Part shown: one piece after another, positions 1 to 64,000 of the stretch
How the letters are laid out: every line of letters starts with the position of its first letter
Position numbering within the stretch: the stretch's first letter is position 1
Source of the DNA: Thermoanaerobaculia bacterium
Lineage (GTDB): Bacteria > Acidobacteriota > Thermoanaerobaculia > Multivoradales > Multivoraceae
Direction of reading: 5' to 3'
DNA: 64,000 nt
NCBI GenBank assembly: GCA_965200575.1
Contig: OZ241363.1
Span: 1,722,398 to 1,786,397, forward strand
Notes under the pieces: generated by a model
Database searches by the model: none
The model's input: only the letters and a program-made list of their open reading frames with translations
Told to the model about the DNA's origin: nothing
Position numbers and translations under genes: made by a program

Positions 1-579
1 CCAGGGCGTACCGCCTTCGGGGCCGCCGACCGGGATCTTCCAGAACCGGCCGTGGTGCTCCAGCATGGGCTCGATCCAGGCCTTCCTCACGATCTCGAAG
101 CACTCCTCGAAGGCAGCCCGGTTGGTGGCGTCGATGGCGTCGTGCTGATGCGGCAGGGCGCCGGAGATGCCATGCGTCTGCTGGGCCATCACGTCCACCC
201 AGCGCCGCTGGTAGCCGCGCGCGAAGCCGGCGTTGGCCCGCCCGCCGGTCATCCGGTCGAGCATGGCGATGTCCTCGGCGACCCGAATCGGGTTCCTCGC
301 CGGCAGGACGATGCCCAGCTGCCCCACGCGGATGTTCTTCGTCTGCATGCCGACGAACAGGTCAAGCAGCACCGGATTGCTGGAGAGCTCGAAGCCCTCG
401 ATGTGGAAGTGGTGCTCGGTGAAGCTGATGGAGTCGTAGCCTGCGTCGTCGGCGAGCCGAGCCTGCTCCGAGATCTCGGCCAGCATCCGGTCGTAGAGGT
501 CGCCGCGCAGGCCGGCCATCCCGCGCCTGATCTCGGCCCGCGAACCGATGGACGGCAGGTAGAAGAGCGAGACCTTCAA
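1..579 (-). CDS. LLM-class (luciferase-like) flavin-dependent oxidoreductase, partial; the C-terminus runs off the left edge
   Basis: Minus-frame translation reads (M)KVSLFYLPSIGSRAEIRRGMAG...YDSISFTEHHFHIEGFELSSNPVLLDLFVG, typical of the LLM/F420-FMN monooxygenase N-terminus. The TTG start near 579 is uncertain; there is no stop in the window. Confidence 0.6.
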   Translation of the reverse strand, partial: MKVSLFYLPSIGSRAEIRRGMAGLRGDLYDRMLAEISEQARLADDAGYDSISFTEHHFHIEGFELSSNPVLLDLFVGMQTKNIRVGQLGIVLPARNPIRVAEDIAMLDRMTGGRANAGFARGYQRRWVDVMAQQTHGISGALPHQHDAIDATNRAAFEECFEIVRKAWIEPMLEHHGRFWKIPVGGPEGGTPW

Positions 580-586
580 GGCCGGG

Positions 587-1447
587 TCAGTCGCCTGCCC
601 GATCGTGGCCCGGCAGCTCGCGGATCCAGATGTTCCGGAAGCGGGTCGGATTCCGATGATCCTGCAGGCCGATCCAGCCCCTGGGCTCGTGCGGCCGGTC
701 GTAGATGCCGACGCGACGGTGGATGGTGCGCCCGATGTACTCCTGGCGGTGGTGGATCACCACCCCGTTGTGGATCACCGTCACGTGCGCCTTCTTCGTC
801 AGCTCGCCGTCTTCCCAGCGCGGCGCCTCGAAGATGATGTCGTAGGTCTGCCAGGCGCCCGGAGGCCGGGACGCGTTGACCATGGGCGGCGTCTGGCCGT
901 AGATCGCGCCGGCCTGCCCGTCGGCGTAGGTGCGGTTCTGCCACGAATCCAGGATCTGCACCTCGTAGTCGCCGTAGATCATGACGCCGCTGTTGCCACG
1001 CCCCTGGCTGTTGCTCTCCACGGCCGCCGGCGTGGCGAACTCCAGGTGCAGCTGAAAGTCGCCGAACTCGTCCCGGGTGCGGATGGAACCCGTCGAGGTG
1101 ACCTCCATGTAGCCGCCTTCCACCTTCCATTCGGCGTCGTCGCCGTTCGCCTTCTGCCACTTCGACAGATCCGAGCCGTCGAACAGAACGACCGCGTCGG
1201 CCGGCGGCGCCGCCATGTCGCTGAAGGCGGCGCCCGGACCGACGACCGCGGGAACCGGCCGGTTTGGATCGTGCACCTTCCAGGGCAGGCCGGGCAGCTG
1301 CGGCGTGTCCTCGTACCCGATGGGCTGGTCCTGCGCAGCTGCCGGCGCCGCCTGGAGGAGGGCAACGGCCAGCGCACCTGCAACCACGTACCCGGGAACT
1401 GTCTGCTTCGCTGGCTTCGTCGCCATCTGAGGTCTCCCTTGCATCAC
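587..1447 (-). CDS. DUF1080 (3-keto-disaccharide hydrolase-like, LamG/jelly-roll) secreted protein
   Basis: 286 aa with an N-terminal signal peptide (VVAGALAVALLQAAPAAA). The C-terminus GWIGLQDHRNPTRFRNIWIREL matches the DUF1080 hallmark. Confidence 0.75.
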   Translation of the reverse strand: MMQGRPQMATKPAKQTVPGYVVAGALAVALLQAAPAAAQDQPIGYEDTPQLPGLPWKVHDPNRPVPAVVGPGAAFSDMAAPPADAVVLFDGSDLSKWQKANGDDAEWKVEGGYMEVTSTGSIRTRDEFGDFQLHLEFATPAAVESNSQGRGNSGVMIYGDYEVQILDSWQNRTYADGQAGAIYGQTPPMVNASRPPGAWQTYDIIFEAPRWEDGELTKKAHVTVIHNGVVIHHRQEYIGRTIHRRVGIYDRPHEPRGWIGLQDHRNPTRFRNIWIRELPGHDRAGD

Positions 1448-2997
1448 CCGACCCGCGCCGCAAGCAGCGGCTCGGACAACTCGAGCCAGCGCACGACTTC
1501 GGCACGCGTGCCGCGCGGATCGATCAGGTCATGGACCGAGAATCCCTCGGCCCGCGGAAACGGCGTTCGGCGCTTCGCGAACTTCGCTTCGAGTTCGGCG
1601 CGCTTCTTCTCCGGGTCGGGCGCCGCGGCAATCTCGCGCCGGAACGCGACCGCCACCCCGCCCTCGATGGGCAGCGCACCGCTCTCGGCCGACGGCCAGA
1701 TGAGTACTCGGCCGCCCGGGCCGTAGTGCGCGGCGGCGGCCACGCCGTAGGACTTGCGGATCTGCACCGCGCACCAGGGCACCGTCGACCGAACCGTCGC
1801 CGCGATCGCCTCCATGCCGTAGCGGATCGTCCCGGACGCCTCGGACGCCGAACCGATCATGAACCCGGGTTCGTCAACCAGGCTCAGCACGGGCAGGTGG
1901 AAGGTCTCGCAGAACTCGATGAAGCGCCGGAACTTCTGCGCCCCAGCGGCGTCCATCGCGCCGCCGATGTGGCGGCAGTCGTTCGCGACCACGCCGACCG
2001 AGTGGCCGTCCACGCGCGCCAGACCGGTGATCTGGGATGGACCGTAGCCGGGCGTCATCTCGAAGAAACTGTCGCGGTCGACCACCAGGGCGATCACCTC
2101 GCGCATGTCGTAGAGGAAGCGCCGGTCCCTCGGCACGATGGAGAGGAGCCGCTCCTCGCGGCGGTTCGGCGGGTCGCCGGTCATGCACCGCGGCGGCAGC
2201 GCGTCCACGTTGGGCGGCAGGTAGCTCAGGAATCGACGCACCTGGTCCATCGCGTCGTCCTCGTCGTGGGCGACGTTGTCGACCACGCCGCTCCTGCCGT
2301 GGACCTGCCAGCCACCGAGCTCGTCCTTCGTTTTCTTCTCGCCCAGGGCGCGCTCGACCAGTGCCGGACCGCCGATCAGGATCTGGGCCGTGTGCCGCGT
2401 CATCACCGAGAAGTGAGACGCGACAAGGCGGGCGGCCGGGAAGCCGGCCACGGCGCCGACGCCGATGGAAGCCACCGGAACCGTGCGCAGAATCTCGGCG
2501 ATGGACCAGAAGCGGGCGCGCGAGTACACCGGCTCGCCCATCGGCCGCGGAGGCGTCTTCGGTGCGCCCTTCTGACGTCCTCCGCTGCCCCGCACGCTGC
2601 CGCCGCCGCCCTCGAGAAAGCGAAGCAGCGGCAGTCGGTACTTCAGCGCCAGCTCCTCTGAGTAGACGCTCTTGCGCAGCCCGGCCGGCGACGGTGACCC
2701 GCCAGCCTGGGTGAAGTCCTCCCCCGCCACGATCAGGCGGCGACCGTCCACGTCGGCGAAGCCCACGACGTAGTTCGCTGGCGTGAAGCCGACCACGCGG
2801 CCCTCGTCGTTCACCTCCGCGGCGCCGGCCTGACGGCCCTCCTCGATGAAGCTGCCCGGGTCCGCCACCCTCTCGATCCGTTCGCGCACCGTGAGCCGAC
2901 CGCGCTCGTGCTGCCTGGCCACGGCCTCTTCGCCGCCCATCGCGAGGGCAAGGCGGCGACGGCGTTCGATCTCGTCGACTTCTGGCTGCCAGGACAT
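1444..2997 (-). CDS. acyl-CoA carboxylase carboxyltransferase beta subunit (PccB/AccD5/MccB family)
   Basis: 518 aa from the ATG at 2997. MSWQPEVDEIERRRRLALAMGGEEAVARQHERGRLTVRERIERVADPGSFIEE is the classic N-terminus of biotin-dependent carboxyltransferase beta chains. The stop overlaps the DUF1080 start (1444-1447). Confidence 0.85.
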   Translation of the reverse strand: MSWQPEVDEIERRRRLALAMGGEEAVARQHERGRLTVRERIERVADPGSFIEEGRQAGAAEVNDEGRVVGFTPANYVVGFADVDGRRLIVAGEDFTQAGGSPSPAGLRKSVYSEELALKYRLPLLRFLEGGGGSVRGSGGRQKGAPKTPPRPMGEPVYSRARFWSIAEILRTVPVASIGVGAVAGFPAARLVASHFSVMTRHTAQILIGGPALVERALGEKKTKDELGGWQVHGRSGVVDNVAHDEDDAMDQVRRFLSYLPPNVDALPPRCMTGDPPNRREERLLSIVPRDRRFLYDMREVIALVVDRDSFFEMTPGYGPSQITGLARVDGHSVGVVANDCRHIGGAMDAAGAQKFRRFIEFCETFHLPVLSLVDEPGFMIGSASEASGTIRYGMEAIAATVRSTVPWCAVQIRKSYGVAAAAHYGPGGRVLIWPSAESGALPIEGGVAVAFRREIAAAPDPEKKRAELEAKFAKRRTPFPRAEGFSVHDLIDPRGTRAEVVRWLELSEPLLAARVG

Positions 2998-3100
2998 GAA
3001 CGCGCATTGTAGATGCTCCGCTATCCTGCACCGTAAAGCGAGTCGTCTGCCGAACCGGCACGCGAGCAACGCTCCAGCTGTCGAGGAACAGGAGATTCGG

Positions 3101-4732
3101 GTGACGGAAACACGCAAGCTGTGCGGCTGGGGATACGAGGGCCAGGGACTGACGCCGGCCGAGACGGACTTCTTTCGCGCCGGCATCGCCGAACGTTTCG
3201 GCGTGCCGGTCAAGCCGCAGGCGAGGCCCCCGGTGGCCGCCGACTTCGACCTCCGCGAACCGCGGCTTCGCCCGCCGTCGTCGCTGGCAGCCCTGTTCCG
3301 CGACGACCCGTACGAACGGCTGCTGCACATGTACGGCAAGTCGTTTCCGGACGTCGTGCGCATGTACCGGCGCGAAGCGCCCGAGCCCCCCGATCTCGTC
3401 GCCTATCCGGAGACGACCCGGGATGTGGCCCGCATCCTGGACTGGGCATCCGGCGCCAACGCCGCCGTCGTGCCGTTCGGCGGCGGTTCCAGCGTGGTCG
3501 GCGGCGTCGAGCCGGCGATCGGCGACAGCTACGCCGGCGCCGTGACCGTCGACCTCCAGAAGCTTGACCGGGTGCTCGAGATCGACCGAGCAAGCCGTGC
3601 CGCCCGCATCCAGGCCGGCGTGCGCGGGCCGCACCTGGAGGCCCAGCTGCGCGAGCACGGCCTGACGCTCCGTCACTTCCCCCAGAGCTTCGAGCACTCG
3701 ACCCTCGGTGGCTGGATCGCCACCCGCTCGGGCGGCCATTTCGCCAGCCTGTACACGCACATCGACGAGTTCGTCGAGGCCACCGTGACGGTGACCCCAC
3801 AGGGAACCATGGAGACCCGCCGGCTGCCCGGTTCGGGCGCCGGACCCTCGCCCGACCGCATGGTCATCGGCTCCGAGGGCATCCTCGGCGTGATCACGGA
3901 AGCCTGGATGCGACTTCAGGACCGGCCGGTACACCGCGCCTCGGCGGCGGTCCGCTTCGCCGACCACGCAAGCGCGGCGGAGGCGGTGCGGATGCTCTCA
4001 CAGAGCGGCCTGTACCCCTCGAACTGCCGCCTGATCGACGCCGCGGAGTCAGCGAGTGCCGGCGCTGGCGACGGGACCACGTCGCTGCTCGTGCTCGGTT
4101 TCGAGTCCGCCGACCACCCGGTCGATTCCTGGATGGCGCGGGCGCTCGAGCTGACCGCCGACTGCGGCGGCGATCACGGCGCCTCGGCCGGCCGTTCGCA
4201 CCGCGAGGGCGCCGCCGGCGCCTGGCGCGACGCCTTCATCAAGGGGCCCTACTTCCGCGAGGTCGGCGTGCCCCTGGGCGTCATCGGGGACACCTTCGAG
4301 ACGGCCGTCACCTGGGATCGCTTCGCCGACTTCCACGCCACGATCATGGAGCGCACCGCGCTGATTCTGGAGGAGGTCACCGGTCGGCCCGGAAGCGTCA
4401 CCTGCCGCTTCACCCACGTCTACCCCGACGGCCCGGCACCCTACTTCACCTTCTCGGCGCTCGGTACCTGGGACGGACTGCTCGATCAGTGGCGTGCGAT
4501 CAAGCTTGCCGCGAACGAGGCCATCGTCTCCGCCGGCGGAACGGTGACGCACCACCACGCGGTCGGCCGCGACCACCGACCGGAAGGCTACGACCGGCAG
4601 CGCCCGGACCTGTTCGCCCGCGCCCTGGCCGGGGCCAAGGCGGCGCTCGATCCGACGGGGGTGATGAACCCGGGAGTGCTGATCGACCCGCAGGGCCGCG
4701 AGGTCGGCGTCACGGGCGCGATGGCGCCCTGA
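3101..4732 (+). CDS. FAD-linked oxidase, alkyldihydroxyacetonephosphate synthase (AGPS)-like
   Basis: GTG start preceded by AGGAG. N-terminal KLCGWGYEGQG resembles the AGPS KWNGWGY motif, and there is an FAD-binding PCMH region (VVPFGGGSSVVGG). Confidence 0.7.
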   Translation: MTETRKLCGWGYEGQGLTPAETDFFRAGIAERFGVPVKPQARPPVAADFDLREPRLRPPSSLAALFRDDPYERLLHMYGKSFPDVVRMYRREAPEPPDLVAYPETTRDVARILDWASGANAAVVPFGGGSSVVGGVEPAIGDSYAGAVTVDLQKLDRVLEIDRASRAARIQAGVRGPHLEAQLREHGLTLRHFPQSFEHSTLGGWIATRSGGHFASLYTHIDEFVEATVTVTPQGTMETRRLPGSGAGPSPDRMVIGSEGILGVITEAWMRLQDRPVHRASAAVRFADHASAAEAVRMLSQSGLYPSNCRLIDAAESASAGAGDGTTSLLVLGFESADHPVDSWMARALELTADCGGDHGASAGRSHREGAAGAWRDAFIKGPYFREVGVPLGVIGDTFETAVTWDRFADFHATIMERTALILEEVTGRPGSVTCRFTHVYPDGPAPYFTFSALGTWDGLLDQWRAIKLAANEAIVSAGGTVTHHHAVGRDHRPEGYDRQRPDLFARALAGAKAALDPTGVMNPGVLIDPQGREVGVTGAMAP

Positions 4733-4762
4733 CGCCGGCAGCGAGCTGCCGAGCGCGCGGCT

Positions 4763-5353
4763 TCATGCCAGCCGCGCCGCCAGGGCCGCGACGTGGCGGT
4801 CCTCGACACCCATGGCAACCAGCGCATCGTGGAGCCGGATCACGTAGTCGACGTTGTCGCCGCTCGGCCCGACCGCGCCGGCAATCGAGGCGGCGATCTC
4901 GGCCAGGGGCGCTGGCCCGGCGTAGTTCGGGTTGTCGGGCCAGCCCTGCCATGTGACTCCCTCGACCGTCCGGGGCCGCCGGCAGCCCGACCTGGTTTCG
5001 TCGGCCCCACCTGCCCCGCCGGTCTCGTCGAGCTCCAGCTCGACTTCCATGCGCACGTAGCCGCCGCGTTCCCGCACGTCCAGATCGGCGAGGATGGCAG
5101 GGGCCTGCTCCTCGTCCAGCCGATAGGCAACGCCGTGGCAGCAATCCCCGGGCGCCGGCGCGAGCGTGACCACCCGGCCAGGTCGTTCCGGCGTGCCGCG
5201 ATGGTCGGTCGACCATTGCCAGAACCGTCGCTTCCAGCCCCGAAGCCGCGCCGGTCGCCTCTCCTCCAGAGGAATGTCAGGCCGGAAGATCAGCGAGCCG
5301 TAGCCGAAGACCCAGCAGGGCGAGGCCCTGGGCTCGCTGGTCGCCACGGTCAC
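4763..5353 (-). CDS. chaC: ChaC-like gamma-glutamylcyclotransferase (glutathione-specific)
   Basis: CWVFGYGSLIFRP motif of the ChaC/GGCT family. The start is uncertain (GTG at 5353, or an upstream ATG at 5473). Confidence 0.65.
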   Translation of the reverse strand: MTVATSEPRASPCWVFGYGSLIFRPDIPLEERRPARLRGWKRRFWQWSTDHRGTPERPGRVVTLAPAPGDCCHGVAYRLDEEQAPAILADLDVRERGGYVRMEVELELDETGGAGGADETRSGCRRPRTVEGVTWQGWPDNPNYAGPAPLAEIAASIAGAVGPSGDNVDYVIRLHDALVAMGVEDRHVAALAARLA

Positions 5354-5514
5354 GGCAGGGATTGTAGAGGCGGGCTTGAACGACAGGCCGGCGCGCGACC
5401 GGCCAGACCAGCGCCACCGGCCATCACGCGGCCTGACCTGCAGAGGGAAGCCTGGGGCCCAGGCCCGGCGCACGCGGCCGCCGCCGTGGTATTTTGCGCC
5501 GCCCGTCCACGCTG

Positions 5515-6471
5515 ATGCGCCATCTCTTCGTCATCGATCCGATCGAACGTCTCGATCCGGAGAAGGACACGACCATCGCCTTCCTGCGCGAGGCGCAGCG
5601 GCGAGGGCACGACATCCACGTCTGCCTGATTGAAACGCTGGGCATCGGGCCCGGCGGCCGACCGTGGGCGGACGCAAGCTCGGTACGCACGGTCGAACCC
5701 GCCGACGGCGGCGCCTGGTACGAGACGGGCGACGAGCGCCAGGCGTTCCTCGACGTATACGACGTCGTCTGGATGCGGAAGGACCCGCCGTTCGACATGG
5801 CGTTCTTCTACGCCACCCACCTGCTGTCCATGGTGGACCGGAACACGCTGGTGGTGAACGAACCCCTGTCTCTGCGCGACGCGAACGAGAAGCTGTTCGC
5901 GCTCCGCTTCCCGGAGGTCTGCCCGGAGGCCCGGGTCAGCCGACGCATCCCGGAGCTGCTCGCCTTCCAGGAGGAGATGGACGGAGAGATGATTGTCAAG
6001 CCGCTCGACGGCGCCGGCGGCGAGGGCATCTTCCACCTCCGCCCCGGCGACCGGAACACGAGCGCGATCCTCGAGGCCGCCACCGCGCACGAAAGCCGGT
6101 ACATCATGGCCCAGCGCTACCTGCCCGAGATTCGCCACGGGGACAAGCGGGTCATCCTGGTCGAGGGCGAGGCGCTGGGCGCGGTGCTGCGCGTGCCCGC
6201 CGACGGCGAGTCCCGGGCCAACTTCCACGTCGGCGGGAGGGCCGCGGCCATCGAGGTCGACGACCGCGACCGCGAGATCGCCGCCGCCGTCGGCCCGGAG
6301 CTGGTCCGGCTCGGAATCGTCTTTGCCGGCATCGACGTGATCGGCGGCTGGCTCACCGAAGTGAACGTGACCAGCCCCACCGGCCTGCGCGAGATAGCGG
6401 ACCTGGGCGGCCCGCGCCTGGAGGTCGACGTCCTGGACGCCGTGGAGGCCAGGCGCCGCAGCCTCGGCTGA
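5515..6471 (+). CDS. gshB: glutathione synthetase (ATP-grasp)
   Basis: MRHLFVIDPIERLDPEKDTTIAFLREAQRRGH...MRKDPPFDMAFFYATHLL...GDKRVILVEGE...EVNVTSPTGLREI aligns closely with E. coli GshB along its full length. Confidence 0.9.
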   Translation: MRHLFVIDPIERLDPEKDTTIAFLREAQRRGHDIHVCLIETLGIGPGGRPWADASSVRTVEPADGGAWYETGDERQAFLDVYDVVWMRKDPPFDMAFFYATHLLSMVDRNTLVVNEPLSLRDANEKLFALRFPEVCPEARVSRRIPELLAFQEEMDGEMIVKPLDGAGGEGIFHLRPGDRNTSAILEAATAHESRYIMAQRYLPEIRHGDKRVILVEGEALGAVLRVPADGESRANFHVGGRAAAIEVDDRDREIAAAVGPELVRLGIVFAGIDVIGGWLTEVNVTSPTGLREIADLGGPRLEVDVLDAVEARRRSLG

Positions 6472-6610
6472 CGCGCCGCTGCCCGGCGGCCCGGCTCTGC
6501 AGCAGCCCGGTCCGGCATGCCGGCCGAGCGGCCCGGGCCGGACGAAACGCGGTGCGGGGCGCGGGCGGCATCGCCAGGGAGTTGCGGACGGCACGCGGCG
6601 CCGCGACGCC

Positions 6611-7987
6611 TCAGCGCAGGGTCACGAACTCCTCGGCGGAGGTCGGGTGGATGGCCATCGCGGCGTCGAAGTCGGCCTTCGTGGCGCCCATCTTCACCGC
6701 CACGGCGAGGCCCTGGATGATCTCGGGGGCGTCGGCGCCGAGCATGTGGGCGCCGAGCACGCGGTCCGTGCGGCGATCCACGATCAGCTTCACCAGGGTG
6801 CGCTCCTGGTTGTCGGTCAGCGTCAGCTTGAGTGGGCGGAACCGGCTGCGGTACACGTCGACCTCGTCGCGCCGAGCCCTCGCCTCCTCCTCGGTCAAGC
6901 CCACGGCGGCGAACGGTGGCTGGCTGAAGACGGCGGTGGCGACCGTCTCGTGGTCGACCGGCGTCGGCTCGCCGGCAAACAGGGTCCGAACGAGGCACAT
7001 GGCCTCGTGGATGGCGACCGGCGTCAGGTTCAGGCGGTCCGTCACGTCGCCGATGGCCCAGATGCTCGGCACGCTGGTGCGCGAGTACTCGTCGACCCGG
7101 ATCTCGCCGCGTTCGCCCAGCGCCACGCCGCAGGCCTCCAGGCCCAGGTTCGCCACAAGGGGACGCCTGCCGGTGGCGAACAGGACCTCGTCGCAGCTCA
7201 CGACGCTGCCGTCGTCGAGATCGAGCCGGAGGCGGCCGCCTTCGTCGCCGTTTCCGTCTGTGCGTTCCCTGATGGACTCGATCTGGCGCTCGAAGCGGAG
7301 GTCGATGCCGCGCGAGCGCATCTCGTCGGCGAGACCCCGGCGCACTTCCTGGTCGAACCCCCGCAGGAAGAGCGGGCCCCTGTAGACGAGCGTCACCTCG
7401 CTGCCGAACCCGGCAAAGATGCCGGAGAACTCGACGCCGATGTAGCCGCCGCCGACCACTGCCACCCGCTCCGGCAGGCGCTCCAGGTGGAAGGCCTCGT
7501 TCGAGCTGATCGCGTGCTCGATGCCCGGGATCGCGGGCAGGTCGGGCCAGCTGCCGACTGCGAGCAGAATCTGGTCCGACGTCACGCTGCGCACGCCGCC
7601 CGCGCCGTCGTCGATCTCGACCGTGTGCGGGTCGCGGAGCAGGGCCCGTCCCTCGAACAGCTCGACTCCGGCGCCGTCGAGCAGGCCCCGGTAGACGCCG
7701 TTCAGCCGCTCGATCTCCCGGTCCTTGTTCGCGATCAGCCGTGCCCAGTCGAACTGCAGCGCCCCGGCCGCCCAGCCGAAGCCCGACGCGTCGCGGTAGT
7801 GGTCGGCGCACTCGGAGGCGCACACCAGCAGCTTCTTGGGCACGCAGCCGACGTTCACGCAGGTGCCGCCGAGGTAGCGCTCCTCGGCCACCGCAACTCG
7901 CGCGCCGTGGCCCGCGGCCATCCGACTGGCGCGCACGCCACCCGATCCGGCACCGATGACGAAGAGGTCGTAGTCGTGTTCCGTCAT
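6611..7987 (-). CDS. gor: glutathione-disulfide reductase
   Basis: [13 protein letters not shown]...[13 protein letters not shown] redox-active disulfide and C-terminal [15 protein letters not shown] at 7987. Confidence 0.9.
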
Positions 7988-8253
7988 GCGGCCAAGGCTA
8001 GCGCCGTCGGACCGGTTCCGGGCAACGCCGTGCATCGCTGCGGGTACACCGCCGTCGGCATCCTGCCAAACTCTTCAGCCCTGCATCCCGGTCAGCAGGG
8101 TGTTCCCCCATCCTCGGCGCCTTACCGGCGGCCGGACGGCGTCGGACTCTGCCGCAGCCCGACAGAATGCACCTGCAGGCAGCACGACAACGGTCAAGCG
8201 GAGCAGCCGCGCCAACTGAAGGCGCCGCCGGCTCTCGCTCGTAGACTCCGATC

Positions 8254-9189
8254 ATGGATGCGGCCAGGAACTCCGGCAGCGCTGGCGAAGACCAGGGCCC
8301 CGGCGCGGCGTCCTGGGCGCCCCGCGCGATCGCCGGCGGTGCACTGATGGGCCTGGCGAACCTGGTGCCCGGGATCAGCGGCGGCACGATGCTGCTCGCC
8401 GTGGGCATCTACCCGCAGTTCATCGAGGCGGTCGCCACCACCACCCGACTGCAGTTCCGTCGCCGATCCCTGCTGCTTCTCGGCGTCGTGGCGACCTCCG
8501 GCGGACTCGCCATCCTGCTGCTCGCGGGAGTCCTGCGTGACCTGGTCGTTCATCAGCGCTGGATCATGTACAGCGCCTTCATCGGCCTCACCCTGGGCGG
8601 AGCCCCCCTGGTGCTGCGCCTGGCGCGGCCTGCCGGGCGCGGGTTCTGGACCGGCGCCGCGTGCGGCTTCGTGGCCATGGCCGCGCTCGCCGCGCTCCAG
8701 GGCGGGCCCGCCGGCGAGGGCGACGGGGGCAGCGGTCCGCTCCTGCTCGCCCTGGCCGGCGCGGCCGGCGCCGCGGCGATGATCCTGCCCGGCCTGAGCG
8801 GCGGTTACCTTCTGCTCGTCCTCGGCCAGTACGTACCCATCCTCGGCGCTCTCGACCGGCTGCTCGATGGGCTGCGAAGCCAGGACTTGGGCGCCGCTGT
8901 CGACGCCGCGGCCGTGCTGCTGCCGGTGGCGGCCGGCATCGCGGTGGGCGCGACGGCGATCAGCAACGCGGTCCGCTTCGCCCTGCGGCGCTTCCGGGCG
9001 CAGACCTTCGGCGTGCTGATGGGCCTCCTCCTGGGCGCAGTGGTCGGTCTGTGGCCGTTCGAGGCCGAGGTGCGGCTGCTGCAGGCCGCCGCGTCCTGCG
9101 GGCTCGTCGCCGCCGGGTTCGCCCTGACCTGGGCCGTCAGCCGACTCGGCCGGGACACGGGCGAAACCGGCATCTCCCGAGAAGCGTGA
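8254..9189 (+). CDS. DUF368 family membrane protein (putative polyprenyl-phosphate transporter, PopT-like)
   Basis: Two internal repeats, [17 protein letters not shown] and [17 protein letters not shown], characteristic of DUF368, with multiple TM segments. The start may be downstream. Confidence 0.7.
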
Positions 9190-9244
9190 TCCCCACCCTG
9201 GTGCCTCGCCAGCTCCCGCGCCAGTACACGACGGCGGCAGGCCA

Positions 9245-9335
9245 GGTCGGCCGTCACGCGCGACGAACAGCCTCTTGGGGTTCTCGTACCAAGCCATGAC
9301 GTGGCGGGTCGGCCGTCACGCCCAACGAACAGCCT
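9245..9335. repeat. imperfect 29-bp direct repeat (ggtcggccgtcacgcSNNacgaacagcct) x2 upstream of the amidohydrolase gene
   Basis: Copies at 9245-9273 and 9307-9335 differ at 3 positions. Intergenic between the DUF368 gene and the amidohydrolase. Confidence 0.6.
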
Positions 9336-9409
9336 GTTACATTGCCCCGGTCTTCCTGCCCGTACCCGACTCCGGCGCACCGGCCACGGCGCCAGGAAGG
9401 AGCGCGCCC

Positions 9410-10762
9410 ATGAACTCGCCCAGCTTGACCTGCCGCCCCTCCCAGCCCTTCGGCCCCGCCTCCGTCGCCCTGGCAGCGGTGCTGCTGCTCGGCGCCTTCC
9501 AGGTCGCGGCACCCGCGGCCACGCAGGACGGGCGCACCGTGATTCACGCCGGCGCGCTGGTGGACGTCGTGGCCGGCGACGTGCTCGGACCGCACACCAT
9601 CCTGGTCGAGGGTCCTTCGATCACGGGCGTGGCGGAGGGCCTCGCCGACCCCGCCGACGGGGACACGCTGATCGACCTGTCCGGGCACACCGTGCTGCCC
9701 GGCCTGATGGACATGCACGTCCACCTGACCTCGGAGCAGAGCGGCGCGGCCTCGTACCTCGAGCGATTCCAGCAGACCTCGGCCGACATGACGATCAAGG
9801 CGCTCATCTACGCCGAGCGCACGCTGCTCGCCGGCTTCACCACGGTGCGCGATCTCGGCGGCGACACGAGCGCCATCCTGGCCGTGCGAAACGCGATCAA
9901 CCGCGGCGAGATGCCGGGACCGAGGATCTTCGCCGCCACCGCCTCGCTTGCCACCACCGGCGGCCACGGCGACCGGACGAACGGCATGAGGCCCGACCTC
10001 CAGGGCGACCCGGGCCCCAGGGAGGGCATCGTGAACGGCATCGAGGACGCGCGCAAGGCCGTGCGCCAGCGCTACAAGGAGGGCGCCGACCTGATCAAGA
10101 TCACCGCCACGGGCGGCGTGCTGAGCCTCGCCAGGAGCGGCCAGAATCCCCAGTTCACAGAGGAGGAGATCCGGGCGATCGTCGCGACCGCGGACGACTA
10201 CGGCTTCATGGTTGCCGCCCACGCCCACGGCGCCGAGGGCATGAAGCGGGCCATCCGCGCCGGCGTGACGACCATCGAACACGGCACGTACATGGACGAG
10301 GAGGCGTTCGAGCTGATGAAGGAGCACGGCACCTTCTTCGTGCCGACCATCTCGGCCGGGAACTTCGTGGCCGAGAAGGCCGCCGTGCCGGGGTACTTCC
10401 CCGAGATCATCCGCCCCAAGGCCGCCGCCATCGGACCCGTGATCCAGGACACCTTCGCCCGGGCGTGGCGCGCCGGCGTGCCGATCGCGTTCGGCACGGA
10501 CTGCGGCGTCTGCCCGCACGGCAGCAACGCGGAGGAGTTCCTGTTCATGGTCGAGGGCGGGATGCCGCCGATGAGCGCCATCCAGTCGGCCACGGTCGTC
10601 ACGGCAGAGCTGCTCGGCATCGAGGACGAGACCGGCTCGGTCACGACCGGCAAGGCGGCGGACCTGATCGCGGTCGAAGGCGATCCGATCGCCGACGTGA
10701 CGCGGCTGCAGGACGTGAGCTTCGTCATGCGGGCCGGCCGCGTCCACAAGTCCGCCGGCTAG
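9410..10762 (+). CDS. amidohydrolase family protein (imidazolonepropionase/Xaa-Pro dipeptidase-like), secreted
   Basis: ATG preceded by AGGAAGGA. Signal peptide, then metal-binding MDMHVHL, and the later HAHG and FGTDCGV motifs of the amidohydrolase superfamily. Confidence 0.8.
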
Positions 10763-10932
10763 CGCCGCCAGCCGCATCGCAGTCGCTGCGCCAGGCCCCG
10801 GTTCCTGCCGCTCCGCCAGACCGCCGGCAGGGACAGCGTCCCCGTCCGCGGGCACGTCCGAGAGCTTGTCCGAGACCGGCGACCGCCGCACCCCGTTGTC
10901 TCCGGTGGCGCTCGCAGCCCGGCCCCGCCGTC

Positions 10933-11733
10933 TCAGCCGCGCCGGGCGCCCAGCGTTCGCTCCGTGTAGCGGCGCCGGGCCGCTTCCGACTCCGTATCGC
11001 CCCGCACCCACTGCAGCGTGTCGCCGTCGGCGAAGTCGGTCGCCCCGGCGATCGACCGCGCGACCGCGTTCACGTGGTCCTTCGTGATCGCCGCCGGCAC
11101 GGACGGCATCGCCGCCACGCTGCGGGCGAGCTCCAGGGCCTCTCGTTCAAGCCGTTCCGCGGGGACGATGCGATTGATCATCACCGGAACCTCCGACGGA
11201 CCGAAGCGTCGGCAGGTGACGATCAGCTCCTTGGTCAGCGCCGGACCTAGCTCGCGCACCATGCGCGGAACGCCGCCCCAGGCCAGCGGCAGCCCGAGCT
11301 CGACCTCCGGAATGAAGAACACGGCATCCTCCGCCACCACCCTCAGGTCGCAAGCGGCCATGAGAAGGAACCCACCACCGACCGCGTAGCCCTGCACCTG
11401 GGCCACGGTCAGCGCCCGCATCCCTTCCAGTGCGTCCATTGCCCGCCGTCCGAGCTGCCCCGTTTCCCGCCGCTGCCGCCAGTTCGACGCGGCCGCGTCG
11501 CCGACGGCCGCGAGATCGGCGCCGGCGCAGAACGCCCGGCCCTCCCCGCGCAGCACGACCGCGTCGACCTCGCTCTGACCGTCGAACCAGGCGGCTGCGG
11601 TAGCCAGCTCCCGCAGCATCGCCCCGTTCACCGCGTTCAGCCGTGCGGGACGGGCGAGGGTAAGAAACCCCAGGGCGCCGTCGCGTTCGACCCGAATCGT
11701 CTCGAAGCCAGGACAGGCGTCCATGGCGTTCAT
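10933..11733 (-). CDS. enoyl-CoA hydratase/isomerase (crotonase) family
   Basis: FCAGADL and GYAVGGGFLLMAACDLRV crotonase-fold motifs. Confidence 0.85.
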   Translation of the reverse strand: MNAMDACPGFETIRVERDGALGFLTLARPARLNAVNGAMLRELATAAAWFDGQSEVDAVVLRGEGRAFCAGADLAAVGDAAASNWRQRRETGQLGRRAMDALEGMRALTVAQVQGYAVGGGFLLMAACDLRVVAEDAVFFIPEVELGLPLAWGGVPRMVRELGPALTKELIVTCRRFGPSEVPVMINRIVPAERLEREALELARSVAAMPSVPAAITKDHVNAVARSIAGATDFADGDTLQWVRGDTESEAARRRYTERTLGARRG

Positions 11734-11784
11734 CGTCCGTTTTCTCCTCCGGGCCGTTGGTTCCCGCGCCGCGCACGTCGCGCC

Positions 11785-12660
11785 GTGTCTCTATCATTGC
11801 GTATCCTTGACCTGAGTGTTCGCAGGCCCTGCAGGCCTGACGAACCAGTCCCCGGAATCACGCTCCGGACGACCTCCACACCCGGCGATGCGCGGTTGAC
11901 CTTCCACCTCCACGTTCTTGGCTGCGGAGATGCCTTCAGCAGCGGCGGCAGGCTCCACACCTGCTTCCTGCTGTACGGCGAATCCGAAGACGCCGCCCTT
12001 CCGCCGACGCTGCTCGACTGCGGCGCCACGTCCCTGGCCGCGATGAAGGGCCGGGGAATCGAACCGGCGGCCATCCGCACGATCCTCGTCACCCATCTGC
12101 ACGGCGACCACTTCGGCGGCCTGCCCTTTCTTCTCTCGGACGCGCACTACAGGGCCCGCCGCAAGGAACCGCTGACGCTGGCCGGGCCGCCCGGGCTCGC
12201 CGAACGCCTGGAACGGCTGCAGGAGGCGCTGTACCCGTTCTCGACCCGGCGCGGCCTCGCCTTCGAGGTCGACATCGTCGAACTGCAGGAACGCCAGACG
12301 ACCGAGGTCGGCGGGCTGAGCGTGACGCCGTTCGAGGTCCTGCACCCGTCCGGCGCGCCCAGCTACGCACTTCGCGTCGACTACGCCGGACGCGTCCTGG
12401 CCTACTCCGGCGACACCAGCTGGACAGACGCGCTCGTCGAGGTGGCGGCCGGCGCCGACCTGTTCCTGTGCGAGTGCAACTCGTACGACCGTCCGATCCC
12501 GAATCACCTGAACTACAGGGAACTCATGGCGCGGCGTCACCTCTTCGACTGCGACCGGATGCTGCTGACCCACCTCGGCGAGGACATGCTGGCCCGGGTC
12601 GGCCTCGGCGGCGGCCTGGAGATCGAGGCGCTGGCCGAGGGCGATCTGCACACCATCTGA
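11785..12660 (+). CDS. MBL-fold metallo-hydrolase (RNase Z/ElaC-like)
   Basis: HVLGCGDAF...VTHLHGDHFGGLP metallo-beta-lactamase motifs. The N-terminal ~30 codons are doubtful, so the start is uncertain. Confidence 0.7.
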   Translation: MSLSLRILDLSVRRPCRPDEPVPGITLRTTSTPGDARLTFHLHVLGCGDAFSSGGRLHTCFLLYGESEDAALPPTLLDCGATSLAAMKGRGIEPAAIRTILVTHLHGDHFGGLPFLLSDAHYRARRKEPLTLAGPPGLAERLERLQEALYPFSTRRGLAFEVDIVELQERQTTEVGGLSVTPFEVLHPSGAPSYALRVDYAGRVLAYSGDTSWTDALVEVAAGADLFLCECNSYDRPIPNHLNYRELMARRHLFDCDRMLLTHLGEDMLARVGLGGGLEIEALAEGDLHTI

Positions 12661-12786
12661 CGTTCGGGTCCCCGGCGGCCCCCTGGTACCTGACGGCGGC
12701 ACGGCCGAGCCGCCAGACACTTCGCACGCTCGTTCGTCTGGCCCCAGCCTGCTAGAGTCCGCGCCCGAAACTCACCGGGAGCCACC

Positions 12787-13899
12787 ATGAACTTCGATTT
12801 CTCGGATGCCCAGAAGGCACTGAAACAGCAGACCCGCGACTTCCTGCGCAGCGCATGCGACACCACCGTGCCGCGTCGCGTGCTGGAAGACGGTGACGAA
12901 CCCTTCGCCCGCGAGCTCTGGCAGCAGATCGGCGCCAACGAGTCGGCGGGGATAGCGATTCCCGAGGAGTACGGAGGCATCGGCTTCGGCTACCTCGAGC
13001 TTTGCGTCGTCGCCGAGGAGCTCGGACGCGCCATCGCGCCGGTCCCCTTCTCGTCGTCGGTCTACCTGGCGGCCGAGGCGGTGCTCCTGGGCGGCACCGA
13101 GGAGCAGAAGCAGCGCATCCTGCCGAAGATCGCGTCCGGCGAGACGATCGGCGCCTTCGCTCTGTCGGAAGGACCGGGCCTGACGACGGAATCGAACCTG
13201 CAGGCAACGTTCTCCGGCGGCAAGGTGTCGGGCACGAAGATGCCCGTGCCGGACGGCGACGTGGCCGACGTGTGCATCGTGGCGGCGAAGGACGGCGGCG
13301 GGGTGTCGCTCGCCGTCGTCGACCTGAACGGCGGCGGCGTGTCGAGAGAGCCGGTCGAGACCCTCGATCCGTCCCGTTCCCATGCCCGGGTGACCTTCGA
13401 CGGCGCCGAGGCGGAACTCCTCGGCGAGGCGGGCCAGGGCTGGGCGCTCAAGAATCGCGTGTTCGACCGTGCGGCGGTGCTGTTCGCGATGGAGCAGCTC
13501 GGCGGCGCCGATGCCTGCCTCCTGATGGCTGTCGGCTACGCCAAGGGGCGCTACGCCTTCGGTCGCCCTATCGGCTCCTTCCAGGCGGTCAAGCACAAGC
13601 TGGCCGACATGTACATCAAGAACGAGCTCGCACGCGCCAACTGCTACTATGGCGCTTGGGCGTTGTCCACCGACGCGCCGGAGCTGCCGGTCGCGGCCGC
13701 GGCGGCGCGCGTTGCGGCCACGCAGGCGTTCCACTTCGCCTCGAAGGAGAACATCCAGACTCACGGCGGCATCGGCTTCACCTGGGAGTCCGACTGCCAC
13801 CTCTACTATCGGCGCTCGAAGCTGCTCTCGCTGACCATTGGCAGCGAACGGGTGTGGAAGCACCGGCTGATCGTCGGCCTGGAACAGGAGGCTGCCTGA
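12787..13899 (+). CDS. acyl-CoA dehydrogenase family protein (subunit 1 of an adjacent pair)
   Basis: 370 aa, ACAD fold (GGIGFGYLELCVVAEELGRA...GSFQAVKHKLADMY...QTHGGIGFTWE). Its stop overlaps the next ATG (ATGA). Confidence 0.85.
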   Translation: MNFDFSDAQKALKQQTRDFLRSACDTTVPRRVLEDGDEPFARELWQQIGANESAGIAIPEEYGGIGFGYLELCVVAEELGRAIAPVPFSSSVYLAAEAVLLGGTEEQKQRILPKIASGETIGAFALSEGPGLTTESNLQATFSGGKVSGTKMPVPDGDVADVCIVAAKDGGGVSLAVVDLNGGGVSREPVETLDPSRSHARVTFDGAEAELLGEAGQGWALKNRVFDRAAVLFAMEQLGGADACLLMAVGYAKGRYAFGRPIGSFQAVKHKLADMYIKNELARANCYYGAWALSTDAPELPVAAAAARVAATQAFHFASKENIQTHGGIGFTWESDCHLYYRRSKLLSLTIGSERVWKHRLIVGLEQEAA

Positions 13900-15125
13900 T
13901 GGACTTCAACGACACCCCCGAACAGGCCTCGTTCCGCGCCGAAGTCCGCGGCTGGCTGACCGCCAACGCCGAGCCGCGAAAGGACCGCCCCAGCGTCAGC
14001 CGCAGGCTCGACGCCGAGGAGGGACTCGCCCTCGCGAAGACCTGGCAGGCCAGGAAGGCCGAGGCCGGTTACGCCTGCCGCCACTGGCCGGTCGAGCAGG
14101 GCGGCCAGGGCCGGCCAATGATCGAGTCCATCATCTACGACCAGGAAGAGGCCGCCTTCGACGTGCCGACCGGCTTCTTCAGCATCGGCCTCGGCATGTG
14201 CGGCCCGGTCATGTCCCAGTACGCCACCGACGAGCAGAAGGCCCGCTACATCCCACGCATGATCACCGGCCAGGACGTCTGGTGCCAGCTGTTCTCCGAG
14301 CCGTCCGCCGGCTCCGACGTGGCCGGTCTGCGCACCCGCTGCCACCGTGACGGCGACGACTGGGTGGTCAACGGCCAGAAGGTCTGGACCTCGGGCGCGC
14401 ACTACTCGGACTACGGCATTCTCGTCGCCCGGCACGATTCCTCCCTGCCCAAGCACAAGGGCCTCACCTTCTTCTTCATCGACATGAAGTCGCCCGGCGT
14501 CGAGATCAAGCCGATCAAGCAGATCAACGGCGGCTCGAACTTCAACGAGGTGTTCTTCACCAACGTACGCATACCGGACAGCCAGCGGCTCGGCGCCATA
14601 GGCGAGGGCTGGCAGGTGGCGATCACCACCCTGATGAACGAGCGCCTGGCGGTCGGCGACGCGCCGCCGCCGGACTTCCGCGAGGTGATGAAGCTCGCCG
14701 CGAACTGCGACCTGGAAGGGCGACCCGCCCTGGAGGACGCCGCCGTGCGCGAGAAGATCGCCGACTGGTACGTCCAGTCGATGGGCATGGTGCACACCAA
14801 GACGCGCACCCTGACCGCCCTGTCCCAGGGCCGGGTGCCCGGTCCGGAGAACTCCATCGGAAAGGTCGTCTCGGCCACCAAGCAGCAGGACGTCGCCTCG
14901 TTCGGCGCCGACCTGATGGACATGGGCGGCGTCATCTCCGACCCGGACCTGATGCCCGCGAGCGGCCTGTTCCAGCAGGCCTACCTCTACTCCCCGGGGC
15001 TCCGGATCGCCGGAGGCACCGACGAGATCCTGCGCAACATCATCGCCGAGCGAGTCCTCGGCCTCCCTGGAGAGATCCGCGTCGACCGCGACGTGCCGTA
15101 CAGCTCGATCCCGACAGGGAGCTGA
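13899..15125 (+). CDS. acyl-CoA dehydrogenase family protein (subunit 2 of an adjacent pair)
   Basis: 409 aa, ACAD middle and C-terminal domains (WCQLFSEPSAGSDVAGLRT...DDWVVNGQKVWTSGA...). Translationally coupled to the preceding gene. Confidence 0.85.
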   Translation: MDFNDTPEQASFRAEVRGWLTANAEPRKDRPSVSRRLDAEEGLALAKTWQARKAEAGYACRHWPVEQGGQGRPMIESIIYDQEEAAFDVPTGFFSIGLGMCGPVMSQYATDEQKARYIPRMITGQDVWCQLFSEPSAGSDVAGLRTRCHRDGDDWVVNGQKVWTSGAHYSDYGILVARHDSSLPKHKGLTFFFIDMKSPGVEIKPIKQINGGSNFNEVFFTNVRIPDSQRLGAIGEGWQVAITTLMNERLAVGDAPPPDFREVMKLAANCDLEGRPALEDAAVREKIADWYVQSMGMVHTKTRTLTALSQGRVPGPENSIGKVVSATKQQDVASFGADLMDMGGVISDPDLMPASGLFQQAYLYSPGLRIAGGTDEILRNIIAERVLGLPGEIRVDRDVPYSSIPTGS

Positions 15126-15548
15126 AGCGGACGATCAGTTGCCTCCGAGCTGACGGCCAGGGAGCGGCCTCTGGCCAATGTCTTCGGCGGCAAACACCAG
15201 TCTTGTCGTCTCTTTTTCTTCCGGGAGCACATCGAGAGCCGCAGCCGGCTCCTTTCGTTCCTGGAGCGTGAGCCTGGGACCTTGAAGACCGAGAGTCGGA
15301 GGCGCCTTCGGGAGAACTCGCGGGGATCCCCGAGCGCTTCCACCTGACCATCAGCAGGGAGACATTTGGTCACGCAGTCCGACATGGGGGACTTGCGGAC
15401 TGGCGGCGTCCAACCTTCTCGCCCCCAACCGAGCAGCAGACGCCCGTAGCTCGCGCGGCCCCCGGCGACCGACGCGACAGAGTACGATCAGGGCCGTCGA
15501 GCGGCCCGGCGAGGAAGGTCGCAGCCGTGGCCGAGGAAGGAGGAGACG

Positions 15549-16064
15549 ATGAGCGGGGCGTCGTTCGAGGAGGTCGGCCGGGAGTTGCGCGACCAGACGC
15601 CGGAGATCCGGGACGAGGTGCGGAGCCTTGTCCGCGAGGGCTTCCCCGACACCCGGTTCACGAACATCCGGGTTCATCCCCAACTGTCCTGGCATGGCGA
15701 CGACTTCGTGGACATCTGGGCGGTCCACGAAGGCGAGGTCGACGCGCAGAAGCGAGGCGACCCCACATGGTCACGCAGCCGGAGGTGGGCGACTGGCGCC
15801 CTGAAGGCATCTGACTTCCTTGCGCCTCCGCGGAACGGTAGCGATGCCCCGCACCCAGCTCGAGAAGCACCCCGGGTTCTGGGCCCTCGACCCAGCCCGA
15901 CACACCCCAACACCCTCCTGAGCCGAGGTCTTTCGTTCACCCATGTTGCTGCGGGTCTCGGGCATTCGGCCGGTGAGGGCAGGCCTGTGTTGATGCCCCG
16001 GATCCGCGACCGGGTGCGGGGCCTGGTCCGCGAGGTCGTACCCGAACTGCACTGGACCAACTGA
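15549..16064 (+). CDS. hypothetical protein (possibly frameshifted/decayed)
   Basis: AGGAGG RBS before the ATG. The N-terminal 70 aa and the C-terminal 25 aa look protein-like, but the central part is Pro/Arg-rich and junk-like. Confidence 0.3.
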   Translation: MSGASFEEVGRELRDQTPEIRDEVRSLVREGFPDTRFTNIRVHPQLSWHGDDFVDIWAVHEGEVDAQKRGDPTWSRSRRWATGALKASDFLAPPRNGSDAPHPAREAPRVLGPRPSPTHPNTLLSRGLSFTHVAAGLGHSAGEGRPVLMPRIRDRVRGLVREVVPELHWTN

Positions 16065-16078
16065 AGGGAGGCGGCAAG

Positions 16079-16519
16079 GTGGCTCACAAGCTCGAACCTG
16101 GTGCGGAACAATTGGCGGAGCTCCGGGCTGCCGACCCGGAGGCGCCCGTCGCCGCGCTCAACCTGTTTCAGTTCCGCGAACGGGCGCAGTACAGCCCCGC
16201 CGACGAGGAGTACGGCACTCCCGCTGCCGACGTCTCGGGGCGGGAAGCGTTGCAGCGCTACGTCGCCGCCGGAGGCGAGGTCCTCGCTCGGCTGGGCGGC
16301 CGCGTCGTGCTGACCACGGCGGTCGAGCAGGTGCTGATCGGCCCGGCCGAGCCTCGGTGGGACGTTGCGGCGATCATGTACTTCCCCACCCGCCGGGCGT
16401 TCGTCGAGATGACGATGGATCCGGCGTTTCGGGCTGCCTCCCGCCATCGCAAGGCCGCACTCGCCGGCCATCTGCAGCTGCACGTGGACGGCTCACCCTG
16501 GATGGACGGGCCGGACTGA
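16079..16519 (+). CDS. DUF1330 domain protein
   Basis: GTG start after GAAGGGAGG. ALNLFQFRERAQY...RLGGRVVL...WDVAAIMYFPTRRAFVEMTMDPAFRAA matches the DUF1330 pattern. Confidence 0.65.
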   Translation: MAHKLEPGAEQLAELRAADPEAPVAALNLFQFRERAQYSPADEEYGTPAADVSGREALQRYVAAGGEVLARLGGRVVLTTAVEQVLIGPAEPRWDVAAIMYFPTRRAFVEMTMDPAFRAASRHRKAALAGHLQLHVDGSPWMDGPD

Positions 16520-16587
16520 GGCGCCGACTCCACGTGGGCCTGCCGGCGGCCTGACCGGCCGCCCAGGGTCTGCACTCGGCCGGTACG

Positions 16588-19500
16588 TCAGCTCCCGGCT
16601 GCGAGGTTGCGGAAGTACTCGTCCACCAGTTCCCGGTAGCCGGCGGGCACCTGGTCGGCGTTGCCCAAAAAGACACGTTCCGTTTCGCCGCCTCTGAGGT
16701 CTCGCCACAGGCGGTACTCGAACTGGCGGAGCCCTTCGACGATCTCGTCGCGGAGCCTGTCGAGGGCGAGCGGGTCGCGGTTCAGGCCGAGCAGGTCCAG
16801 GCCCCCCATTTGCTGCAGAAGGCTGTCGAGGTCGGCCGTCTCCATGCGTTGCTGCCGCAGGCCCTCGCGCAGACGCTCCAGGTCGGCCCGACGCTGCCGG
16901 ACTTCGCGGTCGAACTGCCGCAGATCCTCGGCCGGGAAGGTGCCCGGCTGCAGGAAGCCGCCCGAACTGGAACCGTACCGACTCTGCCGGCCTCGGTCCA
17001 TCCCGCCGTCAGGACTCGCCAGCCGGCCGCCGTTCCGGCCGCTCTCGGCCATCTGGTCGCGGCGACGCCCGTCGGCCTGCTGCTCGCCACCTTGCTGGCC
17101 GCCCTGCTGGCCGCCCGATTCCTGGCTGCCGGGCTGCTCACCCCGCTGCTCGGCGCCCTGTTGCTCGCCCACCCGCTGCTGGCCTTCCTGCTGCCCGGGC
17201 CGCTGGCCGAGGCGCCGGTCGCCCTCCGCCCGGTCGCGCAGCCGCGCCTCCATCGAGGCCAGGTTCTGGACCAGGTCGCGGGTCTGCTCCAGAAGCTGAT
17301 CCTCGCGGTCGCCGTTCCCTTCGCCCACGCTGGCCCGCGCGTCGGCGATCCGGTCGCCCACCTCGTCGATGTCGCGCCGGATCTCGCGCTCCAGCATCCG
17401 GGACAGGTCGGGTTGCCGCAACGAGCCCTTCGAGTAGCGGATCCGCTCCTTGAGCTGCTCGTCCCGGATGATCGTGGCCGACTCGCGCAGCTTGCGTGCC
17501 GTCTCCGGCTGGTCCTCACGCGTGCCCTGGCTCATCCGGTTGAGCTGAGCCTCCAGACCGGAGATCTCGTCCGTCAGGCGGTCCTTGCGTTCCATGATCC
17601 GCGCCATCAGGTCCCGCCGCTCGGCCTCCGTGAGGTCGCGGCGCCCCTCGCCGCCCTCCTGCCCGGACAGCTCGCCGACCTGCTCCATGATCCGTTCCTG
17701 CATTCCCGACACCCGGTCGGCGCGTTCCTGGAGCTCCTCCATGTCGCGGCCCAGCTGCCGACGCTGGTTCCGGTCGAGAAGCCGACGCGCCTCGCGCAGC
17801 TTGTCAAGCGCCGCGATGCCCTGAGATCCGGCGGTCGACGGCGACCCTGACGACCCGGCCTGCGACCGCTTCATCTCCTCGGCTGCCTGACGAAGCGCCC
17901 GGGTCGTCTCCTGGAACTCGGGACGCTGCTGCTCGCGAGCCAGACGCTCCAGGCGACGCGCCAGTTCCTCCGTCTCCTCGATCAGATCCTGCTGCCGACC
18001 GCCACCGCCACCACCCTGCTGGGAACGGCTGCGCAGCCTGTTCTGACGCTCGTTCTCCCGCTGCTGACGCCGCGCCAGTTCGCGCAGCTTCTGCATCAAC
18101 TCGTCGACTTCCGCCTGGGCCTGTTCGGCTTCGCCCCGCTGCACCGTCTCGTACTGGTTGCGCAGCTTGTCCAGCTCCAGCTCGAACAGGTCGGCCAGGT
18201 CCTCGGCCAGCTGCTGGCCGCCGCCGCCACCGCCGCCGGACTGGTCGAAGGACACCTGCATCTCGCGGAACGTCGATTCCGCCCGCTGAAGCGAAGCCAG
18301 CGCCTTCTTCTCCTCCGACAGCGCCTCCTCCGCGCGCTCGTGCTCGAGCTCGGCCTGGGCGGCCGCCATCTCCAGGTCCGCCTGCTGCAGATGCCGGATG
18401 ATCTGCGCGAACTCGTCGTCCTGAAGCAGCTGCTGGCCCCGGTTGCCCATGCGGGTCATCAGCTGGGCGACCTGGTCCCGAAGCCGCCCCTGCATCAGCG
18501 ACACCATCCGCATGTTCTCGGACAGCTCCGGGGCGTCGTACTCGTCCCGGTCGCGGACCAGGCGGAATGTCGCCGAGACAATCATCTTCTGCTGCGCGGA
18601 GAGCGCCTGGTCCATGCCGCCGCCGCCTCCGCCCATGGCGCCGCCCTGCTCGGCCTGGCGGTAGTTCCGGTCGAAGGGCCGCACCTCCAGGAAATAGATG
18701 TCGCTGATCGTCGGCTCGGAGCGTCCGCGATCCCAGGCCTCGGCCCAGTAGGAGATCGAGTCCCCCACCTGGAGCTCCATCTCCTCCAGGAACAGGGTGT
18801 GGCCGGCGCTGACCTTCTTCATCGAGGACGCGCTGTCGAGCAGCCGCACCTCCTCCTCCTCGCCGCCGTTCACCGCGTAGCGCAGGTTGAGGCGCCGGAC
18901 GCCGTAGTCGTCCTCGGCCTCGACCTGGGCGAACACCTCGTCGATCATCGTGACCTTCATGTCCCGACCTGGCGCCGTGAAGCGGACGATGGCCGGTTGG
19001 TCCTCGAGCGCCGTGACCATGTACTCCGCCGAGGCCCGGTGCCAGCGGCCCTCGTCGTCCATCAGCTCGACCCGGTAGTAGGTGCTGTCGTCCACCGTGA
19101 AGACCGCGGTCAGGCGGTCTCCCTGGACCGTCAGATCCTGCGGCGCCTCGCCCTCGATCAGCAGGCGCCCCGCCGGCACCTCGAAGATCGGCAGGATGCT
19201 GAACCGGACATCCGTGCCCTGGAGCACGGCGATGTCGCCGCCGTCCTCCACCGTCTGCGTCGTCAGACCGCTGTAGGCGGGGAAGTCGAACACGAGGTCG
19301 ATGCGGTCCACGTACGGCAGGTCCTTCACCCGGATTCGATAGACCGGCGAACGAACGCCCGCGGCATCGACGTAGTAGTCGGTGTCGGCGTTCAAGCTGA
19401 GCGCGATGAAGTCGTGCGTCGCCGCCGCCAGGTCGGCCGGGCGGTCGCCGGCCGTGCCGTCCTCGTCCGCCTCGGCGCCGGCCGCGACCCGGTTCATCGG

Positions 19501-20304
19501 CCACTGCTGCCAGTCGCCCTCTGCGTTCCCGTCGGCGTCGAGCGTGCGGAGGCCCACCTCCACGCGCTCCGGGTCGAAACCGAGCACCGCCGTGCTGATG
19601 AGCTGGTCGGATCCGCGTGCCACCGTGACGTTGCCCGGTTCGACGATCAGCCGGTACGGGTTCTCGGCAGCCGCGGCTCTCCAGGGCGCGAACAGCAGCA
19701 TGGCGCCGTGCTGAAGGAACGCCGGGCTGAGCAGAACCGCCACCATGCCCGTGCCGGCGACGCCGGCAAGGGCGGCGGAGAATCGCTGCAGGGCGCCGCG
19801 CTCGATGCCGGAGGCGAAGCCGCGCTGCTGGCAACGCTCGATGGCGTCCTCGAGGACGCGGCGCTGGAGCTCCGGGGACACCCGTTCGGCGTCCCGGGCG
19901 TGCTGCCGCACCGGACCCAGTTCCACCGCGCTAAGCACCGAAGCCCTGAGCTCGGGCTCGTGCTCCTCCAGGTAGAGCGCCACCTGTCGCCGCGAAACGC
20001 TCTGCGTGAGCGGGAGCATCAGGAACCGGACCGCAAGCGCGGCGAGCACGAGCCAGGCCAGCCAGCGGAACACCTCGACCGCCCGGTCGCTGTAGAGGAA
20101 GTAGTCCATCCCCCACACGGAGACCGCGAAGGCGGCAAAGCCGGTGACCAGGAGCATGACCAGGCCGCGCAGCGCCACCTTGGTCCGCCAGCGCCGCCGG
20201 ACTCGCCGGATAACCGCCAGCAGCTCGGCGTATGTCAGATCGTGGATGGGGTCGAATCCGGAAGCCATCGGGTCTCCTTCGTCAGCCTTGCTCGCCCGTC
20301 GCAC
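16588..20304 (-). CDS. DUF4175-like large membrane protein with Gln/Glu/Arg-rich coiled-coil and poly-Gly tracts
   Basis: 1238 aa. Two N-terminal TM helices and a long low-complexity region with GGGGGG runs. The C-terminus is DQVPAGYRELVDEYFRNLA. It overlaps the 3' end of the upstream BatA-like gene; an alternative start lies at M13 (20268). Confidence 0.7.
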   Translation of the reverse strand: MRRASKADEGDPMASGFDPIHDLTYAELLAVIRRVRRRWRTKVALRGLVMLLVTGFAAFAVSVWGMDYFLYSDRAVEVFRWLAWLVLAALAVRFLMLPLTQSVSRRQVALYLEEHEPELRASVLSAVELGPVRQHARDAERVSPELQRRVLEDAIERCQQRGFASGIERGALQRFSAALAGVAGTGMVAVLLSPAFLQHGAMLLFAPWRAAAAENPYRLIVEPGNVTVARGSDQLISTAVLGFDPERVEVGLRTLDADGNAEGDWQQWPMNRVAAGAEADEDGTAGDRPADLAAATHDFIALSLNADTDYYVDAAGVRSPVYRIRVKDLPYVDRIDLVFDFPAYSGLTTQTVEDGGDIAVLQGTDVRFSILPIFEVPAGRLLIEGEAPQDLTVQGDRLTAVFTVDDSTYYRVELMDDEGRWHRASAEYMVTALEDQPAIVRFTAPGRDMKVTMIDEVFAQVEAEDDYGVRRLNLRYAVNGGEEEEVRLLDSASSMKKVSAGHTLFLEEMELQVGDSISYWAEAWDRGRSEPTISDIYFLEVRPFDRNYRQAEQGGAMGGGGGGMDQALSAQQKMIVSATFRLVRDRDEYDAPELSENMRMVSLMQGRLRDQVAQLMTRMGNRGQQLLQDDEFAQIIRHLQQADLEMAAAQAELEHERAEEALSEEKKALASLQRAESTFREMQVSFDQSGGGGGGGQQLAEDLADLFELELDKLRNQYETVQRGEAEQAQAEVDELMQKLRELARRQQRENERQNRLRSRSQQGGGGGGRQQDLIEETEELARRLERLAREQQRPEFQETTRALRQAAEEMKRSQAGSSGSPSTAGSQGIAALDKLREARRLLDRNQRRQLGRDMEELQERADRVSGMQERIMEQVGELSGQEGGEGRRDLTEAERRDLMARIMERKDRLTDEISGLEAQLNRMSQGTREDQPETARKLRESATIIRDEQLKERIRYSKGSLRQPDLSRMLEREIRRDIDEVGDRIADARASVGEGNGDREDQLLEQTRDLVQNLASMEARLRDRAEGDRRLGQRPGQQEGQQRVGEQQGAEQRGEQPGSQESGGQQGGQQGGEQQADGRRRDQMAESGRNGGRLASPDGGMDRGRQSRYGSSSGGFLQPGTFPAEDLRQFDREVRQRRADLERLREGLRQQRMETADLDSLLQQMGGLDLLGLNRDPLALDRLRDEIVEGLRQFEYRLWRDLRGGETERVFLGNADQVPAGYRELVDEYFRNLAAGS

Positions 20305-22483
20305 GCCATGCTGTCACGACGGGGGCCGCGACCCGCCGGCGACGGTTGCCGAACAGGGTCTCGGCGGCGAGCACCAGGGCCGCGGCGGCAATCAGGAACC
20401 ACCACATGCGCTGGCGGCTCTGCCTCTCCTCGGGCGTGCTCTGCGCCGCCGCCTCCGCGGCCTCCTCCGCCTCCGCCGACGGCCGTATCCGCGAACCGAG
20501 CTCGTCCAGGTCCAGGCGGCCCAGGTCAGATTCCGCCACCGGCACGTTGGCCGCCAGGGTCAGCGGCGCCTCGGCGACGTCGCCGCGCAATTCGCGGAAA
20601 CTGTAGAAGCCCGGCTCCTCCACGTCGAGAAGCACGCTGTCGGCACTGGCGTCCAGGCGTCGTTCGCGTCCGGACGGCGCCACCGACAGGTAGCCCTCGG
20701 CTTCCGTCGGCAAGCCCGGCAGCTCCACCTGTGCGACCTCGCCCACGCGATACCACGACCGGGGCAGCGAATAGCCGGCCAGGTACTCGACCGACCGATG
20801 CACGAACGGAAGGAACACGGACTGAAGCGGCAGCGTGTTCCAGAACGTGTCGAACGACGTCGGCAGCACGAGCGCACGGCCCGACGCGACGCTCGCCGCC
20901 CCGCCCTCGCCCCCACCCTCGCGCCCTGTGCCGGGGAACAGGTCGATGAGTGCCGGCGAGCCGTCGTCGAAGCGGGCGATGGCGGCGGCGTCCTCGTCGG
21001 ACAGGAGGCGGTGGTAGCGGAAGAACGAGGCCGAGGAGAAGTCGCCGCTGCGCGCCCCCGCGAAGACGTCGAAGACGGGATGCCCTGTGTCGAACCAGGC
21101 GAGCGAGCCGGCGACGCCGGCGGTGCGGTCCACTCGCTGTTCGCTGGTCACGCCCAGCTCCCGCAGCAACGGAGAGGTCGACGTCATGCCGCGCTCGACG
21201 GCAAGCAGCAGGCCGCCGCCGCGGCGCACGAAGCCGACGAGGGCTTCGCTGGCAGAGGTCGAGAGCTGCTCGGCAGCGTCGTTCAGGACGACGACCGAAG
21301 TGCCGTCCAGCAGCGACGGCTCGAAGCCGGCAGCGCCGACCCGACGTACCCGGAAGCGCGGACGCCGGCCGAGCGCCAGCGCTTCCTCGATGTATCGGCC
21401 GCGTCGCCGGTCCCCGTCCGGCTCGACGACCAGAACGCCGACCCCGTGAGCCGGGGACAGGACGAAGTGAAACTCGTTGTCCACGGTCAGTGGATCGGTC
21501 CGCAACCTGACCGCGCCGCGGGTCGTCCGCCCTTGCTCCAGGACCTCCGGCGCAAAGCTGACCGTGGTCGACGAATCGGGGGCCAGCTCGACCGCCCGCG
21601 TCTGCACCACCTCCCGGTTCAGCAGCAGATCGATCTCGCCCCGCAGGGAGTGCTCGGCGACGCCGTCCGTGTCGACGTCCACATCGGCCGCGACCCGATA
21701 GCTGACCCGGGCCGCGACGGCCACCTGTTCCCGCTCTGCCGCCTCCCCTCCCCCGCCGGTGGGCGCCCGAGTGTGGTCGAAGACCAGGTCGGTCACCGCG
21801 GCGTTCCCGGCCGCACCGTCCTCGGCGCCCACGTCGACCAGGGTGAGCTCGACGCCGGGAGGCAGAGCCGCGACGTTGTCCGGCGTCCACGAAGACCGCT
21901 GGAAGTCGCTGACGATGACCAGCTCCCTCTCTGCATCGGCTGCCTGGGCCAGAACGCCGCGGGCCGCCTGGACGGCGGGCAGCAGGGCCGTGGCCCGTGG
22001 AGAGAGCTCGACATCCCGCAGCAGGGCCACAAGCGTCGCGCTGTCGGCCGTGGGCTGCGCCAGAATCTCCGCCTGGTCCGAGTACGCGATCAGGGCGCCC
22101 CGGTCCGCGACGCCGAGGTCGCCCAGCGCGACCTCCGCCGCCTCCACGGCGCCCTGCCAGCGATCGCCGAAGCCCATGCTGAAGGAGTTGTCCAGCAGGA
22201 CGACAACCAGCCGATTCGAGTCGCTCTCGCCGGCTGCCGGGCTCGCCACCAGAAACGGGCGGGCGAAGGCCAGCGCCAGCAGGGCCACGGCGGCGCAACG
22301 GAGCAGGAGCAGCAGCAGGTCGCGCAACCGGCGGCGCCTCGTCGACCGGAACGGCGCCTTGCTCACGAACATCAGGGACGGAAACTGCACCACCTGGCTG
22401 CGGTGACGCAGGCGCAGGTGGATCAGCACCGGAGCAGCAACGGCCAGCAGGCCGAGCAGGAAGAGGGGCGCAAGCAGTCCCAT
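20282..22483 (-). CDS. BatA-like protein: N-terminal double-TM 'aerotolerance regulator' domain plus vWA domain
   Basis: MGLLAPLFLLGLLAVAAPVLIHL (BatA_N/TIGR02226-type start), vWA-like LVVVLLDNSFSM, and a C-terminal TM segment. Confidence 0.8.
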   Translation of the reverse strand: MGLLAPLFLLGLLAVAAPVLIHLRLRHRSQVVQFPSLMFVSKAPFRSTRRRRLRDLLLLLLRCAAVALLALAFARPFLVASPAAGESDSNRLVVVLLDNSFSMGFGDRWQGAVEAAEVALGDLGVADRGALIAYSDQAEILAQPTADSATLVALLRDVELSPRATALLPAVQAARGVLAQAADAERELVIVSDFQRSSWTPDNVAALPPGVELTLVDVGAEDGAAGNAAVTDLVFDHTRAPTGGGGEAAEREQVAVAARVSYRVAADVDVDTDGVAEHSLRGEIDLLLNREVVQTRAVELAPDSSTTVSFAPEVLEQGRTTRGAVRLRTDPLTVDNEFHFVLSPAHGVGVLVVEPDGDRRRGRYIEEALALGRRPRFRVRRVGAAGFEPSLLDGTSVVVLNDAAEQLSTSASEALVGFVRRGGGLLLAVERGMTSTSPLLRELGVTSEQRVDRTAGVAGSLAWFDTGHPVFDVFAGARSGDFSSASFFRYHRLLSDEDAAAIARFDDGSPALIDLFPGTGREGGGEGGAASVASGRALVLPTSFDTFWNTLPLQSVFLPFVHRSVEYLAGYSLPRSWYRVGEVAQVELPGLPTEAEGYLSVAPSGRERRLDASADSVLLDVEEPGFYSFRELRGDVAEAPLTLAANVPVAESDLGRLDLDELGSRIRPSAEAEEAAEAAAQSTPEERQSRQRMWWFLIAAAALVLAAETLFGNRRRRVAAPVVTAWRATGEQG

Positions 22484-22493
22484 CGCCCAAGCC

Positions 22494-23387
22494 CTACCTC
22501 GTCTTCATGGCGTGAAAACGGGCGGACAGGTAGCCGTGCAGGGCCGCATCCAGCGGCCTGGAGATGTCGACCAGCGTGTAGTCGATGCCGGCTTCGACCA
22601 GGGAGCGATCGAGCGTGTCCACGTGCGCCTGGATCAGTTTCAGGTACTGATCCCGCAGAACGTCCGACTGCACCGCCTCGCGGGCGCCGGTCTCCAGGTC
22701 GCGCAGGTCCAGTTCGCCATCGAACTCGAAGCGGAGCTCCGCCGGATCCAGAAGGTGAAAGAGGATCACGTCGTTGCCCTTGTGCCTGAAGCCCGCAGCA
22801 GCCTTGATGACCGCCTCGGGTTCCTCATAGAAGTCCGAGATGAGCACCAGCATGCTCCGGCGCCGCACCGAATCGACGAGCTCGAGCAGCGGGTCGCTCA
22901 GCGAACCGGCGCCGCCCGGCTCGATGCGGTCGATCGTGTGCAGCACGACCTGCAGGTGCTTGGCCGCGGGAGGCACAAAGTCCACCACGCCGCTGTCGAA
23001 CGTGACCAGGCCGATGCGGTCCTTCTGCCTGGAGGCGAAGTAGCCCAGGCAGGCCGCCAGGTAGCGCCCGTAGTCGAGCTTGGTCAGGGCCCCGGTGCCG
23101 AAGTCCATCGACCGCGAGACGTCCAGCGCGATGGTCAGGTTCGTGTTCGTGTCGGCCTCGAACTCCTTGACGTAGAAGCGGTCCGTGCGGCAGAACAGCT
23201 TCCAGTCGACGCGCCGGATGTCGTCGCCGGGCTGATACGCGCGATACTCGGCGAAGTCCATCGACCGGCCCAGGAAGGGCGACCGGTGCAGACCGCTGAC
23301 GAAGCCCTCCACCACCGTCTTCGCGAGCAGGTCGAGGCTGCCGATGCGCGCAAGCGTCCGGGTGTCGACGAACCGGCCGTACTCCAT
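22494..23387 (-). CDS. DUF58 domain protein (MoxR-associated, vWA-like)
   Basis: GLHRSPFLGRSMDFAEYRAYQPGDDIRRVDWK...LTIALDVSRSM, the typical DUF58 signature. Confidence 0.85.
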   Translation of the reverse strand: MEYGRFVDTRTLARIGSLDLLAKTVVEGFVSGLHRSPFLGRSMDFAEYRAYQPGDDIRRVDWKLFCRTDRFYVKEFEADTNTNLTIALDVSRSMDFGTGALTKLDYGRYLAACLGYFASRQKDRIGLVTFDSGVVDFVPPAAKHLQVVLHTIDRIEPGGAGSLSDPLLELVDSVRRRSMLVLISDFYEEPEAVIKAAAGFRHKGNDVILFHLLDPAELRFEFDGELDLRDLETGAREAVQSDVLRDQYLKLIQAHVDTLDRSLVEAGIDYTLVDISRPLDAALHGYLSARFHAMKTR

Positions 23388-23399
23388 GACGACCTGCCG

Positions 23400-24470
23400 T
23401 CAGCTCATGCCGCTCGGCGTGACCGGCGCCCGCTCCAGCAGGCGATCGACGATCTCGTCGGTGGTGATGCGCTCGGACTCGGCGTGAAAGTTGGTCAGGA
23501 TGCGATGGCGCATGACCGGCCTGGCCAGCGCCCGCACGTCCTCGTGGGCCACGTGGTAGCGCCCGTCCATGAGCGCCTTCGCCTTGGCGCCCAGGACCAT
23601 GAACTGAGCCGCACGAACGCTGGCGCCGTACTGGACCCACTTGTTGACGAAATCGGGCGCCTCGGGGCTGTCGGGTCGGGTCATCCGCACCAGGTGGACC
23701 GCGTAGCGCAGCACCGGTTCGGCGATCGGCACCCGGCGCACCAGCCGGTGGAACGCCCGCAGGTCCTCGCCGGTGACGCGGGTCTCCATCTCGAACTCGC
23801 GGATGGTCGTGGTGGCATCGACGATCTGCATCTCCTCGTCCTCGGGCAGGTGGTCGATCACGATGTTGAACATGAAGCGGTCGAGCTGGGCCTCCGGAAG
23901 CGGATAGGTCCCCTCCAGCTCGATGGGGTTCTGGGTCGCGAAGACGAAGAACGGCTGCTCCAGGTCGTAGGTACGGCCCTGGACGGTGACCCGATGCTCC
24001 TGCATCGCTTCGAGAAGAGCCGCCTGGGTCTTCGGCGGCGTCCGGTTGATCTCGTCCGCGAGCACGATCTGGGCGAAGATCGGACCGGGCATGAACACCA
24101 TCTCGCGACGCCCGGTGTCGCTGTCCTCCTGGATGATGTCCGTGCCGGTGATGTCGCTCGGCATCAGGTCGGGCGTGAACTGGACGCGGCTGAACTTCAG
24201 ATCGAGCACCTTCGCCACGGTCTGCACGATCAGCGTCTTGGCCAGACCCGGCACGCCGGTGAGGATGCTGTTGCCGCCCACGAACAGGGTCATGAGCACC
24301 TGATCGAGCACCTCTTCCTGGCCGATGATCTGCTTGGCGAGCTGGGCGAGAACCTGCTCGCGACCGGCTTCGAGCCGGCCGGCGAGCTCGATGTCCGTCT
24401 CGCGGACGAGGCCCTCGCCGCCTGCTTCGCCACCGGTCACAAGCTCCACGCGTCCCTCTGTGTCGTTCAT
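23400..24470 (-). CDS. MoxR-family AAA+ ATPase
   Basis: Walker A LTGVPGLAKT, Walker B VLADEINR, and the MoxR-specific C-terminal region. Confidence 0.9.
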   Translation of the reverse strand: MNDTEGRVELVTGGEAGGEGLVRETDIELAGRLEAGREQVLAQLAKQIIGQEEVLDQVLMTLFVGGNSILTGVPGLAKTLIVQTVAKVLDLKFSRVQFTPDLMPSDITGTDIIQEDSDTGRREMVFMPGPIFAQIVLADEINRTPPKTQAALLEAMQEHRVTVQGRTYDLEQPFFVFATQNPIELEGTYPLPEAQLDRFMFNIVIDHLPEDEEMQIVDATTTIREFEMETRVTGEDLRAFHRLVRRVPIAEPVLRYAVHLVRMTRPDSPEAPDFVNKWVQYGASVRAAQFMVLGAKAKALMDGRYHVAHEDVRALARPVMRHRILTNFHAESERITTDEIVDRLLERAPVTPSGMS

Positions 24471-24543
24471 GCGGTTCCCCGTGCTGACTGCTGGATGAGG
24501 CGAACGCCCGATGCTCCGCCGGGCGCCTCGCCGAGCATGCCGA

Positions 24544-25362
24544 TCAATGCGTCATGCCGTAGATCAGGTAGTTGACGCCGAGCTTGAAGCCCTTCTGGGT
24601 CACGTCCACCGGGTAGTGGTTCGTCTCCGACCACTCCCAGAAGTCGCCGACGTCCATGTTGTAGTTGGCGACCGCCATCAGTCGTCGGCTCGGGTCGTTG
24701 TCCTCGAAGATGCCGAAGATCCGCCCTCGGACCGGCCAGAAGCCGGGCTCGTTGATGTCGAAGTTGATGTCCTCGAGCACGAAGAACGACCGGAAGACGG
24801 GGTGGTCCACGGTCAGCGGGACGAGTTCGAAGCCCGGCAGCAGCCGTCCCATCTGCCGCTCGAAGTTCTCCCACTGCACCGGATAGCCGCGCACGTCGAA
24901 GAAGTCGTCGATCACCAGGAAGCCGCCCTTGAGCAGCCAGGAGCGCAGGCTCTCGACCTCCTCCTCGGTCGGGTTCCAGAAGCCCGGCTCGCACAGGTAG
25001 GCCCACGGGTGCTCGAACAATCGCGGGTCGCTCAGCTCGAGGACGTTGCCGCCCCCGGTCTGCACCTCCACGTCCGTGATCTCCTCGACGATGCGGGTGA
25101 AGTTCTGCTCGGCGTACGGATAGTCGTGGTTCCACTTGAGGTCCAGGCCCCACATGAACGGGCCGCCTCCCCAGACGGTGGGCTCGAAACGGATGCGGGC
25201 GAAGGTGAAGCCGCCGGCGTAGGGGAACGACTCCGTCTCGACTCGGGGCGAGGCGCGGCGCCAGGTCTCGTCTCGCGCCCACAGCCCGGCCGCGACCAGC
25301 AGGAGCGCAACCGCTCCAGCCATCGCCGCGACCCGACCCCTCGGGCTACCACCTGTCCTCAC
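24544..25362 (-). CDS. DUF4159 domain protein (paralog A)
   Basis: Signal peptide; FLVIDDFF...GFKLGVNYLIYGMTH C-terminus typical of DUF4159. 4-bp overlap with the upstream gene. Confidence 0.7.
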   Translation of the reverse strand: MRTGGSPRGRVAAMAGAVALLLVAAGLWARDETWRRASPRVETESFPYAGGFTFARIRFEPTVWGGGPFMWGLDLKWNHDYPYAEQNFTRIVEEITDVEVQTGGGNVLELSDPRLFEHPWAYLCEPGFWNPTEEEVESLRSWLLKGGFLVIDDFFDVRGYPVQWENFERQMGRLLPGFELVPLTVDHPVFRSFFVLEDINFDINEPGFWPVRGRIFGIFEDNDPSRRLMAVANYNMDVGDFWEWSETNHYPVDVTQKGFKLGVNYLIYGMTH

Positions 25363-28178
25363 GGCTGCCCTTCCTTCTCCCGGTCTTCCGACGCACTGCC
25401 CCGACTCGGCCGCCGTCCCTTCCCTGCCAGGTCGAGCAGCAATTTCTGGGCCGCATCGTACCCCGGCGCCACGGCCAGGGCGCGCACCACCGAGCGGCGC
25501 GCGGCCTCGCGCTGACCTGCGTCGCGCTCGGCGGCGGCAAGCCGGTAGAACGCCTGCGCGCGGTCCGCCGGGTCCAGGGCCACCAGCGCACGACGTTCGC
25601 GCACGGCCGTCTCGAATCGGCCCTCCCTGCTCGCCTGCTCCGCCAGCCGCCGGTGCACGTCCGCGTCGAAGGGCGAGATCCAGAGCATCCGCTCCAGGAT
25701 GACGGCCGCATCCCCGCTGCGCCCGGCATCGGTCAGAAGGTCGGCCAGGGACAGGTGCTCGTTCCAGGATGTCTCGTTGTGGGCCACCAGCGTCTCGAGC
25801 GCGGCGATCGCCTCCTCCGGGCGCTCCTGCCGTCGGTAGACCTCCGCGAGCAGCGAGTACGCGTTGCCGGCACCCACGAACTCGGGGAACAGGTCGCGGC
25901 CGCGCAGCAGCGGCGCCTCGGCCTCGTCGTGGCGTTCCGAGGCGACCAGGGCGTTGCCCAGCGTCATCTGCACGCGGAAGTCGTCCGGATTCTCCTCGGC
26001 CATCCGCTCCAGCGCCTCCATGTCAGGCCCCTGGCCGGCGAACAGGTTGCGTCTCGGCGCACGGGAAGGCCCGCCCTCGTTCTCGCTCTCTCCGCCCTCG
26101 CCGTCCGAGACCCCGGGAACGTCGCCCAGGGAAGCCAGCGCCCGGCCGTAGCGCTGCCGGAGGTGGCGGAAGAACCGTTCGTCGAACTCCTCGAGCGACA
26201 GGTCCATCGACTGCCGGAACACCTCCTCCGTGGTCAGGCCGTCCCGGTAGCCGGCGAGCATGGTCCGGATCGTCTCGAAGCCGTACTCGCCTTCGATCCA
26301 GTCGCAGATCAGCGACGCCTGGAAGTAGGACAGTCCGATCTGGCTCGGGAACTTCGGGCGCATGAAGCCGTCGTTCAGCTCGGCGATGCCGAGCAGCTCG
26401 CCGTCCCGCAGCGAAGTCACGAAGTTGACCTGCACGTCGTCGCCCCAGCCGGGCCGCGCCAGCCGTTCCTCGAACACCGACAGCCCCTCCGTCAGCCAGC
26501 GGGGGATCTTCGCGTCGGTAACCAGCAGCGTGAACGTGTGCGCGAGCTCGTGCCAGAGGGTGGAACCCCAGTTGAAGTGCCCAACCCTGCGGGCGGACGG
26601 TGAGTCGAGCGCCAGGACGGGGCCGAAGCAGACGCCCAGGGCGCCCAGACCGGCGAGTCCGACGGTGCGCACCGAGAAGTCGGCATGGGACGGATAGACC
26701 TCCACACGAATCGGGGTCGGCGGCTCGAACCGGTAGCGCTCGACCAGCACCGACCAGGCCTCCTCCGCCAGTTCCACCATGTAGGGCCCCAGCAGATCGG
26801 CCTCGCTCTCGTGGATGTGAAACTCGAAGTGCTCGCTCTGGATCGTCCGATACTCCACGAAGGTGTCGACCAGGTCGAGCGTGTTCTTTATCCAGACGTT
26901 GTACGGGTCGCCCGCGAACGCCGTCTCCAGGTTCTCCCGTCCGGCCTCGATCTCGCCCAGCCGCAGCTGGTTCTGCCCCAGCAGGCCGTAGCCGCGCCAC
27001 GACTTCGGGTCGATGCGCACCGCCTCGGCGGCGAAGTCCCTGGCCTGCGGATAGAGCCGGTTCTCGACGCTGATGTCGGCGAGCTCGTTGAACAGGTCGG
27101 CGTAGCGCGGGTTGTCCGCCAGGATCTCGTCGCGGCGGCGAGCGAACTCGTCGTCTCGATCCTCCAGGAAGTCGACCGCGGCCAGCAGAGTTCGGCCGGC
27201 GAGCGAGAACGGGTCCACCGCGAGGGCCTGCTCCGCCTGCTCGCGAGCACGGGCAAACTGCTCGGAGGCGAGCGACCGGCGCGCCCGGTACACCCGTGCC
27301 TCCACCTGGCGCGAATTGACCTGAAGCGCCCGGTCGAGCAACTCCATCGACCGCGGGTCGCCGTCGAAACTCATCGTCCGCGCCATCGCGAGCAGCGCGC
27401 GCGGATGATGCGGATTGACCTCCAGCACCTCGCCAATGGCGGCGCGGGCCTGCTGGCTGTCGTACTTCTCGAGGAACAGCTCGCCGAGGAGAATCCGGGG
27501 CAGTGGCCAGCCCGGGGCAGCAGCCACCGCCTCGTCGTAGGCCCGCAGCGCGTCCTTGAACAGCTCCGGATCGTCCCGCCCCAGCAGCTGGCAGGCGCGA
27601 GCCACCGCCAGCAGTTCCTCTGCCGTGCGGGCCTCGCCCCGGTTGTAGGCATCGATCATCGCGTAGAAGCCGCGCGTGGCCTCGTCCACCTCGCCCCGCT
27701 CCCAGCCCAGCAGCGCAAGCTCGAAGGACGCCGTCAGCCGATCCGGCCCATCCGCCGCAACCGCCGCCTCGAACGACGACCGGGCAGCGGCGCGGTCGCC
27801 GAGGAGGAGCGAGACCCGACCGCGCAGAAGCTCGAGGTCCCGGCTCCCGGCATCGCCTGCGTCGCCAAGCGCCTCGTCGAGCGCGGCAGCCGCCTCCTCG
27901 TGCTGCCCGGTAGCGACGAGCGCGTCCACCCGCAGCCGCAGCGCCCGCGTCGCCGCCGCGTCCGGTTCGTCGTCCCCGATCGCATCCAGGCCGTTCAGGG
28001 CGTCCTCGTACCGCCCGGTGCGGATCAGCCTCTCGGCGTTGTCGAGCGTCGGCTGCGCGGCCTGGGAAGCCGCGGGCGCCGTTTCCTGGGCAACCGCCGG
28101 CGCTGGAGCACCCGCCGCCAGCAACAGGGCCAGCGCCAGGGCAACCGCAGACCAGGCGGAGACGGGACGACGCATCAC
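25359..28178 (-). CDS. TPR-repeat protein with an embedded HExxH-E zinc-metallopeptidase-like domain (peptidase MA-like)
   Basis: 939 aa, signal peptide, multiple TPR-like helical repeats. The central segment GSTLWHELAHTFTLLVTDAKIPRWLTEGLSVFEE carries a HELAH...E gluzincin motif. Confidence 0.65.
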   Translation of the reverse strand: MMRRPVSAWSAVALALALLLAAGAPAPAVAQETAPAASQAAQPTLDNAERLIRTGRYEDALNGLDAIGDDEPDAAATRALRLRVDALVATGQHEEAAAALDEALGDAGDAGSRDLELLRGRVSLLLGDRAAARSSFEAAVAADGPDRLTASFELALLGWERGEVDEATRGFYAMIDAYNRGEARTAEELLAVARACQLLGRDDPELFKDALRAYDEAVAAAPGWPLPRILLGELFLEKYDSQQARAAIGEVLEVNPHHPRALLAMARTMSFDGDPRSMELLDRALQVNSRQVEARVYRARRSLASEQFARAREQAEQALAVDPFSLAGRTLLAAVDFLEDRDDEFARRRDEILADNPRYADLFNELADISVENRLYPQARDFAAEAVRIDPKSWRGYGLLGQNQLRLGEIEAGRENLETAFAGDPYNVWIKNTLDLVDTFVEYRTIQSEHFEFHIHESEADLLGPYMVELAEEAWSVLVERYRFEPPTPIRVEVYPSHADFSVRTVGLAGLGALGVCFGPVLALDSPSARRVGHFNWGSTLWHELAHTFTLLVTDAKIPRWLTEGLSVFEERLARPGWGDDVQVNFVTSLRDGELLGIAELNDGFMRPKFPSQIGLSYFQASLICDWIEGEYGFETIRTMLAGYRDGLTTEEVFRQSMDLSLEEFDERFFRHLRQRYGRALASLGDVPGVSDGEGGESENEGGPSRAPRRNLFAGQGPDMEALERMAEENPDDFRVQMTLGNALVASERHDEAEAPLLRGRDLFPEFVGAGNAYSLLAEVYRRQERPEEAIAALETLVAHNETSWNEHLSLADLLTDAGRSGDAAVILERMLWISPFDADVHRRLAEQASREGRFETAVRERRALVALDPADRAQAFYRLAAAERDAGQREAARRSVVRALAVAPGYDAAQKLLLDLAGKGRRPSRGSASEDREKEGQP

Positions 28179-29227
28179 GGTTCAGGCGCTCCGTCCGGGT
28201 CGGCCCCGGCGTCCTCCAGGTCCCTGTCGACCAGCGCAAGCGCCAGCAGAAGCTCCTCGAGCCGGGCAAGGTACGCCTCCTCGTCCAGTTCGTCCCGCGC
28301 GCCGCCGGCCTGCAGGTCCTGGATCTGCCGCTGGAGCGCTTCCCGGCGGCCCCACAGCGCGCGGGTCTCGGCGGTAAGCAGGTCCGGCATCGACTCCTGG
28401 CCAAGATGCACGAGGCTCGCCAGCCGACCGTCGTCGGCCGCTCCCTCGGCGGCGATGCCGGTGGGTTCCAGGCTGCCCATGCCGTCGCCGTCGTCGTCCA
28501 GGAGGGCATTCTCGGTCTGGAGCAGGCCCTCCTGAGAGTAGTGATGCTCGACCTCGCTCCGGGCGTACTCGAACGCCTCCAGGGCGGTGGTCCTGCCGTC
28601 CTTGTTCGCGTCCCCGGCGCCGCCGTCGAAAGCGTCGGCAAGGTAGCCGCCGAACAGGGTCTCGTTCGCCTGACCGCCAGACCGGGTGGCGGTGATCACG
28701 ACGCGGCCCTGGCTCGAAAGCGGCGCGATGAAGCCGCCCGAGGCGGAGCTCGCGTTGACGAACACCACCCTGCGGCCCTCGAGCCGGTCCAGGGCGTCGG
28801 CGTACTGGTCGACCACGAGGTCGCGCCCCGGCAGGTTGAAACGGGGCGGGCCGGCCGCGCCGCTGCCGTGACCGAACAGGACGATCCAGACGTCGTCCCC
28901 GGCGGAGGACCGTTCCACCAGGGCGGAGAGCTCGGCCAGCACGTTCTCGCCCGTCGAGCGGGCGTGGATCCTCTCCGGGTCCAGCTCCTCGCGCTCGCCC
29001 AGGTAGACCACGTTCGCGGGATCGAGACCTGCCTCCAGGGCGGCGTCCCTCACCCTGGTGGCCCAGAGGTGGAAACGCTCCGTGTAGGCCTGCTCGCCGC
29101 CCACGCCGGCCACCACCAGCAGGTGGGTCTCGGCCGCGACCGGCGCGACAGGAAACACGGGCGCTGCAAGGACCAGGACGGCGGCCGCAACGCCGGTCAG
29201 ACCGTGGCGGCGGTTCACGCCGGTCAT
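28175..29227 (-). CDS. legumain/peptidase C13-like domain protein with Cys-to-Ser substitution at the catalytic position
   Basis: HLLVVAGVGGEQAYTERFHLWA and VWIVLFGHGS (His site) align with legumain. RVVFVNASSASGGF aligns with MVFYIEACESGS, placing Ser where the catalytic Cys sits. ATGA overlap with the upstream gene; signal peptide. Confidence 0.55.
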   Translation of the reverse strand: MTGVNRRHGLTGVAAAVLVLAAPVFPVAPVAAETHLLVVAGVGGEQAYTERFHLWATRVRDAALEAGLDPANVVYLGEREELDPERIHARSTGENVLAELSALVERSSAGDDVWIVLFGHGSGAAGPPRFNLPGRDLVVDQYADALDRLEGRRVVFVNASSASGGFIAPLSSQGRVVITATRSGGQANETLFGGYLADAFDGGAGDANKDGRTTALEAFEYARSEVEHHYSQEGLLQTENALLDDDGDGMGSLEPTGIAAEGAADDGRLASLVHLGQESMPDLLTAETRALWGRREALQRQIQDLQAGGARDELDEEAYLARLEELLLALALVDRDLEDAGADPDGAPEP

Positions 29228-31542
29228 GCCATCCCCAGGCGTCGCCGCACCGCCCACTCGGCGCTCAGCAGAGCGACCAGAAGCAGGAACAGGAAGGGCA
29301 TGTCCCAGAGGTCCCGCGCCTCGCGCACGACCGCTCCGTCGCTACTCACGGCCAGCTCGTCCTCCAGCCGGTCCCAGCGCCCGACGTCGATCTGCCGTCC
29401 CCCGGTCTCGTCGGCCACCCGTCGCAGCACGGAATCCCGACGGGCCGCGCCGAACAGCTCCTCGTTGAGCTGGTCGACTGCGAAGCGGGACACGGCCGTG
29501 CCAAGGACCTCGCCCTCCGAGGTGGCCTCTACCTCGACTTGATGAAGACCCGGCTCGGAGGCCGTCCAGGCGCCGACGAACTCCCCGTCCCGCTCCACCG
29601 ACCAGTCGAGCGGCACCTCGGCCAGGCTCCCCGACGGCGTCTCCACCGTGGCGACGACCCGAGCGCGGTTCACCTCCTGGAAGGCCTCGTCGCGGACCGT
29701 GGCCCGCAGATGGACCACGCTGCCGGGTTCGAAGCGGTCGCGGTCGGCCTCGACCTCGATGCGGTCGGGAACGTACGACACCAGCCAGCGGAGCATCTGC
29801 CGCCACAGGCGCTCGTGGGTCTGGTCCTCCAGCGGAATGCCCGCGTTCATCTGCCAGTGCCAGGAGTCGTGCGGCGTGAACGCGATCGCCCGCCCGCGGC
29901 CGATCCGGTGGTGAGCCAGCATTACCAGCGGCTCGCTCGCAATGGGGCTCGCCGCCTCGATCAGGACGGTGGCGCCGGCCTTGATCTCGGTCGCGCGCTG
30001 GTAGGAAGAGAGCGGCGGCAGGGTCGGCCAGAGCTGGTTCGACTCCTCGCGGTCGTCGCGCAGCAGGGTCGCCGGATGGGCACGGCCACCGGGCGTCAGC
30101 TCCAGGCGCAGATCCGTCAGCAGTTGGGGTCGCTCCTCGCCAGAGGGGCGCTCCTCCAGCACGACGGGCGACAGCTCCGCGAGCGGCGTGCCGGCGAAGC
30201 CGCCCTCGGAGAACGCCCGCCGTCCGCCCAGCAGCAGCACGCCACCGCCGCGGCGGGCCGCGAAGTCGACCAGCATCCGCATCTGGTCCTGCGTGAAGAA
30301 GCTCGCCTCCATGCTGCCCAGAATCACGCCGCTGTACTCGAAGAGATCCTCGCGGCGGGTCGGGAAGCCGTCGAGTCGCCGGGTGTCCTCGTCGAAGTTC
30401 ATGCCGTAGAACTTGTTGGCGGCCTGCCGCGTCATCGAGACGACGTGCAGGTTCTCGTCCGGACGCACGGCCCGGCGCAGGAACTTGGATTCGTCGCGCG
30501 GCTCGCCCTCGAAAAAGAAAATCCTCTCCCGCCGCTTGAGCACCTCCACGAGCGCGATGCGCTCGTTGTTGAGCAGCAGTTGCTCGCCCGGCTGGCCGGC
30601 CACGCGGAACCGGAACTCGCGGGCGCCTTCGAGATCGGCCGAGAACATGACCCGGGCGGTGACCGCGGACCCTCCGCGCGGGAACGTGACCTGCTCCACG
30701 TTCACGATCCGCCCGTCGTCCTCGACTTCCAGGGCGACGGTGCGGCCGCCAAAGCCGGTCTGGGACAAGGTGACCTCGACCTCGACGCTGGCGCCTTCGA
30801 GCACGCGGCGCGGGGCGACCACCCGGGACACCTCCACGTCCTTCGCGAGCCGGGGCCGCCCGAGCCCGACCGTGTGGACCGGCGTGCCCGCGGCCTTCAG
30901 CTCGAGCAGGGCGTCCGCCAGTTCCGCGGGAGCCGAATCGGCGCCGTCGGAAAGGAGGACCAGGCCCGACAGCGGAAGGCCCGACAGCTCCTCGCCGGCG
31001 GAGAGAAGCGCCTCGCCGATGCGGCTCTCGGAGCGGGAAAACTGCAGCTGCGCACTCGATTCGATGCGCTCGGTGCCACGTCCGAACGCCAGCAGCCGGA
31101 CCTGGAACCGCTCGGACAGCTGATCGAGCAACGACCCCGGTTCTTCCGACAGCGCCTCCAGCACCGTGCCGGCCCGCGTGCCGTCCCGGGCGGCGTCCCC
31201 GTCGGGCATTGCCATGCTGCGCGAGTCGTCGACCACGATGCCGACGAAGGACTCCTGCGGCACGACCGTGGACAGGACCAGCGCCGGCTGCAGCAAACAG
31301 AGAACGAGAACGCAGATTGCCAGCGAGCGGAGGGTCGGAGGCAGCCAGCGCAGGCGCCGCGCCGCCTCGGTACGGCCGGCGGCGCCGCCGATCTCGCGCC
31401 GGTAGCTGAACGCGGCCACGACCAGCAGGACGCCCACCGCCACCGCCGCCAGCTGCATCCAGCCCGGACTGGCGAGGGCCAGCCGCCCCTCGGCGAACAG
31501 ACCCGGCCGGTACTTGAACAGGAACTCGAACAGGCCAGCCAT
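29224..31542 (-). CDS. vWA domain-containing membrane protein (BatA/BatB-like, with C-terminal class-I GATase-like/ThuA-like region)
   Basis: 772 aa, N-terminal TM segments, vWA core (FVGIVVDDSRSM...LLSDGAD), and a C-terminal TM segment. Confidence 0.7.
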   Translation of the reverse strand: MAGLFEFLFKYRPGLFAEGRLALASPGWMQLAAVAVGVLLVVAAFSYRREIGGAAGRTEAARRLRWLPPTLRSLAICVLVLCLLQPALVLSTVVPQESFVGIVVDDSRSMAMPDGDAARDGTRAGTVLEALSEEPGSLLDQLSERFQVRLLAFGRGTERIESSAQLQFSRSESRIGEALLSAGEELSGLPLSGLVLLSDGADSAPAELADALLELKAAGTPVHTVGLGRPRLAKDVEVSRVVAPRRVLEGASVEVEVTLSQTGFGGRTVALEVEDDGRIVNVEQVTFPRGGSAVTARVMFSADLEGAREFRFRVAGQPGEQLLLNNERIALVEVLKRRERIFFFEGEPRDESKFLRRAVRPDENLHVVSMTRQAANKFYGMNFDEDTRRLDGFPTRREDLFEYSGVILGSMEASFFTQDQMRMLVDFAARRGGGVLLLGGRRAFSEGGFAGTPLAELSPVVLEERPSGEERPQLLTDLRLELTPGGRAHPATLLRDDREESNQLWPTLPPLSSYQRATEIKAGATVLIEAASPIASEPLVMLAHHRIGRGRAIAFTPHDSWHWQMNAGIPLEDQTHERLWRQMLRWLVSYVPDRIEVEADRDRFEPGSVVHLRATVRDEAFQEVNRARVVATVETPSGSLAEVPLDWSVERDGEFVGAWTASEPGLHQVEVEATSEGEVLGTAVSRFAVDQLNEELFGAARRDSVLRRVADETGGRQIDVGRWDRLEDELAVSSDGAVVREARDLWDMPFLFLLLVALLSAEWAVRRRLGMA

Positions 31543-31599
31543 CGGGACGGGAAACGAAGGAAAGCGCCGGGAACCGGTTTCAGGGGCGGCAGCGCCGTG

Positions 31600-32532
31600 T
31601 CAATGCGACATCGCGTAGACGACGAAGTTGACCCCCATCTGGTACGCGTAGTGGGAGAAATGCACCGGGAACCACTGGGCTTCCGCCCACTCCCACGCGT
31701 CGCCCAGGTCCGTGTTCCAGTTGATCACGACCATCAGCCGGCCGTCCTCGTCGTGGATGCCGCGCACGTGGGGCGTGTAGCCGTCCTTCTCCCAGGTCGG
31801 ACCGCCGAACACCTGTCCCCGATTCGGCACCTGGACGATCTCGTCCACGTTGTAGAAGCAGTGGAAGATCGGGTGGTCCAGGGGAAGCTCCACGACCTCG
31901 TGGTCCGGCAGCAAGAGGGACAACTCCCGCTCCAGGTTGGCCCATTCCCAGCTGCCCCAGAAGTCGTCGATGACCCAGAAACCGCCGGCCAGGAGGTACT
32001 TGCGGAGCGCCTCGCGCTCGTCGTCGCGCAACGCCATGTAGCCGACCTCGACCGAGTAGAGGAAGGGGTAGAGGAAAAGGTCCGGATCGGTCGCCTCCAG
32101 GGCGTTGTACCAGTCGTAGGCGTCGAGCTGGTCCAGCAGCCGCTTCAGACCGATCATGAACTGCACGTCGGCCTTCGGGAAGTCGACCGACCAGCTGCCG
32201 CGCCCCATGTAGGGGCTGCCGCTGTAGGCCAGGCGAGTGAAGTAGAACTCGCGCAGCACCTCGTCGGGCTCGACCGGCCGTGGCAGGTAGCGCTCGAAGA
32301 GCGGCATCGCCCGCGGCGGCAGGGAACGGTGCTGGCGCCACGAAGTGTCGCGTCGTTCGTCGACGATGCGCCTTTGGGGCGCCGCCGTGGCTGGGGCGGT
32401 CGGGGCGATACCGGTCAGGGCAGCGCCGGTCAGGGCAGCGCCGGTCGGCTCCGGCCCGATCAGCAGCGCACCGGCCCCGCCGGCCAGCAGGGCGGCGCCC
32501 AGAACCATGAATGTCGTTCGCCGCCGCGGCAT
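31600..32532 (-). CDS. DUF4159 domain protein (paralog B)
   Basis: Signal peptide (FMVLGAALLAGGAGA); FWVIDDFWGSWEW...GVNFVVYAMSH C-terminus. An alternative upstream start lies at 32610. Confidence 0.65.
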   Translation of the reverse strand: MPRRRTTFMVLGAALLAGGAGALLIGPEPTGAALTGAALTGIAPTAPATAAPQRRIVDERRDTSWRQHRSLPPRAMPLFERYLPRPVEPDEVLREFYFTRLAYSGSPYMGRGSWSVDFPKADVQFMIGLKRLLDQLDAYDWYNALEATDPDLFLYPFLYSVEVGYMALRDDEREALRKYLLAGGFWVIDDFWGSWEWANLERELSLLLPDHEVVELPLDHPIFHCFYNVDEIVQVPNRGQVFGGPTWEKDGYTPHVRGIHDEDGRLMVVINWNTDLGDAWEWAEAQWFPVHFSHYAYQMGVNFVVYAMSH

Positions 32533-32643
32533 CGGGCGCAGATCGTAGCGCACCCGGCAGCATGGCCCGGGTGTTTTCGCCCCGGACCCTGGCGGCGGCG
32601 GGTCACCCACCCGACGACGCGCCGGGCGAGCCCGGAGGCCGGA

Positions 32644-33399
32644 TCACCGCGGGTCCGGTTTCTGCTCTTCCGGCAGCACCTCGACGCCGCTCATCGACTC
32701 GACCAGGGTGAAGATCAGATCGTCCTCGTCCGCTCCCAGCTGGGCCGCCAGACTGCGCATCACCTGGTCGATGGAAGCGACCAGGGCACTGAAGCGGAAC
32801 TTCCAGCGCCCCTCCTCCAGCACGAACCCGTACTCGATCTCGTCCAGACCGCCAGCCAGCGCGGGGTCCTCGAGCGACGCGCGGGTGCGGGCCTGGCCGA
32901 AGGCCTCACCGCCCTCGATGCGGACATCGCCGAGCGCCAGCTGCTCAATGGCCGCGGTGTTGATCCAACCCAGGTCCATCGCCCGGACGATGACGTCGCC
33001 GAGCTCCAGCGCCGCCAGCTCCTGGTGGTCGAACTGGTGGCGGAAGGCCACGACGAGAAACCTGTCGACGAACCTGCGGGCGGCCACCTCCTCCGCGCTG
33101 CCCTCGACCGTGAGCCGGCGCAGGTCGCGGTAGTACCGCTCCGTCTCCCGGTCGACCAGCGCCGCCGCGGTCTCTCCGTCTCCGGCAACCAGCGCCTCGC
33201 GGTAGGCCTCGAAGGTCGCCCGCACGGCGGCCTCGGCCGCTCGCGCTTCGGCACTGCCTGTGGCCTGCTCCTCGGGCGGCGTCTGCGGGACCGCCCAGGG
33301 AGCCGCTGGCGACCCTGCCCGAGCCGCTGCGCCGGGCGACAGTGCCAGCAGCGCCAGGAGCGCCATCAGGGTCGCCGCCGCCGCCACCGGGTGGCTCAC
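32644..33399 (-). CDS. hypothetical secreted protein
   Basis: GTG start overlapping the upstream stop (GTGA), signal peptide MALLALLALSPGAAARA. No recognisable family. Confidence 0.45.
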   Translation of the reverse strand: MSHPVAAAATLMALLALLALSPGAAARAGSPAAPWAVPQTPPEEQATGSAEARAAEAAVRATFEAYREALVAGDGETAAALVDRETERYYRDLRRLTVEGSAEEVAARRFVDRFLVVAFRHQFDHQELAALELGDVIVRAMDLGWINTAAIEQLALGDVRIEGGEAFGQARTRASLEDPALAGGLDEIEYGFVLEEGRWKFRFSALVASIDQVMRSLAAQLGADEDDLIFTLVESMSGVEVLPEEQKPDPR

Positions 33400-34019
33400 G
33401 CGATCTGCCCCTCCCGCAACAGCCGATTCACCTCCCGAAACCGGGGATGGCGGCGGTCCCGCGCCAGCTCGAACGCAACCGACTCGTGGTTCGTGATCTG
33501 GGCGCCGGCGGCCTGCATCCTCTCCAGCCCGTGCCGCCGGTACTCGGCGCCGCGAGAACTCACAGAGTCCCAGCACACGTGTACGTCCATGCCGCGGGCG
33601 AGCAGGTCGAGAACGGTCTGCACCACGCAGATGTGGGCCTCGATACCGGCCACGACGACCTGGATCTGCGCATCGTCGAGCCCCGGCCTGGCCGCCGCGA
33701 GCGCCTCCTCGAACGCGGGTTCGCCGCAGCAGCCGAACGAGTCCTTCACCACCCTGCGGGTGCGGCTGCCGTCCGGGTCGGTATCGGCGACCGCCGACTC
33801 GACCTGGGCGCTGGTCGGGCCCAGACCCTGCGGATACTGCTCGGTGACGATCACCGGCAGGTCGAAGATCTCCGACAGCCGCAGCAGCCGGCCGACCCCG
33901 TCCAGGACCATGTCGGAGCGGTCGAGCAGGCCCACCAGCCGCTCCTGCAGGTCGATGACCAGGACGACGGCACGCTCCGCATCCAGGGCGGCGACGGGTG
34001 ACGGGGTACTTTCAGTCAT
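33396..34019 (-). CDS. isochorismatase-family hydrolase
   Basis: VVLVIDLQERLV...PVIVTEQYPQGLGPT...VVAGIEAHICVVQTVLDLLARG, the cysteine hydrolase/isochorismatase fold. Confidence 0.8.
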   Translation of the reverse strand: MTESTPSPVAALDAERAVVLVIDLQERLVGLLDRSDMVLDGVGRLLRLSEIFDLPVIVTEQYPQGLGPTSAQVESAVADTDPDGSRTRRVVKDSFGCCGEPAFEEALAAARPGLDDAQIQVVVAGIEAHICVVQTVLDLLARGMDVHVCWDSVSSRGAEYRRHGLERMQAAGAQITNHESVAFELARDRRHPRFREVNRLLREGQIA

Positions 34020-34294
34020 CGGTTCAGGCTCCGGAATCGCGTTTAGGTCTGCTCGGCGTCCTCAGCGTACCCGCAAGTGCCGAACGGACCGGAACCGCGA
34101 CGATCCCGCTGGCCCTGCAGCGGCCCTCGCAAGCGGCTCTCGCCGACCGCGCGCCGGCTGCCCGTCGGCGACTTTGTCGGAGAAGCAGTCGGGGCGTCGT
34201 GCAGGCCGAAGTCGTCGATGGAGCCTGCGTGCAACTGAGACCCTGGAAGGCCTGAGTTGATGGCGCCGCGGCCGGAGGCGCCGAGCCTCCCGCT

Positions 34295-35752
34295 CTACGG
34301 TTCCTGGACGAGGTCGAGGGTGCGGCGCAGGAGCTCGACCGCCTCCGGCCCCGAGATCGCCTCCTCCGGGCGACACGCGGCGTCGTCGTCCAGCAGCCCG
34401 CAACGCGACGCCGCAGCGCAGGAAGCGTCCGTGTCGCCAGCAGCCGGCTCGGTGCCCTCGGCAAGGCAGGAAGCGCCGGCCCCACCCAACCCGGCCAGGT
34501 TGCCGACCCGCAGCATCGCATCCAGCGCCTCGCCTCGACGCAGGTAGCTGCCGGGCGCGAAGCGCCGCACGGCGCCATCCATCGGCATCATCACGCCAAG
34601 GTTCAGCAGGCGGGCGATCTCTCGACGGTGCGGGTGCCCGGCAATGTCGGACACGATCACGGTGCTGCCGCCCTGTCCTGTCCGCAGACCCGGAACGAGC
34701 CACGCCAACAGGGCCGCGAAGTCTCCGCGCAGGAGCCACCGCGCATCAAGGTGCTCGGCCACGTCCTCGGGCAGCAGGCGGCCGCGCCAGGCGAAGCGGG
34801 CGGACGCCAGGCCGGCGGCAATCTCCGCGTCGTCCGGATGCTGCTCCGCCAGGCGCCGGTACAGCTCCAGACCCTCGCCGGCATCGCCGACCTCGACCAG
34901 GAGGTCCGCCTGCCGCCGGCGCAGGTCCAGCGACTCGTCGCCGGATTCGAGAAGGCGGACCGTGGCAGCAAGCTCGGCTTCGGCATCGCCTCGGCCCCGG
35001 GCCACGCGGCGCTCCAGTTCGAGCACGACCGGCGCGTCCGACGACCATGCCCGCAGCAGGTCGAGATCGCGCGCGGCATCGGCGATGGCGCCGGCCAGAA
35101 GGCTGGCCTCGAGGCGCTCGCCCAGCGCCGCAACGGCACGCGACTCCAGGTCTCTCGCCTGCCTCGCGGCCCTCTCGTCGCGGTCGGCAATGCCCCGCCA
35201 GGCCCCCCAGGCCCCGGCCAGGTCGCCGATCAGCTCCAGAGAGCGCGCATGCACGAGCCAGCCCGCCACGTACTCCGGATACTCCGACAGCGTCGACTTC
35301 AGGAGGTCGACCACCCGGTTCGGTTCACCCGCGGCCAGGTGGGTCTGCGCGAGAAGCACCGTGGCCGGCAGCAGGTCCCCAACGGCGCCAGCCAGATCCT
35401 CGGCAGCCGCCCGGGCGCCGAGCACGTCGCCTGCCTCGAGCCTTGCCCAGGCCGCCGCGAGCGCCGCCCGGCTGTCGGCGGAGACGGCCCCCTCGTATCC
35501 CAGGAGCGGCTCGCGAAGGAACGCCCGGACGGCCGGATCCAGGGTCGGGAGCGAGGCGCCCGGCGTCGGCGGGCTCGCCGTGGCCGTACAGCCGGCCACG
35601 CTCAGGACTGCCGCCAGCAGCAGGAGACCGTCCCGGAGGGTGCGGGCCGGACGGAAGTCACGGCGCGCGCCGTGCTGGCCAATGCAGGACGCCGACCTGC
35701 TCACGAGCCCGTCTCGAAGGGACCACCACCGTACGCGGCGCGTCCCGGGCAC
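34295..35752 (-). CDS. hypothetical TPR-like lipoprotein
   Basis: Possible lipobox (LLLLAAVLSVAGC), Ala/Leu-rich helical repeats. The start is probably downstream of 35752, which overlaps miaA. Confidence 0.4.
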   Translation of the reverse strand: MPGTRRVRWWSLRDGLVSRSASCIGQHGARRDFRPARTLRDGLLLLAAVLSVAGCTATASPPTPGASLPTLDPAVRAFLREPLLGYEGAVSADSRAALAAAWARLEAGDVLGARAAAEDLAGAVGDLLPATVLLAQTHLAAGEPNRVVDLLKSTLSEYPEYVAGWLVHARSLELIGDLAGAWGAWRGIADRDERAARQARDLESRAVAALGERLEASLLAGAIADAARDLDLLRAWSSDAPVVLELERRVARGRGDAEAELAATVRLLESGDESLDLRRRQADLLVEVGDAGEGLELYRRLAEQHPDDAEIAAGLASARFAWRGRLLPEDVAEHLDARWLLRGDFAALLAWLVPGLRTGQGGSTVIVSDIAGHPHRREIARLLNLGVMMPMDGAVRRFAPGSYLRRGEALDAMLRVGNLAGLGGAGASCLAEGTEPAAGDTDASCAAASRCGLLDDDAACRPEEAISGPEAVELLRRTLDLVQEP

Positions 35753-36758
35753 CCCGCCGCTTCGACCGCTGGTGCCGCAGTCTCCGGGAGGCCGGAACCG
35801 GTCACGGCGGCGACGATCCGTCGCCGGGCCAGGCCCAGGGCGCCAGCGTCCGACGCATCAACCCAGAAGACCCCCGTCTCCCGACGAAACCACGTCTCCT
35901 GTCGCCTGGCGTACCGGCGCGTCGCCCGCACTGTCTGTTCCAAGGCCTGCTCCAGCGTCAACTGTCCGTCGAGATGCGCGCCAAGCTGTCGGTACCCGAG
36001 TGCCTGAAGCGCCGGCAACTCCTGGCGAGACCAACCGCCCCGGGCGCTCGCGTACCGTCTGAGGCGCTCGACCTCGGCCAGCCAGCCGCTCTCGAGCATC
36101 CGCACGGCCCGGGCCTCGATGGCATCGTACAGAACGGCCCTCGGAAGGGTCAATCCGACCCGAAGGACGGGGCGGTCGAGCCTGCGCTCCACTCCCCGGC
36201 GCTGCCACTTCGACAGCGGCGTGCCGGTGGCCCGCACCACCTCCAGCGCCCGCAGAACCCGCTGCGTGTCGCCGGGGGCCAGCACTTCCGCAGTGTCCGG
36301 GTCGCACTCCCGAAGCTCCGCCACGAGGGCAGGAAGCCCGCTCGCCTCAAGCTCGGACCGCAGCCGCGCCTGCAGCTCTGGTGGAATCCGGGGCACCGGG
36401 GCCAGGCCCTCGAACAGGGAACGCAGGTAGAAGCCGCTGCCACCCACCACGATCGGCTGACGGCGCCGCGTCTCGATACCCTCGATGGCCACGGCCGCAC
36501 GGCGGGCGAACTCCCCCGCCGAGAACCGCTGGTGCGGCGCCAGGACGTCGATCAGGTGATGCCGCACGCGGCAGCGGGCTCGCGGCCCGGGCTTCGCCGT
36601 GCCGATACTCACCTCCCGGCACGCCTGAAGCGCGTCCGCCCCCACCAGTTCGGCAGGACGCCCGCTCCCGGCCAGGTCCGCAGCCAGAGCCATCGCGAAC
36701 CTGCTCTTGCCGGTCGCCGTGGCGCCCAGAACGACGATGACGGACCGGGCCGAGGACA
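35701..36758 (-). CDS. miaA: tRNA dimethylallyltransferase
   Basis: VIVVLGATATGKS P-loop, HHLIDVLAPHQRFSAGEF, and a long match to MiaA. The GTG start is approximate. Confidence 0.85.
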
Positions 36759-36801
36759 CGGGTGGACGGTAGCAGGCTGTCGGACTGCCAGCGACGTGGG
36801 G

Positions 36802-36912
36802 GCTGCGGCCAGAGCCCGGCGTCCGCGACGCCCCTGGCCCCAGTGGGTAGCCACCCGCGAGGCGTGGAAGGAGAAGCTGCGGCCAGAGCCCGGCGTCCGC
36901 GACGCCCCTGGC
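36802..36912. repeat. two perfect copies of a 37-bp direct repeat (gctgcggccagagcccggcgtccgcgacgcccctggc) separated by a 37-bp spacer
   Basis: Copies at 36802-36838 and 36876-36912 are identical. Each contains the inner palindrome ggcgtc-cgc-gacgcc. Intergenic, upstream of miaA. Confidence 0.8.
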
Positions 36913-36962
36913 GGCGGCAAGGCGCCTCGCCCAGGGGCCCCGACCTGGCGGTGTCGACGCAG

Positions 36963-37007
36963 TTTGCTTGCCTGCCTCTTGCTTCCTGCATCTTGCTTGC
37001 CTGCACC
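36963..37007. repeat. pyrimidine-rich tandem motif (cttgcttgcctgc / cttgcttcctgc repeats)
   Basis: ttgcttgcctgcctcttgcttcctgcatcttgcttgcctgcacctc is unusually low in GC and repetitive for this genome. Confidence 0.5.
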
Positions 37008-37071
37008 TCACCAGCGCTTCGCCAACGGCCCGGCATCAACCCTGAGGTCCAGGAGGACCGCAGGCACACGG

Positions 37072-39414
37072 TCACCGAACCAGTCGCCTTCGCGGCCAGT
37101 CCGCGACCTCGACCAGCGGGCGACGCCTCCCGGCGCCGTCGGCCCGGAAGCGGACCTCGATGCGGCCGTGGAGGTCCGTCCGCAGCACCCTGGTCCCACG
37201 CCGTTCGATTCTCGCCACCACCTCCGGCGCCGGATGCCCGTACGGGTTCTGTCGGCCAGCCGACACGAGCGCCACAGCCGGGGCGACGGCGCGCAGCAGG
37301 GCCGGACCGGTCGACGTCCGGCTGCCATGGTGGCCGACCTTCAGAATCTCGCTGCCCAGGTCCGCTCCCGCTCGCGGTGCGCCGTCCAGAAGCTCCCGTT
37401 CGCCGGCGACATCCAGGTCGCCGGTCAGCAGCACACAGGCATCGGCGGCAGCGGAGGCGACTACCGGCGGAAGCGTGTTGCGCGCTGGGGGCTTGCCGGA
37501 CGAGCGACAATGGTCAAGGCAGGCCCGGACCACCAGGGATGCGGAGTTGCCGCCAGGGCGCGGGCCGGCGGGAGGGTGCAGCACCTGGAGGTTCCAGTCT
37601 CCGACGCGTTCCGCGTCGCCCTGACCAACCGTGCGCACCCGGCTTCCAAGCCGCTCGGCAAGGGCGAGCCCGCAGCCGTCACGAAGCTCCACCGACGCCG
37701 CCCACAGCCTGTCGATCCGCAGGTACTGCGAGAGCTCCAGCAGCCCGCGGCAGTGGTCCGCGTCGCCGTGGGAGAGGACCGCGAGGTCGACCCGCAGCAC
37801 GCCCTCCGCGGCGAGCGTCTGCAGCAGCGTCGCCTCGGCGAAGTTACCCTGCCGGAACCCGCCGCCGTCGACCAGGATCACGGGGCCCTTGTCCTGGCTG
37901 CGGAGGAGAATCGCCTCGCCCTGCCCCACGTCCAGCATCGTCAGCGTCGGCTCGTCATGCGGCGGCTCGGGCGTGCAGACGAGCACCAGGGCCAGCGCGA
38001 GGCAGCATCGCAGACGGCCGGACAGCGCCGCCGCCAGCCAGACCGCCAGCACCAGGGCCGGGGCGGCGCCCACGCTCACCGGCAGGGCCAGCCACGCCCC
38101 CGGCGGCAACTCCGCCAGGAGCCCGAAGGGCACGCTGACCAGGTCGAGCAGCCGCTCGAGCAACCTGGCGACCGGGCCGGCGCCGACGGTCAGCAAGGGC
38201 ACCTCGCACATCGCCGCCAGGGCAACCCATGCCAGCGAGAACCCCAGGGCCGCAGCGGTCAAGGGCACGAAGATCAGGTTGAAGAACGGCGACAGCGGAG
38301 TCAGCAAACCGATCTCCGCCGCCGTGACCGGGATCGTCGCAAGCTGCGCCGCGACGGTCGCCGCAAGAGCTACCGCGACCGGCCCGGGCCGACGTTCTGC
38401 CCTCGAGGTCGAGCCGGCGGTCGGGCCCGAGGGCGTGCCGCTCGGCCGGTCGTGCCCGAACCAGCAGCCAAGGAGCCGAGGCGCGAGAACCAGGATGCCG
38501 GCCGTGGCCAGGAAGCTGAGCTGGAAGCCCAGGTCTTCCGACGCCGCCGGGTCGAACAGGAGGATCGAGATCAGGGCCGCGCAGAGCGCGTTCAGGGCCT
38601 GCGGCGGCCGTTCCAGCATGAGCGCCAGGACGACCAGCAGGGCCATCATGCCGGCGCGCAGCAGCGACGGACGCGGACCGACCAGCACGCCGTAGACGAG
38701 CAGAACCGCAACCGCTCCCGTCCACGCCATCCGCGGCGACCAGGCGCCCATGATCCACCAGAGCCCTCCCAACAGCAGCCCGACGTGAAGGCCCGACACC
38801 GCCAGCAGGTGGGAGAGACCGGCTCGGCGAAGCCCCGTGCGCCACTCGGGCGGAAGCCGCCTGGCATCGCCGAACACGAGCGCCCGGGCCAGCAGGGCCC
38901 CTCGGCCATCGGCCCGGTCAAGCGGCAGCAGCAGCCGCTGCCGCACCGCCGCGGCGGTACGCAGGAAGGCGCCCGGGGCATTGCCCAGCGGGGTCATCAG
39001 CAGCCTGCTCTTCACCTCCAGACCCCAATCGCCCGGCCTTGAGACGTGCAGGTTCAGGTAGCCGGGTCGCCGAACGAAGTAACCGCGCACCACGACCCGA
39101 CGCTCGACGGGAGGTTCGCCCTCGCCGCGCAGACGCAGCCACGCCCGCTTTGGCCCGTCGACCTCCCGGCCCACCTGCTCGACCCGGAGCACTCGCACTC
39201 TCGCCGCCCAGGCGCCATCGCGTCGCTCCCAGGACGCGGCGCCGAGCGCGGGGACGACGACCTCGGCCGTCACCGGGCGCTTCGGCACGAACGCGTTGCG
39301 CGCCGGTTCGTTCGCCTCGCCCGCGAACGACGCCAGCAGAAAGGCGGCCGCAACGGGAAACAGCGGAGTTCGCCGCCAGGCGGCGGTCCAGTCGGAATCA
39401 GCCATTGCCGACAA
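37072..39414 (-). CDS. comEC: DNA internalization competence protein ComEC/Rec2 (with MBL domain)
   Basis: 780 aa. Competence-domain TM core (LSHLLAVSGLHVGLL), C-terminal MBL domain (LVDGGG...HGDADH...LKVGHHGS). Confidence 0.85.
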   Translation of the reverse strand: MSAMADSDWTAAWRRTPLFPVAAAFLLASFAGEANEPARNAFVPKRPVTAEVVVPALGAASWERRDGAWAARVRVLRVEQVGREVDGPKRAWLRLRGEGEPPVERRVVVRGYFVRRPGYLNLHVSRPGDWGLEVKSRLLMTPLGNAPGAFLRTAAAVRQRLLLPLDRADGRGALLARALVFGDARRLPPEWRTGLRRAGLSHLLAVSGLHVGLLLGGLWWIMGAWSPRMAWTGAVAVLLVYGVLVGPRPSLLRAGMMALLVVLALMLERPPQALNALCAALISILLFDPAASEDLGFQLSFLATAGILVLAPRLLGCWFGHDRPSGTPSGPTAGSTSRAERRPGPVAVALAATVAAQLATIPVTAAEIGLLTPLSPFFNLIFVPLTAAALGFSLAWVALAAMCEVPLLTVGAGPVARLLERLLDLVSVPFGLLAELPPGAWLALPVSVGAAPALVLAVWLAAALSGRLRCCLALALVLVCTPEPPHDEPTLTMLDVGQGEAILLRSQDKGPVILVDGGGFRQGNFAEATLLQTLAAEGVLRVDLAVLSHGDADHCRGLLELSQYLRIDRLWAASVELRDGCGLALAERLGSRVRTVGQGDAERVGDWNLQVLHPPAGPRPGGNSASLVVRACLDHCRSSGKPPARNTLPPVVASAAADACVLLTGDLDVAGERELLDGAPRAGADLGSEILKVGHHGSRTSTGPALLRAVAPAVALVSAGRQNPYGHPAPEVVARIERRGTRVLRTDLHGRIEVRFRADGAGRRRPLVEVADWPRRRLVR

Positions 39415-39555
39415 GGACGCAAACCGGCGGCAAGATCCGGATCCCGATCGGAAAACGGGTTGCGCCAGCCCACAGGCGGTGCGAAGCTAGCCGCGCCCGA
39501 TGCCGGCGGGGAGCGGTTCTTGATCCCGGACCGGTTCCGGGCTTCCCCTTGCGCC

Positions 39556-42500
39556 ATGGCATCGGACTTCGTCCACCTCCACCTCCACTCCGAGTACTCG
39601 CTGCTCGACGGCGGCAACCGGATGGAGTCCCTGGTGGACCGCATAGCCGAGCTCGGCATGGACGCCGTGGCGCTGACGGACCACGGCAACCTGTTCGGCG
39701 CCGTCGCCTTCTACCGGGCCTGCCAGAAGCGCGACATCAAGCCGATCCTGGGCATCGAGGCGTACGTCGCGCCCGACATTCACACCGAGGTGTCCGACCG
39801 CCGTCTGAAGGAAACCCACGGGGTCGCCGACGGCGGCTTCCACCTCGTGCTGCTCGCTCGCAACCAGGCCGGCTGGCGCAACCTGGTCCGGCTGTCCACC
39901 GACAGCTACATCGAGGGCTTCTACTACAGGCCGCGCATGGACAAGGGGACGATCGCGCAGTGGAACGAAGGCCTGATCGCGATCAACGGCCACATGGGGT
40001 CCTCGCTCGCCTACCACCTTCAAAAGGACCTCGAGGACAGCAAGGCCGGCCACTGGGAGCGGGCAAGGGCGGAGGCGCTCTGGCACCTCGAGACCTTTCC
40101 CGCCGACGAGGACGGCGAGCCCTGCTTCTACCTGGAGCTGCAGCGCCACGAAACCGACGGGCAGGACGAGCTGAACGAGCAGATCCTCCGCCTCGCGGAC
40201 GAACTCGACCTGCCCGCGGTATGCGACAACGACGCACACTTCCTCACCGCCGAGGACTGGGACAGCCACGACACGCTGATCTGCGTGTCCACCGGCAAGT
40301 CGAAGAAGGACGAGGATCGCCTCCACTACCCGAAGGACCTGTACGTCCGCAGCCCGGAGCAGATGGCCGAGCTGTTCGGGGACCCCCGCACTGAAGACGC
40401 GCTGCGCAACACCCGCCGCATCGCCGACCGCTGCAACGTCGAACTCGACTTCAGCGCCAACCATGCGCCGCTGGTGCGGGTGGAACGCGGCGAGAAGCCG
40501 CCGCTGCCGGAGGCAGGGAGCCCGGCGGACCGGGCCGAGTGGTTTCAGCGCTTCTGCGCCAGCTACCGAATCGAGCCCCTGGCCGACCAGCCCGGAGACG
40601 AGGAGCTCGCGGCGCTTCACGCCGACTGCGACGACGCGCTGCGAGAACTCGCCCAGGCCGGCCTCGTCTGGCGCTACGGCAGCGGCATCGAGGAAGCCCA
40701 CCGCCACCGCCTCGACCACGAGCTCTCCGTGGTGGCCGGAAAGCGGATCAGCGCCTACTTCCTGATCGTGTGGGACTTCGTGAACGAAGCACGCAAGCGC
40801 GGCATCCCGGCAACGGCCCGCGGTTCGGGAGTCGGCACCATGGTCGGCTACCTGCTCGGCCTCTCCCACGCCTGCCCGGTGCGCTACGGGCTCCTGTTCG
40901 AGCGCTTCACCGACCCCGACCGCGCCGAGTACCCCGACATCGACATCGACCTGTGCCAGGACGGACGCGCCGAGATCCTGGACTACGTGCGCGAGAAGTA
41001 CGGCTACGTCGCCCAGATCATCACCTTCGGCACCATGAAGGCTCGTGCGGCCATCCGGGACGTCGGCCGCGTCCTGGAACTGCCTCTGGCCCAGGTGGAC
41101 CGCATCTCGAAGCTGATCGGCCCCGAGCTCGGCGTGACCATCGACCAGGCGATGGAGCGCGAGAAGGAGCTGCGCGAGCTCCACGAGAACGACGAACAGG
41201 TCCGGGCGGTCATCGACACCGCTCGTCAGCTGGAGGGCATCACCCGGCACAGCGGCGTCCACGCCGCCGGGCTGGTGATCGCCACGGAGCCGCTTCAGAA
41301 CCTGTGCCCCCTCGCCACCAACCGCAGCCAGGGCTCGAAGGACGCCCTGATCACCCAGTGGGACGGCCCCACGGTGGAAGCCATGGGACTTCTGAAGATG
41401 GACTTCCTGGGCCTCACCACCCTCTCGGTCATCGAGCGCTGCCGTCAGCTGGTGCAAGAGACGCTGCCCCCGGAAGCCATGGCGGCGGCCGTTCCGGGCA
41501 GCGAGGGCCGCGATCCCCTGGACCTCGACCACATCGACCTCGCCGACCGCCGAGTGCTCGACGTCTTCGCCAGCGCCGACACCGCCGGGACCTTCCAGTT
41601 CGAGTCGGAAGGGATGCGCAACCTGCTGCTGCAGATGAAGCCCGACCGCCTCGAGGACCTGGTCGCCGCCAATGCCCTGTTCCGGCCCGGGCCCATGGAC
41701 CTGATTCCCGACTACTGCGACCGCAAGCACGGACGCCAGGAAGTCCCTCGCAACCACGAGATCGTCGACCGGCACACCGCCGAGACCCACGGCATCATGG
41801 TCTTCCAGGAACAGGTGATGCAGATCGTGCACGAGCTCGGCGACGTGCCGCTGCGCGAGGCCTACACGCTCATCAAGGCGATCAGCAAGAAGAACCGGGC
41901 GACGATCAACGCCGCGAAGCAGCGTTTCCTCGACGGCGCCCGGGAGAAGGGGCTGTCCACCAGGGAGGCGACGACCCTGTTTGCCCAGGTGGAGAAGTTC
42001 GCCGGCTACGGCTTCAACAAGTCGCACTCGGTCGGCTACTCCCTGCTCGCCTACCAGACCGCCTACCTGAAGACCTGGTTCCCCGTGCAGTTCATGGCGG
42101 CGATCCTCACCTACGCCGCCGACAGCAAGGACAAGCTCGTTCACTACATCGACGAGTGCGCCCGGGTGAAGCTCCCCGACGGCGGCGTCGGCATCACGGT
42201 CGGGGCGCCCGACATCGACCGCTCCGGCGTGCGCTTCCACGTCGTCTTCGAGCCGGGCGAGGAGAAGGCCAGCGCCACCGGGCACATCCGCTTCGGCCTG
42301 TCGGCGGTCAAGGGAGTCGGCGAGAAGGCGGTGCGGGCGATTCTCGAGGTGCGCGAGGCGGGAGGACCGTTCCGCAGCCTGTGGGACTTCTGCCGCCGCG
42401 TCCCGCTCCAGGCGGTCAACCGCAGCACCATCGAGGCGCTGATCAAGTCCGGCGCCTTCGACGGCCTACACGGCAAGGACCAGCGGGCGGCGATGCTCGA

Positions 42501-43338
42501 GGCCCTCGAACCGGCGATCAAGGCCGGGCAGCGGGCAGCGGCCGACCGCGAGAGCGGCCAGGGCAACCTGTTCGGCGGCGGCGCCCTCGAAACCGCCGCG
42601 GCCGACGACGACCGACCGTTGCCGGCGACGCCGCCGTGGAGCACCGCCGAGCTCCTGGACCAGGAGAAGGAGACGCTCGGCTTCTTCGCTTCGAGCCACC
42701 CGCTCGACGATCACCGCCGGACCCTGGGGGAGTTCGGCAACGTGACCGTGAAGCGCCTGAAGACGCTGCCGGCCGACACCGAGGTCGTGCTCGGCGCCCT
42801 GGTCGGGTCGGTCGCCGACCGGCGTACTCGGAGGGGGCGCAACGCCGGGCAGAAGATGGCTGTCGTGCAAGTCGAGGACCGTTCCGACCGCATCGAGGCC
42901 GTGCTGTTCGCCGAGGCCTGCGCGAAGTACGAGGCCCATCTGGAGCGCGGGGCCGTGCTGTTCTTCAGCGGTCGCGTGGACAGGCGACGCGAGGAGCCAA
43001 GCCTGGTGGTCAACCGGGTGGCCACGGTCGAGGAGGCCCGGACGACGCTCTCACGCCGCCTGCGCATCCATCTCGACCTGCGGCCTTCAGCCGGCAGCGA
43101 TCTCCACGACGTGCTGGCGCGGTTGCGTGACCTGCTCGACCAACGACGCAGCCGCAGCCGCAATGGGGGCGTGGAGGTCGAGTTCGAGCTGGAACTGGAG
43201 GACCGCCTGGTTCGCACCGACGCGAACGGCAGCCGCGCGCCGATCAAGGCCAGCCTGGCAGAGGAGATCGACAACCTGCTCGGCGACCGAGGTCACTGCC
43301 GCTACCTGGGCCCGCCGCCCCCCGCCGCGGGTCCATGA
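39556..43338 (+). CDS. dnaE: DNA polymerase III alpha subunit
   Basis: MASDFVHLHLHSEYSLLDGG PHP domain start; 1260 aa, collinear with DnaE. Confidence 0.95.
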   Translation: MASDFVHLHLHSEYSLLDGGNRMESLVDRIAELGMDAVALTDHGNLFGAVAFYRACQKRDIKPILGIEAYVAPDIHTEVSDRRLKETHGVADGGFHLVLLARNQAGWRNLVRLSTDSYIEGFYYRPRMDKGTIAQWNEGLIAINGHMGSSLAYHLQKDLEDSKAGHWERARAEALWHLETFPADEDGEPCFYLELQRHETDGQDELNEQILRLADELDLPAVCDNDAHFLTAEDWDSHDTLICVSTGKSKKDEDRLHYPKDLYVRSPEQMAELFGDPRTEDALRNTRRIADRCNVELDFSANHAPLVRVERGEKPPLPEAGSPADRAEWFQRFCASYRIEPLADQPGDEELAALHADCDDALRELAQAGLVWRYGSGIEEAHRHRLDHELSVVAGKRISAYFLIVWDFVNEARKRGIPATARGSGVGTMVGYLLGLSHACPVRYGLLFERFTDPDRAEYPDIDIDLCQDGRAEILDYVREKYGYVAQIITFGTMKARAAIRDVGRVLELPLAQVDRISKLIGPELGVTIDQAMEREKELRELHENDEQVRAVIDTARQLEGITRHSGVHAAGLVIATEPLQNLCPLATNRSQGSKDALITQWDGPTVEAMGLLKMDFLGLTTLSVIERCRQLVQETLPPEAMAAAVPGSEGRDPLDLDHIDLADRRVLDVFASADTAGTFQFESEGMRNLLLQMKPDRLEDLVAANALFRPGPMDLIPDYCDRKHGRQEVPRNHEIVDRHTAETHGIMVFQEQVMQIVHELGDVPLREAYTLIKAISKKNRATINAAKQRFLDGAREKGLSTREATTLFAQVEKFAGYGFNKSHSVGYSLLAYQTAYLKTWFPVQFMAAILTYAADSKDKLVHYIDECARVKLPDGGVGITVGAPDIDRSGVRFHVVFEPGEEKASATGHIRFGLSAVKGVGEKAVRAILEVREAGGPFRSLWDFCRRVPLQAVNRSTIEALIKSGAFDGLHGKDQRAAMLEALEPAIKAGQRAAADRESGQGNLFGGGALETAAADDDRPLPATPPWSTAELLDQEKETLGFFASSHPLDDHRRTLGEFGNVTVKRLKTLPADTEVVLGALVGSVADRRTRRGRNAGQKMAVVQVEDRSDRIEAVLFAEACAKYEAHLERGAVLFFSGRVDRRREEPSLVVNRVATVEEARTTLSRRLRIHLDLRPSAGSDLHDVLARLRDLLDQRRSRSRNGGVEVEFELELEDRLVRTDANGSRAPIKASLAEEIDNLLGDRGHCRYLGPPPPAAGP

Positions 43339-43401
43339 GACGAGCGTCCCCGAGCCTGGCAATCCGGCCTCCGGCGTTCCCGCATCCGGCGGCAGGCTGG
43401 C

Positions 43402-44848
43402 GATGACCGAGAAAGGGACGAACAGGCCAGCGACGACCAGGCGACGCTGGCGCAACGCCCTGGTCCTGACCGTCGTCGTGGCGGCCGGGCTGTTCGGGCA
43501 CTGTCGCGGCAGCAGCTACCGGCACTTCTTCGATCACGATCCCCGCCAGGGACACGACTACGCGCTGGACCGCCGCGACGGCGAGGTACACGAGGTGCGC
43601 CTGGGCCGCAACGGGTTCGACTGGCCGCCGGAAGCGGCGCAGGGCGACGTGTCGGCCTTCCTGGAGTTCCACGCCAGGACCAGGGTGCTCCTCCCGGCGC
43701 TCGAACCCAGCATCGAGGTGCGGGCGAACGGCCGGACGTTCAGCCAGTTCTTCGCTCCCCGCTCCACCGGCCGCCGCTACCTGAACGTCTCGCCGGCGGC
43801 CGGGGCCGACCGGGTCGAGATGATCGGCCGCCAGATCGGCTGGCGCGTCGGCAGCGCCCGGCTCGTCGTCTTCAGGAACCCGCCGGTCGGCGCAAAGACC
43901 CGCACGCTGGTCGTCGCGCCCCATCCGGACGATGCCGAGATCGCCGCCTTCGGCCTCTACGCCAGGACCAACTCGGACGTCGTCACCGTGACCGCCGGCG
44001 ACTACGGAGGGATGCAGTACCGGGGCCTGTTCCCGGACATCGGCGAGCACTACCGAATCAAGGGCTGGATGCGCACCTGGGACAGCCTGACCGTGCCCTT
44101 CTTCGGCGGCGTGCCGCTTCACCGCGCCCGCAACCTGGGCTACTTCGACGGCACCCTGCGGGAGCTCCACGAGCGACGGCCGGAACCGGCCGGCTCGATC
44201 CTGGCCGAGCTGAAAGACGAGAGCCTGTTCCGGCGTCTGAACCCCGAACCACAGCTCGCGACTCGGCCCTTCTCGTCCACCTGGCCCGAACTGGTGGCGG
44301 ACCTTCGCCGCGAGGTGACCTGGACCGGCGCCGAGCTCATCGCGGCGCCCAACCCGCTCCTGGACAATCACGCCGACCACCAGTACACGACTGTGGCGCT
44401 GATCGAAGCGATCGAGACCACGGACTGGGATGGCCTGCTGCTCCTGTACACGAACCACGCGACGCTCGCCGAGCCGTACCCGCTGGGCCCGAACACCGCA
44501 CTCGAGTCCCTGCCGCCGTGGTTCGGCGACCCGATGTCCTTCGGCGCCGTGCTCTCCTACCCGGTTGACGAGACCACCCGCCGCCTGAACTACATCGCGC
44601 TGGAGGCCATGCACGACCTGCGCCCGTTCGAGCACCGCGTGGCCACGCCGCCGGGAGAACGCTTCCGCGCACTCGCCGCCGAGACCTTCTGGCGGCTGCT
44701 CGGTCGCCACGACAAGGTCCCCGGCTACCTCCACGACTACCTGCGCCGAGGCCCCCGCCCCAACGAGATCTACCTGGTACTCGACCGCAACCAGGCAATC
44801 GAACTCCGGGACCGGTTCCTCGAGATCGAAGCGATTCGCCGCCGATAG
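43402..44848 (+). CDS. PIG-L/LmbE-family N-acetylglucosaminyl deacetylase-like protein with N-terminal extension
   Basis: LVVAPHPDDAEIAAFG (the HPDDE zinc-site motif) and a later H-x-DH motif (NHADHQYT). N-terminal TM segment. Confidence 0.7.
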
Positions 44849-45058
44849 CGGCCTGTCGGACCTGCCAGCCCCGCCACTGGCAACGCCTGGCTCCCCACCG
44901 GTCCGCCCGGGATCTCGCGACCGCATCTCGTCGCCGCACCTCACCGCAGCAGGCTCGGCGGCCCAACCTCGCTGCGGCTTCAGAGGCTGACCCGGCGAAG
45001 CCGGCCGAACGCCAGCAGGCGCCGGACAGCCTGGCCGCCTCAGCGGTCGCCGGGCCCG

Positions 45059-48000
45059 TCAACCGCGCAGGAAGGCGAGCAGGTCGGCCATGCCGGCTGG
45101 TTCGAGGCCGGCTTCAAGTTCCTCGGGCATCATCGACAGGCCGTCGCTTCGCAGGCTTCGGATGCGGTCGGCGGGCACTTCGAACACCGTGTCGTCGGGG
45201 CCCTTGAGGACCACGCCGCCACCCGCAAGACGCTCTGCAAGCAGCCCCGCAAACACCTCGCCGTTGACCGTTTCGAGGATGTAGTTCACGAACGCCGTGT
45301 CGACAGCGGCATTCGGGTCGAGGATGTCGTGGAGGAGGGTTTCCGCGCTCCGGCGGCCGATGCCGCCGAGATCGGGTCCCGGACCGCCGCCGTGCTCGCC
45401 GAAGCGGTGGCAGCGGGCACAGAGCTCCAGGAACCGGTCCCGGCCGCGCGTCGGGTCGCCCGGGAGGTCGAGCGCCGGGCGCATCGCCTGAAGCGCGTCG
45501 GGTCGCGACACCACCCCGGCGTCGTCGAACAGGGCCGCCGCCCTTCGCCGCACGTCCGGCTCCGGCGACCGAAGCAGGAAGCGGCGGCGTTCGAGGTCGA
45601 AGTTCATCTCGCCGATGCCGATGCGGCCGTCCTCGAGCGCGTCAAGCAGGACGGCGTGTCGCCCCCGGCCCCGGATCAGCCAGGCGCCGGCGTCCCGCTT
45701 CGCGGTCGGACCAAGTCGCGCCCAGCGGTCGATCAGGAACGCGGCGACCTCGCTTTCGTCCGCCCGGGCGAGCGTCTCCATCGCCGCGGCCTGCACCTCG
45801 TCCGGATGGCGAGCCAGAAGCAGCTCGCCGATTCGCTCCAGCCAGGTCCGGTCGTCAGACAGGGCGGCGGCTTCGACCCCGGCGCCCGGGCACTCCACGA
45901 CCCTCCTCGCCACGTCGGCGCCGCCCGGGTTGCGACCGCCCGTCTGCCACGGCGGCCACAGCGCAAACAGATCGAGCGCGCCGAGCCGCTCTTCCACCGT
46001 CCGAGTCGCGTCCCCGGCCCGGACGCCGGCGCAGTCGAGAAGCGCGAGATCGTCGGCGCCGGCCTCCAGGCCAAGCGCCGAAGCGAGGCGCCAGGCGGCG
46101 ATTGCCAGCCGGTCGTCGCCCGACCTGCGCGCCGGTCCGAGAGACGCTTCGAGCGCGGCCTCGTTTAGTCCGGTGGTTTCAAGCGCGCGACGCTCGCGGC
46201 CGCCGAACGCCGCGGCCAGTCCGGCCATGAGCGCCCGCCGCGACTCGACGGCCTGCCCGCCATCGCCGTCCAGGAAGCGCAGGACGGTCGGGTGCGAAAG
46301 CGCCTCGCCGAGCAGGTCCGCCGGAACGAGCCCCGCGAGCTCCTCGGCGACCGCCGAGCCGTCCCGGCCCTCGGCGGCGCCGGACTCCAGCTGGAGCACG
46401 ACAGAGGACACGGGATCCTCCGCCAGCACAGTGACGGCTGCCAGCCGCGTCCAGCGTGCATCGGGTGCTGCCGGTGCCGAGGGCGTCGCAGTCAGGCCGG
46501 CTTCGGCTTCCCCGGCGGCCCCACCTGACCTCGACTCGCGCGCCAGCAGACCGGCGACCACCGCCGCTGCCGCCTTGCGCTCGAACTCGGGGTCCCGGAT
46601 CACGTCGCGCCGCAGCAGGACGCCGGCGGTGAGCACCGCCTGGAAGCGCACGACCGGTGCGGGATCGTCGATCAGCTGTACCAACGTCTGCCGCAGCGGC
46701 GCGAGATCGGCATCCCCGCCGGAGCTGGCCTTTCCCTCCTCGAAGGCGAGCACCGCGTTCCGACGGAGCTCCGGGTGCGGGTCCCGCATGGCCGCCGCCA
46801 GATCGGCCGGTTCCAGCACGCCGAGGCCGGACAGCGTCCACAGTGCATGCAGGCGCTCCACCGGTTCGCCCGATGCCAGGCGCCCGCGCAGCATCCGCTG
46901 CAGCGCAGGCGGGGGCGCCGAGCCGTGCTCCTCGACCAGCAGTCGCTGCGCCGTGGTTCGGCGCCAGCGGTTCTCGTCTCCCAACGCGTCCACCAAGGCC
47001 TCGGTCCGCGAGCGGTCGAAGCCCGCGAAGGGCGCACGATCGCCGGGCAGGCCCCCGGCTGGCACGATGCGGTAGATGCGCCCGCGCTCGTCGCCCTCGC
47101 GCAGGTCGAGCGCCTCCTCGATCCGATCCGGAATCCACTCCGGATGCTCGATGACGGCCCGGTGCATGTCCAGCACGTACAGCTCGCCATCCGGCCCGAC
47201 GTGCAGGTTCACGGGGCGGAAATGGGGATTGGTCGAGGCGAGAAACTCGACCCCGGGCCGCCCCCGCGCCGCCTCGGCAACGACGCCTCTCGCATCGACC
47301 ATGGCGCGATGCACGACGTTGGCCGACGGGTCGGCCACGAAGACGGCGAAGCGCCCGTCATGCCGCCCGGCAGGCTGCGCGTGAAGCCCGGTCGTCCGCC
47401 CGCCCGTCGCTCTCTCGCTCGTCGATGTGTCGCCGTCCACCTCGCCCTGCTGTTTGGACGAGCCCCGTTCCGGGACGACTTCACCGGCTTCCTCGCCGAG
47501 TTCATGAGGCGCCGAAGGTCCAGGTACCGGCCCGGTCGCGACCCGGATCTCGAAGCCCGCATCCAGCACCCCGCCGTCGTAGATCGTGACCGCGCAGGCC
47601 GCCGAGAAACGGCTCGACTGCTCCGGATGGTTGGGCCGCGTCTGCCGTTCGCCGATGGGGAACAGCTCAGCAGGCCCGCCATCAGGGTGCGGCGCCAGCC
47701 GCTGACGACCGTTCTGCCGGGCGGCGGGAAGCCCCTCCAGGTAGCGCCGAGGCACGACGAGCTGGCTCAGGTGCTCCAGGTTGTGGGTGACGAAGGACCG
47801 TCCCCACGGGCCGAAGGTCATGCCGAAGCCGTCGGCGCCGGGGCCAGTGCGCTCGAACCGTCGCGGTCGACGCGAGCCGCCCGGCACTCCGGCAGAGCCG
47901 GGTGCGCCGGCGCCCCCGAAGCGGATCCGGAAGTCGTCCCGCCCCAGCTCCACCGCCTCCTCCGGCGCGTCGGGCCAGAACAGACGGCCGCCGTTGCCAC

Positions 48001-48523
48001 CGTTCACGCCATGAATCCAGTTGTCCAGGCCGTGGCGCAGGCCGTTCACGTTGTGCTGCGGATTGCCCGCGGCGAAACCGCTCAGCATCACTTCGCGCCG
48101 GTCGGCCCGACCGTCGCCGTCCGTGTCCTCGAGGTAGACGAGGTCGGGAGGGGCAGCCACCAGCAAACCCTCTCGCCAGGGCAGGATCGCGTCCGCCATG
48201 CCGAGGTCGTCGGCGAACGGCCGCCTCGTTTCCCAGCGCCCGTCCCGGTCGCGGTCCAGGAGGGACACGATACGCGCCGGCCGCCCCATGTCCGGATAGC
48301 CCGGCAGCTCCAGGACGTATGCGCGGCCGTGTTCGTCGAACGCCAGGTCGACCGGGTCCACGACCACCGGTTCGGCGGCCGCGAGCGCCATCTCGAATCC
48401 GGGATGGAGCACGAAACCCTCCGGCACGCTGTCCGGAGGCGTCGGTCCGCCACAGCCGCCTGCCAGCGCAACGGTCAGAAGCGCCGCGACAGCAGCATGC
48501 GCCGGCTGGGTCCGTCTCCTCAT
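45059..48523 (-). CDS. PVC-type heme-binding CxxCH protein (membrane-bound dehydrogenase domain + HEAT repeats + cytochrome c domain)
   Basis: 1154 aa, lipoprotein-like signal, LELCARCHRFGEHGG heme c site near the C-terminus. Architecture matches TIGR02603/TIGR02604. Confidence 0.75.
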   Translation of the reverse strand: MRRRTQPAHAAVAALLTVALAGGCGGPTPPDSVPEGFVLHPGFEMALAAAEPVVVDPVDLAFDEHGRAYVLELPGYPDMGRPARIVSLLDRDRDGRWETRRPFADDLGMADAILPWREGLLVAAPPDLVYLEDTDGDGRADRREVMLSGFAAGNPQHNVNGLRHGLDNWIHGVNGGNGGRLFWPDAPEEAVELGRDDFRIRFGGAGAPGSAGVPGGSRRPRRFERTGPGADGFGMTFGPWGRSFVTHNLEHLSQLVVPRRYLEGLPAARQNGRQRLAPHPDGGPAELFPIGERQTRPNHPEQSSRFSAACAVTIYDGGVLDAGFEIRVATGPVPGPSAPHELGEEAGEVVPERGSSKQQGEVDGDTSTSERATGGRTTGLHAQPAGRHDGRFAVFVADPSANVVHRAMVDARGVVAEAARGRPGVEFLASTNPHFRPVNLHVGPDGELYVLDMHRAVIEHPEWIPDRIEEALDLREGDERGRIYRIVPAGGLPGDRAPFAGFDRSRTEALVDALGDENRWRRTTAQRLLVEEHGSAPPPALQRMLRGRLASGEPVERLHALWTLSGLGVLEPADLAAAMRDPHPELRRNAVLAFEEGKASSGGDADLAPLRQTLVQLIDDPAPVVRFQAVLTAGVLLRRDVIRDPEFERKAAAAVVAGLLARESRSGGAAGEAEAGLTATPSAPAAPDARWTRLAAVTVLAEDPVSSVVLQLESGAAEGRDGSAVAEELAGLVPADLLGEALSHPTVLRFLDGDGGQAVESRRALMAGLAAAFGGRERRALETTGLNEAALEASLGPARRSGDDRLAIAAWRLASALGLEAGADDLALLDCAGVRAGDATRTVEERLGALDLFALWPPWQTGGRNPGGADVARRVVECPGAGVEAAALSDDRTWLERIGELLLARHPDEVQAAAMETLARADESEVAAFLIDRWARLGPTAKRDAGAWLIRGRGRHAVLLDALEDGRIGIGEMNFDLERRRFLLRSPEPDVRRRAAALFDDAGVVSRPDALQAMRPALDLPGDPTRGRDRFLELCARCHRFGEHGGGPGPDLGGIGRRSAETLLHDILDPNAAVDTAFVNYILETVNGEVFAGLLAERLAGGGVVLKGPDDTVFEVPADRIRSLRSDGLSMMPEELEAGLEPAGMADLLAFLRG

Positions 48524-48953
48524 CGTTCGTCTCCACCCCATCATGCCCGAAGCATGGACTCGCATGGACGACCGACGACGCCGGACGCTTCGCTCAAGCC
48601 GCGTTGGGCCCGCGCGCTTGTTCGCCTGCAGTCAGCTCGCCAGCTGACCCATCCAGCCGCAGCGACCCGAATCCCGGGTGGTCGCCGGACGGCCAGCGGC
48701 TCGTCTTCACCCCCAGCCGATTCGTCACGCCCGGATACACCTGATGAACCTCAACGGTTGTCGTGTCTGCGCCGAGGCCAGGCCGGCCTCGCGGCGCCTC
48801 ATCCCGGCCAAACCCGAGCCGCCAGCGGCCGTGGCGCCCGCAGGCAAGCTCTCGGCTTCCGCGACTGCTATAGTCCGCCGCTGCCGGCGACCGGCCACGG
48901 CCGAGTCGAACCTCCCCAACTCCGACGACAAGGCATCGAGCCGGAGACAGCAC

Positions 48954-49466
48954 ATGAATCGATCCACTCCCCTGGCCTGCCTGCTCGCGACGGCCATGGC
49001 TTCGGCGCCCGCGGCCGCCGACCTCTCCGTCGGCGACACGGCGCCGGACTTCACCCTGCCCGCGACCGACGGAACCCGGGTCACGCTGTCTTCCTTCGCC
49101 GGGCAGAAGCAGGTAGTGCTCGCCTTCTTCCCGAAGGCCTTCACCGGCGGCTGAACGGCTCAGATGAAGGGATACCAGGCTGGTATCTCAGAGTTCACCG
49201 ACAGCGACTCCATCATCTTCGGCATCAGCGCCGACAAGCTGGAGGACAACAAGAGGTTCGCAGAGGAGCTGGAGCTCGACTTCCTGCTTCTGAGTGACGT
49301 GGACGCCACGGTGATCAACCAGTACGGCGGCACGATGGAGCGGTACGCGGGCATCGCGAAGCGCGTCACCTACGTGGTCGACCTTGACGGCAAGGTCTCG
49401 TATGTCGGCGTGGGCGCCGACGCAATGGACCCGGCCGGCGCCCAGGCCGCCTGTCAGGGCGAGTAG
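48954..49466 (+). CDS. Bcp-type peroxiredoxin, putative selenoprotein (in-frame UGA at the peroxidatic Cys position, codon 67 = 49152-49154)
   Basis: ORFs 48954-49154 and 49164-49466 are in the same frame, separated by a single TGA. The joined sequence ...[13 protein letters not shown][U]TAQMKGY...[26 protein letters not shown] aligns with E. coli Bcp ...VLVYFYPKAMTPG[C]TVQACGL...GISTDKPEKLSRFAEKELLNFTLLSD. Signal peptide present; SECIS-like hairpin downstream. Confidence 0.7.
49155..49195 (+). promoter_or_regulatory. putative bacterial SECIS hairpin
   Basis: The stem gatacc/ggtatc (49171-76/49182-87) with GG-containing apical loop aggct begins 16 nt after the UGA. This is within the spacing expected of bacterial SECIS elements. 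Confidence 0.5.
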
Positions 49467-49696
49467 CGGCGGCCGAACCACCGCGGGATCTCGCGGACGC
49501 TCGACAATCTGGCCAACTGCCGTTGGAGAACAGCGGCAGGCGTCCATCTCGGGACACGTAGAACCCGCCGCGGCCACGGAGCGGACCTGGCGGCAGCCCA
49601 CCCAGGGGCCACCCGCAACGTCGGCTGGAGGGCAGCGTCGGCTGGAGGATCGTCTGTCCGCCGAGGCTTGCAGGCCGTTGATCCGCCAGGCGGGGC

Positions 49697-50185
49697 TCAA
49701 GGCTCGCTCGGGGCCACCTTGCCCAGGCCCGCCTGGCGCGCTTCGGCTTCGGTTCGCGGCCTGTAGAGCTCGACGCGGTTGCCGTCGCAGTCGCGCACCC
49801 AGGCGAACTCGGCGTAGCCCTCGTCGTCCCGGCGCAGCGGCTCGATTCCTCGCTCGGCAAGGCGCGCGAGCACGGCATCCATGTCGCGCACGCGGAGATT
49901 CACCATGAACGGCTGGTCGCCGTACATGTCCTCCTGCTTCGAACCATCGTTCGGCGACATTCGCGGAAGCGGACGCTTCGCCTTCATCACCGCGAAGGTG
50001 GTATCGACCACGCGGTCGGGCCCGTCCGGGTCGGCAGCCACGTAGCGGACGTGAAACGCCCCGAACTCCTCGCCGCTCTCGAACTCGACGCCCAGGTGCT
50101 CCGTGTACCAGGCGGCCAGCCGTTTCGGTTCCTCGCTGAAGACGAAGGCGCCGCCGACGCCGTCCACCAGGTTCCCGGCGCTCAC
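49697..50185 (-). CDS. VOC-family (glyoxalase/bleomycin-resistance fold) protein
   Basis: 162 aa with two beta-alpha-beta-beta-beta modules (WYTEHLGVEF...WVRDCDGNRVELY). Confidence 0.7.
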   Translation of the reverse strand: MSAGNLVDGVGGAFVFSEEPKRLAAWYTEHLGVEFESGEEFGAFHVRYVAADPDGPDRVVDTTFAVMKAKRPLPRMSPNDGSKQEDMYGDQPFMVNLRVRDMDAVLARLAERGIEPLRRDDEGYAEFAWVRDCDGNRVELYRPRTEAEARQAGLGKVAPSEP

Positions 50186-51846
50186 GAAGTCTCGCCCGGA
50201 GGCGACGAAGCCATCGTGAAGGTGACCCGCAGGTGCGAGCTGACCGTCTGGCGGCTCACGGGATCATGCACCGACACCACGAGGTCGTGCGGTCTTCGTC
50301 GCAGGGTCAGCGCGGTCTCGTACCGCACCACCTGGCCCGGCGCCGGCTCGGTGCTGCCTGAAAAATCGAGCGGAATCACCGGAATGGAGGCCTGCTGGCC
50401 GTTCCGGTCGACGACCGCGAAGCGGAGCTCCAGGCGGGCCAGGAACTGGTCCTCGAACGGGAACACGGGAAAGTGCCCGACCGGCACGTGCACGACGACC
50501 GGAACTCGCATCTTCCGAATCCCTGCCTTCTCGGGCACGCCCAGTTCCACGCGCAGCACCGGCGTCTGACGCCCGTCGTCAGACCGTCCCAGTTCCGGGA
50601 ACAGGAGCCGACCCTGCGTCTCGAAGTTCGCTTCCGCCCGACGCGACAGGTCCACGTAGCCCGAACGGGACCGGACCTTCATGCCGGGCCGCCACACCTC
50701 GACCCGCACGTCATGGGCGGAATCGTCTCGGCGGTAGTCCGGCACGAAACCGAGCCAGTAGTAGTTCGAAACGTCGTCCGCGACCCGACCGAGTGCACCG
50801 ATGTTCAGTCCAGCCACCAGGGCGCGTCCACCGGTTCTCGCCGCGATCTGCCTCATGTTCTGCCAGCGAAGCAGGCTCGGCCCCTTCTGCTCGTCCACCG
50901 GGTACACGGTGTAGCCCAGCACGTTGGCGGTAGCGACCAGTCCGTCGAGCATCTGCCAGTCGGTGCGCAGGCCGATCCCCTGCCCGGCGAGCCGGAAAGC
51001 GCCGACCGGCCAGTCCCCGGCCAGCAGCAGCAGAACCTTCCGCCCCTGCGGCGCCTGGAGCGCCCGCATCGTCGAACTCACAGCGGTGACGGAAAACTCG
51101 AGATCCCGCGCCAGGCTCTGGGCGCGCGCCTCGGTCAGCGCCCCCGGCAGCTCCATGTTCGGAAGCGCCAGGTCGGCGGCCACCGAGGTGAGGTCCTCGC
51201 CGAACCGCAGCGCAGGCGCGGAACCCCTGTCGTCGGCCTTGTGCCGCTGGTCGAGCAACCGCGGCGATCGGAGCCAGCCCCCGAAGTCCCTGCCCCGTTC
51301 CAGATCCTCCAGCGCCGTCCGCACCTGCTCGCGGTCGGTGGTGAACGGGCTGAGCACCTGGAGCCGACGGCGACTCTGGACCACCACCGCCACTTCGTCC
51401 CGGATGCCCAGGTCGGCGAGCTGCCGTACGAGGCCGCGCAGCACCGGCCGCCTGAAGGTCACGTGGGTGTGATCGTCGTCCACGAACAGCAGGTAGTGCG
51501 TGGGCACCGAGTCGCCGTCGCCGATCGCCGGAGGGGCGCCGCCCTCGGGCGCCTCGACCGCCCGGTTCTCCAGGATCTCCGTGAAGTAGTCCACCTCCAC
51601 CTCGGCCCCGTCCACGATCAGGCGAAAGTCCTCGGTGCGCAGTCCCTGCACCCGCTCGCCCGACCGGTCCTCGACCACGACCTCCAGGTTGACCACCCGG
51701 ACATCGATCTCCTCACCGAAGAACAGATCCGGAGGCAGCTCGCCGGACTCCTGCGCGCCCAGCCATCCAGCCCCGCAGAGCCCGAGCAGGACCGTGACAA
51801 CCGGCAGCAACGCCCCTCGCACGCTCGTCCTGACGAAACCGGTCAC
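50182..51846 (-). CDS. VWA domain-containing protein, acidobacterial-type VWFA-related (TIGR03436-like)
   Basis: 554 aa, signal peptide, YLLFVDDDHTH vWA-like core. ATGA overlap with the downstream VOC gene. Confidence 0.65.
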   Translation of the reverse strand: MTGFVRTSVRGALLPVVTVLLGLCGAGWLGAQESGELPPDLFFGEEIDVRVVNLEVVVEDRSGERVQGLRTEDFRLIVDGAEVEVDYFTEILENRAVEAPEGGAPPAIGDGDSVPTHYLLFVDDDHTHVTFRRPVLRGLVRQLADLGIRDEVAVVVQSRRRLQVLSPFTTDREQVRTALEDLERGRDFGGWLRSPRLLDQRHKADDRGSAPALRFGEDLTSVAADLALPNMELPGALTEARAQSLARDLEFSVTAVSSTMRALQAPQGRKVLLLLAGDWPVGAFRLAGQGIGLRTDWQMLDGLVATANVLGYTVYPVDEQKGPSLLRWQNMRQIAARTGGRALVAGLNIGALGRVADDVSNYYWLGFVPDYRRDDSAHDVRVEVWRPGMKVRSRSGYVDLSRRAEANFETQGRLLFPELGRSDDGRQTPVLRVELGVPEKAGIRKMRVPVVVHVPVGHFPVFPFEDQFLARLELRFAVVDRNGQQASIPVIPLDFSGSTEPAPGQVVRYETALTLRRRPHDLVVSVHDPVSRQTVSSHLRVTFTMASSPPGETS

Positions 51847-51908
51847 GGGCTCATGCTATCCCCCACCGGGCCCATCCGACCCGGCGGCTGCCTGCTAGCT
51901 TCCGCGCC

Positions 51909-53387
51909 ATGAGCGACTCAACGACAGCCGCACCGCCGCCCGATGCCGACATCGGCTGGTGGTCGGCCGCCGAGGCGGCGGCGGCGATTCGCGCCCGCCG
52001 CATCTCCTCGCGCGACCATCTCGAGCACCTGCTCGACCGGACCGGCAGGCTGAACCCGCCGCTGAACGCGGTCGTCACGGTGGACGCCGAGCGCGCCCGC
52101 GCCGAAGCCGACGCCGCCGACCGCGCCCTGGCCGAAGGCCGTCCCGTCGGCCCGCTGCACGGCGTCGCCATGACCATCAAGGACTCATTCCAGACCCGCG
52201 GCATGCGCACGACGTCCGGCGCGCCCGAGCTGGCAGACCACGTGCCCGATGTCGACGCTGTTCCCGTCGCCAGGCTGCGCGCGGCGGGCGCGGTCATCTT
52301 CGGCAAGACGAACCTGCCCATCTACGCCGGCGACACGCAGAGCTACAACGACGTGTTCGGCCAGACGAACAACCCCTGGAACCTGGAACGCACCTGCGGC
52401 GGTTCCTCGGGTGGCAGCGCCGCGGCGCTCGCTGCCGGCCTCACGCCGCTCGAACTCGGCAGCGACATTGCCGGCTCGATTCGCGGCCCGGCCTCGACCT
52501 GCGGCGTCTTCGGTCACAAGCCGAGCTACGGCATCGTCCCGGCGCTGGGGCAGATCCCCGGTCCTCCCGGCACCCTGACCCAGGCCGATCTCGCGGTCGC
52601 CGGCCCGATGGCGCGCTGCGTCGAGGACCTGGAGCTGGCGCTTGACGTTCTCGCCGGTCCCGACGACTGGCACGCGCCCGGCTATCGCCTCGAACTGCCG
52701 CCGCCGCGCCATGACCGTCTGGCCGACTACCGCGTCGCCGTGTGGTTCGACGAGCCCTCCTGCCCCGTCGACGACCGCGTCCGGGAGCGACTGGAAGCTG
52801 CCGCCGACGCGCTCGAGGCCGCCGGCGCCGCCGTGGACCGCGAGGCCCGGCCCGACTTCACGTTCGAGTACGCCACCCGCGTCTTCGGCCAGCTCCTGGG
52901 CGCGGCCATGTGCGGCGGCTTCAGCCACCACGAAGTCGAGGAGTTCGCCGCACGCGGCATGCGCGAAGACGAGGAGGGCGCCCTGGCCGCACGCTGGGCC
53001 AGCCAGCGCCATCGGGCCTGGCTGTCGGCGAACGAGCGCCGTCTGCAGATGCGCCGCAAGTGGCACGAGTTCCTGGGCGCCCACGACGCCGTGCTCCTCC
53101 CCTGCCTGCCGACCACGGCGATCCCCCACGACCAGAGCCAGCCGGTGGGCGCTCGACGAATCACCGTCAACGGCGAGCAGCGCGCCTACGGCGAGCAGAC
53201 GCTCTGGGTCGGCCTGACCGGCGTCGCCTACCTGCCGGCCACGGTCATTCCGGCCGGCGCCGCATCCGACGGCCTGCCCGTCGGCCTGCAGATCGCCGGG
53301 CCGTTTCTCGCGGACCGCACCACCCTGGACCTGGCCCGCCGCCTGAACGAACGCCTCGACGGCTTCGCCAGACCGCCCGGCTTCTGA
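51909..53387 (+). CDS. amidase (amidase-signature family)
   Basis: GGSSGGSAAALAAG...GSDIAGSIRGPA amidase signature; 492 aa. Confidence 0.9.
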   Translation: MSDSTTAAPPPDADIGWWSAAEAAAAIRARRISSRDHLEHLLDRTGRLNPPLNAVVTVDAERARAEADAADRALAEGRPVGPLHGVAMTIKDSFQTRGMRTTSGAPELADHVPDVDAVPVARLRAAGAVIFGKTNLPIYAGDTQSYNDVFGQTNNPWNLERTCGGSSGGSAAALAAGLTPLELGSDIAGSIRGPASTCGVFGHKPSYGIVPALGQIPGPPGTLTQADLAVAGPMARCVEDLELALDVLAGPDDWHAPGYRLELPPPRHDRLADYRVAVWFDEPSCPVDDRVRERLEAAADALEAAGAAVDREARPDFTFEYATRVFGQLLGAAMCGGFSHHEVEEFAARGMREDEEGALAARWASQRHRAWLSANERRLQMRRKWHEFLGAHDAVLLPCLPTTAIPHDQSQPVGARRITVNGEQRAYGEQTLWVGLTGVAYLPATVIPAGAASDGLPVGLQIAGPFLADRTTLDLARRLNERLDGFARPPGF

Positions 53388-53451
53388 TCGGCAGGCCAGT
53401 CCTGACCTCATCCGAAGTCGATGCAAGCGTCCGGGATCGGAACCCACGACC

Positions 53452-53652
53452 ATGACTCAGATCACCGCCAGACTTCCGGACGAACTTGTCGCGAAGCCCG
53501 ACCGCGCTGCGAATCAGCTGCAGCGGCGCAGAGCGCAGTTGCTGCGCCCGGGGCTCGAGTACTACCTCGACGACTTCCAGGACCTCGCCTCGCGCTCGAC
53601 CTGCCGAGCGACCCGGCGACCCGGTACTGGACTGGGAAGACGTGAAGGGTGA
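53452..53652 (+). CDS. ribbon-helix-helix antitoxin (ParD/CopG-like)
   Basis: MTQITARLPDELVAK...RRRAQLLRPGLEYYLDD, an RHH antitoxin pattern. Its stop lies 11 nt inside the toxin ORF. Confidence 0.6.
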   Translation: MTQITARLPDELVAKPDRAANQLQRRRAQLLRPGLEYYLDDFQDLASRSTCRATRRPGTGLGRREG

Positions 53653-53902
53653 ACTGCTCCGTCAGGATCAAGAGTACTGCGGCAAGGCCCTGAACAGGGT
53701 CAACCCGGCCGAACGAGCACGACTTGTCGCCGCAATCAGCCGGCTCCCGGGCGAACCCACGGCCGGCGGCGCGCTGAAGGGCGAGTTCGGAGGGCCGCGG
53801 CCTCTTCGGGTGTGCCGTTACCGCATCATCCACGAAGCGTCCCAGCGAGAGCTGACTGTTCTGGTCGTGCGGGCCGGGATTCGTCGAGATGTCTGCCGAT
53901 GA
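53642..53902 (+). CDS. RelE/ParE-family type II toxin
   Basis: ...LPGEPTAGGALKGEFGGPRPLRVCRYRIIHEASQRELTVLVVRAGIRRDVCR matches the ParE C-terminus (LKGE...LRVGDYRIIYEID..LVVLRVGHRKDVY). The GTG start is inferred. Confidence 0.6.
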   Translation: MKGELLRQDQEYCGKALNRVNPAERARLVAAISRLPGEPTAGGALKGEFGGPRPLRVCRYRIIHEASQRELTVLVVRAGIRRDVCR

Positions 53903-53989
53903 CGTTCCAGCAAAGGCGCCAGGGCCGTGAGGACGCCTGAAGCGATCCAGCGAAGCGGGACCACCCGAGCCTGCTAGCCTCCGGCGCCG

Positions 53990-55546
53990 ATGAACGGCGC
54001 ACAGTCACTGCTTCGTACCGCGGCCTCGGCCGGCGTGGAGATCTGCTTCGCCAACCCGGGCACGTCCGAGATGCACCTGGTGGCGGCGCTGGACGAGATC
54101 CCCGGTGTCCGCAGCGTCCTCGCCCAGTTCGAGGGCGTGGCGACCGGCGCCGCGGACGGCTACGCCCGGATGGCCGGCAAGCCCGCGCTGACCCTCGTCC
54201 ACCTCGGCCCCGGCTTCGCGAACGGGATCGCCAACCTGCACAACGCCCGTCGGGCGCGTTCGCCGGTGATCAACGTGATCGGGCACCACCCGACCTGGCA
54301 CCGCAACTACGATCCGCCGCTCAACAGCGACGTGGAGAGCCTGGCGCGAGGCGTGTCCGACTGGCAGCGCACCGCCGGCTCGGCGCAGCACCTGTCGCGG
54401 GACATGGCCGAAGCCATCTCGGCTGCGCGCCGCCACCCCGGCCAGATCGCGACGCTCGTCGTGCCCACCGACTGCCAGTGGGACGAGGCCTTCGGCCCGA
54501 TCGTCGCCCCGCCTCCGGTGCCCGGCGCGCGGGTCGACGACGACGCCGTCGAGCGAGCACGCGAAGCAGTGCTGCGCGGCAAGCGCACGATGCTGCTGCT
54601 CGGCGGTTCCGCGCTCCAGGAAACGGGCCAGCGATCAGCCGCCGCCACAAGCGCCGCGACCGGTTGCCGGTTGAACGCCGAGACCTTCCCGACCCGCATG
54701 GAGCGCGGACCCCACCTGCCGCCCCTCGTCCGCGTGCCCTACTTCCCCGAACAGGCCGCCGAGTTCTTCGCCGGCCTCGACACGGTCGTCCTCGCCGGGG
54801 CGCTCGACCCGGTCGCCTTCTTCGGCTACCAGGGCGGACCGAGCCGGCTGGTTCCGGACGATGTGGATGTCGTCGTCCTGAGCCACCCGACGGAGCACGC
54901 CAGTGCCGCCCTCGGAGACCTGGCCTCCGCACTCGGCGCGACCGAGGCGCCGCCGGCGCGGAACGTCCAACGGCCGCCGGCGCCGGACGGACCCATCGGC
55001 GCCCGTGTGGCCGCCCAGGCGGTCGCCGCGACCCTGCCGGAGCATGCGATCGTCGTGGACGAGGGCATCACGGTCGGCGGCGGCTGCTATCCCGCGACGG
55101 CCGGCGCCCCCGCGCACAGCTGGCTGCTGCAGAACGGCGGCGCAATCGGCATGGGCCTGCCTGCCGCCCTTGGCGCCGCCATCGCCTGCCCGGACCGCAA
55201 GGTCCTGAACCTCGAGGGAGACGGCAGCGGCCTGTACACCATCCAGGCGCTGTGGAGCCAGGTGCGCGAAAGCGCCGACGTGGTGAACCTCGTCTTCGCC
55301 AACGACGCCTACCGCATTCTCCAGGTCGAGCTGCGCAGGGCCGGCGTCGAGGAGTTCGGCCCTCAGGCGATCAACCTGACCGACCTCACGGGCCCCCGCG
55401 TGGAGTGGCTCGACCTCGCCCGAGGCTTCGGCATGCCGGCAGTCCAGGTGCAGACCGGCGAGGAGCTCACCGCCGCGCTGGCCCGAGGCTTCGCCGAGCC
55501 CGGCCCGTACCTGATCGAGGCGCTGGTGCAGGACGCGCCCGGCTAG
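53990..55546 (+). CDS. thiamine-pyrophosphate-dependent enzyme, acetolactate synthase large-subunit-like
   Basis: N-terminal TPP-Pyr domain (AGVEICFANPGTSEMHLVAAL), C-terminal TPP-binding GDG...N motif (NLEGDGSGLYTIQALWS). Confidence 0.8.
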   Translation: MNGAQSLLRTAASAGVEICFANPGTSEMHLVAALDEIPGVRSVLAQFEGVATGAADGYARMAGKPALTLVHLGPGFANGIANLHNARRARSPVINVIGHHPTWHRNYDPPLNSDVESLARGVSDWQRTAGSAQHLSRDMAEAISAARRHPGQIATLVVPTDCQWDEAFGPIVAPPPVPGARVDDDAVERAREAVLRGKRTMLLLGGSALQETGQRSAAATSAATGCRLNAETFPTRMERGPHLPPLVRVPYFPEQAAEFFAGLDTVVLAGALDPVAFFGYQGGPSRLVPDDVDVVVLSHPTEHASAALGDLASALGATEAPPARNVQRPPAPDGPIGARVAAQAVAATLPEHAIVVDEGITVGGGCYPATAGAPAHSWLLQNGGAIGMGLPAALGAAIACPDRKVLNLEGDGSGLYTIQALWSQVRESADVVNLVFANDAYRILQVELRRAGVEEFGPQAINLTDLTGPRVEWLDLARGFGMPAVQVQTGEELTAALARGFAEPGPYLIEALVQDAPG

Positions 55547-55688
55547 CGCTGCCGGCGGCTCGCCGATTCATGTTCGCAAGGCGCAACCGGCCTCGGCTGC
55601 GGCCCGGCAACCTTGCCAGTGCCGCCGGCGAGCCCTTCACAGCCCGCTGCCTGCCGGAACCCGGCGCCAACCCGAGAAACGGATCGCC

Positions 55689-56726
55689 TTGAAGTACTCC
55701 GTCACGCTGCTGCCCGGCGACGGCATCGGCCCCGAGGTCGCCAAGGCGATGGTCCGTGCCGTCGACTTCGTCACCGGCGGCCGTATCGAGTGGGAGCCCG
55801 TGGTGGCGGGCAGCACCGCCGTGGATCAGGGGCTCTCGCCGCTGCCCGACGAGGCCATCGACTCCATCAGGCGCAACAGGATCGCGATCAAGGGGCCGCT
55901 GCAGACCCCGGTGGGAGGCGGCTGGCGCAGCGTGAACGTCCTGCTCCGCCAGTCCCTGGAGCTGTTCGCGTGCGTCCGGCCGGTCCGCTCCATGCCCGGC
56001 GCCACCCTTGCCCGCTACCAGGACGTCGACCAGATCATCATCCGAGAGAACACCGAGGGCCTGTACAGCGGCCGCGAGCACGAGGTGGTCGACGGCGTGG
56101 TCGAGGCGCTCCGCATCGTCACCCGCGATGCATCCCGGCGCATCATGCAGTTCGCGTTCGAGTACGCCCGCAGCCACGGACGCAAGAAGCTGACCATCGT
56201 CCACAAGGCGTCCATCACGCCCCTGTCGGACAACCTGTTCCTGGACTGCGCCCGCGAGTGCGCGCAGAGCTACCCGTTCTTCGAGGTGGACTACCTGCCG
56301 CTCGACAACCTGGCCCTGGAACTGGCCACGGACCCATCCCGCTTCGACATGCTGGTCATGGGCAACCTGGACGGCGACCTGATCAGCGACCTCTGCGCCG
56401 GTCTGGTCGGCGGCCTGGGCGTCGTTCCGGGGGCCAACTACGGCCACGGATGCGCCGTCTTCGAGGCCGTTCACGGCACCGCGCCCGACATCGCCGGCCG
56501 CGACCTGGCCAACCCGCTCGCCCTCATCCTGTCGGCCGAGCTGATGCTCCGCTACGTTGGCGAAGCGGCAGCTGCCGACCACCTGCGAGCCGGCGTCGAG
56601 CGGCTGCTGGTGAACGGCACAAGCCTCACCCGCGACCTCGGCGGCAGCGCCAACACGTCCGAACTCACCGACGCCCTGCTGGTCGAGCTCGATGTGGTCG
56701 CCGACGAGCGGGAGAGCGCCCGGTGA
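55689..56726 (+). CDS. isocitrate/isopropylmalate dehydrogenase family protein (paralog 1)
   Basis: LLPGDGIGPEV...IRENTEGLYSG...NLDGDLISDLCAGLVGGLG. TTG start. Confidence 0.85.
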   Translation: MKYSVTLLPGDGIGPEVAKAMVRAVDFVTGGRIEWEPVVAGSTAVDQGLSPLPDEAIDSIRRNRIAIKGPLQTPVGGGWRSVNVLLRQSLELFACVRPVRSMPGATLARYQDVDQIIIRENTEGLYSGREHEVVDGVVEALRIVTRDASRRIMQFAFEYARSHGRKKLTIVHKASITPLSDNLFLDCARECAQSYPFFEVDYLPLDNLALELATDPSRFDMLVMGNLDGDLISDLCAGLVGGLGVVPGANYGHGCAVFEAVHGTAPDIAGRDLANPLALILSAELMLRYVGEAAAADHLRAGVERLLVNGTSLTRDLGGSANTSELTDALLVELDVVADERESAR

Positions 56727-57778
56727 CGCGCCCGCGGCCGAGGGTCGCCCTGATCGTCGGCGCGATCGGCGTCGGCGCCGAGACCGCACCTCCGGTCCTC
56801 CAGATCCTCGAATCGGCGGGCGCCGACCTCGACTTCGTCCGCGTGGACGTGCCGACTGCCGTGCGGCGCGACACACAAGCCGTGCTCCGCGAGGCCGTGG
56901 ACCTGGTCACGGACTGCAAGGTGGCGCTGAAGACGCGCCTGATCGGGCCCGACCGCGACGCCGTGCGAGTCGGGCCCGGGCCGCGCAACCCGAACGTGGC
57001 GCTCCGCCAGATGCTCGGCCTCTGGGCCAGCGTGCGGCCCGTGCGCACCCTGCCGGGTTTGCGCACCCGCTACGAAGACCTCGACGTGCTCCTCATCCGG
57101 GAGATCACGGAGAGCGTGTACCGGGGCATCGAGCACGAGATCGTCGACGGCGTGGTGGAGAGCATGAAGGTGGTCAGCCGGGCGGCCTGCCTCCGCATCG
57201 CCGACTACGCCTTCCGCACGGCCAGACGTCACGGACGGAAGAAGGTCACTGCCATCCACAAGGCGAACATCATGAAACAGACCGACGGCCTGTTTCTCGA
57301 CACCTTCCGCGCCGTCGCCGCCGAGCATCGCGACATCGAAGCCGACGACTGCATCGTGGACGCCGCCTGCATGCGCCTGGTGCTGAATCCCTGGGGCTTC
57401 GACGTGATGCTGATGGACAACCTCTACGGCGACATTCTCAGCAACCTCGGCGCCGGCCTCGCCGGCGGCATCTCGACCGGCCACGCGATCAATGTCGGCG
57501 ACGACTGCCACGTGTTCGAGGCGGTCCACGGCGACGCCCCGCACCTGATCGGCACCGGCCAGGCGAACCTGCTGCCGCTCCTGACCCCGGCCCTCGCCCT
57601 GCTCCGCCACTTCGACCTGTACGACGAGGCGGACCGCATAGACCAGGCCGTCACCGCAGTGCTCGAAGAGCGCCTGGCCCTGACCCCCGACCTCGGAGGC
57701 AACGCCTCCACGTGGCAGATGGCCCGAGCAATCATCGCCGCCATCGAGCAACCGGGCCTGTCGCGACCGAGGACCTGA
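56723..57778 (+). CDS. isocitrate/isopropylmalate dehydrogenase family protein (paralog 2), translationally coupled
   Basis: GTG start overlapping the upstream stop (GTGA). IREITESVYRG...NLYGDILSNLGAGLAGGIS. Confidence 0.8.
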   Translation: MTRPRPRVALIVGAIGVGAETAPPVLQILESAGADLDFVRVDVPTAVRRDTQAVLREAVDLVTDCKVALKTRLIGPDRDAVRVGPGPRNPNVALRQMLGLWASVRPVRTLPGLRTRYEDLDVLLIREITESVYRGIEHEIVDGVVESMKVVSRAACLRIADYAFRTARRHGRKKVTAIHKANIMKQTDGLFLDTFRAVAAEHRDIEADDCIVDAACMRLVLNPWGFDVMLMDNLYGDILSNLGAGLAGGISTGHAINVGDDCHVFEAVHGDAPHLIGTGQANLLPLLTPALALLRHFDLYDEADRIDQAVTAVLEERLALTPDLGGNASTWQMARAIIAAIEQPGLSRPRT

Positions 57779-57789
57779 CCGGCGGCTAC

Positions 57790-58486
57790 CGGATCCGGCG
57801 CAGCTTCCCGCGCCCGGGATCGTGCATGTCCACGGCCCCCAAGGCGCCTCCTGAACGAGCGTCCGAATCTCGGGCCAGGCGATCAGCAGCGCGCACAGCA
57901 TGCCGAGACGATCGGCATTCCGCTCGACCAGAACGAGAAGGCAGGCATCCGACGAGTGAACGGCCGCGAGTTCGGACCGGCGGCGCCGGATGCCACGGCC
58001 CCTGGTCACCAGCACATGACCTTCCGCGGCCTGCTCGCGAATCCATGTCTCGTCCGGAACCAGCCGTTGCGGCGGATGGACCTTGTCGTGCGCACGGGCC
58101 CTGACTCCCACCGTGCATGGCGCCCTCGGGACGGCCTTGCCAACCGTGCGGTCGAGGAAGAACGTTGCACCCGCAGCCGTGCCGCTCTTCGTCGCCACGG
58201 TTCGCACTCTGCCTGATTCCGGGCAAGCCCGGGGCCCTGGCACGCCGTACCGCCGGCAGGTCGCCAGGAACCGGGCCTCGACCAGGTTGAAGAAGTTGAG
58301 CGGCGGGGCGCCGGCATGATCCCGGTCCGGTCCAGGGATGGCCCCGGGCCTCCGGGTCTGCCGCGGAACCAGGCCCGCAACGTCCCGGTCGGCACGCCGA
58401 CCACGAGTCCGCAAGGCTGTAGCGCGGCTGCTGTCCGAAGCATGGCAGTGCTCCGGTTCATTCTTCGGGCAGCCGAGCCCGGCCAA
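57790..58486 (-). pseudogene. possible decayed gene / insertion-element remnant (no intact ORF)
   Basis: ~1 kb without a clean ORF in a genome that otherwise codes at >90%. The minus frame gives protein-like fragments (NFFNLVEARFLATCRRYGVPG, RLVPDETWIREQAAEGHVLVTRG, ELAAVHSSDACLLVLVERNADRLGMLCALLIAWPEIRTL) of unrecognised family. Confidence 0.2.
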
Positions 58487-58783
58487 CTTCTGAAGGGCGA
58501 AGCCCAGCGTGGCAGGCTGTCGGCCTTGCCGGAGGACGAATCAAGCTGACCGGGCCCGCAACCTGGCGAAAGCAGGGGAATAGGGGCGAGCGCAACGTTC
58601 GCGAAGCGACCGCGCCGTGGTGCGTGACGCGGTGAAGTACGGGCGGCCTTCTCCCGGCCCCCAGATTCTGCATGGCGGCGTTCTGGCGTCGCCAACAGGC
58701 TGCCGCACTCTTGCGTCGCTGCACGGACCGGGCCGAGACACGGTGCAAGATGGCGCGTCAGCCCGGCCCTGGCCCGGCTTCTC

Positions 58784-61246
58784 TCAGCCCTGTTGGTCGG
58801 TGCGCAACTCCGCGAGCAGCTGCACGAGGGTGGCTCGGACGGTCTCGATCTCGGCTTCGGTGAGGTAGGGATCGAGCAGGTCGAGGGCTTCCAGGACAGG
58901 CTCCGCTTCCACTGAATCGACGAGTGCCCGGAGCGACCGGATCTGACGCTCGCCGAGACGGATGAGGGCGGGGCGGATCTCGTCGAGCGTCAGGTCGGGC
59001 GCAGCGGTCGCCGGGGTCCGACGCTGCACTGCCTTGGCGAGCTCGATCTGGAGGGCGAACCAGGCTCGCACCGGCACCGGATTCAGGCCGAAATGGACCG
59101 CGTTCCGCTCCGCGGCCTCCAGCACGACTTCCTCTCGCGCCGGGTCGGCCACCGGCAGGCCGCGTGCCGCCTTGAACGCCGCGACAAACGGCATGAAGGC
59201 CAGACGGCGAGCGGTCAGGTCGAGCAGGTGGTCGAGTTCGCCACGGTCGCTGCCGACGCCGAACCACTCCTCGCGGCGGGCCTTGATCCAGCGCTCGTTG
59301 CGCCGGACCCACTGGTCCACCAGCGGACCCAGGTCATCTGCCTTGCCCGGCGCGATCCAGAGTGTCTTGCGGTCCAGCGGCGGCTCGCAAGCGCTCCGCC
59401 AGCCGGGGCGTCCGAAGTGCTCGACCTCGAACGAGTCCGTGACGAAGGCGTCGACCTCGCCGCGCTCGAGCCGACCGGGAAGCGACAGATTGTCGTCCAC
59501 GGCGAGAATCTCGCTTTCGCCACCGCCCAGGCGTTCCCTCGTCCAGCGCTCCAGGATGCCGCCCCGGTTCACGGCCACACGGCCCGGCGGCGCCGGCGCG
59601 TCGGCTGCGGACACCACGCACGGCCCGCCCGCCGCCACGGCACGGCTCATCCAGCCGACCACCGCACGGCTCGCCCGCCAGGTCACGCCGCTCATCGCCA
59701 GGTCGAAGTCGTCCGAAGCCACCGCCTCGGCCAGATCGGGCCAGTCGAACGGCCGGAACTCGAGATCGTAACCGAGGTCGGCGGCCAGTCGCTCCGCAAC
59801 CTCGATGTCGAAGCCGCTGCGCCGCCCCTCCACGCTCTCGGCAGCTGGCACGTCCACGTGACGCTGCCCGACCTCGGAATCGGCGGCATCTCGACGGTCA
59901 TCCGCGGTCGCAGAAGCCGCGCCGGCCCGGGACGCGCTGTCGTCCGTTGGCGAAACGACCGAGAACGGCGGATAGTCGCCGCTGGTGCCCACCCGAAGCA
60001 CCGGCCTTGTCGGCGGGCCGACAGGCGCCGCGGCCGCGGCCCTGTCGAGCTCGGCGGTCGTGAAGCGCACGGCGGCCACCCATGGCGCCTCGCCGGCCGT
60101 GAAGTGGCCGTAGGTCGTGGTCACGAACGTCCCGTCGGGCAGGAGCTCCAGACCGGGGTAGGCGGTGTCCGCGGCGTAGCGGTTATCCATCAGGCGGATG
60201 CGGACCTCGCCCGCCTGCGGCGCGCGCTCGCCCCGCTGCAGGTCCTCGTAGCGGCCAAGCCAGCCGACCCAGTCGCCGTACCAGGGGCTCTCCGGCGCAC
60301 GGTCGCGGAAGGTGACGAAGAGCCGCCCGTCCGGCGCGTACCGTGCGACGTGCCGGTCGCCTGTGAGCGACTCGGGGAGCTCGACCGGGCGGCTCCAGGT
60401 GCGTCCCTCGTCCCGCGAGAAGACAACGAAGGAGCGGAAGCGACGGCTGTTCTCGCGCAGCAGGACGGCGATCTCGGTGCCGTCCGGCGAACGGACGAGG
60501 CCCGGTTCGCACAGGTGGGCTTCGGGGTGTGCCGCGATGACCTCCGGCTCGGACCAGGTGAGCCCGTCGTCGAGCGAGATCGTCTTGTAGACCCGGAATC
60601 TTGACTCAAGGCCCGGCGACTGCTCGCCGCGCCCCGTCGCCCGGTGCAGGTAGCGCCCGTCGTCGTGAAACAGCGCCATCAGCTCGGCGTCCACGCTGCG
60701 CAGCCGTTCGACGGAGGACATCGCGACGATGCCGCCGAAGTGACCGATGGGTTCGAGCTCGGTCCAGGTGCTCCCGTCGTCGTCGGAGTGCGCCATCCGC
60801 ACCGGGTACATGCCAGAGAACAGCAGCAGGCGCCGGCCGCCGCCCGGCAGGTCGACCGGGAAGACGGTCGGCGTCTCCATCGACGTCGCCCAGGAGGCCG
60901 GGGTCGGCAGCCGCTCGCTCCACGTGAGACCGCCGTCGTGGCTGCGCTTCATCACGATGGCGCCGGCGCCGTGGCCCTTCGGGTACACCGCCAGGATGGA
61001 GCGTTCGTCTGGCAGCAGAACAGTCGTCGGATGGCCCAGGTACTGCCCCGGTTCGCGGTCGACGACGACCTGGCGATGCGTCTGGGCGGCCCAGTCGATC
61101 CAGCGGAGGCTCGAACCATCGCCGCCGCCGCAGCCGAGCGCCGCCACCAGCAGGAAGAGCACCGGGGCCGGCAGCAGCGAGAGCCGACCCAGCGCCGGCT
61201 GCGACGCGACGCCCCTGCCGAACCGCAGTCGCCCGAAAGCCATCAC
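58784..61246 (-). CDS. tri-domain lipoprotein: BNR/Asp-box sialidase-like repeats + PheC-like periplasmic solute-binding (cyclohexadienyl dehydratase-like) domain + AroQ chorismate mutase
   Basis: 820 aa; lipobox LVAALGCGG. Four Asp-box motifs ([36 protein letters not shown]). Middle [14 protein letters not shown]...[15 protein letters not shown]...FDLAMSGVT is SBP family 3 / PheC-like. C-terminal [37 protein letters not shown]...[13 protein letters not shown] is AroQ-like. Confidence 0.65.
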
Positions 61247-61971
61247 GATTCGCCGACGTTCTTCAGCGCTTCGCGGCGGCTCAGCGGACTCAGGCGCTCC
61301 TCGTTTTCGCCCACGAACCGCCGGACCTCATCCGCATCGTGCCAGGCAAGGTCGCGCAGCGCCCAGCCGATGGCCTTGCGAATGAAGAACTCGCCCCCGA
61401 AGCGCGAACCGAGGAGGTTCTCGCCGATCGTCGCGCGGAGCAGCTCAAGGTCCGTTTCGCCCTTTCGCTTGAGCTGGCAGATGATGGATGCCCGGCGCTT
61501 CCACATGTCCGGGCAGCGGCTCCAGGTCCGCATCCGCCGCGCCATCGGCTTCGGATGACGCTCGACAAGCTCCCGCAACCGGTGGCTCGCCAGCGCGTCG
61601 ACGTAGTCCCACCACGCCCCGGTCACGATCATCTCCTCGAACACGGGCAGCGCCCGCATGTTGCGCAGCAAGCGATAGGCCCGCCAGCCGCTCAGGTCGA
61701 TGGCGGCATGGCGCTCCTCGCGGCGACCCGCGGTGCGCCAAAGGGCGAGCACCGTGGCCCGCCACTCCTCAAACCCCTCCAGTGGATGCGCGGCAAACAG
61801 CCCGCGCCCGATCTTCCGCAACTCCGGCGTCGTCACGCCCCAGAATGGCATCGCCGACTTCATGTAGCGCTGCTGCCCCTCCGCCCGCACCGGGTCCGCA
61901 GCAGCTTCGAGCGCACTCCGCAGCTCGGCAATCAACGCCACGCCGGCAGGCGGCACCAGCAACTCCCCCAC
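61243..61971 (-). CDS. DNA alkylation repair protein (AlkD-like HEAT-repeat glycosylase family)
   Basis: [26 protein letters not shown] matches the PF08713 N-terminal pattern; 242 aa. Confidence 0.7.
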
Positions 61972-61995
61972 TCCGGCAAACTACCAGCGCGGGCT

Positions 61996-64000
<2,005 letters not shown>

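Follow-up and report, generated by a model that had tools for sequence, protein, structure and literature searches.

A predicted gluzincin-type zinc peptidase flanked by TPR arms is encoded in a conserved MoxR gene cluster of Acidobacteriota and Gemmatimonadota

To our knowledge, few bacterial ATPase systems lacking a known substrate are as widespread as MoxR-proper ATPases encoded with DUF58 and BatA/VWA proteins, and we know of no mechanism behind the MoxR phenotypes published so far, which concern aerotolerance, stress tolerance, and defects of the envelope and of morphology. A locus of this kind lies in a 64,000-nucleotide stretch of contig OZ241363.1 from a Thermoanaerobaculia bacterium (hereafter the window), and it raises the question of whether the large tetratricopeptide repeat (TPR) protein encoded beside the ATPase is a binding scaffold or an enzyme. 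An earlier note, made from the DNA letters alone, had pointed to the second answer, describing a 939-aa TPR protein with a HELAH...E motif of the gluzincin type.

The open reading frame and its translation agree with this description. The gene (positions 25359–28178) lies on the minus strand, as do all features given below, counts 939 aa from a GTG, and places HELAH at aa 543–547 and the downstream Glu at E564; translated on the plus strand, the same coordinates give no meaningful protein. Translation probably begins one codon further on, at an ATG (nt 28175), for a product of 938 aa; this start is favored by a TGATG in which it overlaps the stop codon of the gene before it, and by an identical database protein, P0001, that is 938 aa long. 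The protein, whose TPR and Peptidase_MA_2 regions were identified with Pfam, opens with a Sec-type signal peptide. A first TPR arm follows, then the central WHELAH...WLTEG domain, and a disordered linker leads on to a second TPR arm at the C-terminus. The putative signal peptide (aa 1–30; 28089–28178), already suspected in the earlier note, was recognized from sequence and hydropathy. By inspection, the N-terminus, MMRRPVSAWSAVALALALLLAAGAPAPAVA followed by QE, carries an AxA site and lacks a lipobox Cys; cleavage is predicted between AVA and QE, and we infer a periplasmic location.

The TPRs expected on both sides of the motif were recovered by profile and by model. Pfam TPR families span approximately aa 85–425 and 714–830, and the AlphaFold model places helical repeats at aa 45–442, the N-terminal arm of about 20 helices (26853–28046), and at aa 720–919, the C-terminal arm (25422–26021), the latter matched by TPR_2, TPR_14 and TPR_8 and, in PDB sequence searches, by the TPR region of OGT. 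A Gly/Glu/Pro-rich linker (aa 684–719; 26022–26129) precedes the C-terminal arm; it is predicted to be disordered (pLDDT <50 at 688–716) and is the least conserved part of the protein (38%). Unusually long homologues of 1240–1444 aa also exist. They were considered as Rosetta-stone fusions with cluster partners, which was ruled out, as they carry extra TPRs only.

The central domain (aa 443–683; 26130–26852) is modeled as a five-stranded sheet with a helical subdomain and holds WHELAHTFTLLVTDAKIPRWLTEGLSVFEE at aa 542–571. Within it, H543, E544 and H547 of HELAH (26538–26552), on helix 537–553, are the predicted zinc ligands and catalytic base, as indicated by conservation, model and hhalign, and E564 of WLTEG (26484–26498; E564 codon at 26487–26489), on helix 560–574, is the predicted third ligand by conservation and hhalign, which gives a HExxH-x16-E spacing. 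An HExxH alone would be expected by chance 0.023 times in this protein. That it is no chance occurrence is shown by its conservation, by the fold and by the Pfam score. Peptidase_MA_2 (PF13485), the family toward which the earlier note had leaned, scored 42.2 bits with the full protein and 45.4 bits with the domain alone, above the curated gathering threshold of 32.4, and all 26 homologues tested also exceeded the threshold (best E 1.4e-16). In an alignment of 117 homologues reaching down to 45% identity, H543, H547, E564, W561, G565 and Y618 (26325–26327, on helix 613–632) are kept in every sequence and E544 in 116, the exception being P0073, in which Ala replaces the catalytic Glu. The HExxH...E motif is retained even in paralogues of ~30% identity, and the catalytic domain is better conserved than the TPR arms. 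A Gly-rich, near-invariant block, HADFSVRTVGLAGLGALGVCFGPVLALDSPSAR (aa 498–530; 26589–26687), includes the predicted strands before the active-site helix. Residues 508–511 in this block have a pLDDT <50 in both AlphaFold models, and the block may form an edge strand that binds substrate, together with a flexible flap.

Structural models place this motif outside the repeats. In confident AlphaFold models HELAH and E564 lie on consecutive helices next to a β-sheet, rather than within a TPR helix, and the predicted domain has the thermolysin-like two-subdomain arrangement of a mixed β-sheet and a helical subdomain expected of a gluzincin. Its nearest relatives in fold are the peptidase domains of M30 and M9 endopeptidases, and also M1 enzymes. 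With hhalign, the ligands align to H295/E296/H299/E318 of LTA4H and WLTEG pairs with WLNEG (E318), at a probability of only 48% over 36 columns. A PDB sequence search with the whole protein returned TPR proteins only, the central domain alone gave no match at all, and the domain profile none that was credible; solved relatives of the domain are thus undetectable by sequence, so the evidence on fold rests on predicted models. PF13485 itself (clan Peptidase_MA, "Peptidase MA superfamily") is a computational family that has the HExxH...E signature in common with our protein; its model covers no more than two-thirds of the domain, the helical part (profile 63–195 of 201), and is silent on the TPR arms and the MoxR context. 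Some partial homologues are already named "peptidase MA family metallohydrolase" at NCBI, and our literature search found no experimentally characterized member of PF13485 or homologue of the TPR-peptidase.

We then considered the genomic setting, a co-directional cluster in the order DUF4159, GATase1-like, C13-like, TPR-peptidase, DUF4159, MoxR, DUF58, BatA/VWA and DUF4175-like. The first gene (31600–32610) encodes DUF4159 copy a, with an N-terminal transmembrane (TM) segment or signal anchor (Pfam 146 bits; upstream in 50/66 loci). It is followed by a 772-aa membrane protein with three predicted TM segments and weak GATase1_like and MG2 matches (29224–31542; colinear in 68/68 loci), and by an exported legumain/caspase-like protein (28175–29257; 75/75 loci) whose Peptidase_C13 score of 22.4 bits falls just short of the gathering threshold of 22.8. 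The gene for this C13-like protein is the upstream, translationally coupled neighbor of the TPR-peptidase gene; in 75 aligned orthologues its GHG is invariant and a Ser stands instead of the nucleophile Cys. On the other side, DUF4159 copy b (24544–25362; 145.9 bits; 78/78 loci) overlaps the end of the peptidase gene by 4 nt; its PDB relative, 4i66, is uncharacterized. There follow a MoxR-type AAA+ ATPase (AAA_3 with AAA_lid_2; 23400–24470; 207.9 bits; 76/76 loci) and a DUF58 (VWA-like) protein (22494–23387; 159.4 bits; 74/74 loci), both free of TM segments, then a membrane protein with a BatA N-terminal double-TM region and a VWA domain (20282–22483; BatA 67, VWA_2 54.6 and TIGR02226 68.7 bits; 73/73 loci), and finally a 1238-aa membrane protein with a weak DUF4175 match (16588–20304; 66/67 loci by script count, the sole miss being an HSP artefact).

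Altogether, at 84 loci of Acidobacteriota and Gemmatimonadota, seven of the eight partner genes are colinear with the TPR-peptidase wherever their position is covered (100%), and at least 581 species-level genomes of these two phyla encode the TPR-gluzincin. With an AAA_3 MoxR gene beside DUF58 and BatA/VWA genes, colinear in 73–76 of 73–76 loci, the cluster is of the MoxR-proper (MRP) type. This synteny shows a functional linkage between the peptidase and the cluster, as distinct from the direction or mechanism of that linkage. Scans for sigma-70 promoters and intrinsic terminators at both cluster ends gave no match and are uninformative at 70% GC. The paralogues of ~30% identity are located outside MoxR clusters, beside MlaDEF, PspA/flotillin and a PMT_2 glycosyltransferase, so the peptidase has no intrinsic need for MoxR. 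The gene downstream of these paralogues was tested as a diverged DUF4159 and is not one.

Similar MoxR operons have been described. The Bacteroides Bat (aerotolerance) operon and the Rhizobium leguminosarum RL3499–RL3502 operon, as here, combine MoxR, DUF58 and a BatA-type double-TM/VWA protein with TPR proteins nearby (PMC5700661, PMC3557215), and the latter has envelope and morphology phenotypes, as cited in PMC5700661. However, the described Bat operons carry BatB/BatC/BatD/BatE and no peptidase, and the present cluster carries instead the two DUF4159 proteins, the GATase1-like and C13-like proteins, the TPR-gluzincin and the DUF4175-like giant. BatB is a VWA protein with a TM segment, BatC a plain TPR protein and BatE a TPR protein with SH3 (PMC5700661); our protein has no VWA, TM or SH3 region, and the peptidase domain is absent from all three. 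In our literature search we found no paper on this cluster composition and no functional study on DUF4159, DUF4175 or PF07090, or on DUF4159 with MoxR.

In outline, the joining of a zinc-peptidase-type domain to TPR repeats recalls BepA, a Sec-exported M48 zinc peptidase of E. coli in which the TPR domain cups the protease and recruits partners or substrates, and access to the active site is regulated (PMC7950410, PMC8423444). BepA differs in its family (M48 rather than MA_2), in its single TPR domain of ~170 residues, in having no MoxR operon and in its plug His, H246, for which our protein has no demonstrated counterpart. Pfam Peptidase_M48 matched neither the TPR-peptidase nor 26 homologues, and the NCBIfam model for BepA (NF052400) reached 16.5 bits against a cut-off of 570, over the TPR region at aa 776–889 only.

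From these observations, we consider it fairly probable that the protein is an exported gluzincin-type zinc endopeptidase whose TPR arms choose substrates or partners and which serves as a subunit of an envelope machine encoded by the cluster. Two consecutive helices would hold the zinc, the first through H543 and H547 and the second through E564; E544 would activate water, and Y618 would probably stabilize the transition state, a role for which it is a candidate by analogy to the M1 gluzincin Tyr (Tyr383 in LTA4H). The targets would be proteins or long peptides, an endopeptidase being likelier than an aminopeptidase because the protein lacks the Glu that, in the "GxMEN" motif of M1 enzymes, anchors the amino terminus. 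The TPR arms, of ~400 and ~200 residues, would most likely select the proteins that serve as substrates or partners. They may also form a cap over the active site in the manner of the TPR pocket of BepA or the helical domain IV of M1 enzymes. The machine would span the envelope, with MoxR and DUF58 as its two cytoplasmic parts and up to seven membrane-anchored or exported ones: the two DUF4159 proteins, the GATase1-like, C13-like, BatA-VWA and DUF4175-like proteins and the peptidase itself. The interpretation offered in the earlier note, of a periplasmic metalloprotease with TPR-gated access under MoxR/vWA regulation, thus stands in part: the gluzincin-type domain lies between TPR arms, and we infer that the arms may gate the active site and that MoxR may control the peptidase.

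Other readings of the same gene were weighed. The protein could be a pseudo-protease that has kept the gluzincin fold with dead catalysis and acts, with its TPR arms, as a binding platform in a MoxR/BatA complex. Such a platform role is assumed for many of the TPR proteins in Bat operons, the adjoining C13-like protein lacks the canonical Cys, so that dead or non-canonical enzymes may occur in the cluster, and one homologue carries E544A. We nevertheless find this unlikely: the ligands and Y618 are invariant and the catalytic Glu nearly so across the aligned homologues, the motif persists in the distant paralogues, the catalytic domain is better conserved than the arms that would do the binding, and such residues are usually the first to go in dead enzymes. 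A hydrolase whose substrate in the envelope is small or is not a protein, for instance peptidoglycan stem peptides or a lipid-linked peptide, is likewise improbable. TPR arms normally bind polypeptides, Pfam detects no peptidoglycan-binding domain, and the sequence and its neighbors give no specific pointer to a small molecule. In favor of this reading, non-peptidase chemistry is known in some gluzincin folds, such as the epoxide hydrolase LTA4H, the paralogues adjoin the genes listed above, and related MoxR operons affect the envelope and morphology of Rhizobium (Vanderlinde 2011, as cited in PMC5700661).

There are two further alternatives, each of which we regard as clearly unlikely. An M1-like aminopeptidase (aminopeptidase N, ERAP1 and LTA4H are members of the family) could trim nutrient peptides in the periplasm, its position in a MoxR cluster being incidental. 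Yet Peptidase_M1 matches none of 26 members at E≤10, the N-terminal β-sandwich domain is missing, M1 spacing is x18 against x16 here, hhalign inserts a 2-residue gap, and the helical arms are canonical TPRs on both sides. On the strand before the HExxH helix, G512-A-L-G515-V has an invariant Gly at the position of the amino-terminus-binding Glu of GxMEN, an equivalence based on sequence pattern and secondary structure; the top fold matches are endopeptidases, and synteny at every covered locus with overlapping start and stop codons is not incidental. A secreted, collagenase-like extracellular protease used for feeding would fit the signal peptide, the closeness of M9 collagenase peptidase domains and the many degraders among Acidobacteriota and Gemmatimonadota. 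The likeness to M9 (ColG/ColH/ColT, Grimontia collagenase) and M30 (lugdulysin/hyicolysin) is at the level of fold, with an identity of only 10–15%, and the enzymes in question, from Firmicutes and Vibrionaceae, are secreted as toxins or for degradation and have neither TPR arms nor a MoxR context. Pfam gave no M9 match with the protein or its homologues, and in the protein it detected no collagenase activator, PKD, collagen-binding or secretion-system sorting domain. Large TPR arms typify intracellular or periplasmic protein-protein adaptors, not secreted degradative enzymes, and translational coupling ties the gene to membrane-anchored partners, with cytoplasmic MoxR and DUF58 invariably encoded next to it. 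Least likely of all is that the peptidase is the effector of a MoxR-vWA system for conflict or phage defense, a reading which we regard as highly improbable. The MoxR protein does match bpMoxR at 42 bits, a Pfam model describing MoxR-vWA-β-propeller ternary conflict systems (PMC7159879). However, AAA_3 is by far the better match (208 bits), PADLOC models match none of the nine cluster proteins, Pfam finds no β-propeller or effector-type domain, and the cluster belongs to the core genome, being single-copy, syntenic and vertically conserved in at least 581 species representatives from two phyla, unlike patchy defense islands.

The peptidase domain as such is already annotated in databases. Thousands of entries named only "tetratricopeptide repeat protein" are, from these results, predicted enzymes, and the family provides a second case, unrelated to BepA, of a predicted periplasmic zinc peptidase embraced by TPRs. 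At 84 loci MoxR shares a fixed operon with an intact predicted zinc peptidase and with another protease-like protein, which offers MoxR biology a candidate enzymatic component and a handle on the system. Beyond the endopeptidase reading, a more specific and improbable extension is that the machine spans the inner membrane and that cytoplasmic ATP hydrolysis by MoxR with DUF58, relayed via the membrane proteins BatA/VWA and the GATase1-like and DUF4175-like proteins, switches on, loads or positions a periplasmic module of two hydrolases, the TPR-gluzincin and the Ser-for-Cys legumain-like protein. If true, proteolysis in the periplasm, where there is no ATP, would be under energy-dependent control, and this would name the long-sought client of MoxR-proper ATPases in Acidobacteriota and Gemmatimonadota.

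The gene under study (25359-28178, minus strand) is an open reading frame of 939 aa counted from a GTG, and we refer to its product as TPR-peptidase. The true start is probably the ATG one codon inside, which overlaps the stop codon of the upstream gene as TGATG and gives the 938-residue length of an identical database protein (P0001). Read on the plus strand, the same coordinates yield no sensible protein; the segment quoted in the earlier note was found exactly in the minus-strand translation (aa 542-571), with HELAH at aa 543-547 and WLTEG at aa 561-565, and the signal peptide and flanking repeats described there were recovered as well. By eye and by hydropathy, the N-terminus MMRRPVSAWSAVALALALLLAAGAPAPAVA|QE displays the n-, h- and c-regions of a Sec signal peptide, without a lipobox cysteine, and Pfam TPR families flank the central segment at about aa 85-425 and 714-830. 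Long ORFs in other frames overlap the gene on both strands (25653-28641; for example 26685-28535, plus strand, 616 aa, and 26023-28641, minus strand, 872 aa); they are no genes but the stop-poor shadow ORFs to be expected at a genomic GC content of 70%. With this amino-acid composition, chance alone would give 0.023 bare HExxH motifs in the protein, and the motif taken alone is therefore weak evidence that further lines strengthen.

Five independent lines agree in assigning the central segment (aa 443-683) to a predicted gluzincin peptidase domain. Peptidase_MA_2 (PF13485, curated cut-off 32.4 bits) matched the whole protein with 42.2 bits, the excised domain with 45.4 bits and 26 of 26 aligned homologues (best E 1.4e-16), in line with the peptidase MA-like assignment first proposed from the motif; no other peptidase family appeared in Pfam for TPR-peptidase or these homologues. 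When the window protein was aligned with 116 full-length homologues (45-74% identity; n = 117), H543, H547, E564 and Y618 were invariant (117/117), and E544, E570 and E571 were each kept in 116. The central domain is the best conserved part, with 66% mean identity and 22% near-invariant columns, as compared with 50-53% and 5-8% in the TPR arms (aa 45-442 and 720-919). The sole homologue with a replaced catalytic Glu (P0073, 47% identity) reads WHAIGH instead of WHELAH, with WFSEG and the two His ligands retained; natural inactivation or an error in sequencing could account for it. Structural models of the full-length protein (pLDDT 88.9, pTM 0.85) and of the domain alone (pLDDT 87.6, pTM 0.86) both place HELAH in a helix (537-553) and E564 in the following helix (560-574), the two packing on a five-stranded sheet (443-447, 451-456, 490-495, 515-517 and 521-525). 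TPR hairpins start and stop outside this region. Neither outcome that the earlier note named as refuting its reading, a motif within a TPR helix or a motif that orthologs do not conserve, is borne out by the models and the alignment.

The best fold matches were to lugdulysin (M30, score 16.4) and Grimontia collagenase (M9, 16.3), followed by ERAP1 (M1, 14.4), ColT (M9, 13.9), APN, PSA and LTA4H (M1, 13-13.8), M61 enzymes (10-12) and thermolysin (M4, 9.5). Using hhalign, the family profile was aligned to an LTA4H catalytic fragment (identical to PDB 8twx_A residues 262-452), with GSTLWHELAHTFTLLVTDAKI--PRWLTEGLSVFEERL facing a stretch of 38 letters (E 1.9e-4, probability 48%). This pairs H543/E544/H547/E564 with LTA4H H295/E296/H299/E318 and attributes the x16 spacing, versus x18 in M1, to a two-residue deletion. 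Sequence-level membership in M1, M9, M30 or M48 was ruled out, as no Pfam or NCBIfam model of these families matched the central domain and PDB sequence searches with it, including a profile search, returned nothing.

Ahead of the active-site helix, the strand G512-A-L-G515-V would correspond by sequence pattern and position to the "GxMEN" strand of M1 enzymes, with an invariant Gly at the Glu position. In M1 aminopeptidases this Glu anchors the free amino terminus. Because Gly replaces it and the best fold matches are endopeptidases, TPR-peptidase is more likely an endopeptidase than an aminopeptidase. The most conserved stretch of the protein is an almost invariant 33-residue block, HADFSVRTVGLAGLGALGVCFGPVLALDSPSAR (aa 498-530; 26589-26687, minus strand), which may form a mobile flap, a plug or an edge-strand hinge. 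In both models the Gly-rich tip of this block (508-511) falls below pLDDT 50, as a mobile flap or edge-strand hinge would. A possible parallel is the double-Gly hinge ahead of the edge strand in clostridial collagenases, which is important for their function. A BepA-like fourth ligand might be supplied by H498 (112/117) or D500 (117/117).

A peptidase between N- and C-terminal TPR arms is the family norm. Homologues from a word-indexed search numbered more than 1,000, and nearly all of the best 120 measure 850-950 aa and contain PF13485. An exhaustive profile search yielded 6,217 cluster representatives at E<=1e-3, including 1,472 at E<=1e-30, the best of which are proteins of 830-910 aa with the domain at about residue 400. 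Longer members (1240-1444 aa) carry only extra N-terminal TPRs. In the 1444-aa P0342 (locus L086), a weak STN (secretin/TonB N-terminal) match precedes these additional TPRs and hints at an outer-membrane-associated variant. A relative is encoded in at least 581 species-representative genomes. The 80 genomes listed are all MAGs of Gemmatimonadota or Acidobacteriota (Thermoanaerobaculia, Holophagales, Ca. Multivorans, Vicinamibacteria and Ca. Marinacidobacterales), and the nearest relatives of the window protein, with 85-87% domain identity, are MAGs of Thermoanaerobaculia and Holophagales. In public databases the proteins nearly always bear the name "tetratricopeptide repeat protein", so that the enzyme is usually hidden behind its TPR label; two partial entries are named "peptidase MA family metallohydrolase". 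Given such occasional names and precomputed PF13485 matches, the domain is already machine-annotated and recognizing the peptidase is not in itself new.

Full-length paralogues of about 30% identity at loci L085 (GCA_016220045.1), L087 (GCA_029260755.1) and L088 (GCA_030748635.1) have the same layout and keep the HExxH-x16-W..EG motif outside MoxR clusters. Their neighbours are all envelope-related: a PMT_2 glycosyltransferase; PspA and flotillin; and a divergently oriented MlaDEF operon. The TPR-peptidase-TPR design thus predates recruitment into the MoxR cluster, and the enzyme has no intrinsic need for MoxR.

In the window, the TPR-peptidase gene is the fourth of nine co-directional minus-strand genes running from 32610 down to 16588, the MoxR cluster. 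It is preceded by DUF4159a (31600-32610), a 772-aa membrane protein with weak GATase1_like/MG2 matches (GATase1-like, 29224-31542) and an exported Peptidase_C13-like protein (C13-like, 28175-29257), and followed by a second DUF4159 copy (DUF4159b, 24544-25362), a MoxR AAA_3 ATPase (23400-24470), DUF58 (22494-23387), a BatA double-TM (TIGR02226) protein with VWA (BatA-VWA, 20282-22483) and a 1238-aa membrane protein with a weak DUF4175 match (DUF4175-like, 16588-20304). Overlaps of 34, 4 and 4 nt among genes 2 to 5 suggest translational coupling. The sole solved relative of DUF4159b is the uncharacterised Hoch_4089 (4i66). By hydropathy, only MoxR and DUF58 are without hydrophobic segments, the other seven having signal peptides or TM anchors; together with the positive-inside rule, this predicts MoxR and DUF58 to be cytoplasmic and the large domains of the others to lie outside the cytoplasm. 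BatA-VWA and GATase1-like share a topology predicted from hydropathy, with two N-terminal TM, a domain of ~620-660 residues between TM 2 and 3, and, after a C-terminal TM, a tail rich in Arg, which suggests paired, similarly anchored periplasmic modules.

Four contigs carrying homologues of 45-51% identity show the same gene order between flanking genes that are unrelated. We then searched 84 fetched loci by tblastn with the nine window proteins and counted colinear, same-strand genes among loci whose contig reaches the expected position: GATase1-like 68/68, C13-like 75/75, DUF4159b 78/78, MoxR 76/76, DUF58 74/74, BatA-VWA 73/73, DUF4175-like 66/67 and DUF4159a 50/66. The one locus scored as lacking DUF4175-like does have the gene; the miss is an artefact of HSP positions. 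DUF4159a is away from its usual upstream position in 16/66 loci, mostly Gemmatimonadaceae (those lacking it upstream include L036, L050, L053, L058, L061, L062, L067, L070, L077, L079, L080 and L084; in L078 it is downstream on the opposite strand, and L065 has the same minus-strand placement), and the downstream DUF4159 copy is universal in the loci covered. This colinearity makes the TPR-peptidase orthogroup an invariable member of a MoxR cluster of eight to nine genes. Upstream on the same strand, a 485-aa ORF (34295-35752) matches TPR_14 (30.1 bits), and the ORF between it and the cluster (32644-33576, minus strand) has no Pfam match; neither is in the conserved unit of the other loci examined.

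Directly upstream of TPR-peptidase, C13-like encodes an exported legumain/caspase-like protein that scores 22.4 bits against Peptidase_C13 (cut-off 22.8). Across 75 orthologues, G129-H130-G131 is invariant; at the place of the nucleophile Cys they have N-[AT]-x-S171-A-S173-G (S171 in 75/75), and no Cys is conserved elsewhere in the protein. It would be a clan-CD-like hydrolase with a Ser nucleophile, or else a pseudo-protease.

TPR-peptidase combines a conserved gluzincin signature in a confidently predicted peptidase fold with a predicted export signal, two TPR arms and obligatory genomic linkage to MoxR, DUF58, BatA-VWA, DUF4159 and C13-like. We propose that mature TPR-peptidase acts in the periplasm as a zinc endopeptidase. 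Its TPR arms would hold protein substrates or partner subunits, perhaps also covering the active site, and it would work in an envelope-spanning complex whose periplasmic part would be remodelled or activated by the cytoplasmic MoxR/DUF58 module. The pTM of 0.85 suggests a defined inter-domain arrangement. In M1 enzymes, an all-helical domain IV covers the active site; the alignment to these enzymes spans 299-317 residues for the full-length model and ~220 for the isolated domain, with Z much the same, a weak hint of a helical cap in TPR-peptidase. BepA, with an M48 domain where TPR-peptidase has PF13485, is a precedent for a TPR-controlled periplasmic zinc peptidase: its catalytic domain is cupped by a TPR pocket recruiting BAM and LptD, with entry controlled by a plug at the active site (PMC7950410, PMC8423444).

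That the domain is instead a catalytically dead scaffold is unlikely, as every catalytic residue is invariant (E544 with its one exception) and the catalytic domain is better conserved than the arms. We consider an envelope substrate other than protein to be equally unlikely. An M1-like aminopeptidase with an incidental MoxR context is less probable still, given the Gly at the GxMEN Glu position, the absence of an M1 profile match and the strict synteny. We hold a secreted collagenase-like feeding enzyme to be just as improbable, because the TPR arms fit it poorly, accessory domains are missing and the gene is coupled in translation to membrane-protein genes. A role in defence or conflict is the most far-fetched of these readings, with zero PADLOC matches and a conservation that is vertical and core-genome-like.

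In the searchable literature, we found no characterisation of the TPR-peptidase family and no description of a TPR-gluzincin-TPR architecture or of a nine-gene MoxR cluster with a Ser-for-Cys legumain-like protein. We regard the finding as a variation on two known themes, periplasmic zinc peptidases associated with TPRs and MoxR-proper operons. Published work on the latter gives phenotypes without a mechanism (PMC5700661, PMC3557215): aerotolerance is reported for Bacteroides and defects of envelope and morphology for Rhizobium, and the VWA domain of Borrelia BB0173 is described as periplasmic. The main value of TPR-peptidase is as an experimental handle on the targets of MoxR/BatA systems.

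Follow-up and report, generated by a model that had tools for sequence, protein, structure and literature searches.

The window analyzed here is a stretch of 64,000 nucleotides from the genome of a Thermoanaerobaculia bacterium, and its gene content is of a housekeeping character: a divergent dnaE, comEC, miaA, a gene for a TPR protein, an isochorismatase gene, a DUF4159 gene, a BatA/MoxR operon and metabolic genes. The genes comEC and miaA both lie on the minus strand and are separated by a gap of 312 bp (36760-37071), which is the subject of this report. Read in the direction of the genes, the comEC stop codon is followed by a small hairpin, an array of 14-nt repeats, about 50 nt of further sequence, a 37-bp unit, a spacer, a second copy of the unit, 42 nt and finally the GTG start of miaA. 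In order of position, the features are the following.

35701 to 36759, minus strand: miaA, tRNA dimethylallyltransferase (Pfam IPPT); the GTG start at 36759 fits the N-terminus of its relatives
36760 to 36775, minus strand: start-proximal motif CTGCTACCGTCCACCC, which abuts the miaA GTG (read directly against GGCTATCCTGCaCCC followed by ATG in the relatives)
36802 to 36838, minus strand: miaA-proximal copy of the 37-bp unit, in gene sense GCCAGGGGCGTCGCGGACGCCGGGCTCTGGCCGCAGC (sequence read, repeat finder)
36818 to 36832 in copy 1 and 36892 to 36906 in copy 2, no strand: 15-bp palindrome GGCGTC-CGC-GACGCC (pattern scan)
36839 to 36875, minus strand: unique 37-bp spacer between the copies, on the plus strand CCCAGTGGGTAGCCACCCGCGAGGCGTGGAAGGAGAA (sequence read)
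36876 to 36912, minus strand: miaA-distal copy of the 37-bp unit, 100% identical to the proximal one (sequence read, repeat finder)
36904 to 36938, no strand: imperfect inverted repeat with 15-nt arms, 80% complementary, and a 5-nt gap, overlapping the end of copy 2 (repeat finder)
36963 to 37004, minus strand: three tandem copies of a 14-nt repeat, purine-rich in gene sense, GCAGGCAAGCAAG / GCAGGAAGCAAG / GCAGGCAAGCAAA (TRF)
37046 to 37059, minus strand: small hairpin GGTCC-TCCT-GGACC, which begins 12 nt past the comEC stop in gene sense (sequence read, folding)
37072 to 39414, minus strand: comEC (Pfam Competence and Lactamase_B, metallo-beta-lactamase), with a C-terminus that is intact in comparison with its homologues

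The first-pass annotation of this DNA had named the two flanking genes and had placed the repeats downstream of comEC and upstream of miaA; the Pfam domains confirm both names, and the minus-strand orientation of both genes bears out the placement. The window ORFs that were scanned with Pfam include no cas, transposase, integrase or RAYT gene, and the window as a whole yielded no Rfam family at the gathering threshold.

Two observations on the flanking genes concern annotation. The database entry for MiaA (P0001) has 330 aa and is 100% identical over 94% of our 352-aa ORF, being 22 residues shorter. Its start, which from the lengths would be Met23, would omit the P-loop GATATGKS (region 36694-36759, minus strand), whereas the GTG at 36759 restores an N-terminus that matches the relatives (MSSPPWQVIAVLGPTATGKS); the shorter protein is thus likely to be a start-codon mis-annotation. 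Upstream of comEC, a minus-strand ORF at 39487-42285 is an antisense shadow of dnaE (39043-43338, plus strand). The plus frame carries the domains PHP, DNA_pol3_alpha, finger, HHH_6 and OB and has a GC3 of 0.90, as against 0.70 for the antisense ORF, whose translation nevertheless aligns at 62-64% identity to relatives. This calls for caution in ORF-based synteny analyses of high-GC genomes.

Two further observations were made at a distance from the gap. An AhpC/TSA peroxiredoxin ORF (48648-49466, plus strand) is split by an in-frame TGA at 49152-49154, and the parts before and after it align with positions 1-39 and 42-123 of the Pfam profile. In the context FFPKAFTGG[TGA]TAQM the TGA stands at the usual place of the peroxidatic Cys (FTxxC), and a stem of 9 bp with a 3-nt loop (GGGAUACCA/UGGUAUCUC; z = -1.1) begins 17 nt downstream of it, which makes this gene a candidate for a selenocysteine-containing peroxiredoxin with a bacterial SECIS element. 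At 55515-57778 (plus strand) two tandem paralogues of the isocitrate/isopropylmalate dehydrogenase family (Iso_dh) have in common a 95-nt stretch with 80% identity, 1055 bp apart, as detected in the repeat search.

The most conspicuous element of the gap is the pair of 37-mers (GCTGCGGCCAGAGCCCGGCGTCCGCGACGCCCCTGGC on the plus strand), which are 100% identical and, according to the repeat finder, in direct orientation. Their start-to-start distance is 74 bp, so that the intervening spacer measures exactly 37 bp, and their borders are sharp: the sequences flanking the two copies differ both at the left (g/a) and at the right (c/g), which sets the length of the repeat unit at exactly 37 bp. Even with up to three mismatches allowed, the 64-kb window holds only these two copies, and none of 100 dinucleotide shuffles holds any. 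The palindrome inside the unit has no exact match in the window apart from its two occurrences here. In all these respects the sequence reading and the repeat finder agree with the first-pass annotation, which had reported the coordinates and identity of two units only, a spacer equal in length to the repeat, and an internal palindrome in each copy, the last of these recovered by an exact pattern scan.

Read directly, the spacer resembles the flanks of neither copy, and nothing elsewhere in the 64-kb window matches it. Since spacer and flanks are unrelated, it is the 37-bp unit itself that was copied and not a larger block; a 74-bp tandem duplication is ruled out on the same grounds, and TRF does not call one. 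As for the hallmarks of mobile elements, the repeat finder detected no terminal inverted repeats of the MITE or IS kind around either the 312-bp gap or the repeat block, and the sequence flanking the two 37-mers contains no target-site duplication common to both.

The gap contains a second class of repeat. The GC-poor pyrimidine motif array that had been noted from position 36963 onwards proved to be a tandem repeat with a period of 14 and 2.9 copies (TRF, 36964-37005, 89% matches, score 70), with units that can be read directly at 36963-36975, 36978-36989 and 36992-37004. The lowest GC of the gap falls in this region (0.62 at 36950-37049, as against about 0.72-0.78 around it).

In order to place the gap in an evolutionary context, the same junction was compared among relatives identified through MiaA. 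All of these are metagenome-assembled genomes (MAGs) of uncultured Acidobacteriota, labelled Thermoanaerobaculia, 'Candidatus Multivorans' or 'Holophagales'; the best MiaA relative after the identical database copy has 72% identity, and in neighbor-joining trees the window branches deeply within the clade. The gene order dnaE, comEC, miaA, TPR gene and isochorismatase is kept in the relatives, and the length and content of the comEC-miaA junction vary widely. It amounts to 9-30 bp in loci L001-L009, L011-L013, L083-L085 and L087 and to roughly 40-70 bp in L086. L088 has 197 bp of unrelated sequence, L010, L081 and L082 have 206-254 bp filled with a dispersed family of REP-like hairpins, and in L014 the junction extends over about 5 kb and contains two ORFs, which encode a CarboxypepD_reg-domain protein and a hypothetical protein.

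Among the long gaps, those of L010, L081 and L082 show significant mutual similarity (Smith-Waterman z = 3.7-20). The gap of the window resembles none of these three (z of at most 2.1), and that of L088 resembles neither the window nor the three. A comparison with 20 related loci revealed no homologue of the gap sequence of the window; only about 15 nt before the start codon are common to the window and its relatives, CTGCTACCGTCCACCC-GTG in the former and GGCTATCCTGCaCCC-ATG in the latter. The long gaps therefore belong to unrelated sequence classes, from which it follows that the junction is hypervariable and has been filled independently several times within the clade. The 312-bp gap of the window is a lineage-private, non-coding insertion at this junction.

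The short conserved stretch deserves a remark of its own. Neither in the window nor in any of the related loci does the start-proximal motif of miaA contain a Shine-Dalgarno sequence. It includes a TAnnnT hexamer that ends 6 nt before the start codon and that would fit a -10 box, from which we would infer, and only infer, a leaderless mRNA.

The filling of the junction in three of the relatives is of a recognizable kind. A hairpin element of the form GGGTGC-GCGGGYC-YTCY-GRCCCGC is present in two copies in the gaps of L010, L081 and L082; the two are direct in L081 and inverted relative to each other in the other two loci. L010 has it at two further places within 13 kb, each directly behind a stop codon and one of them with three copies in tandem at a period of 29 bp (sites of the family: L010:5785-5910, 8757-8774 and 9509-9600; L081:3780-3960; L082:2185-2350). 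The element is thus found after stop codons of co-directional genes, in single, inverted or tandem copies, and two further small hairpins, TGCCGCCG-nnGG-CGGC and GCCGGCC-nnnn-GGCCGGC, often come after its core. By this distribution it is a dispersed REP-like family, for which Rfam holds no counterpart.

The relatives' family and the repeats of the window are alike in occupying the same comEC-miaA gap, usually with two copies and with an expansion of the gap (to 200-250 bp in the relatives), and in being GC-rich and hairpin-bearing. They differ in that no similarity between the sequences is detectable: the pattern of the relatives' element has no match in the window with up to three mismatches, and an nhmmer profile of the family retrieved nothing from the gap, even when the gap was searched alone. 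Furthermore, the relatives' element is dispersed and adopts inverted and tandem arrangements. Two likenesses that strike the eye, namely between the hairpin at 37046-37059 and that of the relatives' element, and between GCCGGGCTCTGGCCGC in the unit and GCCGGCCTCTGGCCGGC in L010, are not significant.

Further copies of the unit were sought well beyond the gap. Searches for exact matches came back empty for the full 37-mer in the genome contig collection, for the 31-nt core with a free loop in metagenome contigs and in viral ones, and for the left half of 22 nt in metagenome contigs. A blastn comparison with plasmids and phages returned a single chance match of 29 nt to a plasmid (E = 0.08) and nothing from phages. 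Within the window, the remaining 63.7 kb contain no copy of the 37-mer and no recognizable variant, and other strong hairpin clusters are likewise missing from the 64 kb. Under the assumption of a uniform spread over 3.87 Mb, the length of the contig with the identical MiaA, here taken for that of the genome, the probability of such an empty remainder would be about 0.007 for a family of 300 clusters, 0.19 for 100 and 0.61 for 30. A high-copy REP family (about 300 clusters or more) is thereby excluded, which leaves a family of low copy number or a copy of purely local origin as the readings that fit.

We also considered what the repeats could form as RNA. On the sense strand the unit folds as ((((((((((((...))))))....)))))) with -17.4 kcal/mol, a 12-pair interrupted stem-loop; as an imperfect palindrome it has an inner stem of 6 bp and an outer stem of 5 bp. 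The hairpin that the first-pass annotation had singled out therefore does exist as a palindrome, but with a folding energy that is ordinary for its composition (z = -0.05 and -0.28 against shuffles on the two strands). Nor do the 150-nt block of repeats and the gap as a whole fold better than shuffles (z from -1.0 to +1.6). Because the stem-loops are no stabler than shuffled sequence, nothing in these values shows selection for structure. On neither strand does the region 36600-37250 contain a site with a hairpin and U-tract of the terminator kind, and no sigma-70-like promoter was detected in the gap. A scan of 36400-37400 with Rfam 15 at E <= 10 returned two chance miRNA hits only and no CRISPR-DR family.

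Taken as a whole, the region has the look of ordinary intergenic repeat DNA, and of neither a CRISPR locus nor a conserved regulatory RNA. That the gap is a lineage-private non-coding insertion built of short local repeats is well supported; with moderate confidence we liken it most closely to a small REP-like doublet. The label derives from four properties: a bare palindromic unit has been copied, it has the size of a REP, it stands behind a stop codon, and relatives have REP-like elements in the same gap. A unit of 37 nt is of REP-like size, and the repeat is exact and non-random. The REP and BIME elements of Enterobacteria and Pseudomonas, to which the comparison refers, are likewise about 35-40 bp long, GC-rich, imperfectly palindromic and situated outside genes; they too are found between co-directional genes just past a stop codon, in clusters with short unrelated linkers, and may plausibly form RNA stem-loops within polycistronic transcripts.

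Several points stand against the REP-like label. REPs usually pair in inverted orientation, and in REPINs and BIMEs inverted copies alternate, whereas the copies of the window are direct. There is no dispersal of the unit over the 64 kb, whereas L010 displays three loci of its element in 13 kb, and the stem of the unit is no stabler than shuffles. Neither the conserved 5' tetranucleotide nor a RAYT transposase is demonstrable for the unit, with no RAYT or transposase gene among the scanned ORFs of the window; how a bare 37-bp unit came to be copied in the REP manner, as well as any role at the RNA level, is something that we infer. The suggestion of a REP-like element in the first-pass annotation hence stands as the best fit by analogy, given the REP-like hairpins in the same gap of relatives, and fails insofar as the 37-mer of the window is neither dispersed in the 64 kb nor similar to the relatives' family.

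Minisatellites of the MIRU/VNTR type in Mycobacterium offer a second comparison. They have in common with the gap that repeats of some tens of bp lie in a short co-directional gap at a locus that varies between lineages. They differ in that the repeats of the window are not head-to-tail, with only half of the 74-bp period being repeated, and in that the window lacks small overlapping ORFs that link stop and start codons; other loci of the kind are not known for the unit.

A rather unlikely but serious alternative to the REP-like doublet is neutral local turnover, in which the second copy would be due to a one-off event of repair, template switching or gene conversion and would belong to no family and have no function. 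This would agree with the failure to find other copies in the 64 kb or in the collections searched, with the unrelated fillers that the junction has taken up in other lineages, and with the adjacent 14-nt array of slippage type, which testifies to local repeat instability. What it accounts for less well is the precision of the event, since slippage or tandem duplication copies contiguous sequence and not a bare 37-bp unit to a position exactly 37 bp away amid unrelated flanks. What separates neutral turnover from the REP-like doublet is solely whether the genome contains more copies.

The two units could also be read as a putative pair of operators, bound by a dimeric protein that would regulate miaA or the transcript of comEC and miaA; we hold this to be improbable. 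The 6-3-6 palindromes are centered 74 bp apart, close by arithmetic to 7 x 10.5 bp and hence about 7 helical turns, so that they would face the same side of the DNA and cooperative binding or looping would be possible; they lie upstream of miaA, and the palindrome occurs exactly twice, with a chance expectation of 1.9 +/- 1.3 for the 1-mismatch pattern in the window. However, the identity spans all 37 bp, far beyond a 15-bp site, which points to recent copying and not to binding-site selection. Moreover, the sequence is absent from every relative, most of whose gaps (9-30 bp) would leave no room for it, no regulator gene is adjacent, and the gap has no sigma-70-like promoter.

A CRISPR-related origin, which the geometry of the locus calls to mind, appears very unlikely to us. 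It could take the form of an orphan mini-array, with a leader-like segment of lower GC, a repeat, a spacer and a repeat. Alternatively, it could be a 'neo-CRISPR' that arose by spacer insertion through Cas1-Cas2 at a non-CRISPR site: with a 37-bp ruler, one 37-bp spacer would have been inserted between comEC and miaA and a 37-bp target duplicated, a course of events that we find equally hard to credit. A target duplication of repeat length is the expected footprint of off-target Cas1-Cas2 integration, and repeat and spacer lengths of 37/37 lie within the range of type I-D, I-G and III arrays. In E. coli, the integration of spacers at off-target sites has been reported to give rise to new CRISPR-like loci (Nivala et al. 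2018, as cited in bioRxiv 10.1101/148544, PMC7054753 and PMC6698737), with circumstantial evidence for the same in two other species (as summarized in 10.1101/148544 and PMC7054753); Cas1-Cas2 of Pyrococcus furiosus also integrates at repeat-like non-CRISPR sites (PMC6698737).

The locus does agree with such loci in its perfect repeat, unique spacer and perfect repeat, in the duplication of the 37-bp unit alone, in an insert of typical spacer length (37 bp), and in having its lowest-GC segment to one side of the repeats, at a distance of about 50 bp. To this extent the CRISPR-like geometry proposed in the first-pass annotation was upheld. Against a CRISPR-related reading stand the following: there are two repeats as against three or more in a CRISPR array, no cas gene among the scanned ORFs of the 64-kb window, and no match to an Rfam CRISPR-DR family even at E <= 10. 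As described above, exact matches to the 37-mer, to the 31-nt core or to the left 22 nt are missing from the collections of genome, metagenome and viral contigs, and three overlapping 20-21-mers of the spacer are without an exact protospacer match in 2.9 million viral contigs; the blastn comparison with phages and plasmids gave no protospacer either. Read directly, the 37-mer has no A/T-containing handle, and the site is embedded in a string of housekeeping genes where relatives have ordinary repeat insertions. Should a CRISPR-related origin nonetheless be true, with a matching Cas1-Cas2 in the genome, the locus would be a rare natural example of the birth of a CRISPR locus in an uncultured acidobacterium.

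We are similarly doubtful about a dedicated cis-acting RNA, be it a tandem terminator or attenuator of comEC or a leader structure that controls miaA. The ability of the unit to fold as a 12-pair interrupted stem-loop on the sense strand and a pyrimidine tract, UUCUCCUUCC, after the first sense copy would speak for it. The findings against it are that no site with a hairpin and U-tract exists on either strand, that units, 150-nt block and gap fold no better than shuffles, and that Rfam provides no match. The sequence has no homologues in the relatives, and so covariation can lend no support; besides, the perfect identity of the two 37-mers is unlike an old functional RNA. The attenuator or terminator that had been among the options of the first-pass annotation is accordingly unsupported, by the missing U-tract terminator, by structure no better than shuffles, by Rfam and by the lack of conservation in relatives.

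The remaining candidates can be dismissed briefly. A tRNA or tmRNA attachment site was dropped, as the window has no tRNA genes, and so was a DNA-uptake-sequence role suggested by comEC, as no over-representation was found in the window. A hidden coding gene was dropped as well: the ORFs that cross the gap are of the overlapping, multi-frame kind that is usual in high-GC DNA, and the 74-nt spacing sets the two 37-mers in different reading frames. The idea of the gap as a decayed miaA 5' end or comEC 3' end (an att-like remnant) was rejected, the best local alignments not being significant; the strongest, which involves the miaA 5' end in reverse complement, was equalled by 4-8 of 300 shuffles before correction for eight tests.

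Returning to the REP-like doublet, we picture the following course of events. A GC-rich stem-loop unit of 37 bp would have been copied once, as a discrete unit and in direct orientation, to a position 74 bp away, and the gap would have acquired a second class of repeat in the 14-bp unit with its three tandem copies. If the gap is transcribed together with comEC and miaA, each 37-bp unit would be able to form an RNA stem-loop, whose most likely effect would be passive, either as a barrier at an RNA 3' end or through a partial uncoupling of comEC and miaA. Meanwhile miaA would retain its conserved start-proximal motif.

Altogether, the feature itself is probably of little consequence, as it consists of intergenic repeats private to a single uncultured lineage. 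The comEC-miaA junction, on the other hand, could serve as a convenient marker for strain and lineage typing, and it may prove useful for studying how short palindromic repeats colonize the junctions of compact operons.

What the first reader, a model, noticed from the sequence alone, without database searches (positions are those of the whole stretch)
48954..49466. Probable selenocysteine-containing Bcp-type peroxiredoxin with SECIS-like hairpin
Two same-frame ORFs (48954-49154 and 49164-49466) are separated by one TGA. The joined translation aligns end-to-end with E. coli Bcp. The TGA falls exactly on the peroxidatic Cys of the FYPKAMTPGC motif, which here reads [14 protein letters not shown] stem-loop (gatacc-aggct-ggtatc, 49171-49187) with a GG-containing apical loop begins 16 nt 3' of the UGA, as expected for a bacterial SECIS. 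The protein has a signal peptide, which suggests a periplasmic Sec-peroxiredoxin. No resolving Cys follows the Sec (M replaces C), suggesting a 1-Sec mechanism. This implies the genome encodes selA, selB, selC and selD elsewhere.
Basis: partly seen in the sequence, partly recalled or inferred. Interest (0 to 1): 0.8.

Follow-up and report, generated by a model that had tools for sequence, protein, structure and literature searches.

The report
Selenocysteine peroxiredoxin gene with SECIS hairpin
This is most likely a real gene for an exported peroxide-destroying enzyme whose catalytic cysteine is replaced by selenocysteine, a known kind of bacterial selenoprotein that gene callers here wrongly split into two short genes.

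Summary
Window 48954-49466 (+) is one reading frame with a single TGA at 49152-49154. The TGA falls on the peroxidatic Cys of an AhpC/TSA peroxiredoxin (Pfam 1.6e-32).

- All 40 related genomes, all labelled Acidobacteriota (Thermoanaerobaculia/'Ca. Multivorans', Bryobacterales and others), carry TGA at this codon. Across all loci fetched, 105 of 128 family genes do, and the other 23 have TGC/TGT.
- Both halves are under purifying selection (dN/dS 0.22 and 0.36).
- The hairpin at 49169-49189 fits the published bacterial SECIS consensus. It is conserved down to non-preferred codons (GCT, GGT, GGA) and shows compensatory changes. It is mostly absent from the Cys forms.

I therefore read this as a genuine Sec-peroxiredoxin, a selenoprotein family that is already known (TxxU, PF00578).

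- It is not an E. coli Bcp equivalog. It sits between AhpE and BCP/PrxQ.
- The '1-Sec' mechanism is unlikely. Every mature Sec form that is complete at its 3' end has exactly one Cys, in the last helix (Cys167), which is the expected place for an alpha5-type resolving Cys.

The Sec machinery (selA/B/C/D) is not in the window and could not be linked to this genome.

Verdict: a new member of a known kind, of moderate-to-low interest. Its main value is for annotation.

The parts
48954..49466 (+). Complete selenoprotein gene. The precursor is 170 aa, made of 66 codons, UGA(Sec67), 103 codons and a TAG stop.
   Evidence: Translation. Pfam AhpC-TSA 1.6e-32 over residues 26-150. Orthologs with the same structure in 40 genomes.
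48941..48944 (+). GGAG, a likely ribosome-binding site 9 nt upstream of the ATG.
   Evidence: Read directly from the sequence. Gene callers on identical contigs start the 66-aa ORF at this ATG. This is an inference.
48954..49019 (+). N-terminal signal-peptide-like extension ([22 protein letters not shown], then DLSV); the cleavage site after AAA is a guess.
   Evidence: The Prx domain begins at residue 24-26. The best 10-aa hydrophobic window has mean KD 2.23, and 98% of 126 family genes have such a segment. No SignalP was available.
49131..49154 (+). Active-site motif P60-K-A-F-T64-G-G-U67 (PxxxTxxU).
   Evidence: It aligns to PxxxTxxC of PDB peroxiredoxins and of the Cys homologs [14 protein letters not shown].
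49152..49154 (+). In-frame UGA, the proposed Sec67 codon.
   Evidence: TGA sits at this codon in all 40 genome loci and in 105 of 128 family genes; the rest have TGC/TGT.
49169..49189 (+). SECIS hairpin: a 9-bp stem (GGGAUACCA / UGGUAUCUC) with apical loop GGC, or an 8-bp stem with loop A-G-G-C-U. The loop starts 22-23 nt after the UGA.
   Evidence: fold; conservation and covariation; synonymous-site constraint; contrast with Cys forms. Consensus criteria from PMC13188914.
49362..49364 (+). Codon of Arg137, the conserved catalytic Arg of peroxiredoxins.
   Evidence: Invariant column R137 in alignments A1 and A4.
49452..49454 (+). Codon of Cys167, the only Cys of the mature protein and the candidate resolving Cys in the last (alpha5) helix.
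   Evidence: Invariant in A1 and A2. Present in 103 of 104 Sec forms and 23 of 23 Cys forms, with no other Cys in the mature Sec forms. The last helix, H164-173, of the model of Cys homolog P0006 contains it.

Best explanation
The region is one gene for an exported peroxiredoxin of the AhpE/BCP-PrxQ type whose peroxidatic residue is selenocysteine.

During translation, SelB carrying Sec-tRNA(Sec) binds the hairpin at 49169-49189. It decodes UGA67 as Sec instead of allowing termination (inferred). The 170-aa precursor is exported through its N-terminal signal peptide (inferred).

In the cell envelope, the selenolate of Sec67 reduces H2O2 or organic hydroperoxides and becomes a selenenic acid. 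PxxxTxxU and Arg137 form the active site. Cys167 in helix alpha5 then most likely forms an intramolecular selenenylsulfide. An envelope thioredoxin-like protein fed by a DsbD/ScsB/CcdA-type transporter would reduce that bond, as shown for the Cys enzyme PprX of Caulobacter (inferred by analogy).

Shown here:
- the gene structure;
- homology and the position of the UGA;
- conservation of the UGA across many genomes;
- selection on both halves of the gene;
- RNA-level conservation of the hairpin.

Not shown here:
- selenium incorporation;
- presence of the Sec machinery in this genome;
- export;
- the role of Cys167;
- the reductant.
For: 1. Family. Pfam AhpC-TSA 1.6e-32. PDB hits to Prx-like 2ywn, AhpE and Bcp1/Bcp4, with the TGA opposite the peroxidatic Cys. 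The AlphaFold model of Cys homolog P0006 (pLDDT 89.7) matches Bcp4, Bcp1 and AhpE at target-normalised TM 0.86-0.92.

2. Sec/Cys pair. Full-length homologs read [21 protein letters not shown]. Dozens of database 'proteins' of 100-104 aa start right after the TGA.

3. Conserved UGA. It is present in 40 of 40 genome loci from distinct species and in 105 of 128 family genes overall. Three independent assemblies of the same organism are identical.

4. Both halves are selected: dN/dS 0.22 upstream and 0.36 downstream.

5. SECIS.
- The loop A-G-[G/U]-N-N, the spacing of 22-23 nt, the 8-9 bp stem and the energy of -11.6 kcal/mol meet every criterion of the bSECIS consensus.
- 83-87% of cells are paired, against 22-59% when the partner is slid.
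- There are compensatory changes, such as GGAUACC/GGUAUCC to GCAUACC/GGUAUGC, and the observed covariation score was reached in 0 of 500 shuffles.
- Synonymous diversity is 0.054 at the hairpin codons and 0.17-0.27 elsewhere. GCT and GGT are fixed in 40 of 40 sequences, although sampled Ala and Gly codons elsewhere in the gene are mostly GCC and GGC.
- Mean fold energy of this segment is -10.8 kcal/mol in Sec forms and -4.4 in Cys forms.

6. TGA is otherwise the normal stop in this window (26 of 30 long ORFs), so the code is not reassigned.

7. The Sec trait exists in the phylum. Solibacter has SelA, SelB and Sec-FdhA, and SelA is abundant in Bryobacteraceae and Terriglobales.
Against: - No selA, selB or selD motif and no tRNA-Sec lies in the 64-kb window or in the flanks of the 40 orthologous loci.
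- Two SelA searches did not retrieve a SelA that could be tied to this genome or to a 'Ca. Multivorans' chromosome. Those lists show only the best 120 hits, so this is not evidence of absence.
- No Rfam family matches the hairpin.
- One Cys form (L063) keeps the hairpin, so the hairpin is not strictly tied to UGA.
- The upper 5 bp of the stem are almost invariant and therefore give no covariation signal. The lower stem needs two registers.
- Export and the role of Cys167 rest on heuristics and analogy.
Confidence: 0.9

Rival explanations
1. UGA67 is recoded through the SECIS/SelB route but inserts cysteine, by way of a tRNA(Sec)-like tRNA(Cys) (selC*), or a mixture of Sec and Cys that depends on selenium supply.
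For: Such selC* tRNA(Cys) opal suppressors are described, and unusual allo-tRNAs occur in Acidobacteria (PMC5389517). Nothing measured here distinguishes Sec from Cys at the protein level.
Against: In that paper selC* genes were reported in Firmicutes, Thermodesulfobacteria, Nitrospirae and Proteobacteria, not in Acidobacteria. Some contigs carry a normal TGC paralog beside the TGA gene, which would make a UGA-to-Cys copy redundant.
Confidence: 0.04
2. It is a disrupted gene or pseudogene. The TGA is a true stop, and the 66-aa and 100-aa pieces are non-functional or act as separate polypeptides.
For: Public gene calls annotate it as two ORFs. An ATG lies 3 codons after the TGA. The Sec machinery has not been demonstrated for this genome.
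Against: The same TGA is present in 40 of 40 species-level genomes and 105 of 128 family genes. dN/dS is 0.22 and 0.36 on the two sides. Neither piece would contain the catalytic residue. RNA-level constraint falls exactly on the hairpin.
Confidence: 0.03
3. The TGA is a sequencing or assembly error for TGC/TGT.
For: A single base change would restore Cys, and Cys forms of the family exist.
Against: Three independent assemblies from different samples have an identical TGA, and so do all the orthologs.
Confidence: 0.005
4. The hairpin is conserved for a reason unrelated to Sec insertion, such as amino-acid conservation of KGYQAGIS or mRNA stability, and UGA is read through by near-cognate tRNAs.
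For: The peptide YQAGI is conserved in some Cys forms too, and Cys form L063 keeps the hairpin.
Against: Synonymous positions are frozen on non-preferred codons. Cys forms that encode Y-Q-A-G or similar use other codons and fold weakly. The lower stem shows compensatory changes linked to amino-acid changes. Near-cognate read-through would put Trp, Cys or Arg at a catalytic position at low yield.
Confidence: 0.025

Closest known systems
Bacterial Sec-containing peroxiredoxins (Prx selenoprotein family, PF00578, TxxU motif; prototype PrxU of Eubacterium acidaminophilum)
   Same: Sec replaces the peroxidatic Cys in PxxxTxxC. A bSECIS hairpin lies just downstream of the UGA. Cys-containing homologs are common. 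The family is listed as an established selenoprotein family (PMC13188914; 12 members counted in 2006, PMC1794560).
   Different: The match to the PrxU equivalog NF040737 is only 43.8 bits against a cut-off of 270, so this is a different Prx subfamily. This one has a signal peptide and an alpha5 Cys. The motif 'GGUT' is absent from the held text of the 2006 supplementary sequence sets.
AhpE subgroup of peroxiredoxins (M. tuberculosis Rv2238c)
   Same: Similar size and fold (target-normalised TM 0.87-0.92, about 35% identity to the modelled Cys homolog). The subgroup is known to include members with a resolving Cys in helix alpha5 (PMC4749874).
   Different: M. tuberculosis AhpE is a cytoplasmic 1-Cys enzyme with Cys, not Sec. 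No active-site-profile classification (PREX) was run here.
BCP/PrxQ subgroup (E. coli Bcp, Sulfolobus Bcp1/Bcp4)
   Same: These are the best fold matches (3hjp, 3drn). The best NCBIfam hit is the Bcp model.
   Different: The score is below the Bcp equivalog cut-off (93 versus 140 bits). There is no Cys at CP+5. The protein appears to be exported.
PprX, the cell-envelope peroxiredoxin of Caulobacter crescentus (ScsB to TlpA to PprX pathway)
   Same: It is an exported PrxQ-type peroxidase with a signal sequence of about 20 aa and a non-canonical resolving-Cys position. It provides a precedent for how an envelope Prx is re-reduced (PMC3322552).
   Different: PprX uses Cys. Homology to PprX was not tested directly, and no DsbD, ScsB or TlpA gene was looked for next to this gene.

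Membership tests
Peroxiredoxin superfamily (AhpC/TSA, PF00578) | Significant match to the family profile above the curated threshold | tested here: met
   112.4 bits against a cut-off of 26, residues 26-150, profile positions 1-123 of 124 (query with Cys written at the UGA).
Peroxiredoxin superfamily (AhpC/TSA, PF00578) | PxxxTxxC active-site motif with the peroxidatic residue at the first turn of helix alpha2, plus the conserved Arg | tested here: met
   P60-xxx-T64-xx-U67, and R137 is an invariant column. In the model of Cys homolog P0006 the Cys lies at the start of helix 69-80.
Peroxiredoxin superfamily (AhpC/TSA, PF00578) | Thioredoxin-like Prx fold | tested here: met
   Tested on a Cys homolog 57% identical to the window protein, not on the window protein itself. 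pLDDT 89.7; Foldseek E 5.6e-17 to Bcp4, and AhpE at target-normalised TM 0.87-0.92.
Bacterial selenoprotein (Sec-Prx, TxxU) | In-frame UGA aligned with a redox-active Cys in homologs | tested here: met
   (23 TGC/TGT forms against 105 TGA forms).
Bacterial selenoprotein (Sec-Prx, TxxU) | Sequence conservation on both sides of the UGA across species | tested here: met
   40 of 40 genomes. dN/dS 0.22 and 0.36.
Bacterial selenoprotein (Sec-Prx, TxxU) | bSECIS consensus: 3-9 nt apical loop with G in its first two positions, 4-16 bp upper stem, 16-37 nt from UGA to loop, MFE at or below -7.5 kcal/mol | tested here: met
   Loop A-G-G-C-U (or GGC), 8-9 bp stem, 22-23 nt spacing, -11.6 kcal/mol. Criteria from PMC13188914. 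Conservation and covariation.
Bacterial selenoprotein (Sec-Prx, TxxU) | Genome encodes SelA, SelB, SelD and tRNA(Sec) | not testable with these tools
   None in the window or the ortholog flanks. The rest of the 3.87-Mb contig could not be read. SelA searches did not reach this lineage. The Sec trait is documented elsewhere in the phylum.
Bacterial selenoprotein (Sec-Prx, TxxU) | Selenium shown in the protein (75Se labelling or mass spectrometry) | not testable with these tools
   Requires an experiment.
E. coli Bcp equivalog (NF006960) | Score above the curated equivalog cut-off | tested here: not met
   93.1 bits against a cut-off of 140.
E. coli Bcp equivalog (NF006960) | Resolving Cys five residues after the peroxidatic Cys (helix alpha2) | tested here: not met
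   The sequence after U67 is T-A-Q-M-K, with no Cys. The only Cys of the mature protein is Cys167.
PrxU equivalog (NF040737) | Score above the curated cut-off | tested here: not met
   43.8 bits against a cut-off of 270.
AhpE subgroup with alpha5 resolving Cys | Conserved Cys in helix alpha5 that pairs with the peroxidatic residue | tested here: inconclusive
   The Cys is conserved and lies in the predicted last helix. The CP-CR distance and the bond itself were not measured, and no PREX active-site profile was run.

The most novel reading that the evidence does not exclude
This is a previously undescribed, widely distributed clade of cell-envelope selenoperoxidases in Acidobacteriota. They are exported AhpE/PrxQ-like enzymes that cycle through an intramolecular Sec67-Cys167 (alpha5) selenenylsulfide. 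A Cys paralog is often encoded next to them and may serve as a backup when selenium is scarce. Public annotation systematically splits them into two ORFs.
Probability: 0.45. Interest if true: 0.4.

Novelty: new member of a known kind. Interest (0 to 1): 0.3.

Why it matters
Selenocysteine peroxiredoxins are already known, so this does not change how the biology is understood. The value is practical and ecological.

- In the data examined here, this clade of exported Sec-peroxiredoxins is annotated as two fragments of about 66 and about 100 aa. It matches no curated NCBIfam model above its cut-off.
- All 40 genomes retrieved carry the TGA form, in marine, sponge-associated and other Acidobacteriota, and most of the metagenome genes retrieved do too.
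- Reading it correctly marks these organisms as probable selenium users.
- It would add a peroxide-scavenging selenoenzyme to their cell envelope.
- The tandem Sec/Cys paralogs offer a natural system for studying why Sec is kept over Cys.

Tried and rejected
1. Sec machinery, sought in several ways without a decisive result.
- ARAGORN found no tRNA in the window or the 40 ortholog loci, apart from one tRNA-Arg.
- Motif scans for SelA, SelB and SelD in six frames of the window found nothing.
- I took the Solibacter SelA sequence from a paper supplement and used it in a homolog search. The top 120 hits are all close relatives of the Solibacter query (72% identity or more; the few named ones are Bryobacteraceae/Acidobacteriia). 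None sits on a contig whose length matches the window genome (3,870,768 bp) or a 'Ca. Multivorans' chromosome.
- I then ran a representative search and picked the high-GC representative nearest to Solibacter (P0262). P0254 was discarded because part of it is frameshifted.
- The last homolog search, with P0262, found a small unidentified lineage (JAJYIU01) and Terriglobales, with no link to this genome.
- All of this leaves the question open. It is not evidence of absence.

2. Rfam, at gathering and at E-value thresholds, gave no SECIS family and only chance-level hits.

3. No promoter or terminator consensus was found around the gene.

5. A first pattern search with the wrong spacer length returned nothing. 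The corrected search is.

6. A search for other split selenoprotein genes in the window and in the ortholog flanks found none.

7. The pseudogene, sequencing-error and code-reassignment readings were rejected.

Full report
**1.

Window 48954-49466 on the + strand is a single reading frame. It runs from ATG 48954 to TAG 49464-49466 and is interrupted once, by TGA at 49152-49154, which is codon 67. A GGAG lies 9 nt upstream of the ATG.

The palindrome gatacc-aggct-ggtatc is at 49171-49187, 16 nt after the UGA, as stated. It extends to nine pairs, 49169-49189. Folded alone it gives -11.6 kcal/mol, z = -3.67, and none of 200 shuffles folds as well. Within a 64-nt context the total energy is unremarkable (z = -0.77). 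The fold energy therefore does not carry the argument; the comparative data do. The core TACCAGGCTGGTA occurs once in 64 kb, against 0.03 expected.

**2. What the protein is**

With Cys written at the UGA, the 170-aa product matches Pfam AhpC-TSA at 1.6e-32 over residues 26-150. It also matches solved peroxiredoxins: Sulfolobus tokodaii Prx-like 2ywn at 1.3e-23, M. tuberculosis AhpE at about 5e-19, and Sulfolobus Bcp1 and Bcp4. In these alignments the UGA lies exactly opposite the peroxidatic Cys.

The motif reads P60-K-A-F-T64-G-G-U67, which is PxxxTxxU, and Arg137 is an invariant column.

NCBIfam gives its best hit to the Bcp equivalog, but at 93 bits against a cut-off of 140. The selenoprotein PrxU model scores 44 bits against a cut-off of 270. 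The protein is therefore a peroxiredoxin, but not an equivalog of either.

That model has pLDDT 89.7. It superposes on Bcp4, Bcp1 and AhpE at target-normalised TM 0.86-0.92.

**3. The UGA is conserved, not accidental**

A search of 5.8 billion proteins returned two kinds of relatives:
- Full-length Cys forms of 170-185 aa, about 50% identical, reading [21 protein letters not shown].
- Dozens of 100-104-aa 'proteins', 65-84% identical, that all begin just after the position of the UGA. This is the signature of a selenoprotein gene cut in two by gene callers.

The window's own gene occurs identically, TGA included, in three independent assemblies. There it is called as ORFs of 66 aa and 100 aa.

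A scan of one genome per species found 40 loci. They are labelled 'Ca. Multivorans' and other Thermoanaerobaculia, Holophagales (sponge MAGs), Vicinamibacteraceae and Bryobacterales. All 40 have TGA at this codon, including L043 at only 42% identity. A metagenome scan added 80 loci. Over all loci, 105 of 128 family genes have TGA and 23 have TGC or TGT.

Comparing the window with 39 orthologs gives dN/dS of 0.22 for the 42 codons before the UGA and 0.36 for codons +13 to +96. Both halves are therefore under purifying selection.

TGA is also the ordinary stop codon in this window, ending 26 of 30 long high-GC3 ORFs. Code reassignment is excluded. These data dispose of the pseudogene and sequencing-error readings.

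**4. The hairpin behaves as a bacterial SECIS**

The published consensus requires four things (PMC13188914):
- an apical loop of 3-9 nt with G in one of its first two positions, typically N1-G-[G/U]-N-N2;
- an upper stem of 4-16 bp;
- 16-37 nt between the UGA and the loop;
- a fold energy of -7.5 kcal/mol or lower.

Here the loop is A-G-G-C-U, the stem is 8-9 bp, the spacing is 22-23 nt and the energy is -11.6 kcal/mol. All four are met.

Across 75 distinct Sec-form sequences, the upper five pairs (UACCA/UGGUA) are nearly invariant. The loop varies only as AGGCU, AGUCU or AGUUA.

The lower stem exists in two registers, one of them with a bulged U. It shows compensatory changes tied to amino-acid changes:
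- GGAUACC/GGUAUCC (Gly...Ile);
- GCAUACC/GGUAUGC (Ala...Met);
- GGCGUACC/GGUA-U-CGCC;
- GCGCUCC/GGA-A-GCGC in L099.

For the two registers, 83% and 87% of cells are paired, against 22-59% when the partner is slid. The observed covariation score was reached in 0 of 500 shuffles.

Among the 40 genome-derived sequences, synonymous diversity is 0.054 at the hairpin codons and 0.17-0.27 elsewhere. Ala is fixed as GCT and Gly as GGT in 40 of 40 sequences, and the first Gly as GGA in 32 of 34. Sampled Ala and Gly codons elsewhere in the same gene are mostly GCC and GGC.

The same 27-nt segment folds at a mean of -10.8 kcal/mol in Sec forms and -4.4 in Cys forms. Cys forms encoding similar peptides use other codons. 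The one exception is L063, a TGC form that keeps the hairpin, which looks like a recent Sec-to-Cys conversion.

Rfam has no matching family.

**5.

The Prx domain starts at residue 24-26. It is preceded by [22 protein letters not shown], which has a charged start, a hydrophobic core and an Ala-rich end. In 98% of 126 family genes there is such a hydrophobic segment before the domain, and a few Cys forms have twin-arginine-like motifs. Export to the cell envelope is therefore a reasonable inference, but no signal-peptide predictor was available.

There is indeed no Cys at CP+5. However, every mature Sec form that is complete at its 3' end contains exactly one Cys (103 of 104; the exception, L038, is disrupted near its 3' end). 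That Cys sits in the motif A-C-x-x-L in the last helix, at Cys167 in the window protein. All 23 Cys forms have it too. In the model it lies in helix 164-173, the alpha5 position.

The peroxiredoxin literature recognises alpha5 as one of five resolving-Cys locations. It notes that the AhpE group contains members with a resolving Cys in alpha5 (PMC4749874).

The most likely cycle has three steps:
- Sec67 selenolate is oxidised to selenenic acid.
- An intramolecular Se-S bond forms with Cys167.
- An envelope thioredoxin-like protein reduces that bond.

The last step is inferred by analogy with the exported Cys enzyme PprX of Caulobacter, which is reduced by ScsB or DsbD through TlpA (PMC3322552). 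None of these steps is shown here.

**6. What could not be settled**

The Sec trait does exist in the phylum:
- The 2006 survey counts three selenoprotein families in Acidobacteria. Its supplement gives Solibacter SelA, SelB and two Sec-FdhA sequences.
- Occallatibacter is listed as Sec-utilising.
- SelA is abundant among relatives of Solibacter (the named ones Bryobacteraceae/Acidobacteriia) and among Terriglobales.

I tried to reach the SelA of the window's own lineage by matching contig lengths. I used a homolog search, then a representative search, then a second homolog search. None succeeded. Those lists show only the best 120-150 hits, so this says nothing about absence.

A subtle rival is that SECIS/SelB-dependent decoding inserts Cys through a selC*-type tRNA (PMC5389517). 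It cannot be excluded from sequence, but it has not been reported in this phylum.

**7. Comparison with what is known, and novelty**

Sec-peroxiredoxin (PF00578, TxxU) is an established bacterial selenoprotein family. The finding is therefore a correct identification of a member of a known kind, not a new principle.

Four features are particular to this clade:
- it lies between AhpE and PrxQ;
- it has a signal peptide;
- it has an alpha5 Cys;
- every genome retrieved in the scan is labelled Acidobacteriota.

It has no curated NCBIfam model above cut-off. It is split into two ORFs in public gene calls, and its 'GGUT' motif is absent from the held text of the 2006 sequence sets. Several metagenome contigs carry a Sec gene and a Cys paralog side by side (L079, L082, L083, L096).

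**8. Verdict**

I put 0.9 on a genuine Sec-peroxiredoxin gene with a functional SECIS. Novelty is 'new member of a known kind'. Interest is 0.3: a specialist would not be surprised, and the value lies mainly in annotation and ecology.

Noticed in passing
L079:1208 and 1815; L082:1072 and 1679; L083:126 and 812; L096:1136 and 1742: Four metagenome contigs carry a Sec (TGA) gene and a Cys (TGC) paralog of the same exported peroxiredoxin in tandem, about 600 nt apart. This may be a Sec form with a Cys backup.
   Followed up: partly
L063, family gene with TGC at the active-site codon: This Cys-form gene still carries the SECIS-like hairpin GGAUACCAGGCUGGUAUUC (-9.3 kcal/mol). That suggests a recent Sec-to-Cys conversion.
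   Followed up: no
L044:1202 (protein P0009): An ENA protein record prints Trp at the TGA (FTGGWTREM), while the contig has TGA followed by the hairpin. This is an annotation artefact, not a Trp variant.
   Followed up: partly
L004-L036, columns 4-12 and 56-64 after the UGA: In most 'Ca. Multivorans' orthologs an outer helix ACGAUGGAA...UUCCAUCGU encloses the SECIS hairpin, giving -20 to -26 kcal/mol over 66 nt. It is absent in the window gene, L037 and L040. It may be a lineage-specific extended SECIS or may follow from the coding sequence.
   Followed up: no
window 45059-48565 (-): The divergent upstream neighbour is a 1168-aa protein with DUF7133, HEAT-like repeats and a CxxCH haem-binding motif near its C-terminus (CARCH). 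The same neighbours (this protein, a glyoxalase-like gene at 49697-50185 and, where the contig extends that far, an amidase at 51909-53387) appear in independent contigs of the same organism.
   Followed up: no
window, whole: TGA ends 26 of 30 long high-GC3 ORFs and TAG ends 4, with no TAA. GC content is 68-73% throughout. No tRNA gene and no Rfam family at gathering score was found in 64 kb.
   Followed up: yes
L038:2922 onward: This ortholog loses the frame near its 3' end (…GKDGKAAMRWTRRAR*) and so lacks the C-terminal Cys. It is probably a frameshift or assembly error in that MAG.
   Followed up: no
L124-L127 (SelA loci, e.g. JAJYIU010000008.1): A high-GC SelA lineage whose nearest neighbour among the representatives is Solibacter SelA has selA between uvrA-like and aminotransferase genes, with no adjacent selB. 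Its organism was not identified.
   Followed up: partly
P0254: This representative SelA sequence has an internally frameshifted stretch (columns about 150-230 of alignment A6), which inflates its Gly/Ala/Arg/Pro content. I discarded it as a query.
   Followed up: yes

Follow-up and report, generated by a model that had tools for sequence, protein, structure and literature searches.

The locus described here raises the question of whether two adjacent paralogs of the isocitrate/isopropylmalate dehydrogenase family (Iso_dh), which we call A and B, function as two separate enzymes or as the two subunits of a single one, and on which substrate they would act. The genes are located in a stretch of 64,000 nucleotides (hereafter, the window) from a Thermoanaerobaculia bacterium. 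In the literature searched, hetero-oligomeric isocitrate dehydrogenase dependent on NAD (NAD-IDH) is treated as a eukaryotic, mitochondrial feature (PMC8333347, PMC6827300), and phrase searches of the literature gave no match for a bacterial IDH described as heterodimeric or heteromeric. Prokaryotic IDHs are indeed reported as homodimers, and the characterised prokaryotic members of the family are all homo-oligomers (PMC8333347, PMC6827300).

All three open reading frames given in a preliminary description of the locus were found at the coordinates claimed there, a gene for a TPP-dependent enzyme being followed by those for A and B on the same strand (Table 1). The GTGA overlap between A and B was also read in the sequence; in ccGGTGAcg at positions 56720-56726, the TGA stop codon of A and the GTG start codon of B share four nucleotides. 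Both reading frames are supported because the GC content at the third codon position (0.89-0.97) switches frame exactly at the A/B junction, and the start context of A, TTG-AAG-TAC, is kept in its relatives. The two proteins share 42% identity over 299 residues.

Table 1. Features of the locus, with positions in the window (alpha, human IDH3 alpha)
Feature	Positions	Strand	Details
TPP-dependent enzyme	53990..55546	+	518 aa, ATG start; Pfam TPP_enzyme_N + TPP_enzyme_C
142-nt spacer, TPP gene to A	55547..55688	+	intergenic
Subunit A, predicted NAD-dependent IDH catalytic subunit	55689..56726	+	345 aa, TTG start; Iso_dh 302 bits, E = 7.6e-90
Subunit B, partner predicted to be non-catalytic (structural or regulatory)	56723..57778	+	351 aa, GTG start; Iso_dh 222 bits, E = 2.3e-65
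GTGA start/stop overlap A/B (translational coupling)	56723..56726	+	read in sequence
A Ser175 (alpha N175)	56211..56213	+	one substitution specific to whole A clade; lines partner subunit's pocket
A Asp228 (alpha Y228)	56370..56372	+	core-A-clade substitution, N-terminus of interface helix alpha7
B Asn241 (alpha D234)	57443..57445	+	second metal-binding Asp lost
B Asp271...His274	57533..57544	+	remodelled nucleotide loop; NAD 2'-OH-binding Asp (alpha D268) lost

Both proteins match PF00180 over the whole profile (302 bits for A and 222 bits for B against a cut-off of 27), and the best PDB match of both is human IDH3 (327 bits, with the alpha subunit, for A and 237 bits for B). Among NCBIfam models, TIGR00175 (mito_nad_idh) and PRK08997 score highest for A (363 and 375 bits) and also for B (309 and 291 bits), despite the scores being below the curated equivalog cut-offs of 432 and 510. 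These sub-cut-off scores on the NAD-IDH equivalog models were counted against a heteromeric enzyme. None of the models for homoisocitrate (HICDH), 3-isopropylmalate (IPMDH), and tartrate (TDH) dehydrogenases was passed by A (AksF2, 290 bits against 540; LEU3_arch, 307 against 410; TTC, 198 against 470; leuB, 180 against 353), and all of them score below the IDH models, the order for A being IDH > HICDH > TDH/IPMDH and that for B the same; these three identities were rejected on this basis. In the placement among IDH, IPMDH, HICDH, and TDH, furthermore, neither paralog groups with LeuB, Icd, HICDH, or TDH. Judged from these comparisons, A and B are members of the mitochondrial-type NAD-IDH subfamily. 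Asn84 and Ser82 of IDH3 alpha, which we take to be IDH-type rather than HICDH/IPMDH-type residues, point in the same direction, Asn84 being kept in both proteins and Ser82 in A. The two positions are listed as isocitrate/NAD contacts (PMC5241874, PMC5816668). The undefined substrate of the preliminary description (homoisocitrate, tartrate, or methylmalate) is accordingly not borne out, given that A, besides its order of profile scores, has all nine isocitrate-binding residues and the Asp for NAD specificity.

Indeed, none of the residues with which human IDH3 alpha binds isocitrate, metal, or NAD is changed in A, with T73, S81, N83, R87, R97, R119, Y126, K173, D206, D230, D234, E259, H262, T264, D267, and N275 retained and the motif GNLDGDLISD unbroken. 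All residues expected of an NAD-IDH (T74, S82, R88, R98, R119, Y126, D230, the partner's Lys and Asp, the metal-binding pair D230/D234, and D268 in alpha numbering) are hence found in A. Its catalytic, isocitrate, and NAD residues are kept at 100% (n = 8 pair loci), and the same 16-position signature appears in nearly all of the 120 A-search matches listed. That A has everything for an A2 homodimer was counted against a heteromer.

Two positions, nonetheless, distinguish A from its relatives. The position of alpha N175 is Ser in 90% of non-redundant A-clade sequences, while it is Asn in 100% of the B clade and of the singletons, i.e., NAD-IDHs encoded by a single gene; position 228 is Asp in 106 of the 120 A-search matches listed (99 of them with Ser175 as well), with Tyr throughout B (100%) and in most singletons (96%). 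In human IDH3, N175 of alpha touches the ligand in the allosteric site of gamma (PMC5816668), and Y228 is a member of the K142-D181-Y228 communication triad (PMC5241874). The A-specific N175S and Y228D sit at partner-pocket and interface positions and were counted for a heteromer. The singletons (PRK08997 type, e.g., that of Shewanella morhuae at locus L084) are 47-56% identical to A and, like A, have every catalytic residue in place as well as the GDGIGPE loop and the NAD Asp, but they have Asn175 and mostly Tyr228 and stand alone outside the A and B clades; about 190 such related loci have no adjacent paralog.

The other protein, B, is different. Both paralogs were described earlier as keeping the motif NL(D/Y)GD(L/I)(I/L)S(D/N), and while this is literally so, the motif of B (DNLYGDILSN) is not intact; its last residue, Asn241, occupies the position of the second metal-binding Asp (alpha D234). 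This position is Asn in 62%, Ser in 36%, and Asp in 1% of the B clade (Asn/Ser 98%, n = 86), but Asp in 100% of A and singletons, and human beta and gamma as well as yeast IDH1 also have Asn there. The pocket of B is further changed from GDGIGPE to GAIGVGAE, T74 to G75, S82 to N89, T265 to D271, and D268 to H274; at G75, N89, N241, and H274, B departs from the isocitrate, metal, and NAD residues of NAD-IDH. Across the B clade (n = 86), Asp13 of the GDGIGPE loop is replaced in all members, S82 is Asn in 91%, and T74 is Gly or Ala in 74% and Thr in 11%; D268 is His in 76%, among them three of the four pairs that branch earliest (L210, L215, and L216), T265 is Asp or Glu in 91%, and R98 is lost in 23%. 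The conserved B-specific substitutions map to the beta3-alpha3 and beta12-alpha8 loops, which build the cofactor pocket (PMC6827300). In its own pocket, B has thus lost a metal ligand, two of the contacts to isocitrate, the Asp that binds the NAD 2'-OH, and the loop of the adenine pocket, and because of these losses B is predicted to be non-catalytic.

The pocket of B is nevertheless conserved and not decaying. B retains K180 and D213, which are donated to the partner site, together with N182, Y133, R95, R126, and D237, as well as R105, N91, E266, H269, and N282, so that the Arg cluster and the adenine contacts H269 and N282 remain in place; the donated K173 and D206 and also N175 (alpha numbering) are present in 100% of the B clade (n = 86). 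Among these, the retention of the catalytic Tyr133, Lys180, and Asp237 and of most of the Arg cluster was counted against a heteromer with a degenerate partner. Such conservation might alternatively mean that both sites of an A-B heterodimer are catalytic, with that of B using another cofactor, metal geometry, or related substrate. Some B sites may indeed still turn over substrate because B of L210, L215, and L216, which are early-branching pairs, keeps both metal Asp residues, and some early-branching B have at alpha 265/268 an Arg or His that might accommodate a phosphorylated cofactor. Within the core B clade, to which B of the window belongs, however, the second metal Asp, S82, and the GDGIGPE loop are lost at the frequencies given above, alpha 265 is acidic and hence unfavourable for NADP, and the same Asp-to-Asn loss goes with a non-catalytic role in eukaryotic subunits (PMC5241874). 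A catalytic B site thus appears quite unlikely to us.

We then consider whether A and B belong together. Among the contigs examined (pair loci L001-8, L010-13, L118, and L210-216), A was followed by B in all 15 of the 15 distinct loci with an A- or B-clade gene, and a four-nucleotide overlap (ATGA or GTGA) was present wherever the junction was read, with L011 standing outside, where a later start codon had been picked. Paired loci were found in Acidobacteriota and Acidimicrobiia, and the occurrence in Myxococcota and Gemmatimonadota was judged from the names on A-clade proteins; adjacency and translational coupling of the pair are hence kept across phyla. As an indirect sign of co-location, 25 of the 82 B-cluster representatives have a longest contig of exactly the same length as that of an A representative listed. 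In public records, these proteins carry the generic label “isocitrate/isopropylmalate dehydrogenase family protein,” or A and B are taken as two copies of IDH.

In a neighbor-joining (NJ) tree, the A clade is monophyletic with a bootstrap of 100%, and the B clade is supported at 92%, a value that rises to 100% if P0085, likewise the downstream member of a pair, is counted in. The distance matrices of A and B are correlated (r = 0.91), and in all 78 comparisons B is the more diverged of the two, by a factor of about 1.4. These observations bear on the possibility that the two proteins are independent homo-oligomers from one operon, namely A2 as an ordinary NAD-IDH and B2 as a neofunctionalised dehydrogenase or binding protein, which would fit the precedent of the characterised prokaryotic members and the completeness of A alone, as operon partners need no complex. 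B2 would then have two pockets, each without the metal ligand, S82, T74, and the NAD Asp, however, and B keeps at 100% the residues that matter only when donated to a partner site. Clade membership, moreover, coincides with pairing in every locus, the clade-specific changes of A are at partner-facing positions, and the divergence of A is correlated with that of its co-inherited partner B; we therefore regard independent homo-oligomers as unlikely.

The preliminary description had likened the pair to the eukaryotic NAD-IDH heteromer. The residue pattern (A complete; B without D234 but with D230, K173, D206, and N175) and the conserved pairing agree with this likeness, while a physical heteromer, its NAD-IDH activity, an inactive B site, and a regulatory role of any kind are what we infer from the sequences. 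As in human IDH3, in which alpha is combined with beta or gamma of the same subfamily, B lacks the D234 metal ligand (and R98 in the fraction of the clade given above), keeps the Lys and Asp contributed to the site of the catalytic subunit, and evolves faster than A. B differs from beta and gamma in that D230 and the HG(x)AP loop, both lost there, are still present, while GDGIGPE, T74, S82, and D268, which are (partly) retained there, are missing. B also has none of the gamma-type citrate/ADP residues; alpha 263-265 is HGD in B compared with RNT or RHV at the citrate/ADP site of the gamma/IDH1 type, and a regulatory role of B is thus without specific support. Yeast NAD-IDH (IDH1 regulatory/IDH2 catalytic; PDB 3BLV) has the same two-paralog design with one catalytic and one non-catalytic pocket, and as a further likeness IDH1 is without both metal Asp residues and R98, but it binds citrate and AMP, to which nothing in B points. 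Also, the genes of A and B are adjacent and translationally coupled. In the NJ tree, whose deep nodes are weakly placed, eukaryotic regulatory subunits (100%) and catalytic subunits (92-97%) come together in a single clade (86-88%) to which neither A nor B belongs, yeast IDH1/IDH2 likewise falling apart from A and B, and B does not share descent with the eukaryotic regulatory clade. Because the eukaryotic subunits group together and apart from A and B, the duplication would be independent of that in eukaryotes, and the two-subunit design has apparently evolved independently in bacteria.

In the window, the pair is preceded by the TPP-enzyme gene, the product of which was called acetolactate-synthase-like. 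As a label of homology, this holds through NCBIfam PRK07586, “acetolactate synthase large subunit,” an uncharacterised model passed at full length (712 bits against a cut-off of 363), but the characterised models of acetolactate synthase failed (TIGR00118, biosynthetic, 110 against 538; AlsS TIGR02418, catabolic, 85 against 551). Pfam TPP_enzyme_M, the middle domain, has no match in the protein. Benzoylformate decarboxylases, its nearest solved structures, have TPP_enzyme_N and TPP_enzyme_C in common with it, as does the PRK07586 family, but these structures match it at only about 110 bits.

The TPP enzyme and the two dehydrogenases might form a module for a 2-oxo/hydroxy acid other than isocitrate, or the TPP enzyme might decarboxylate the 2-oxoglutarate produced by the pair. 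Indeed, the TPP stop codon overlaps the start of A in L010 (TTGA), the gap is 5-24 nt in L011-L013, and the gene is within 0.3-6 kb of the pair in other Thermoanaerobaculia; in L210, from an unrelated lineage, what follows the pair is a different TPP-dependent enzyme, a 2-oxoacid dehydrogenase E1. In L004, however, the gene lies 6 kb from the pair, in L005/L006 an opposite-strand gene stands between them, and the pairs L007, L118, L210, L212, and L214-L216 lack it. In the window, the coupling is broken by the spacer, which the relatives lack and in which we found one weak terminator-like hairpin (55553-55565, within chance expectation), a fold z-score of -0.63, and no match in an Rfam search. 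Given also the NAD-IDH residues and profile scores of A and the distant structure match of the TPP protein, such a module is very unlikely. An obligatory association is not supported, since tight linkage is seen only in the closest relatives; the TPP gene is a lineage-specific operon neighbour and not a universal part, its linkage being confined to one acidobacterial class.

Taken with the directly observed genes, coupling, pair conservation, clade structure, residue patterns, and relative rates, A and B are probably two subunits of a heteromeric NAD+-dependent IDH, in which A is catalytic and B is a degenerate partner. We would expect an A-B heterodimer as the basic unit, with further assembly possible. 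An active site of this family is composed of both the large and the small domain of one subunit plus Lys and Asp from the partner; A would supply the complete site for isocitrate, Mg2+, and NAD+, and Lys180 and Asp213 of B would complete it. The pocket of B itself would survive as a conserved, remodelled site with a structural or effector-binding role, and the start/stop overlap would lead to co-translation in a fixed proportion. The arrangement would thus work like mitochondrial IDH3 or yeast IDH2/IDH1 but through a separate duplication within bacteria. The pairs also form a series from early-branching ones, in which the B pocket is almost intact, to core ones, in which it is degenerate. A bolder version, which we offer only tentatively, is that A and B form an obligate heteromer of a catalytic NAD-IDH and a pseudo-enzyme with an allosteric pocket, evolved independently in at least two, probably four, phyla, and that the early-to-core pairs record a stepwise route from homodimer to heteromer; more weakly still, the TPP enzyme of Thermoanaerobaculia might decarboxylate 2-oxoglutarate in a short TCA-bypass operon.

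If our proposal is true, the conserved bacterial pair of catalytic and degenerate subunits would represent a second, independent origin of the IDH3-like design. The transition of a homodimer to an obligate heteromer that includes a pseudo-enzyme subunit could then be studied in a simple system encoded by one operon, and natural intermediates, i.e., pairs of the L210, L215, and L216 type, are available for reconstruction. Annotation would also be affected; generic labels, or counting A and B as two copies of IDH, would mislead metabolic reconstructions of MAGs of Acidobacteriota, Acidimicrobiia, Myxococcota, and Gemmatimonadota.

Reading the ORFs of the window confirmed the three genes noted in the preliminary description: namely, a gene for a TPP-dependent enzyme (the TPP gene) and, downstream of it, the two genes for Iso_dh proteins called here A and B, which together make up the pair. 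The stop codon of A and the start codon of B overlap in GTGA, and the two proteins are 42% identical. The window has a G+C content of ~70%, and clean frame calls were obtained from the GC at the third codon position. Ordinary chromosomal genes surround the pair, namely those for DnaE and ComEC, a MoxR-DUF58-BatA operon, and those for an amidase and a PVC-type haem protein, and near-identical proteins were found in MAGs of Thermoanaerobaculia/Holophagales, including 'Ca. Multivorans' and Multivoraceae.

Features of the window and of related loci (contigs of relatives), with positions in nucleotides of the source
Feature	Source	Position	Strand	Length	Remarks
MoxR AAA ATPase, DUF58, BatA/VWA cluster, then DUF4175-like protein	window	20282-24551	-	1241 aa (DUF4175-like protein)	aerotolerance-operon-like
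PVC-type haem-binding CxxCH protein	window	45059-48565	-	1168 aa	DUF7133, HEAT repeats, cytochrome c
AhpC/TSA-like ORF	window	49155-49466	+	103 aa	only C-terminal two-thirds of peroxiredoxin profile matched (positions 42-123 of 124)
Acidobacterial-type VWA-domain protein	window	50182-51846	-		divergent from amidase gene
TPP enzyme	window	53990-55546	+	518 aa	
TPP-A spacer	window	55547-55688		142 nt	featureless insertion
A, Iso_dh protein	window	55689-56726	+	345 aa	TTG start, Pfam Iso_dh 302 bits
B, Iso_dh protein	window	56723-57778	+	351 aa	GTG start, Pfam Iso_dh 222 bits
Gap 3' of B	window	57779-58783		~1 kb	weak frame signal, no convincing gene
Chorismate mutase fusion	window	58784-61246	-	820 aa	BNR/sialidase-like repeats, SBP_bac_3, type II (AroQ-gamma-like) chorismate mutase domain
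A gene	L005	5129-6004		291 aa	N-terminal GDGIGPE region missing
A gene	L006	4961-6004		347 aa	full length, near-identical to that of L005
TPP stop/A start overlap	L010	4901-4904			TTGA, with TTG start of A
Single-gene NAD-IDH	L028	~5974-6963			uncultured Verrucomicrobiae MAG
TPP-dependent 2-oxoacid dehydrogenase E1	L210 (L210/L211)	7168-9201			fused alpha/beta, follows the pair
ATP-dependent PEP carboxykinase	L214	7236-8822			follows the pair

Both the PVC-type haem protein and the VWA-domain gene lie upstream of the TPP gene and the pair, and the AhpC/TSA-like ORF is possibly a truncated gene or one with a mis-set start. In the gap 3' of B, the ORFs gave no Pfam hit, and neither a tandem repeat nor a homolog in relatives was found; L001 and L002, contigs of the same population, carry the identical stretch, but it has no DNA match in the sister genomes L010-L013, in which only ~0-350 nt separate B from the gene after it (in L013 that gene overlaps the end of B). 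The chorismate mutase fusion on the far side of the gap is unusual and adjoins the pair also in L010, L011, and L013; its architecture recalls a periplasmic chorismate mutase plus a cyclohexadienyl dehydratase.

As for the type of enzyme, the best NCBIfam models for both A and B were those of the NAD-dependent type of isocitrate dehydrogenase (NAD-IDH), PRK08997 and TIGR00175 (mito_nad_idh), which outscored the models of homoisocitrate (HICDH), isopropylmalate (IPMDH), and tartrate (TDH) dehydrogenases, with both proteins staying under the curated equivalog cut-offs of the NAD-IDH models. Also, human IDH3 alpha was the top solved structure for both proteins (327 bits for A and 237 bits for B), and the scores against the gamma, beta, and yeast IDH1 structures were lower. 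Since the NAD-IDH models and IDH3 alpha score best, neither paralog is a LeuB, an E. coli-type Icd, an HICDH, or a TDH; HICDH, IPMDH, and TDH as the identity of A or B were rejected on the profile scores together with the residues.

The human alpha-gamma and alpha-beta structures were the source of the functional residues (numbering of human IDH3 alpha), and an active site in this family is composed of the residues of one subunit plus a Lys and an Asp of its partner (PMC5241874, PMC5816668, PMC6827300). The A clade retains in 100% the isocitrate contacts (T74, S82, N84, R88, R98, R119, Y126, and D230), D230 and D234 as metal-binding residues, K173 and D206 as the donated ones, and every NAD contact, among them the GDGIGPE loop and the Asp268 of NAD specificity. 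The B clade (n=86) likewise keeps in 100% the residues that it could donate to the site of A (K173, D206, and N175), as well as Y126, R88, R119, and N84, and D230 in 97%. At the other positions of its own pocket, D234 is replaced by N/S in 98%, S82 by N in 91%, T74 by G/A in 74% (T remains in 11%), T265 by D/E in 91%, and D268 by H in 76%; R98 is present in only 77%. As for the GDGIGPE loop, all sequences have another residue in place of Asp13, and ~96% in place of Pro17. B of the window has G75, N89, N241, D271, H274, and 'VGAIGVGAE' (own numbering) at these positions. Human beta and gamma and yeast IDH1 similarly lack D234, and the absence of R98 from some B sequences is a further match to them.

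Based on gene order, conservation, and this residue logic, A and B probably form a heteromeric NAD-IDH with one fully competent site; a heteromer of the two had been suggested in the preliminary description. The competent site would be the pocket of A completed with Lys180 and Asp213 of B, while the second pocket, that of B with Lys173, Asp206, and Ser175 of A, would not be catalytic but would have a structural part or bind an effector; the overlap of the two genes would couple their translation. A heterodimer with both sites active would have in its favor the retained substrate contacts of B and, in the early-branching L210, L215, and L216, a B with both metal Asp; with D234 replaced almost throughout the clade, we regard such an enzyme as quite unlikely. 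Those early-branching B proteins also have part of GDGIGPE left, but D268 is already His, which suggests that B may have degenerated stepwise, starting in the nucleotide pocket. The conserved B-specific substitutions are clustered in the beta3-alpha3 and beta12-alpha8 loops, of which the cofactor pocket is made, and at the 'GGLG to GGIS' site (243/244); the pocket of B is therefore remodelled and maintained instead of merely decaying. Only one substitution, N175S, is specific to the whole A clade, and this position lines the pocket of the partner; the core A subclade furthermore has Y228D at the start of the interface helix alpha7, a member of the K142-D181-Y228 communication triad.

The pair is conserved to a striking degree. 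In the contigs read, we found 15 distinct pairs and no partnerless gene of the A or B clade. The same A-then-B order occurs in Acidobacteriota (L004 and L005/6; 59-61% identity of B) and Acidimicrobiia (L007/8; 51%), and the single-gene relative L009, at the same identity level, has no partner gene. At least four named Thermoanaerobaculia genomes (L010-L013) have the pair according to a contig scan with the B-clade alignment. Also, the distant A-like proteins P0240, P0211, P0209, and P0238, together with P0085, the outgroup closest to B, are each in a pair, and 25 of the 82 B-cluster representatives match a listed A representative exactly in longest-contig size, an indirect sign of co-location. 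The 4-nt overlap (ATGA/GTGA) was read at the A-B junctions of pairs; in L011 the start was called later and the overlap is unconfirmed there. Sources of the A clade, all MAGs, are named Acidobacteriota, Acidimicrobiia, Gemmatimonadales, and Myxococcota. The short A gene of L005 likely reflects a frameshift or an assembly error.

Single-gene NAD-IDHs (identity of 47-56% with A and 39-53% with B) were collected in a genome scan, with 4 pairs and 76 single-gene loci among the matches listed, and in a metagenome scan, with one pair (L118) and 119 of the 120 loci single-gene; the back-translated motifs of the genome scan (HKANIMK and DLLLIRENTE) are common to ordinary NAD-IDHs, and the singletons thus serve as a control set and not as a species census. 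The motif 'IVDAACM...P', tried as B-specific in the metagenome scan, was rejected because singletons carry it too. In the 13 pairs compared, the distance matrices of A and B correlate with r = 0.91, and in each of the 78 comparisons the divergence of B exceeds that of A, by ~1.4-fold; A and B have thus been inherited together, B being the faster-evolving gene. Published work describes the hetero-oligomeric NAD-IDH as the mitochondrial form of eukaryotes and prokaryotic IDHs as homodimers (PMC8333347, PMC6827300). That precedent, and the complete set of site residues in A, would speak for two separate homo-oligomers, which the strict pairing and the altered pocket of B make unlikely.

Trees were built by neighbour-joining (NJ; 331-332 columns, Kimura distances, 100 bootstraps); as eukaryotic references, human IDH3 alpha and gamma plus yeast IDH1 and IDH2 were identical to PDB chains and beta was copied from a PDB chain, and a T. 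thermophilus IPMDH sequence was used only as the root. The A clade has a bootstrap of 100%, and the B clade 92% (100% with P0085); the two are not sisters, and each branches off among the single-gene bacterial NAD-IDHs, whose radiation is poorly resolved. The regulatory (100%) and catalytic (92-97%) subunits of eukaryotes make one clade (86-88%) with A and B outside, which argues that bacteria and eukaryotes duplicated the gene independently, as far as NJ and the unresolved deep nodes allow. On this topology and on the PDB scores of B (higher with alpha than with gamma or beta), orthology of B with the regulatory subunits of eukaryotes was rejected. Separately, the single-gene NAD-IDH of L028 joins the eukaryotic catalytic subunits, human alpha and yeast IDH2 (87% NJ bootstrap); behind this grouping could be a close kinship of the bacterial protein with the mitochondrial enzyme, a transfer, or an artefact of the tree.

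The TPP gene, which the preliminary description had joined with the paralogs in one possible module, turned out to be no conserved companion of the pair. Its protein scores 712 bits with NCBIfam PRK07586, an uncharacterised family that owes its name, 'acetolactate synthase large subunit', to homology. The protein does not reach the characterised ALS models and has no hit to the Pfam middle domain; the nearest structures are those of benzoylformate decarboxylase, with only ~110 bits. Because of the TTGA overlap in L010 and TPP-A gaps of 5-24 nt in L011-L013, the three genes of this family look like one operon; in L010, two ORFs that lie upstream of the TPP gene had no Pfam match. Since the insertion parts the TPP gene from A in the window, the three-gene translational coupling is broken there; the spacer has no promoter-like site, no Rfam hit, a fold z-score of -0.63, and one terminator-like hairpin, no more than expected by chance. 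Elsewhere, an opposite-strand thioesterase gene lies between the TPP gene and the pair (L005/L006), the two are 6 kb apart (L004), or such a TPP gene is absent beside the pair (L007, L118, L210, L212, L214, L215, and L216). With its linkage so variable, the TPP gene is a lineage-specific neighbour outside the conserved system, and a TPP-linked module acting on another substrate, for which the look of an operon in L010-L013 would speak, is very improbable also in view of the NAD-IDH profiles. It is conceivable that the TPP enzyme acts on 2-oxoglutarate, the IDH product. The E1 and PEP carboxykinase genes that follow the pair in L210 and L214 fit a central-carbon context.

Public annotations of A/B-type genes are generic, and full-text phrase searches of the literature for a bacterial IDH that is heterodimeric, heteromeric, or hetero-oligomeric gave nothing relevant. 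The pair resembles IDH3 and IDH1/IDH2 in its predicted working and appears not to descend from their regulatory subunits. As judged here from sequence, the A-B pair would be a bacterial enzyme of a design like that of IDH3 or IDH1/IDH2.
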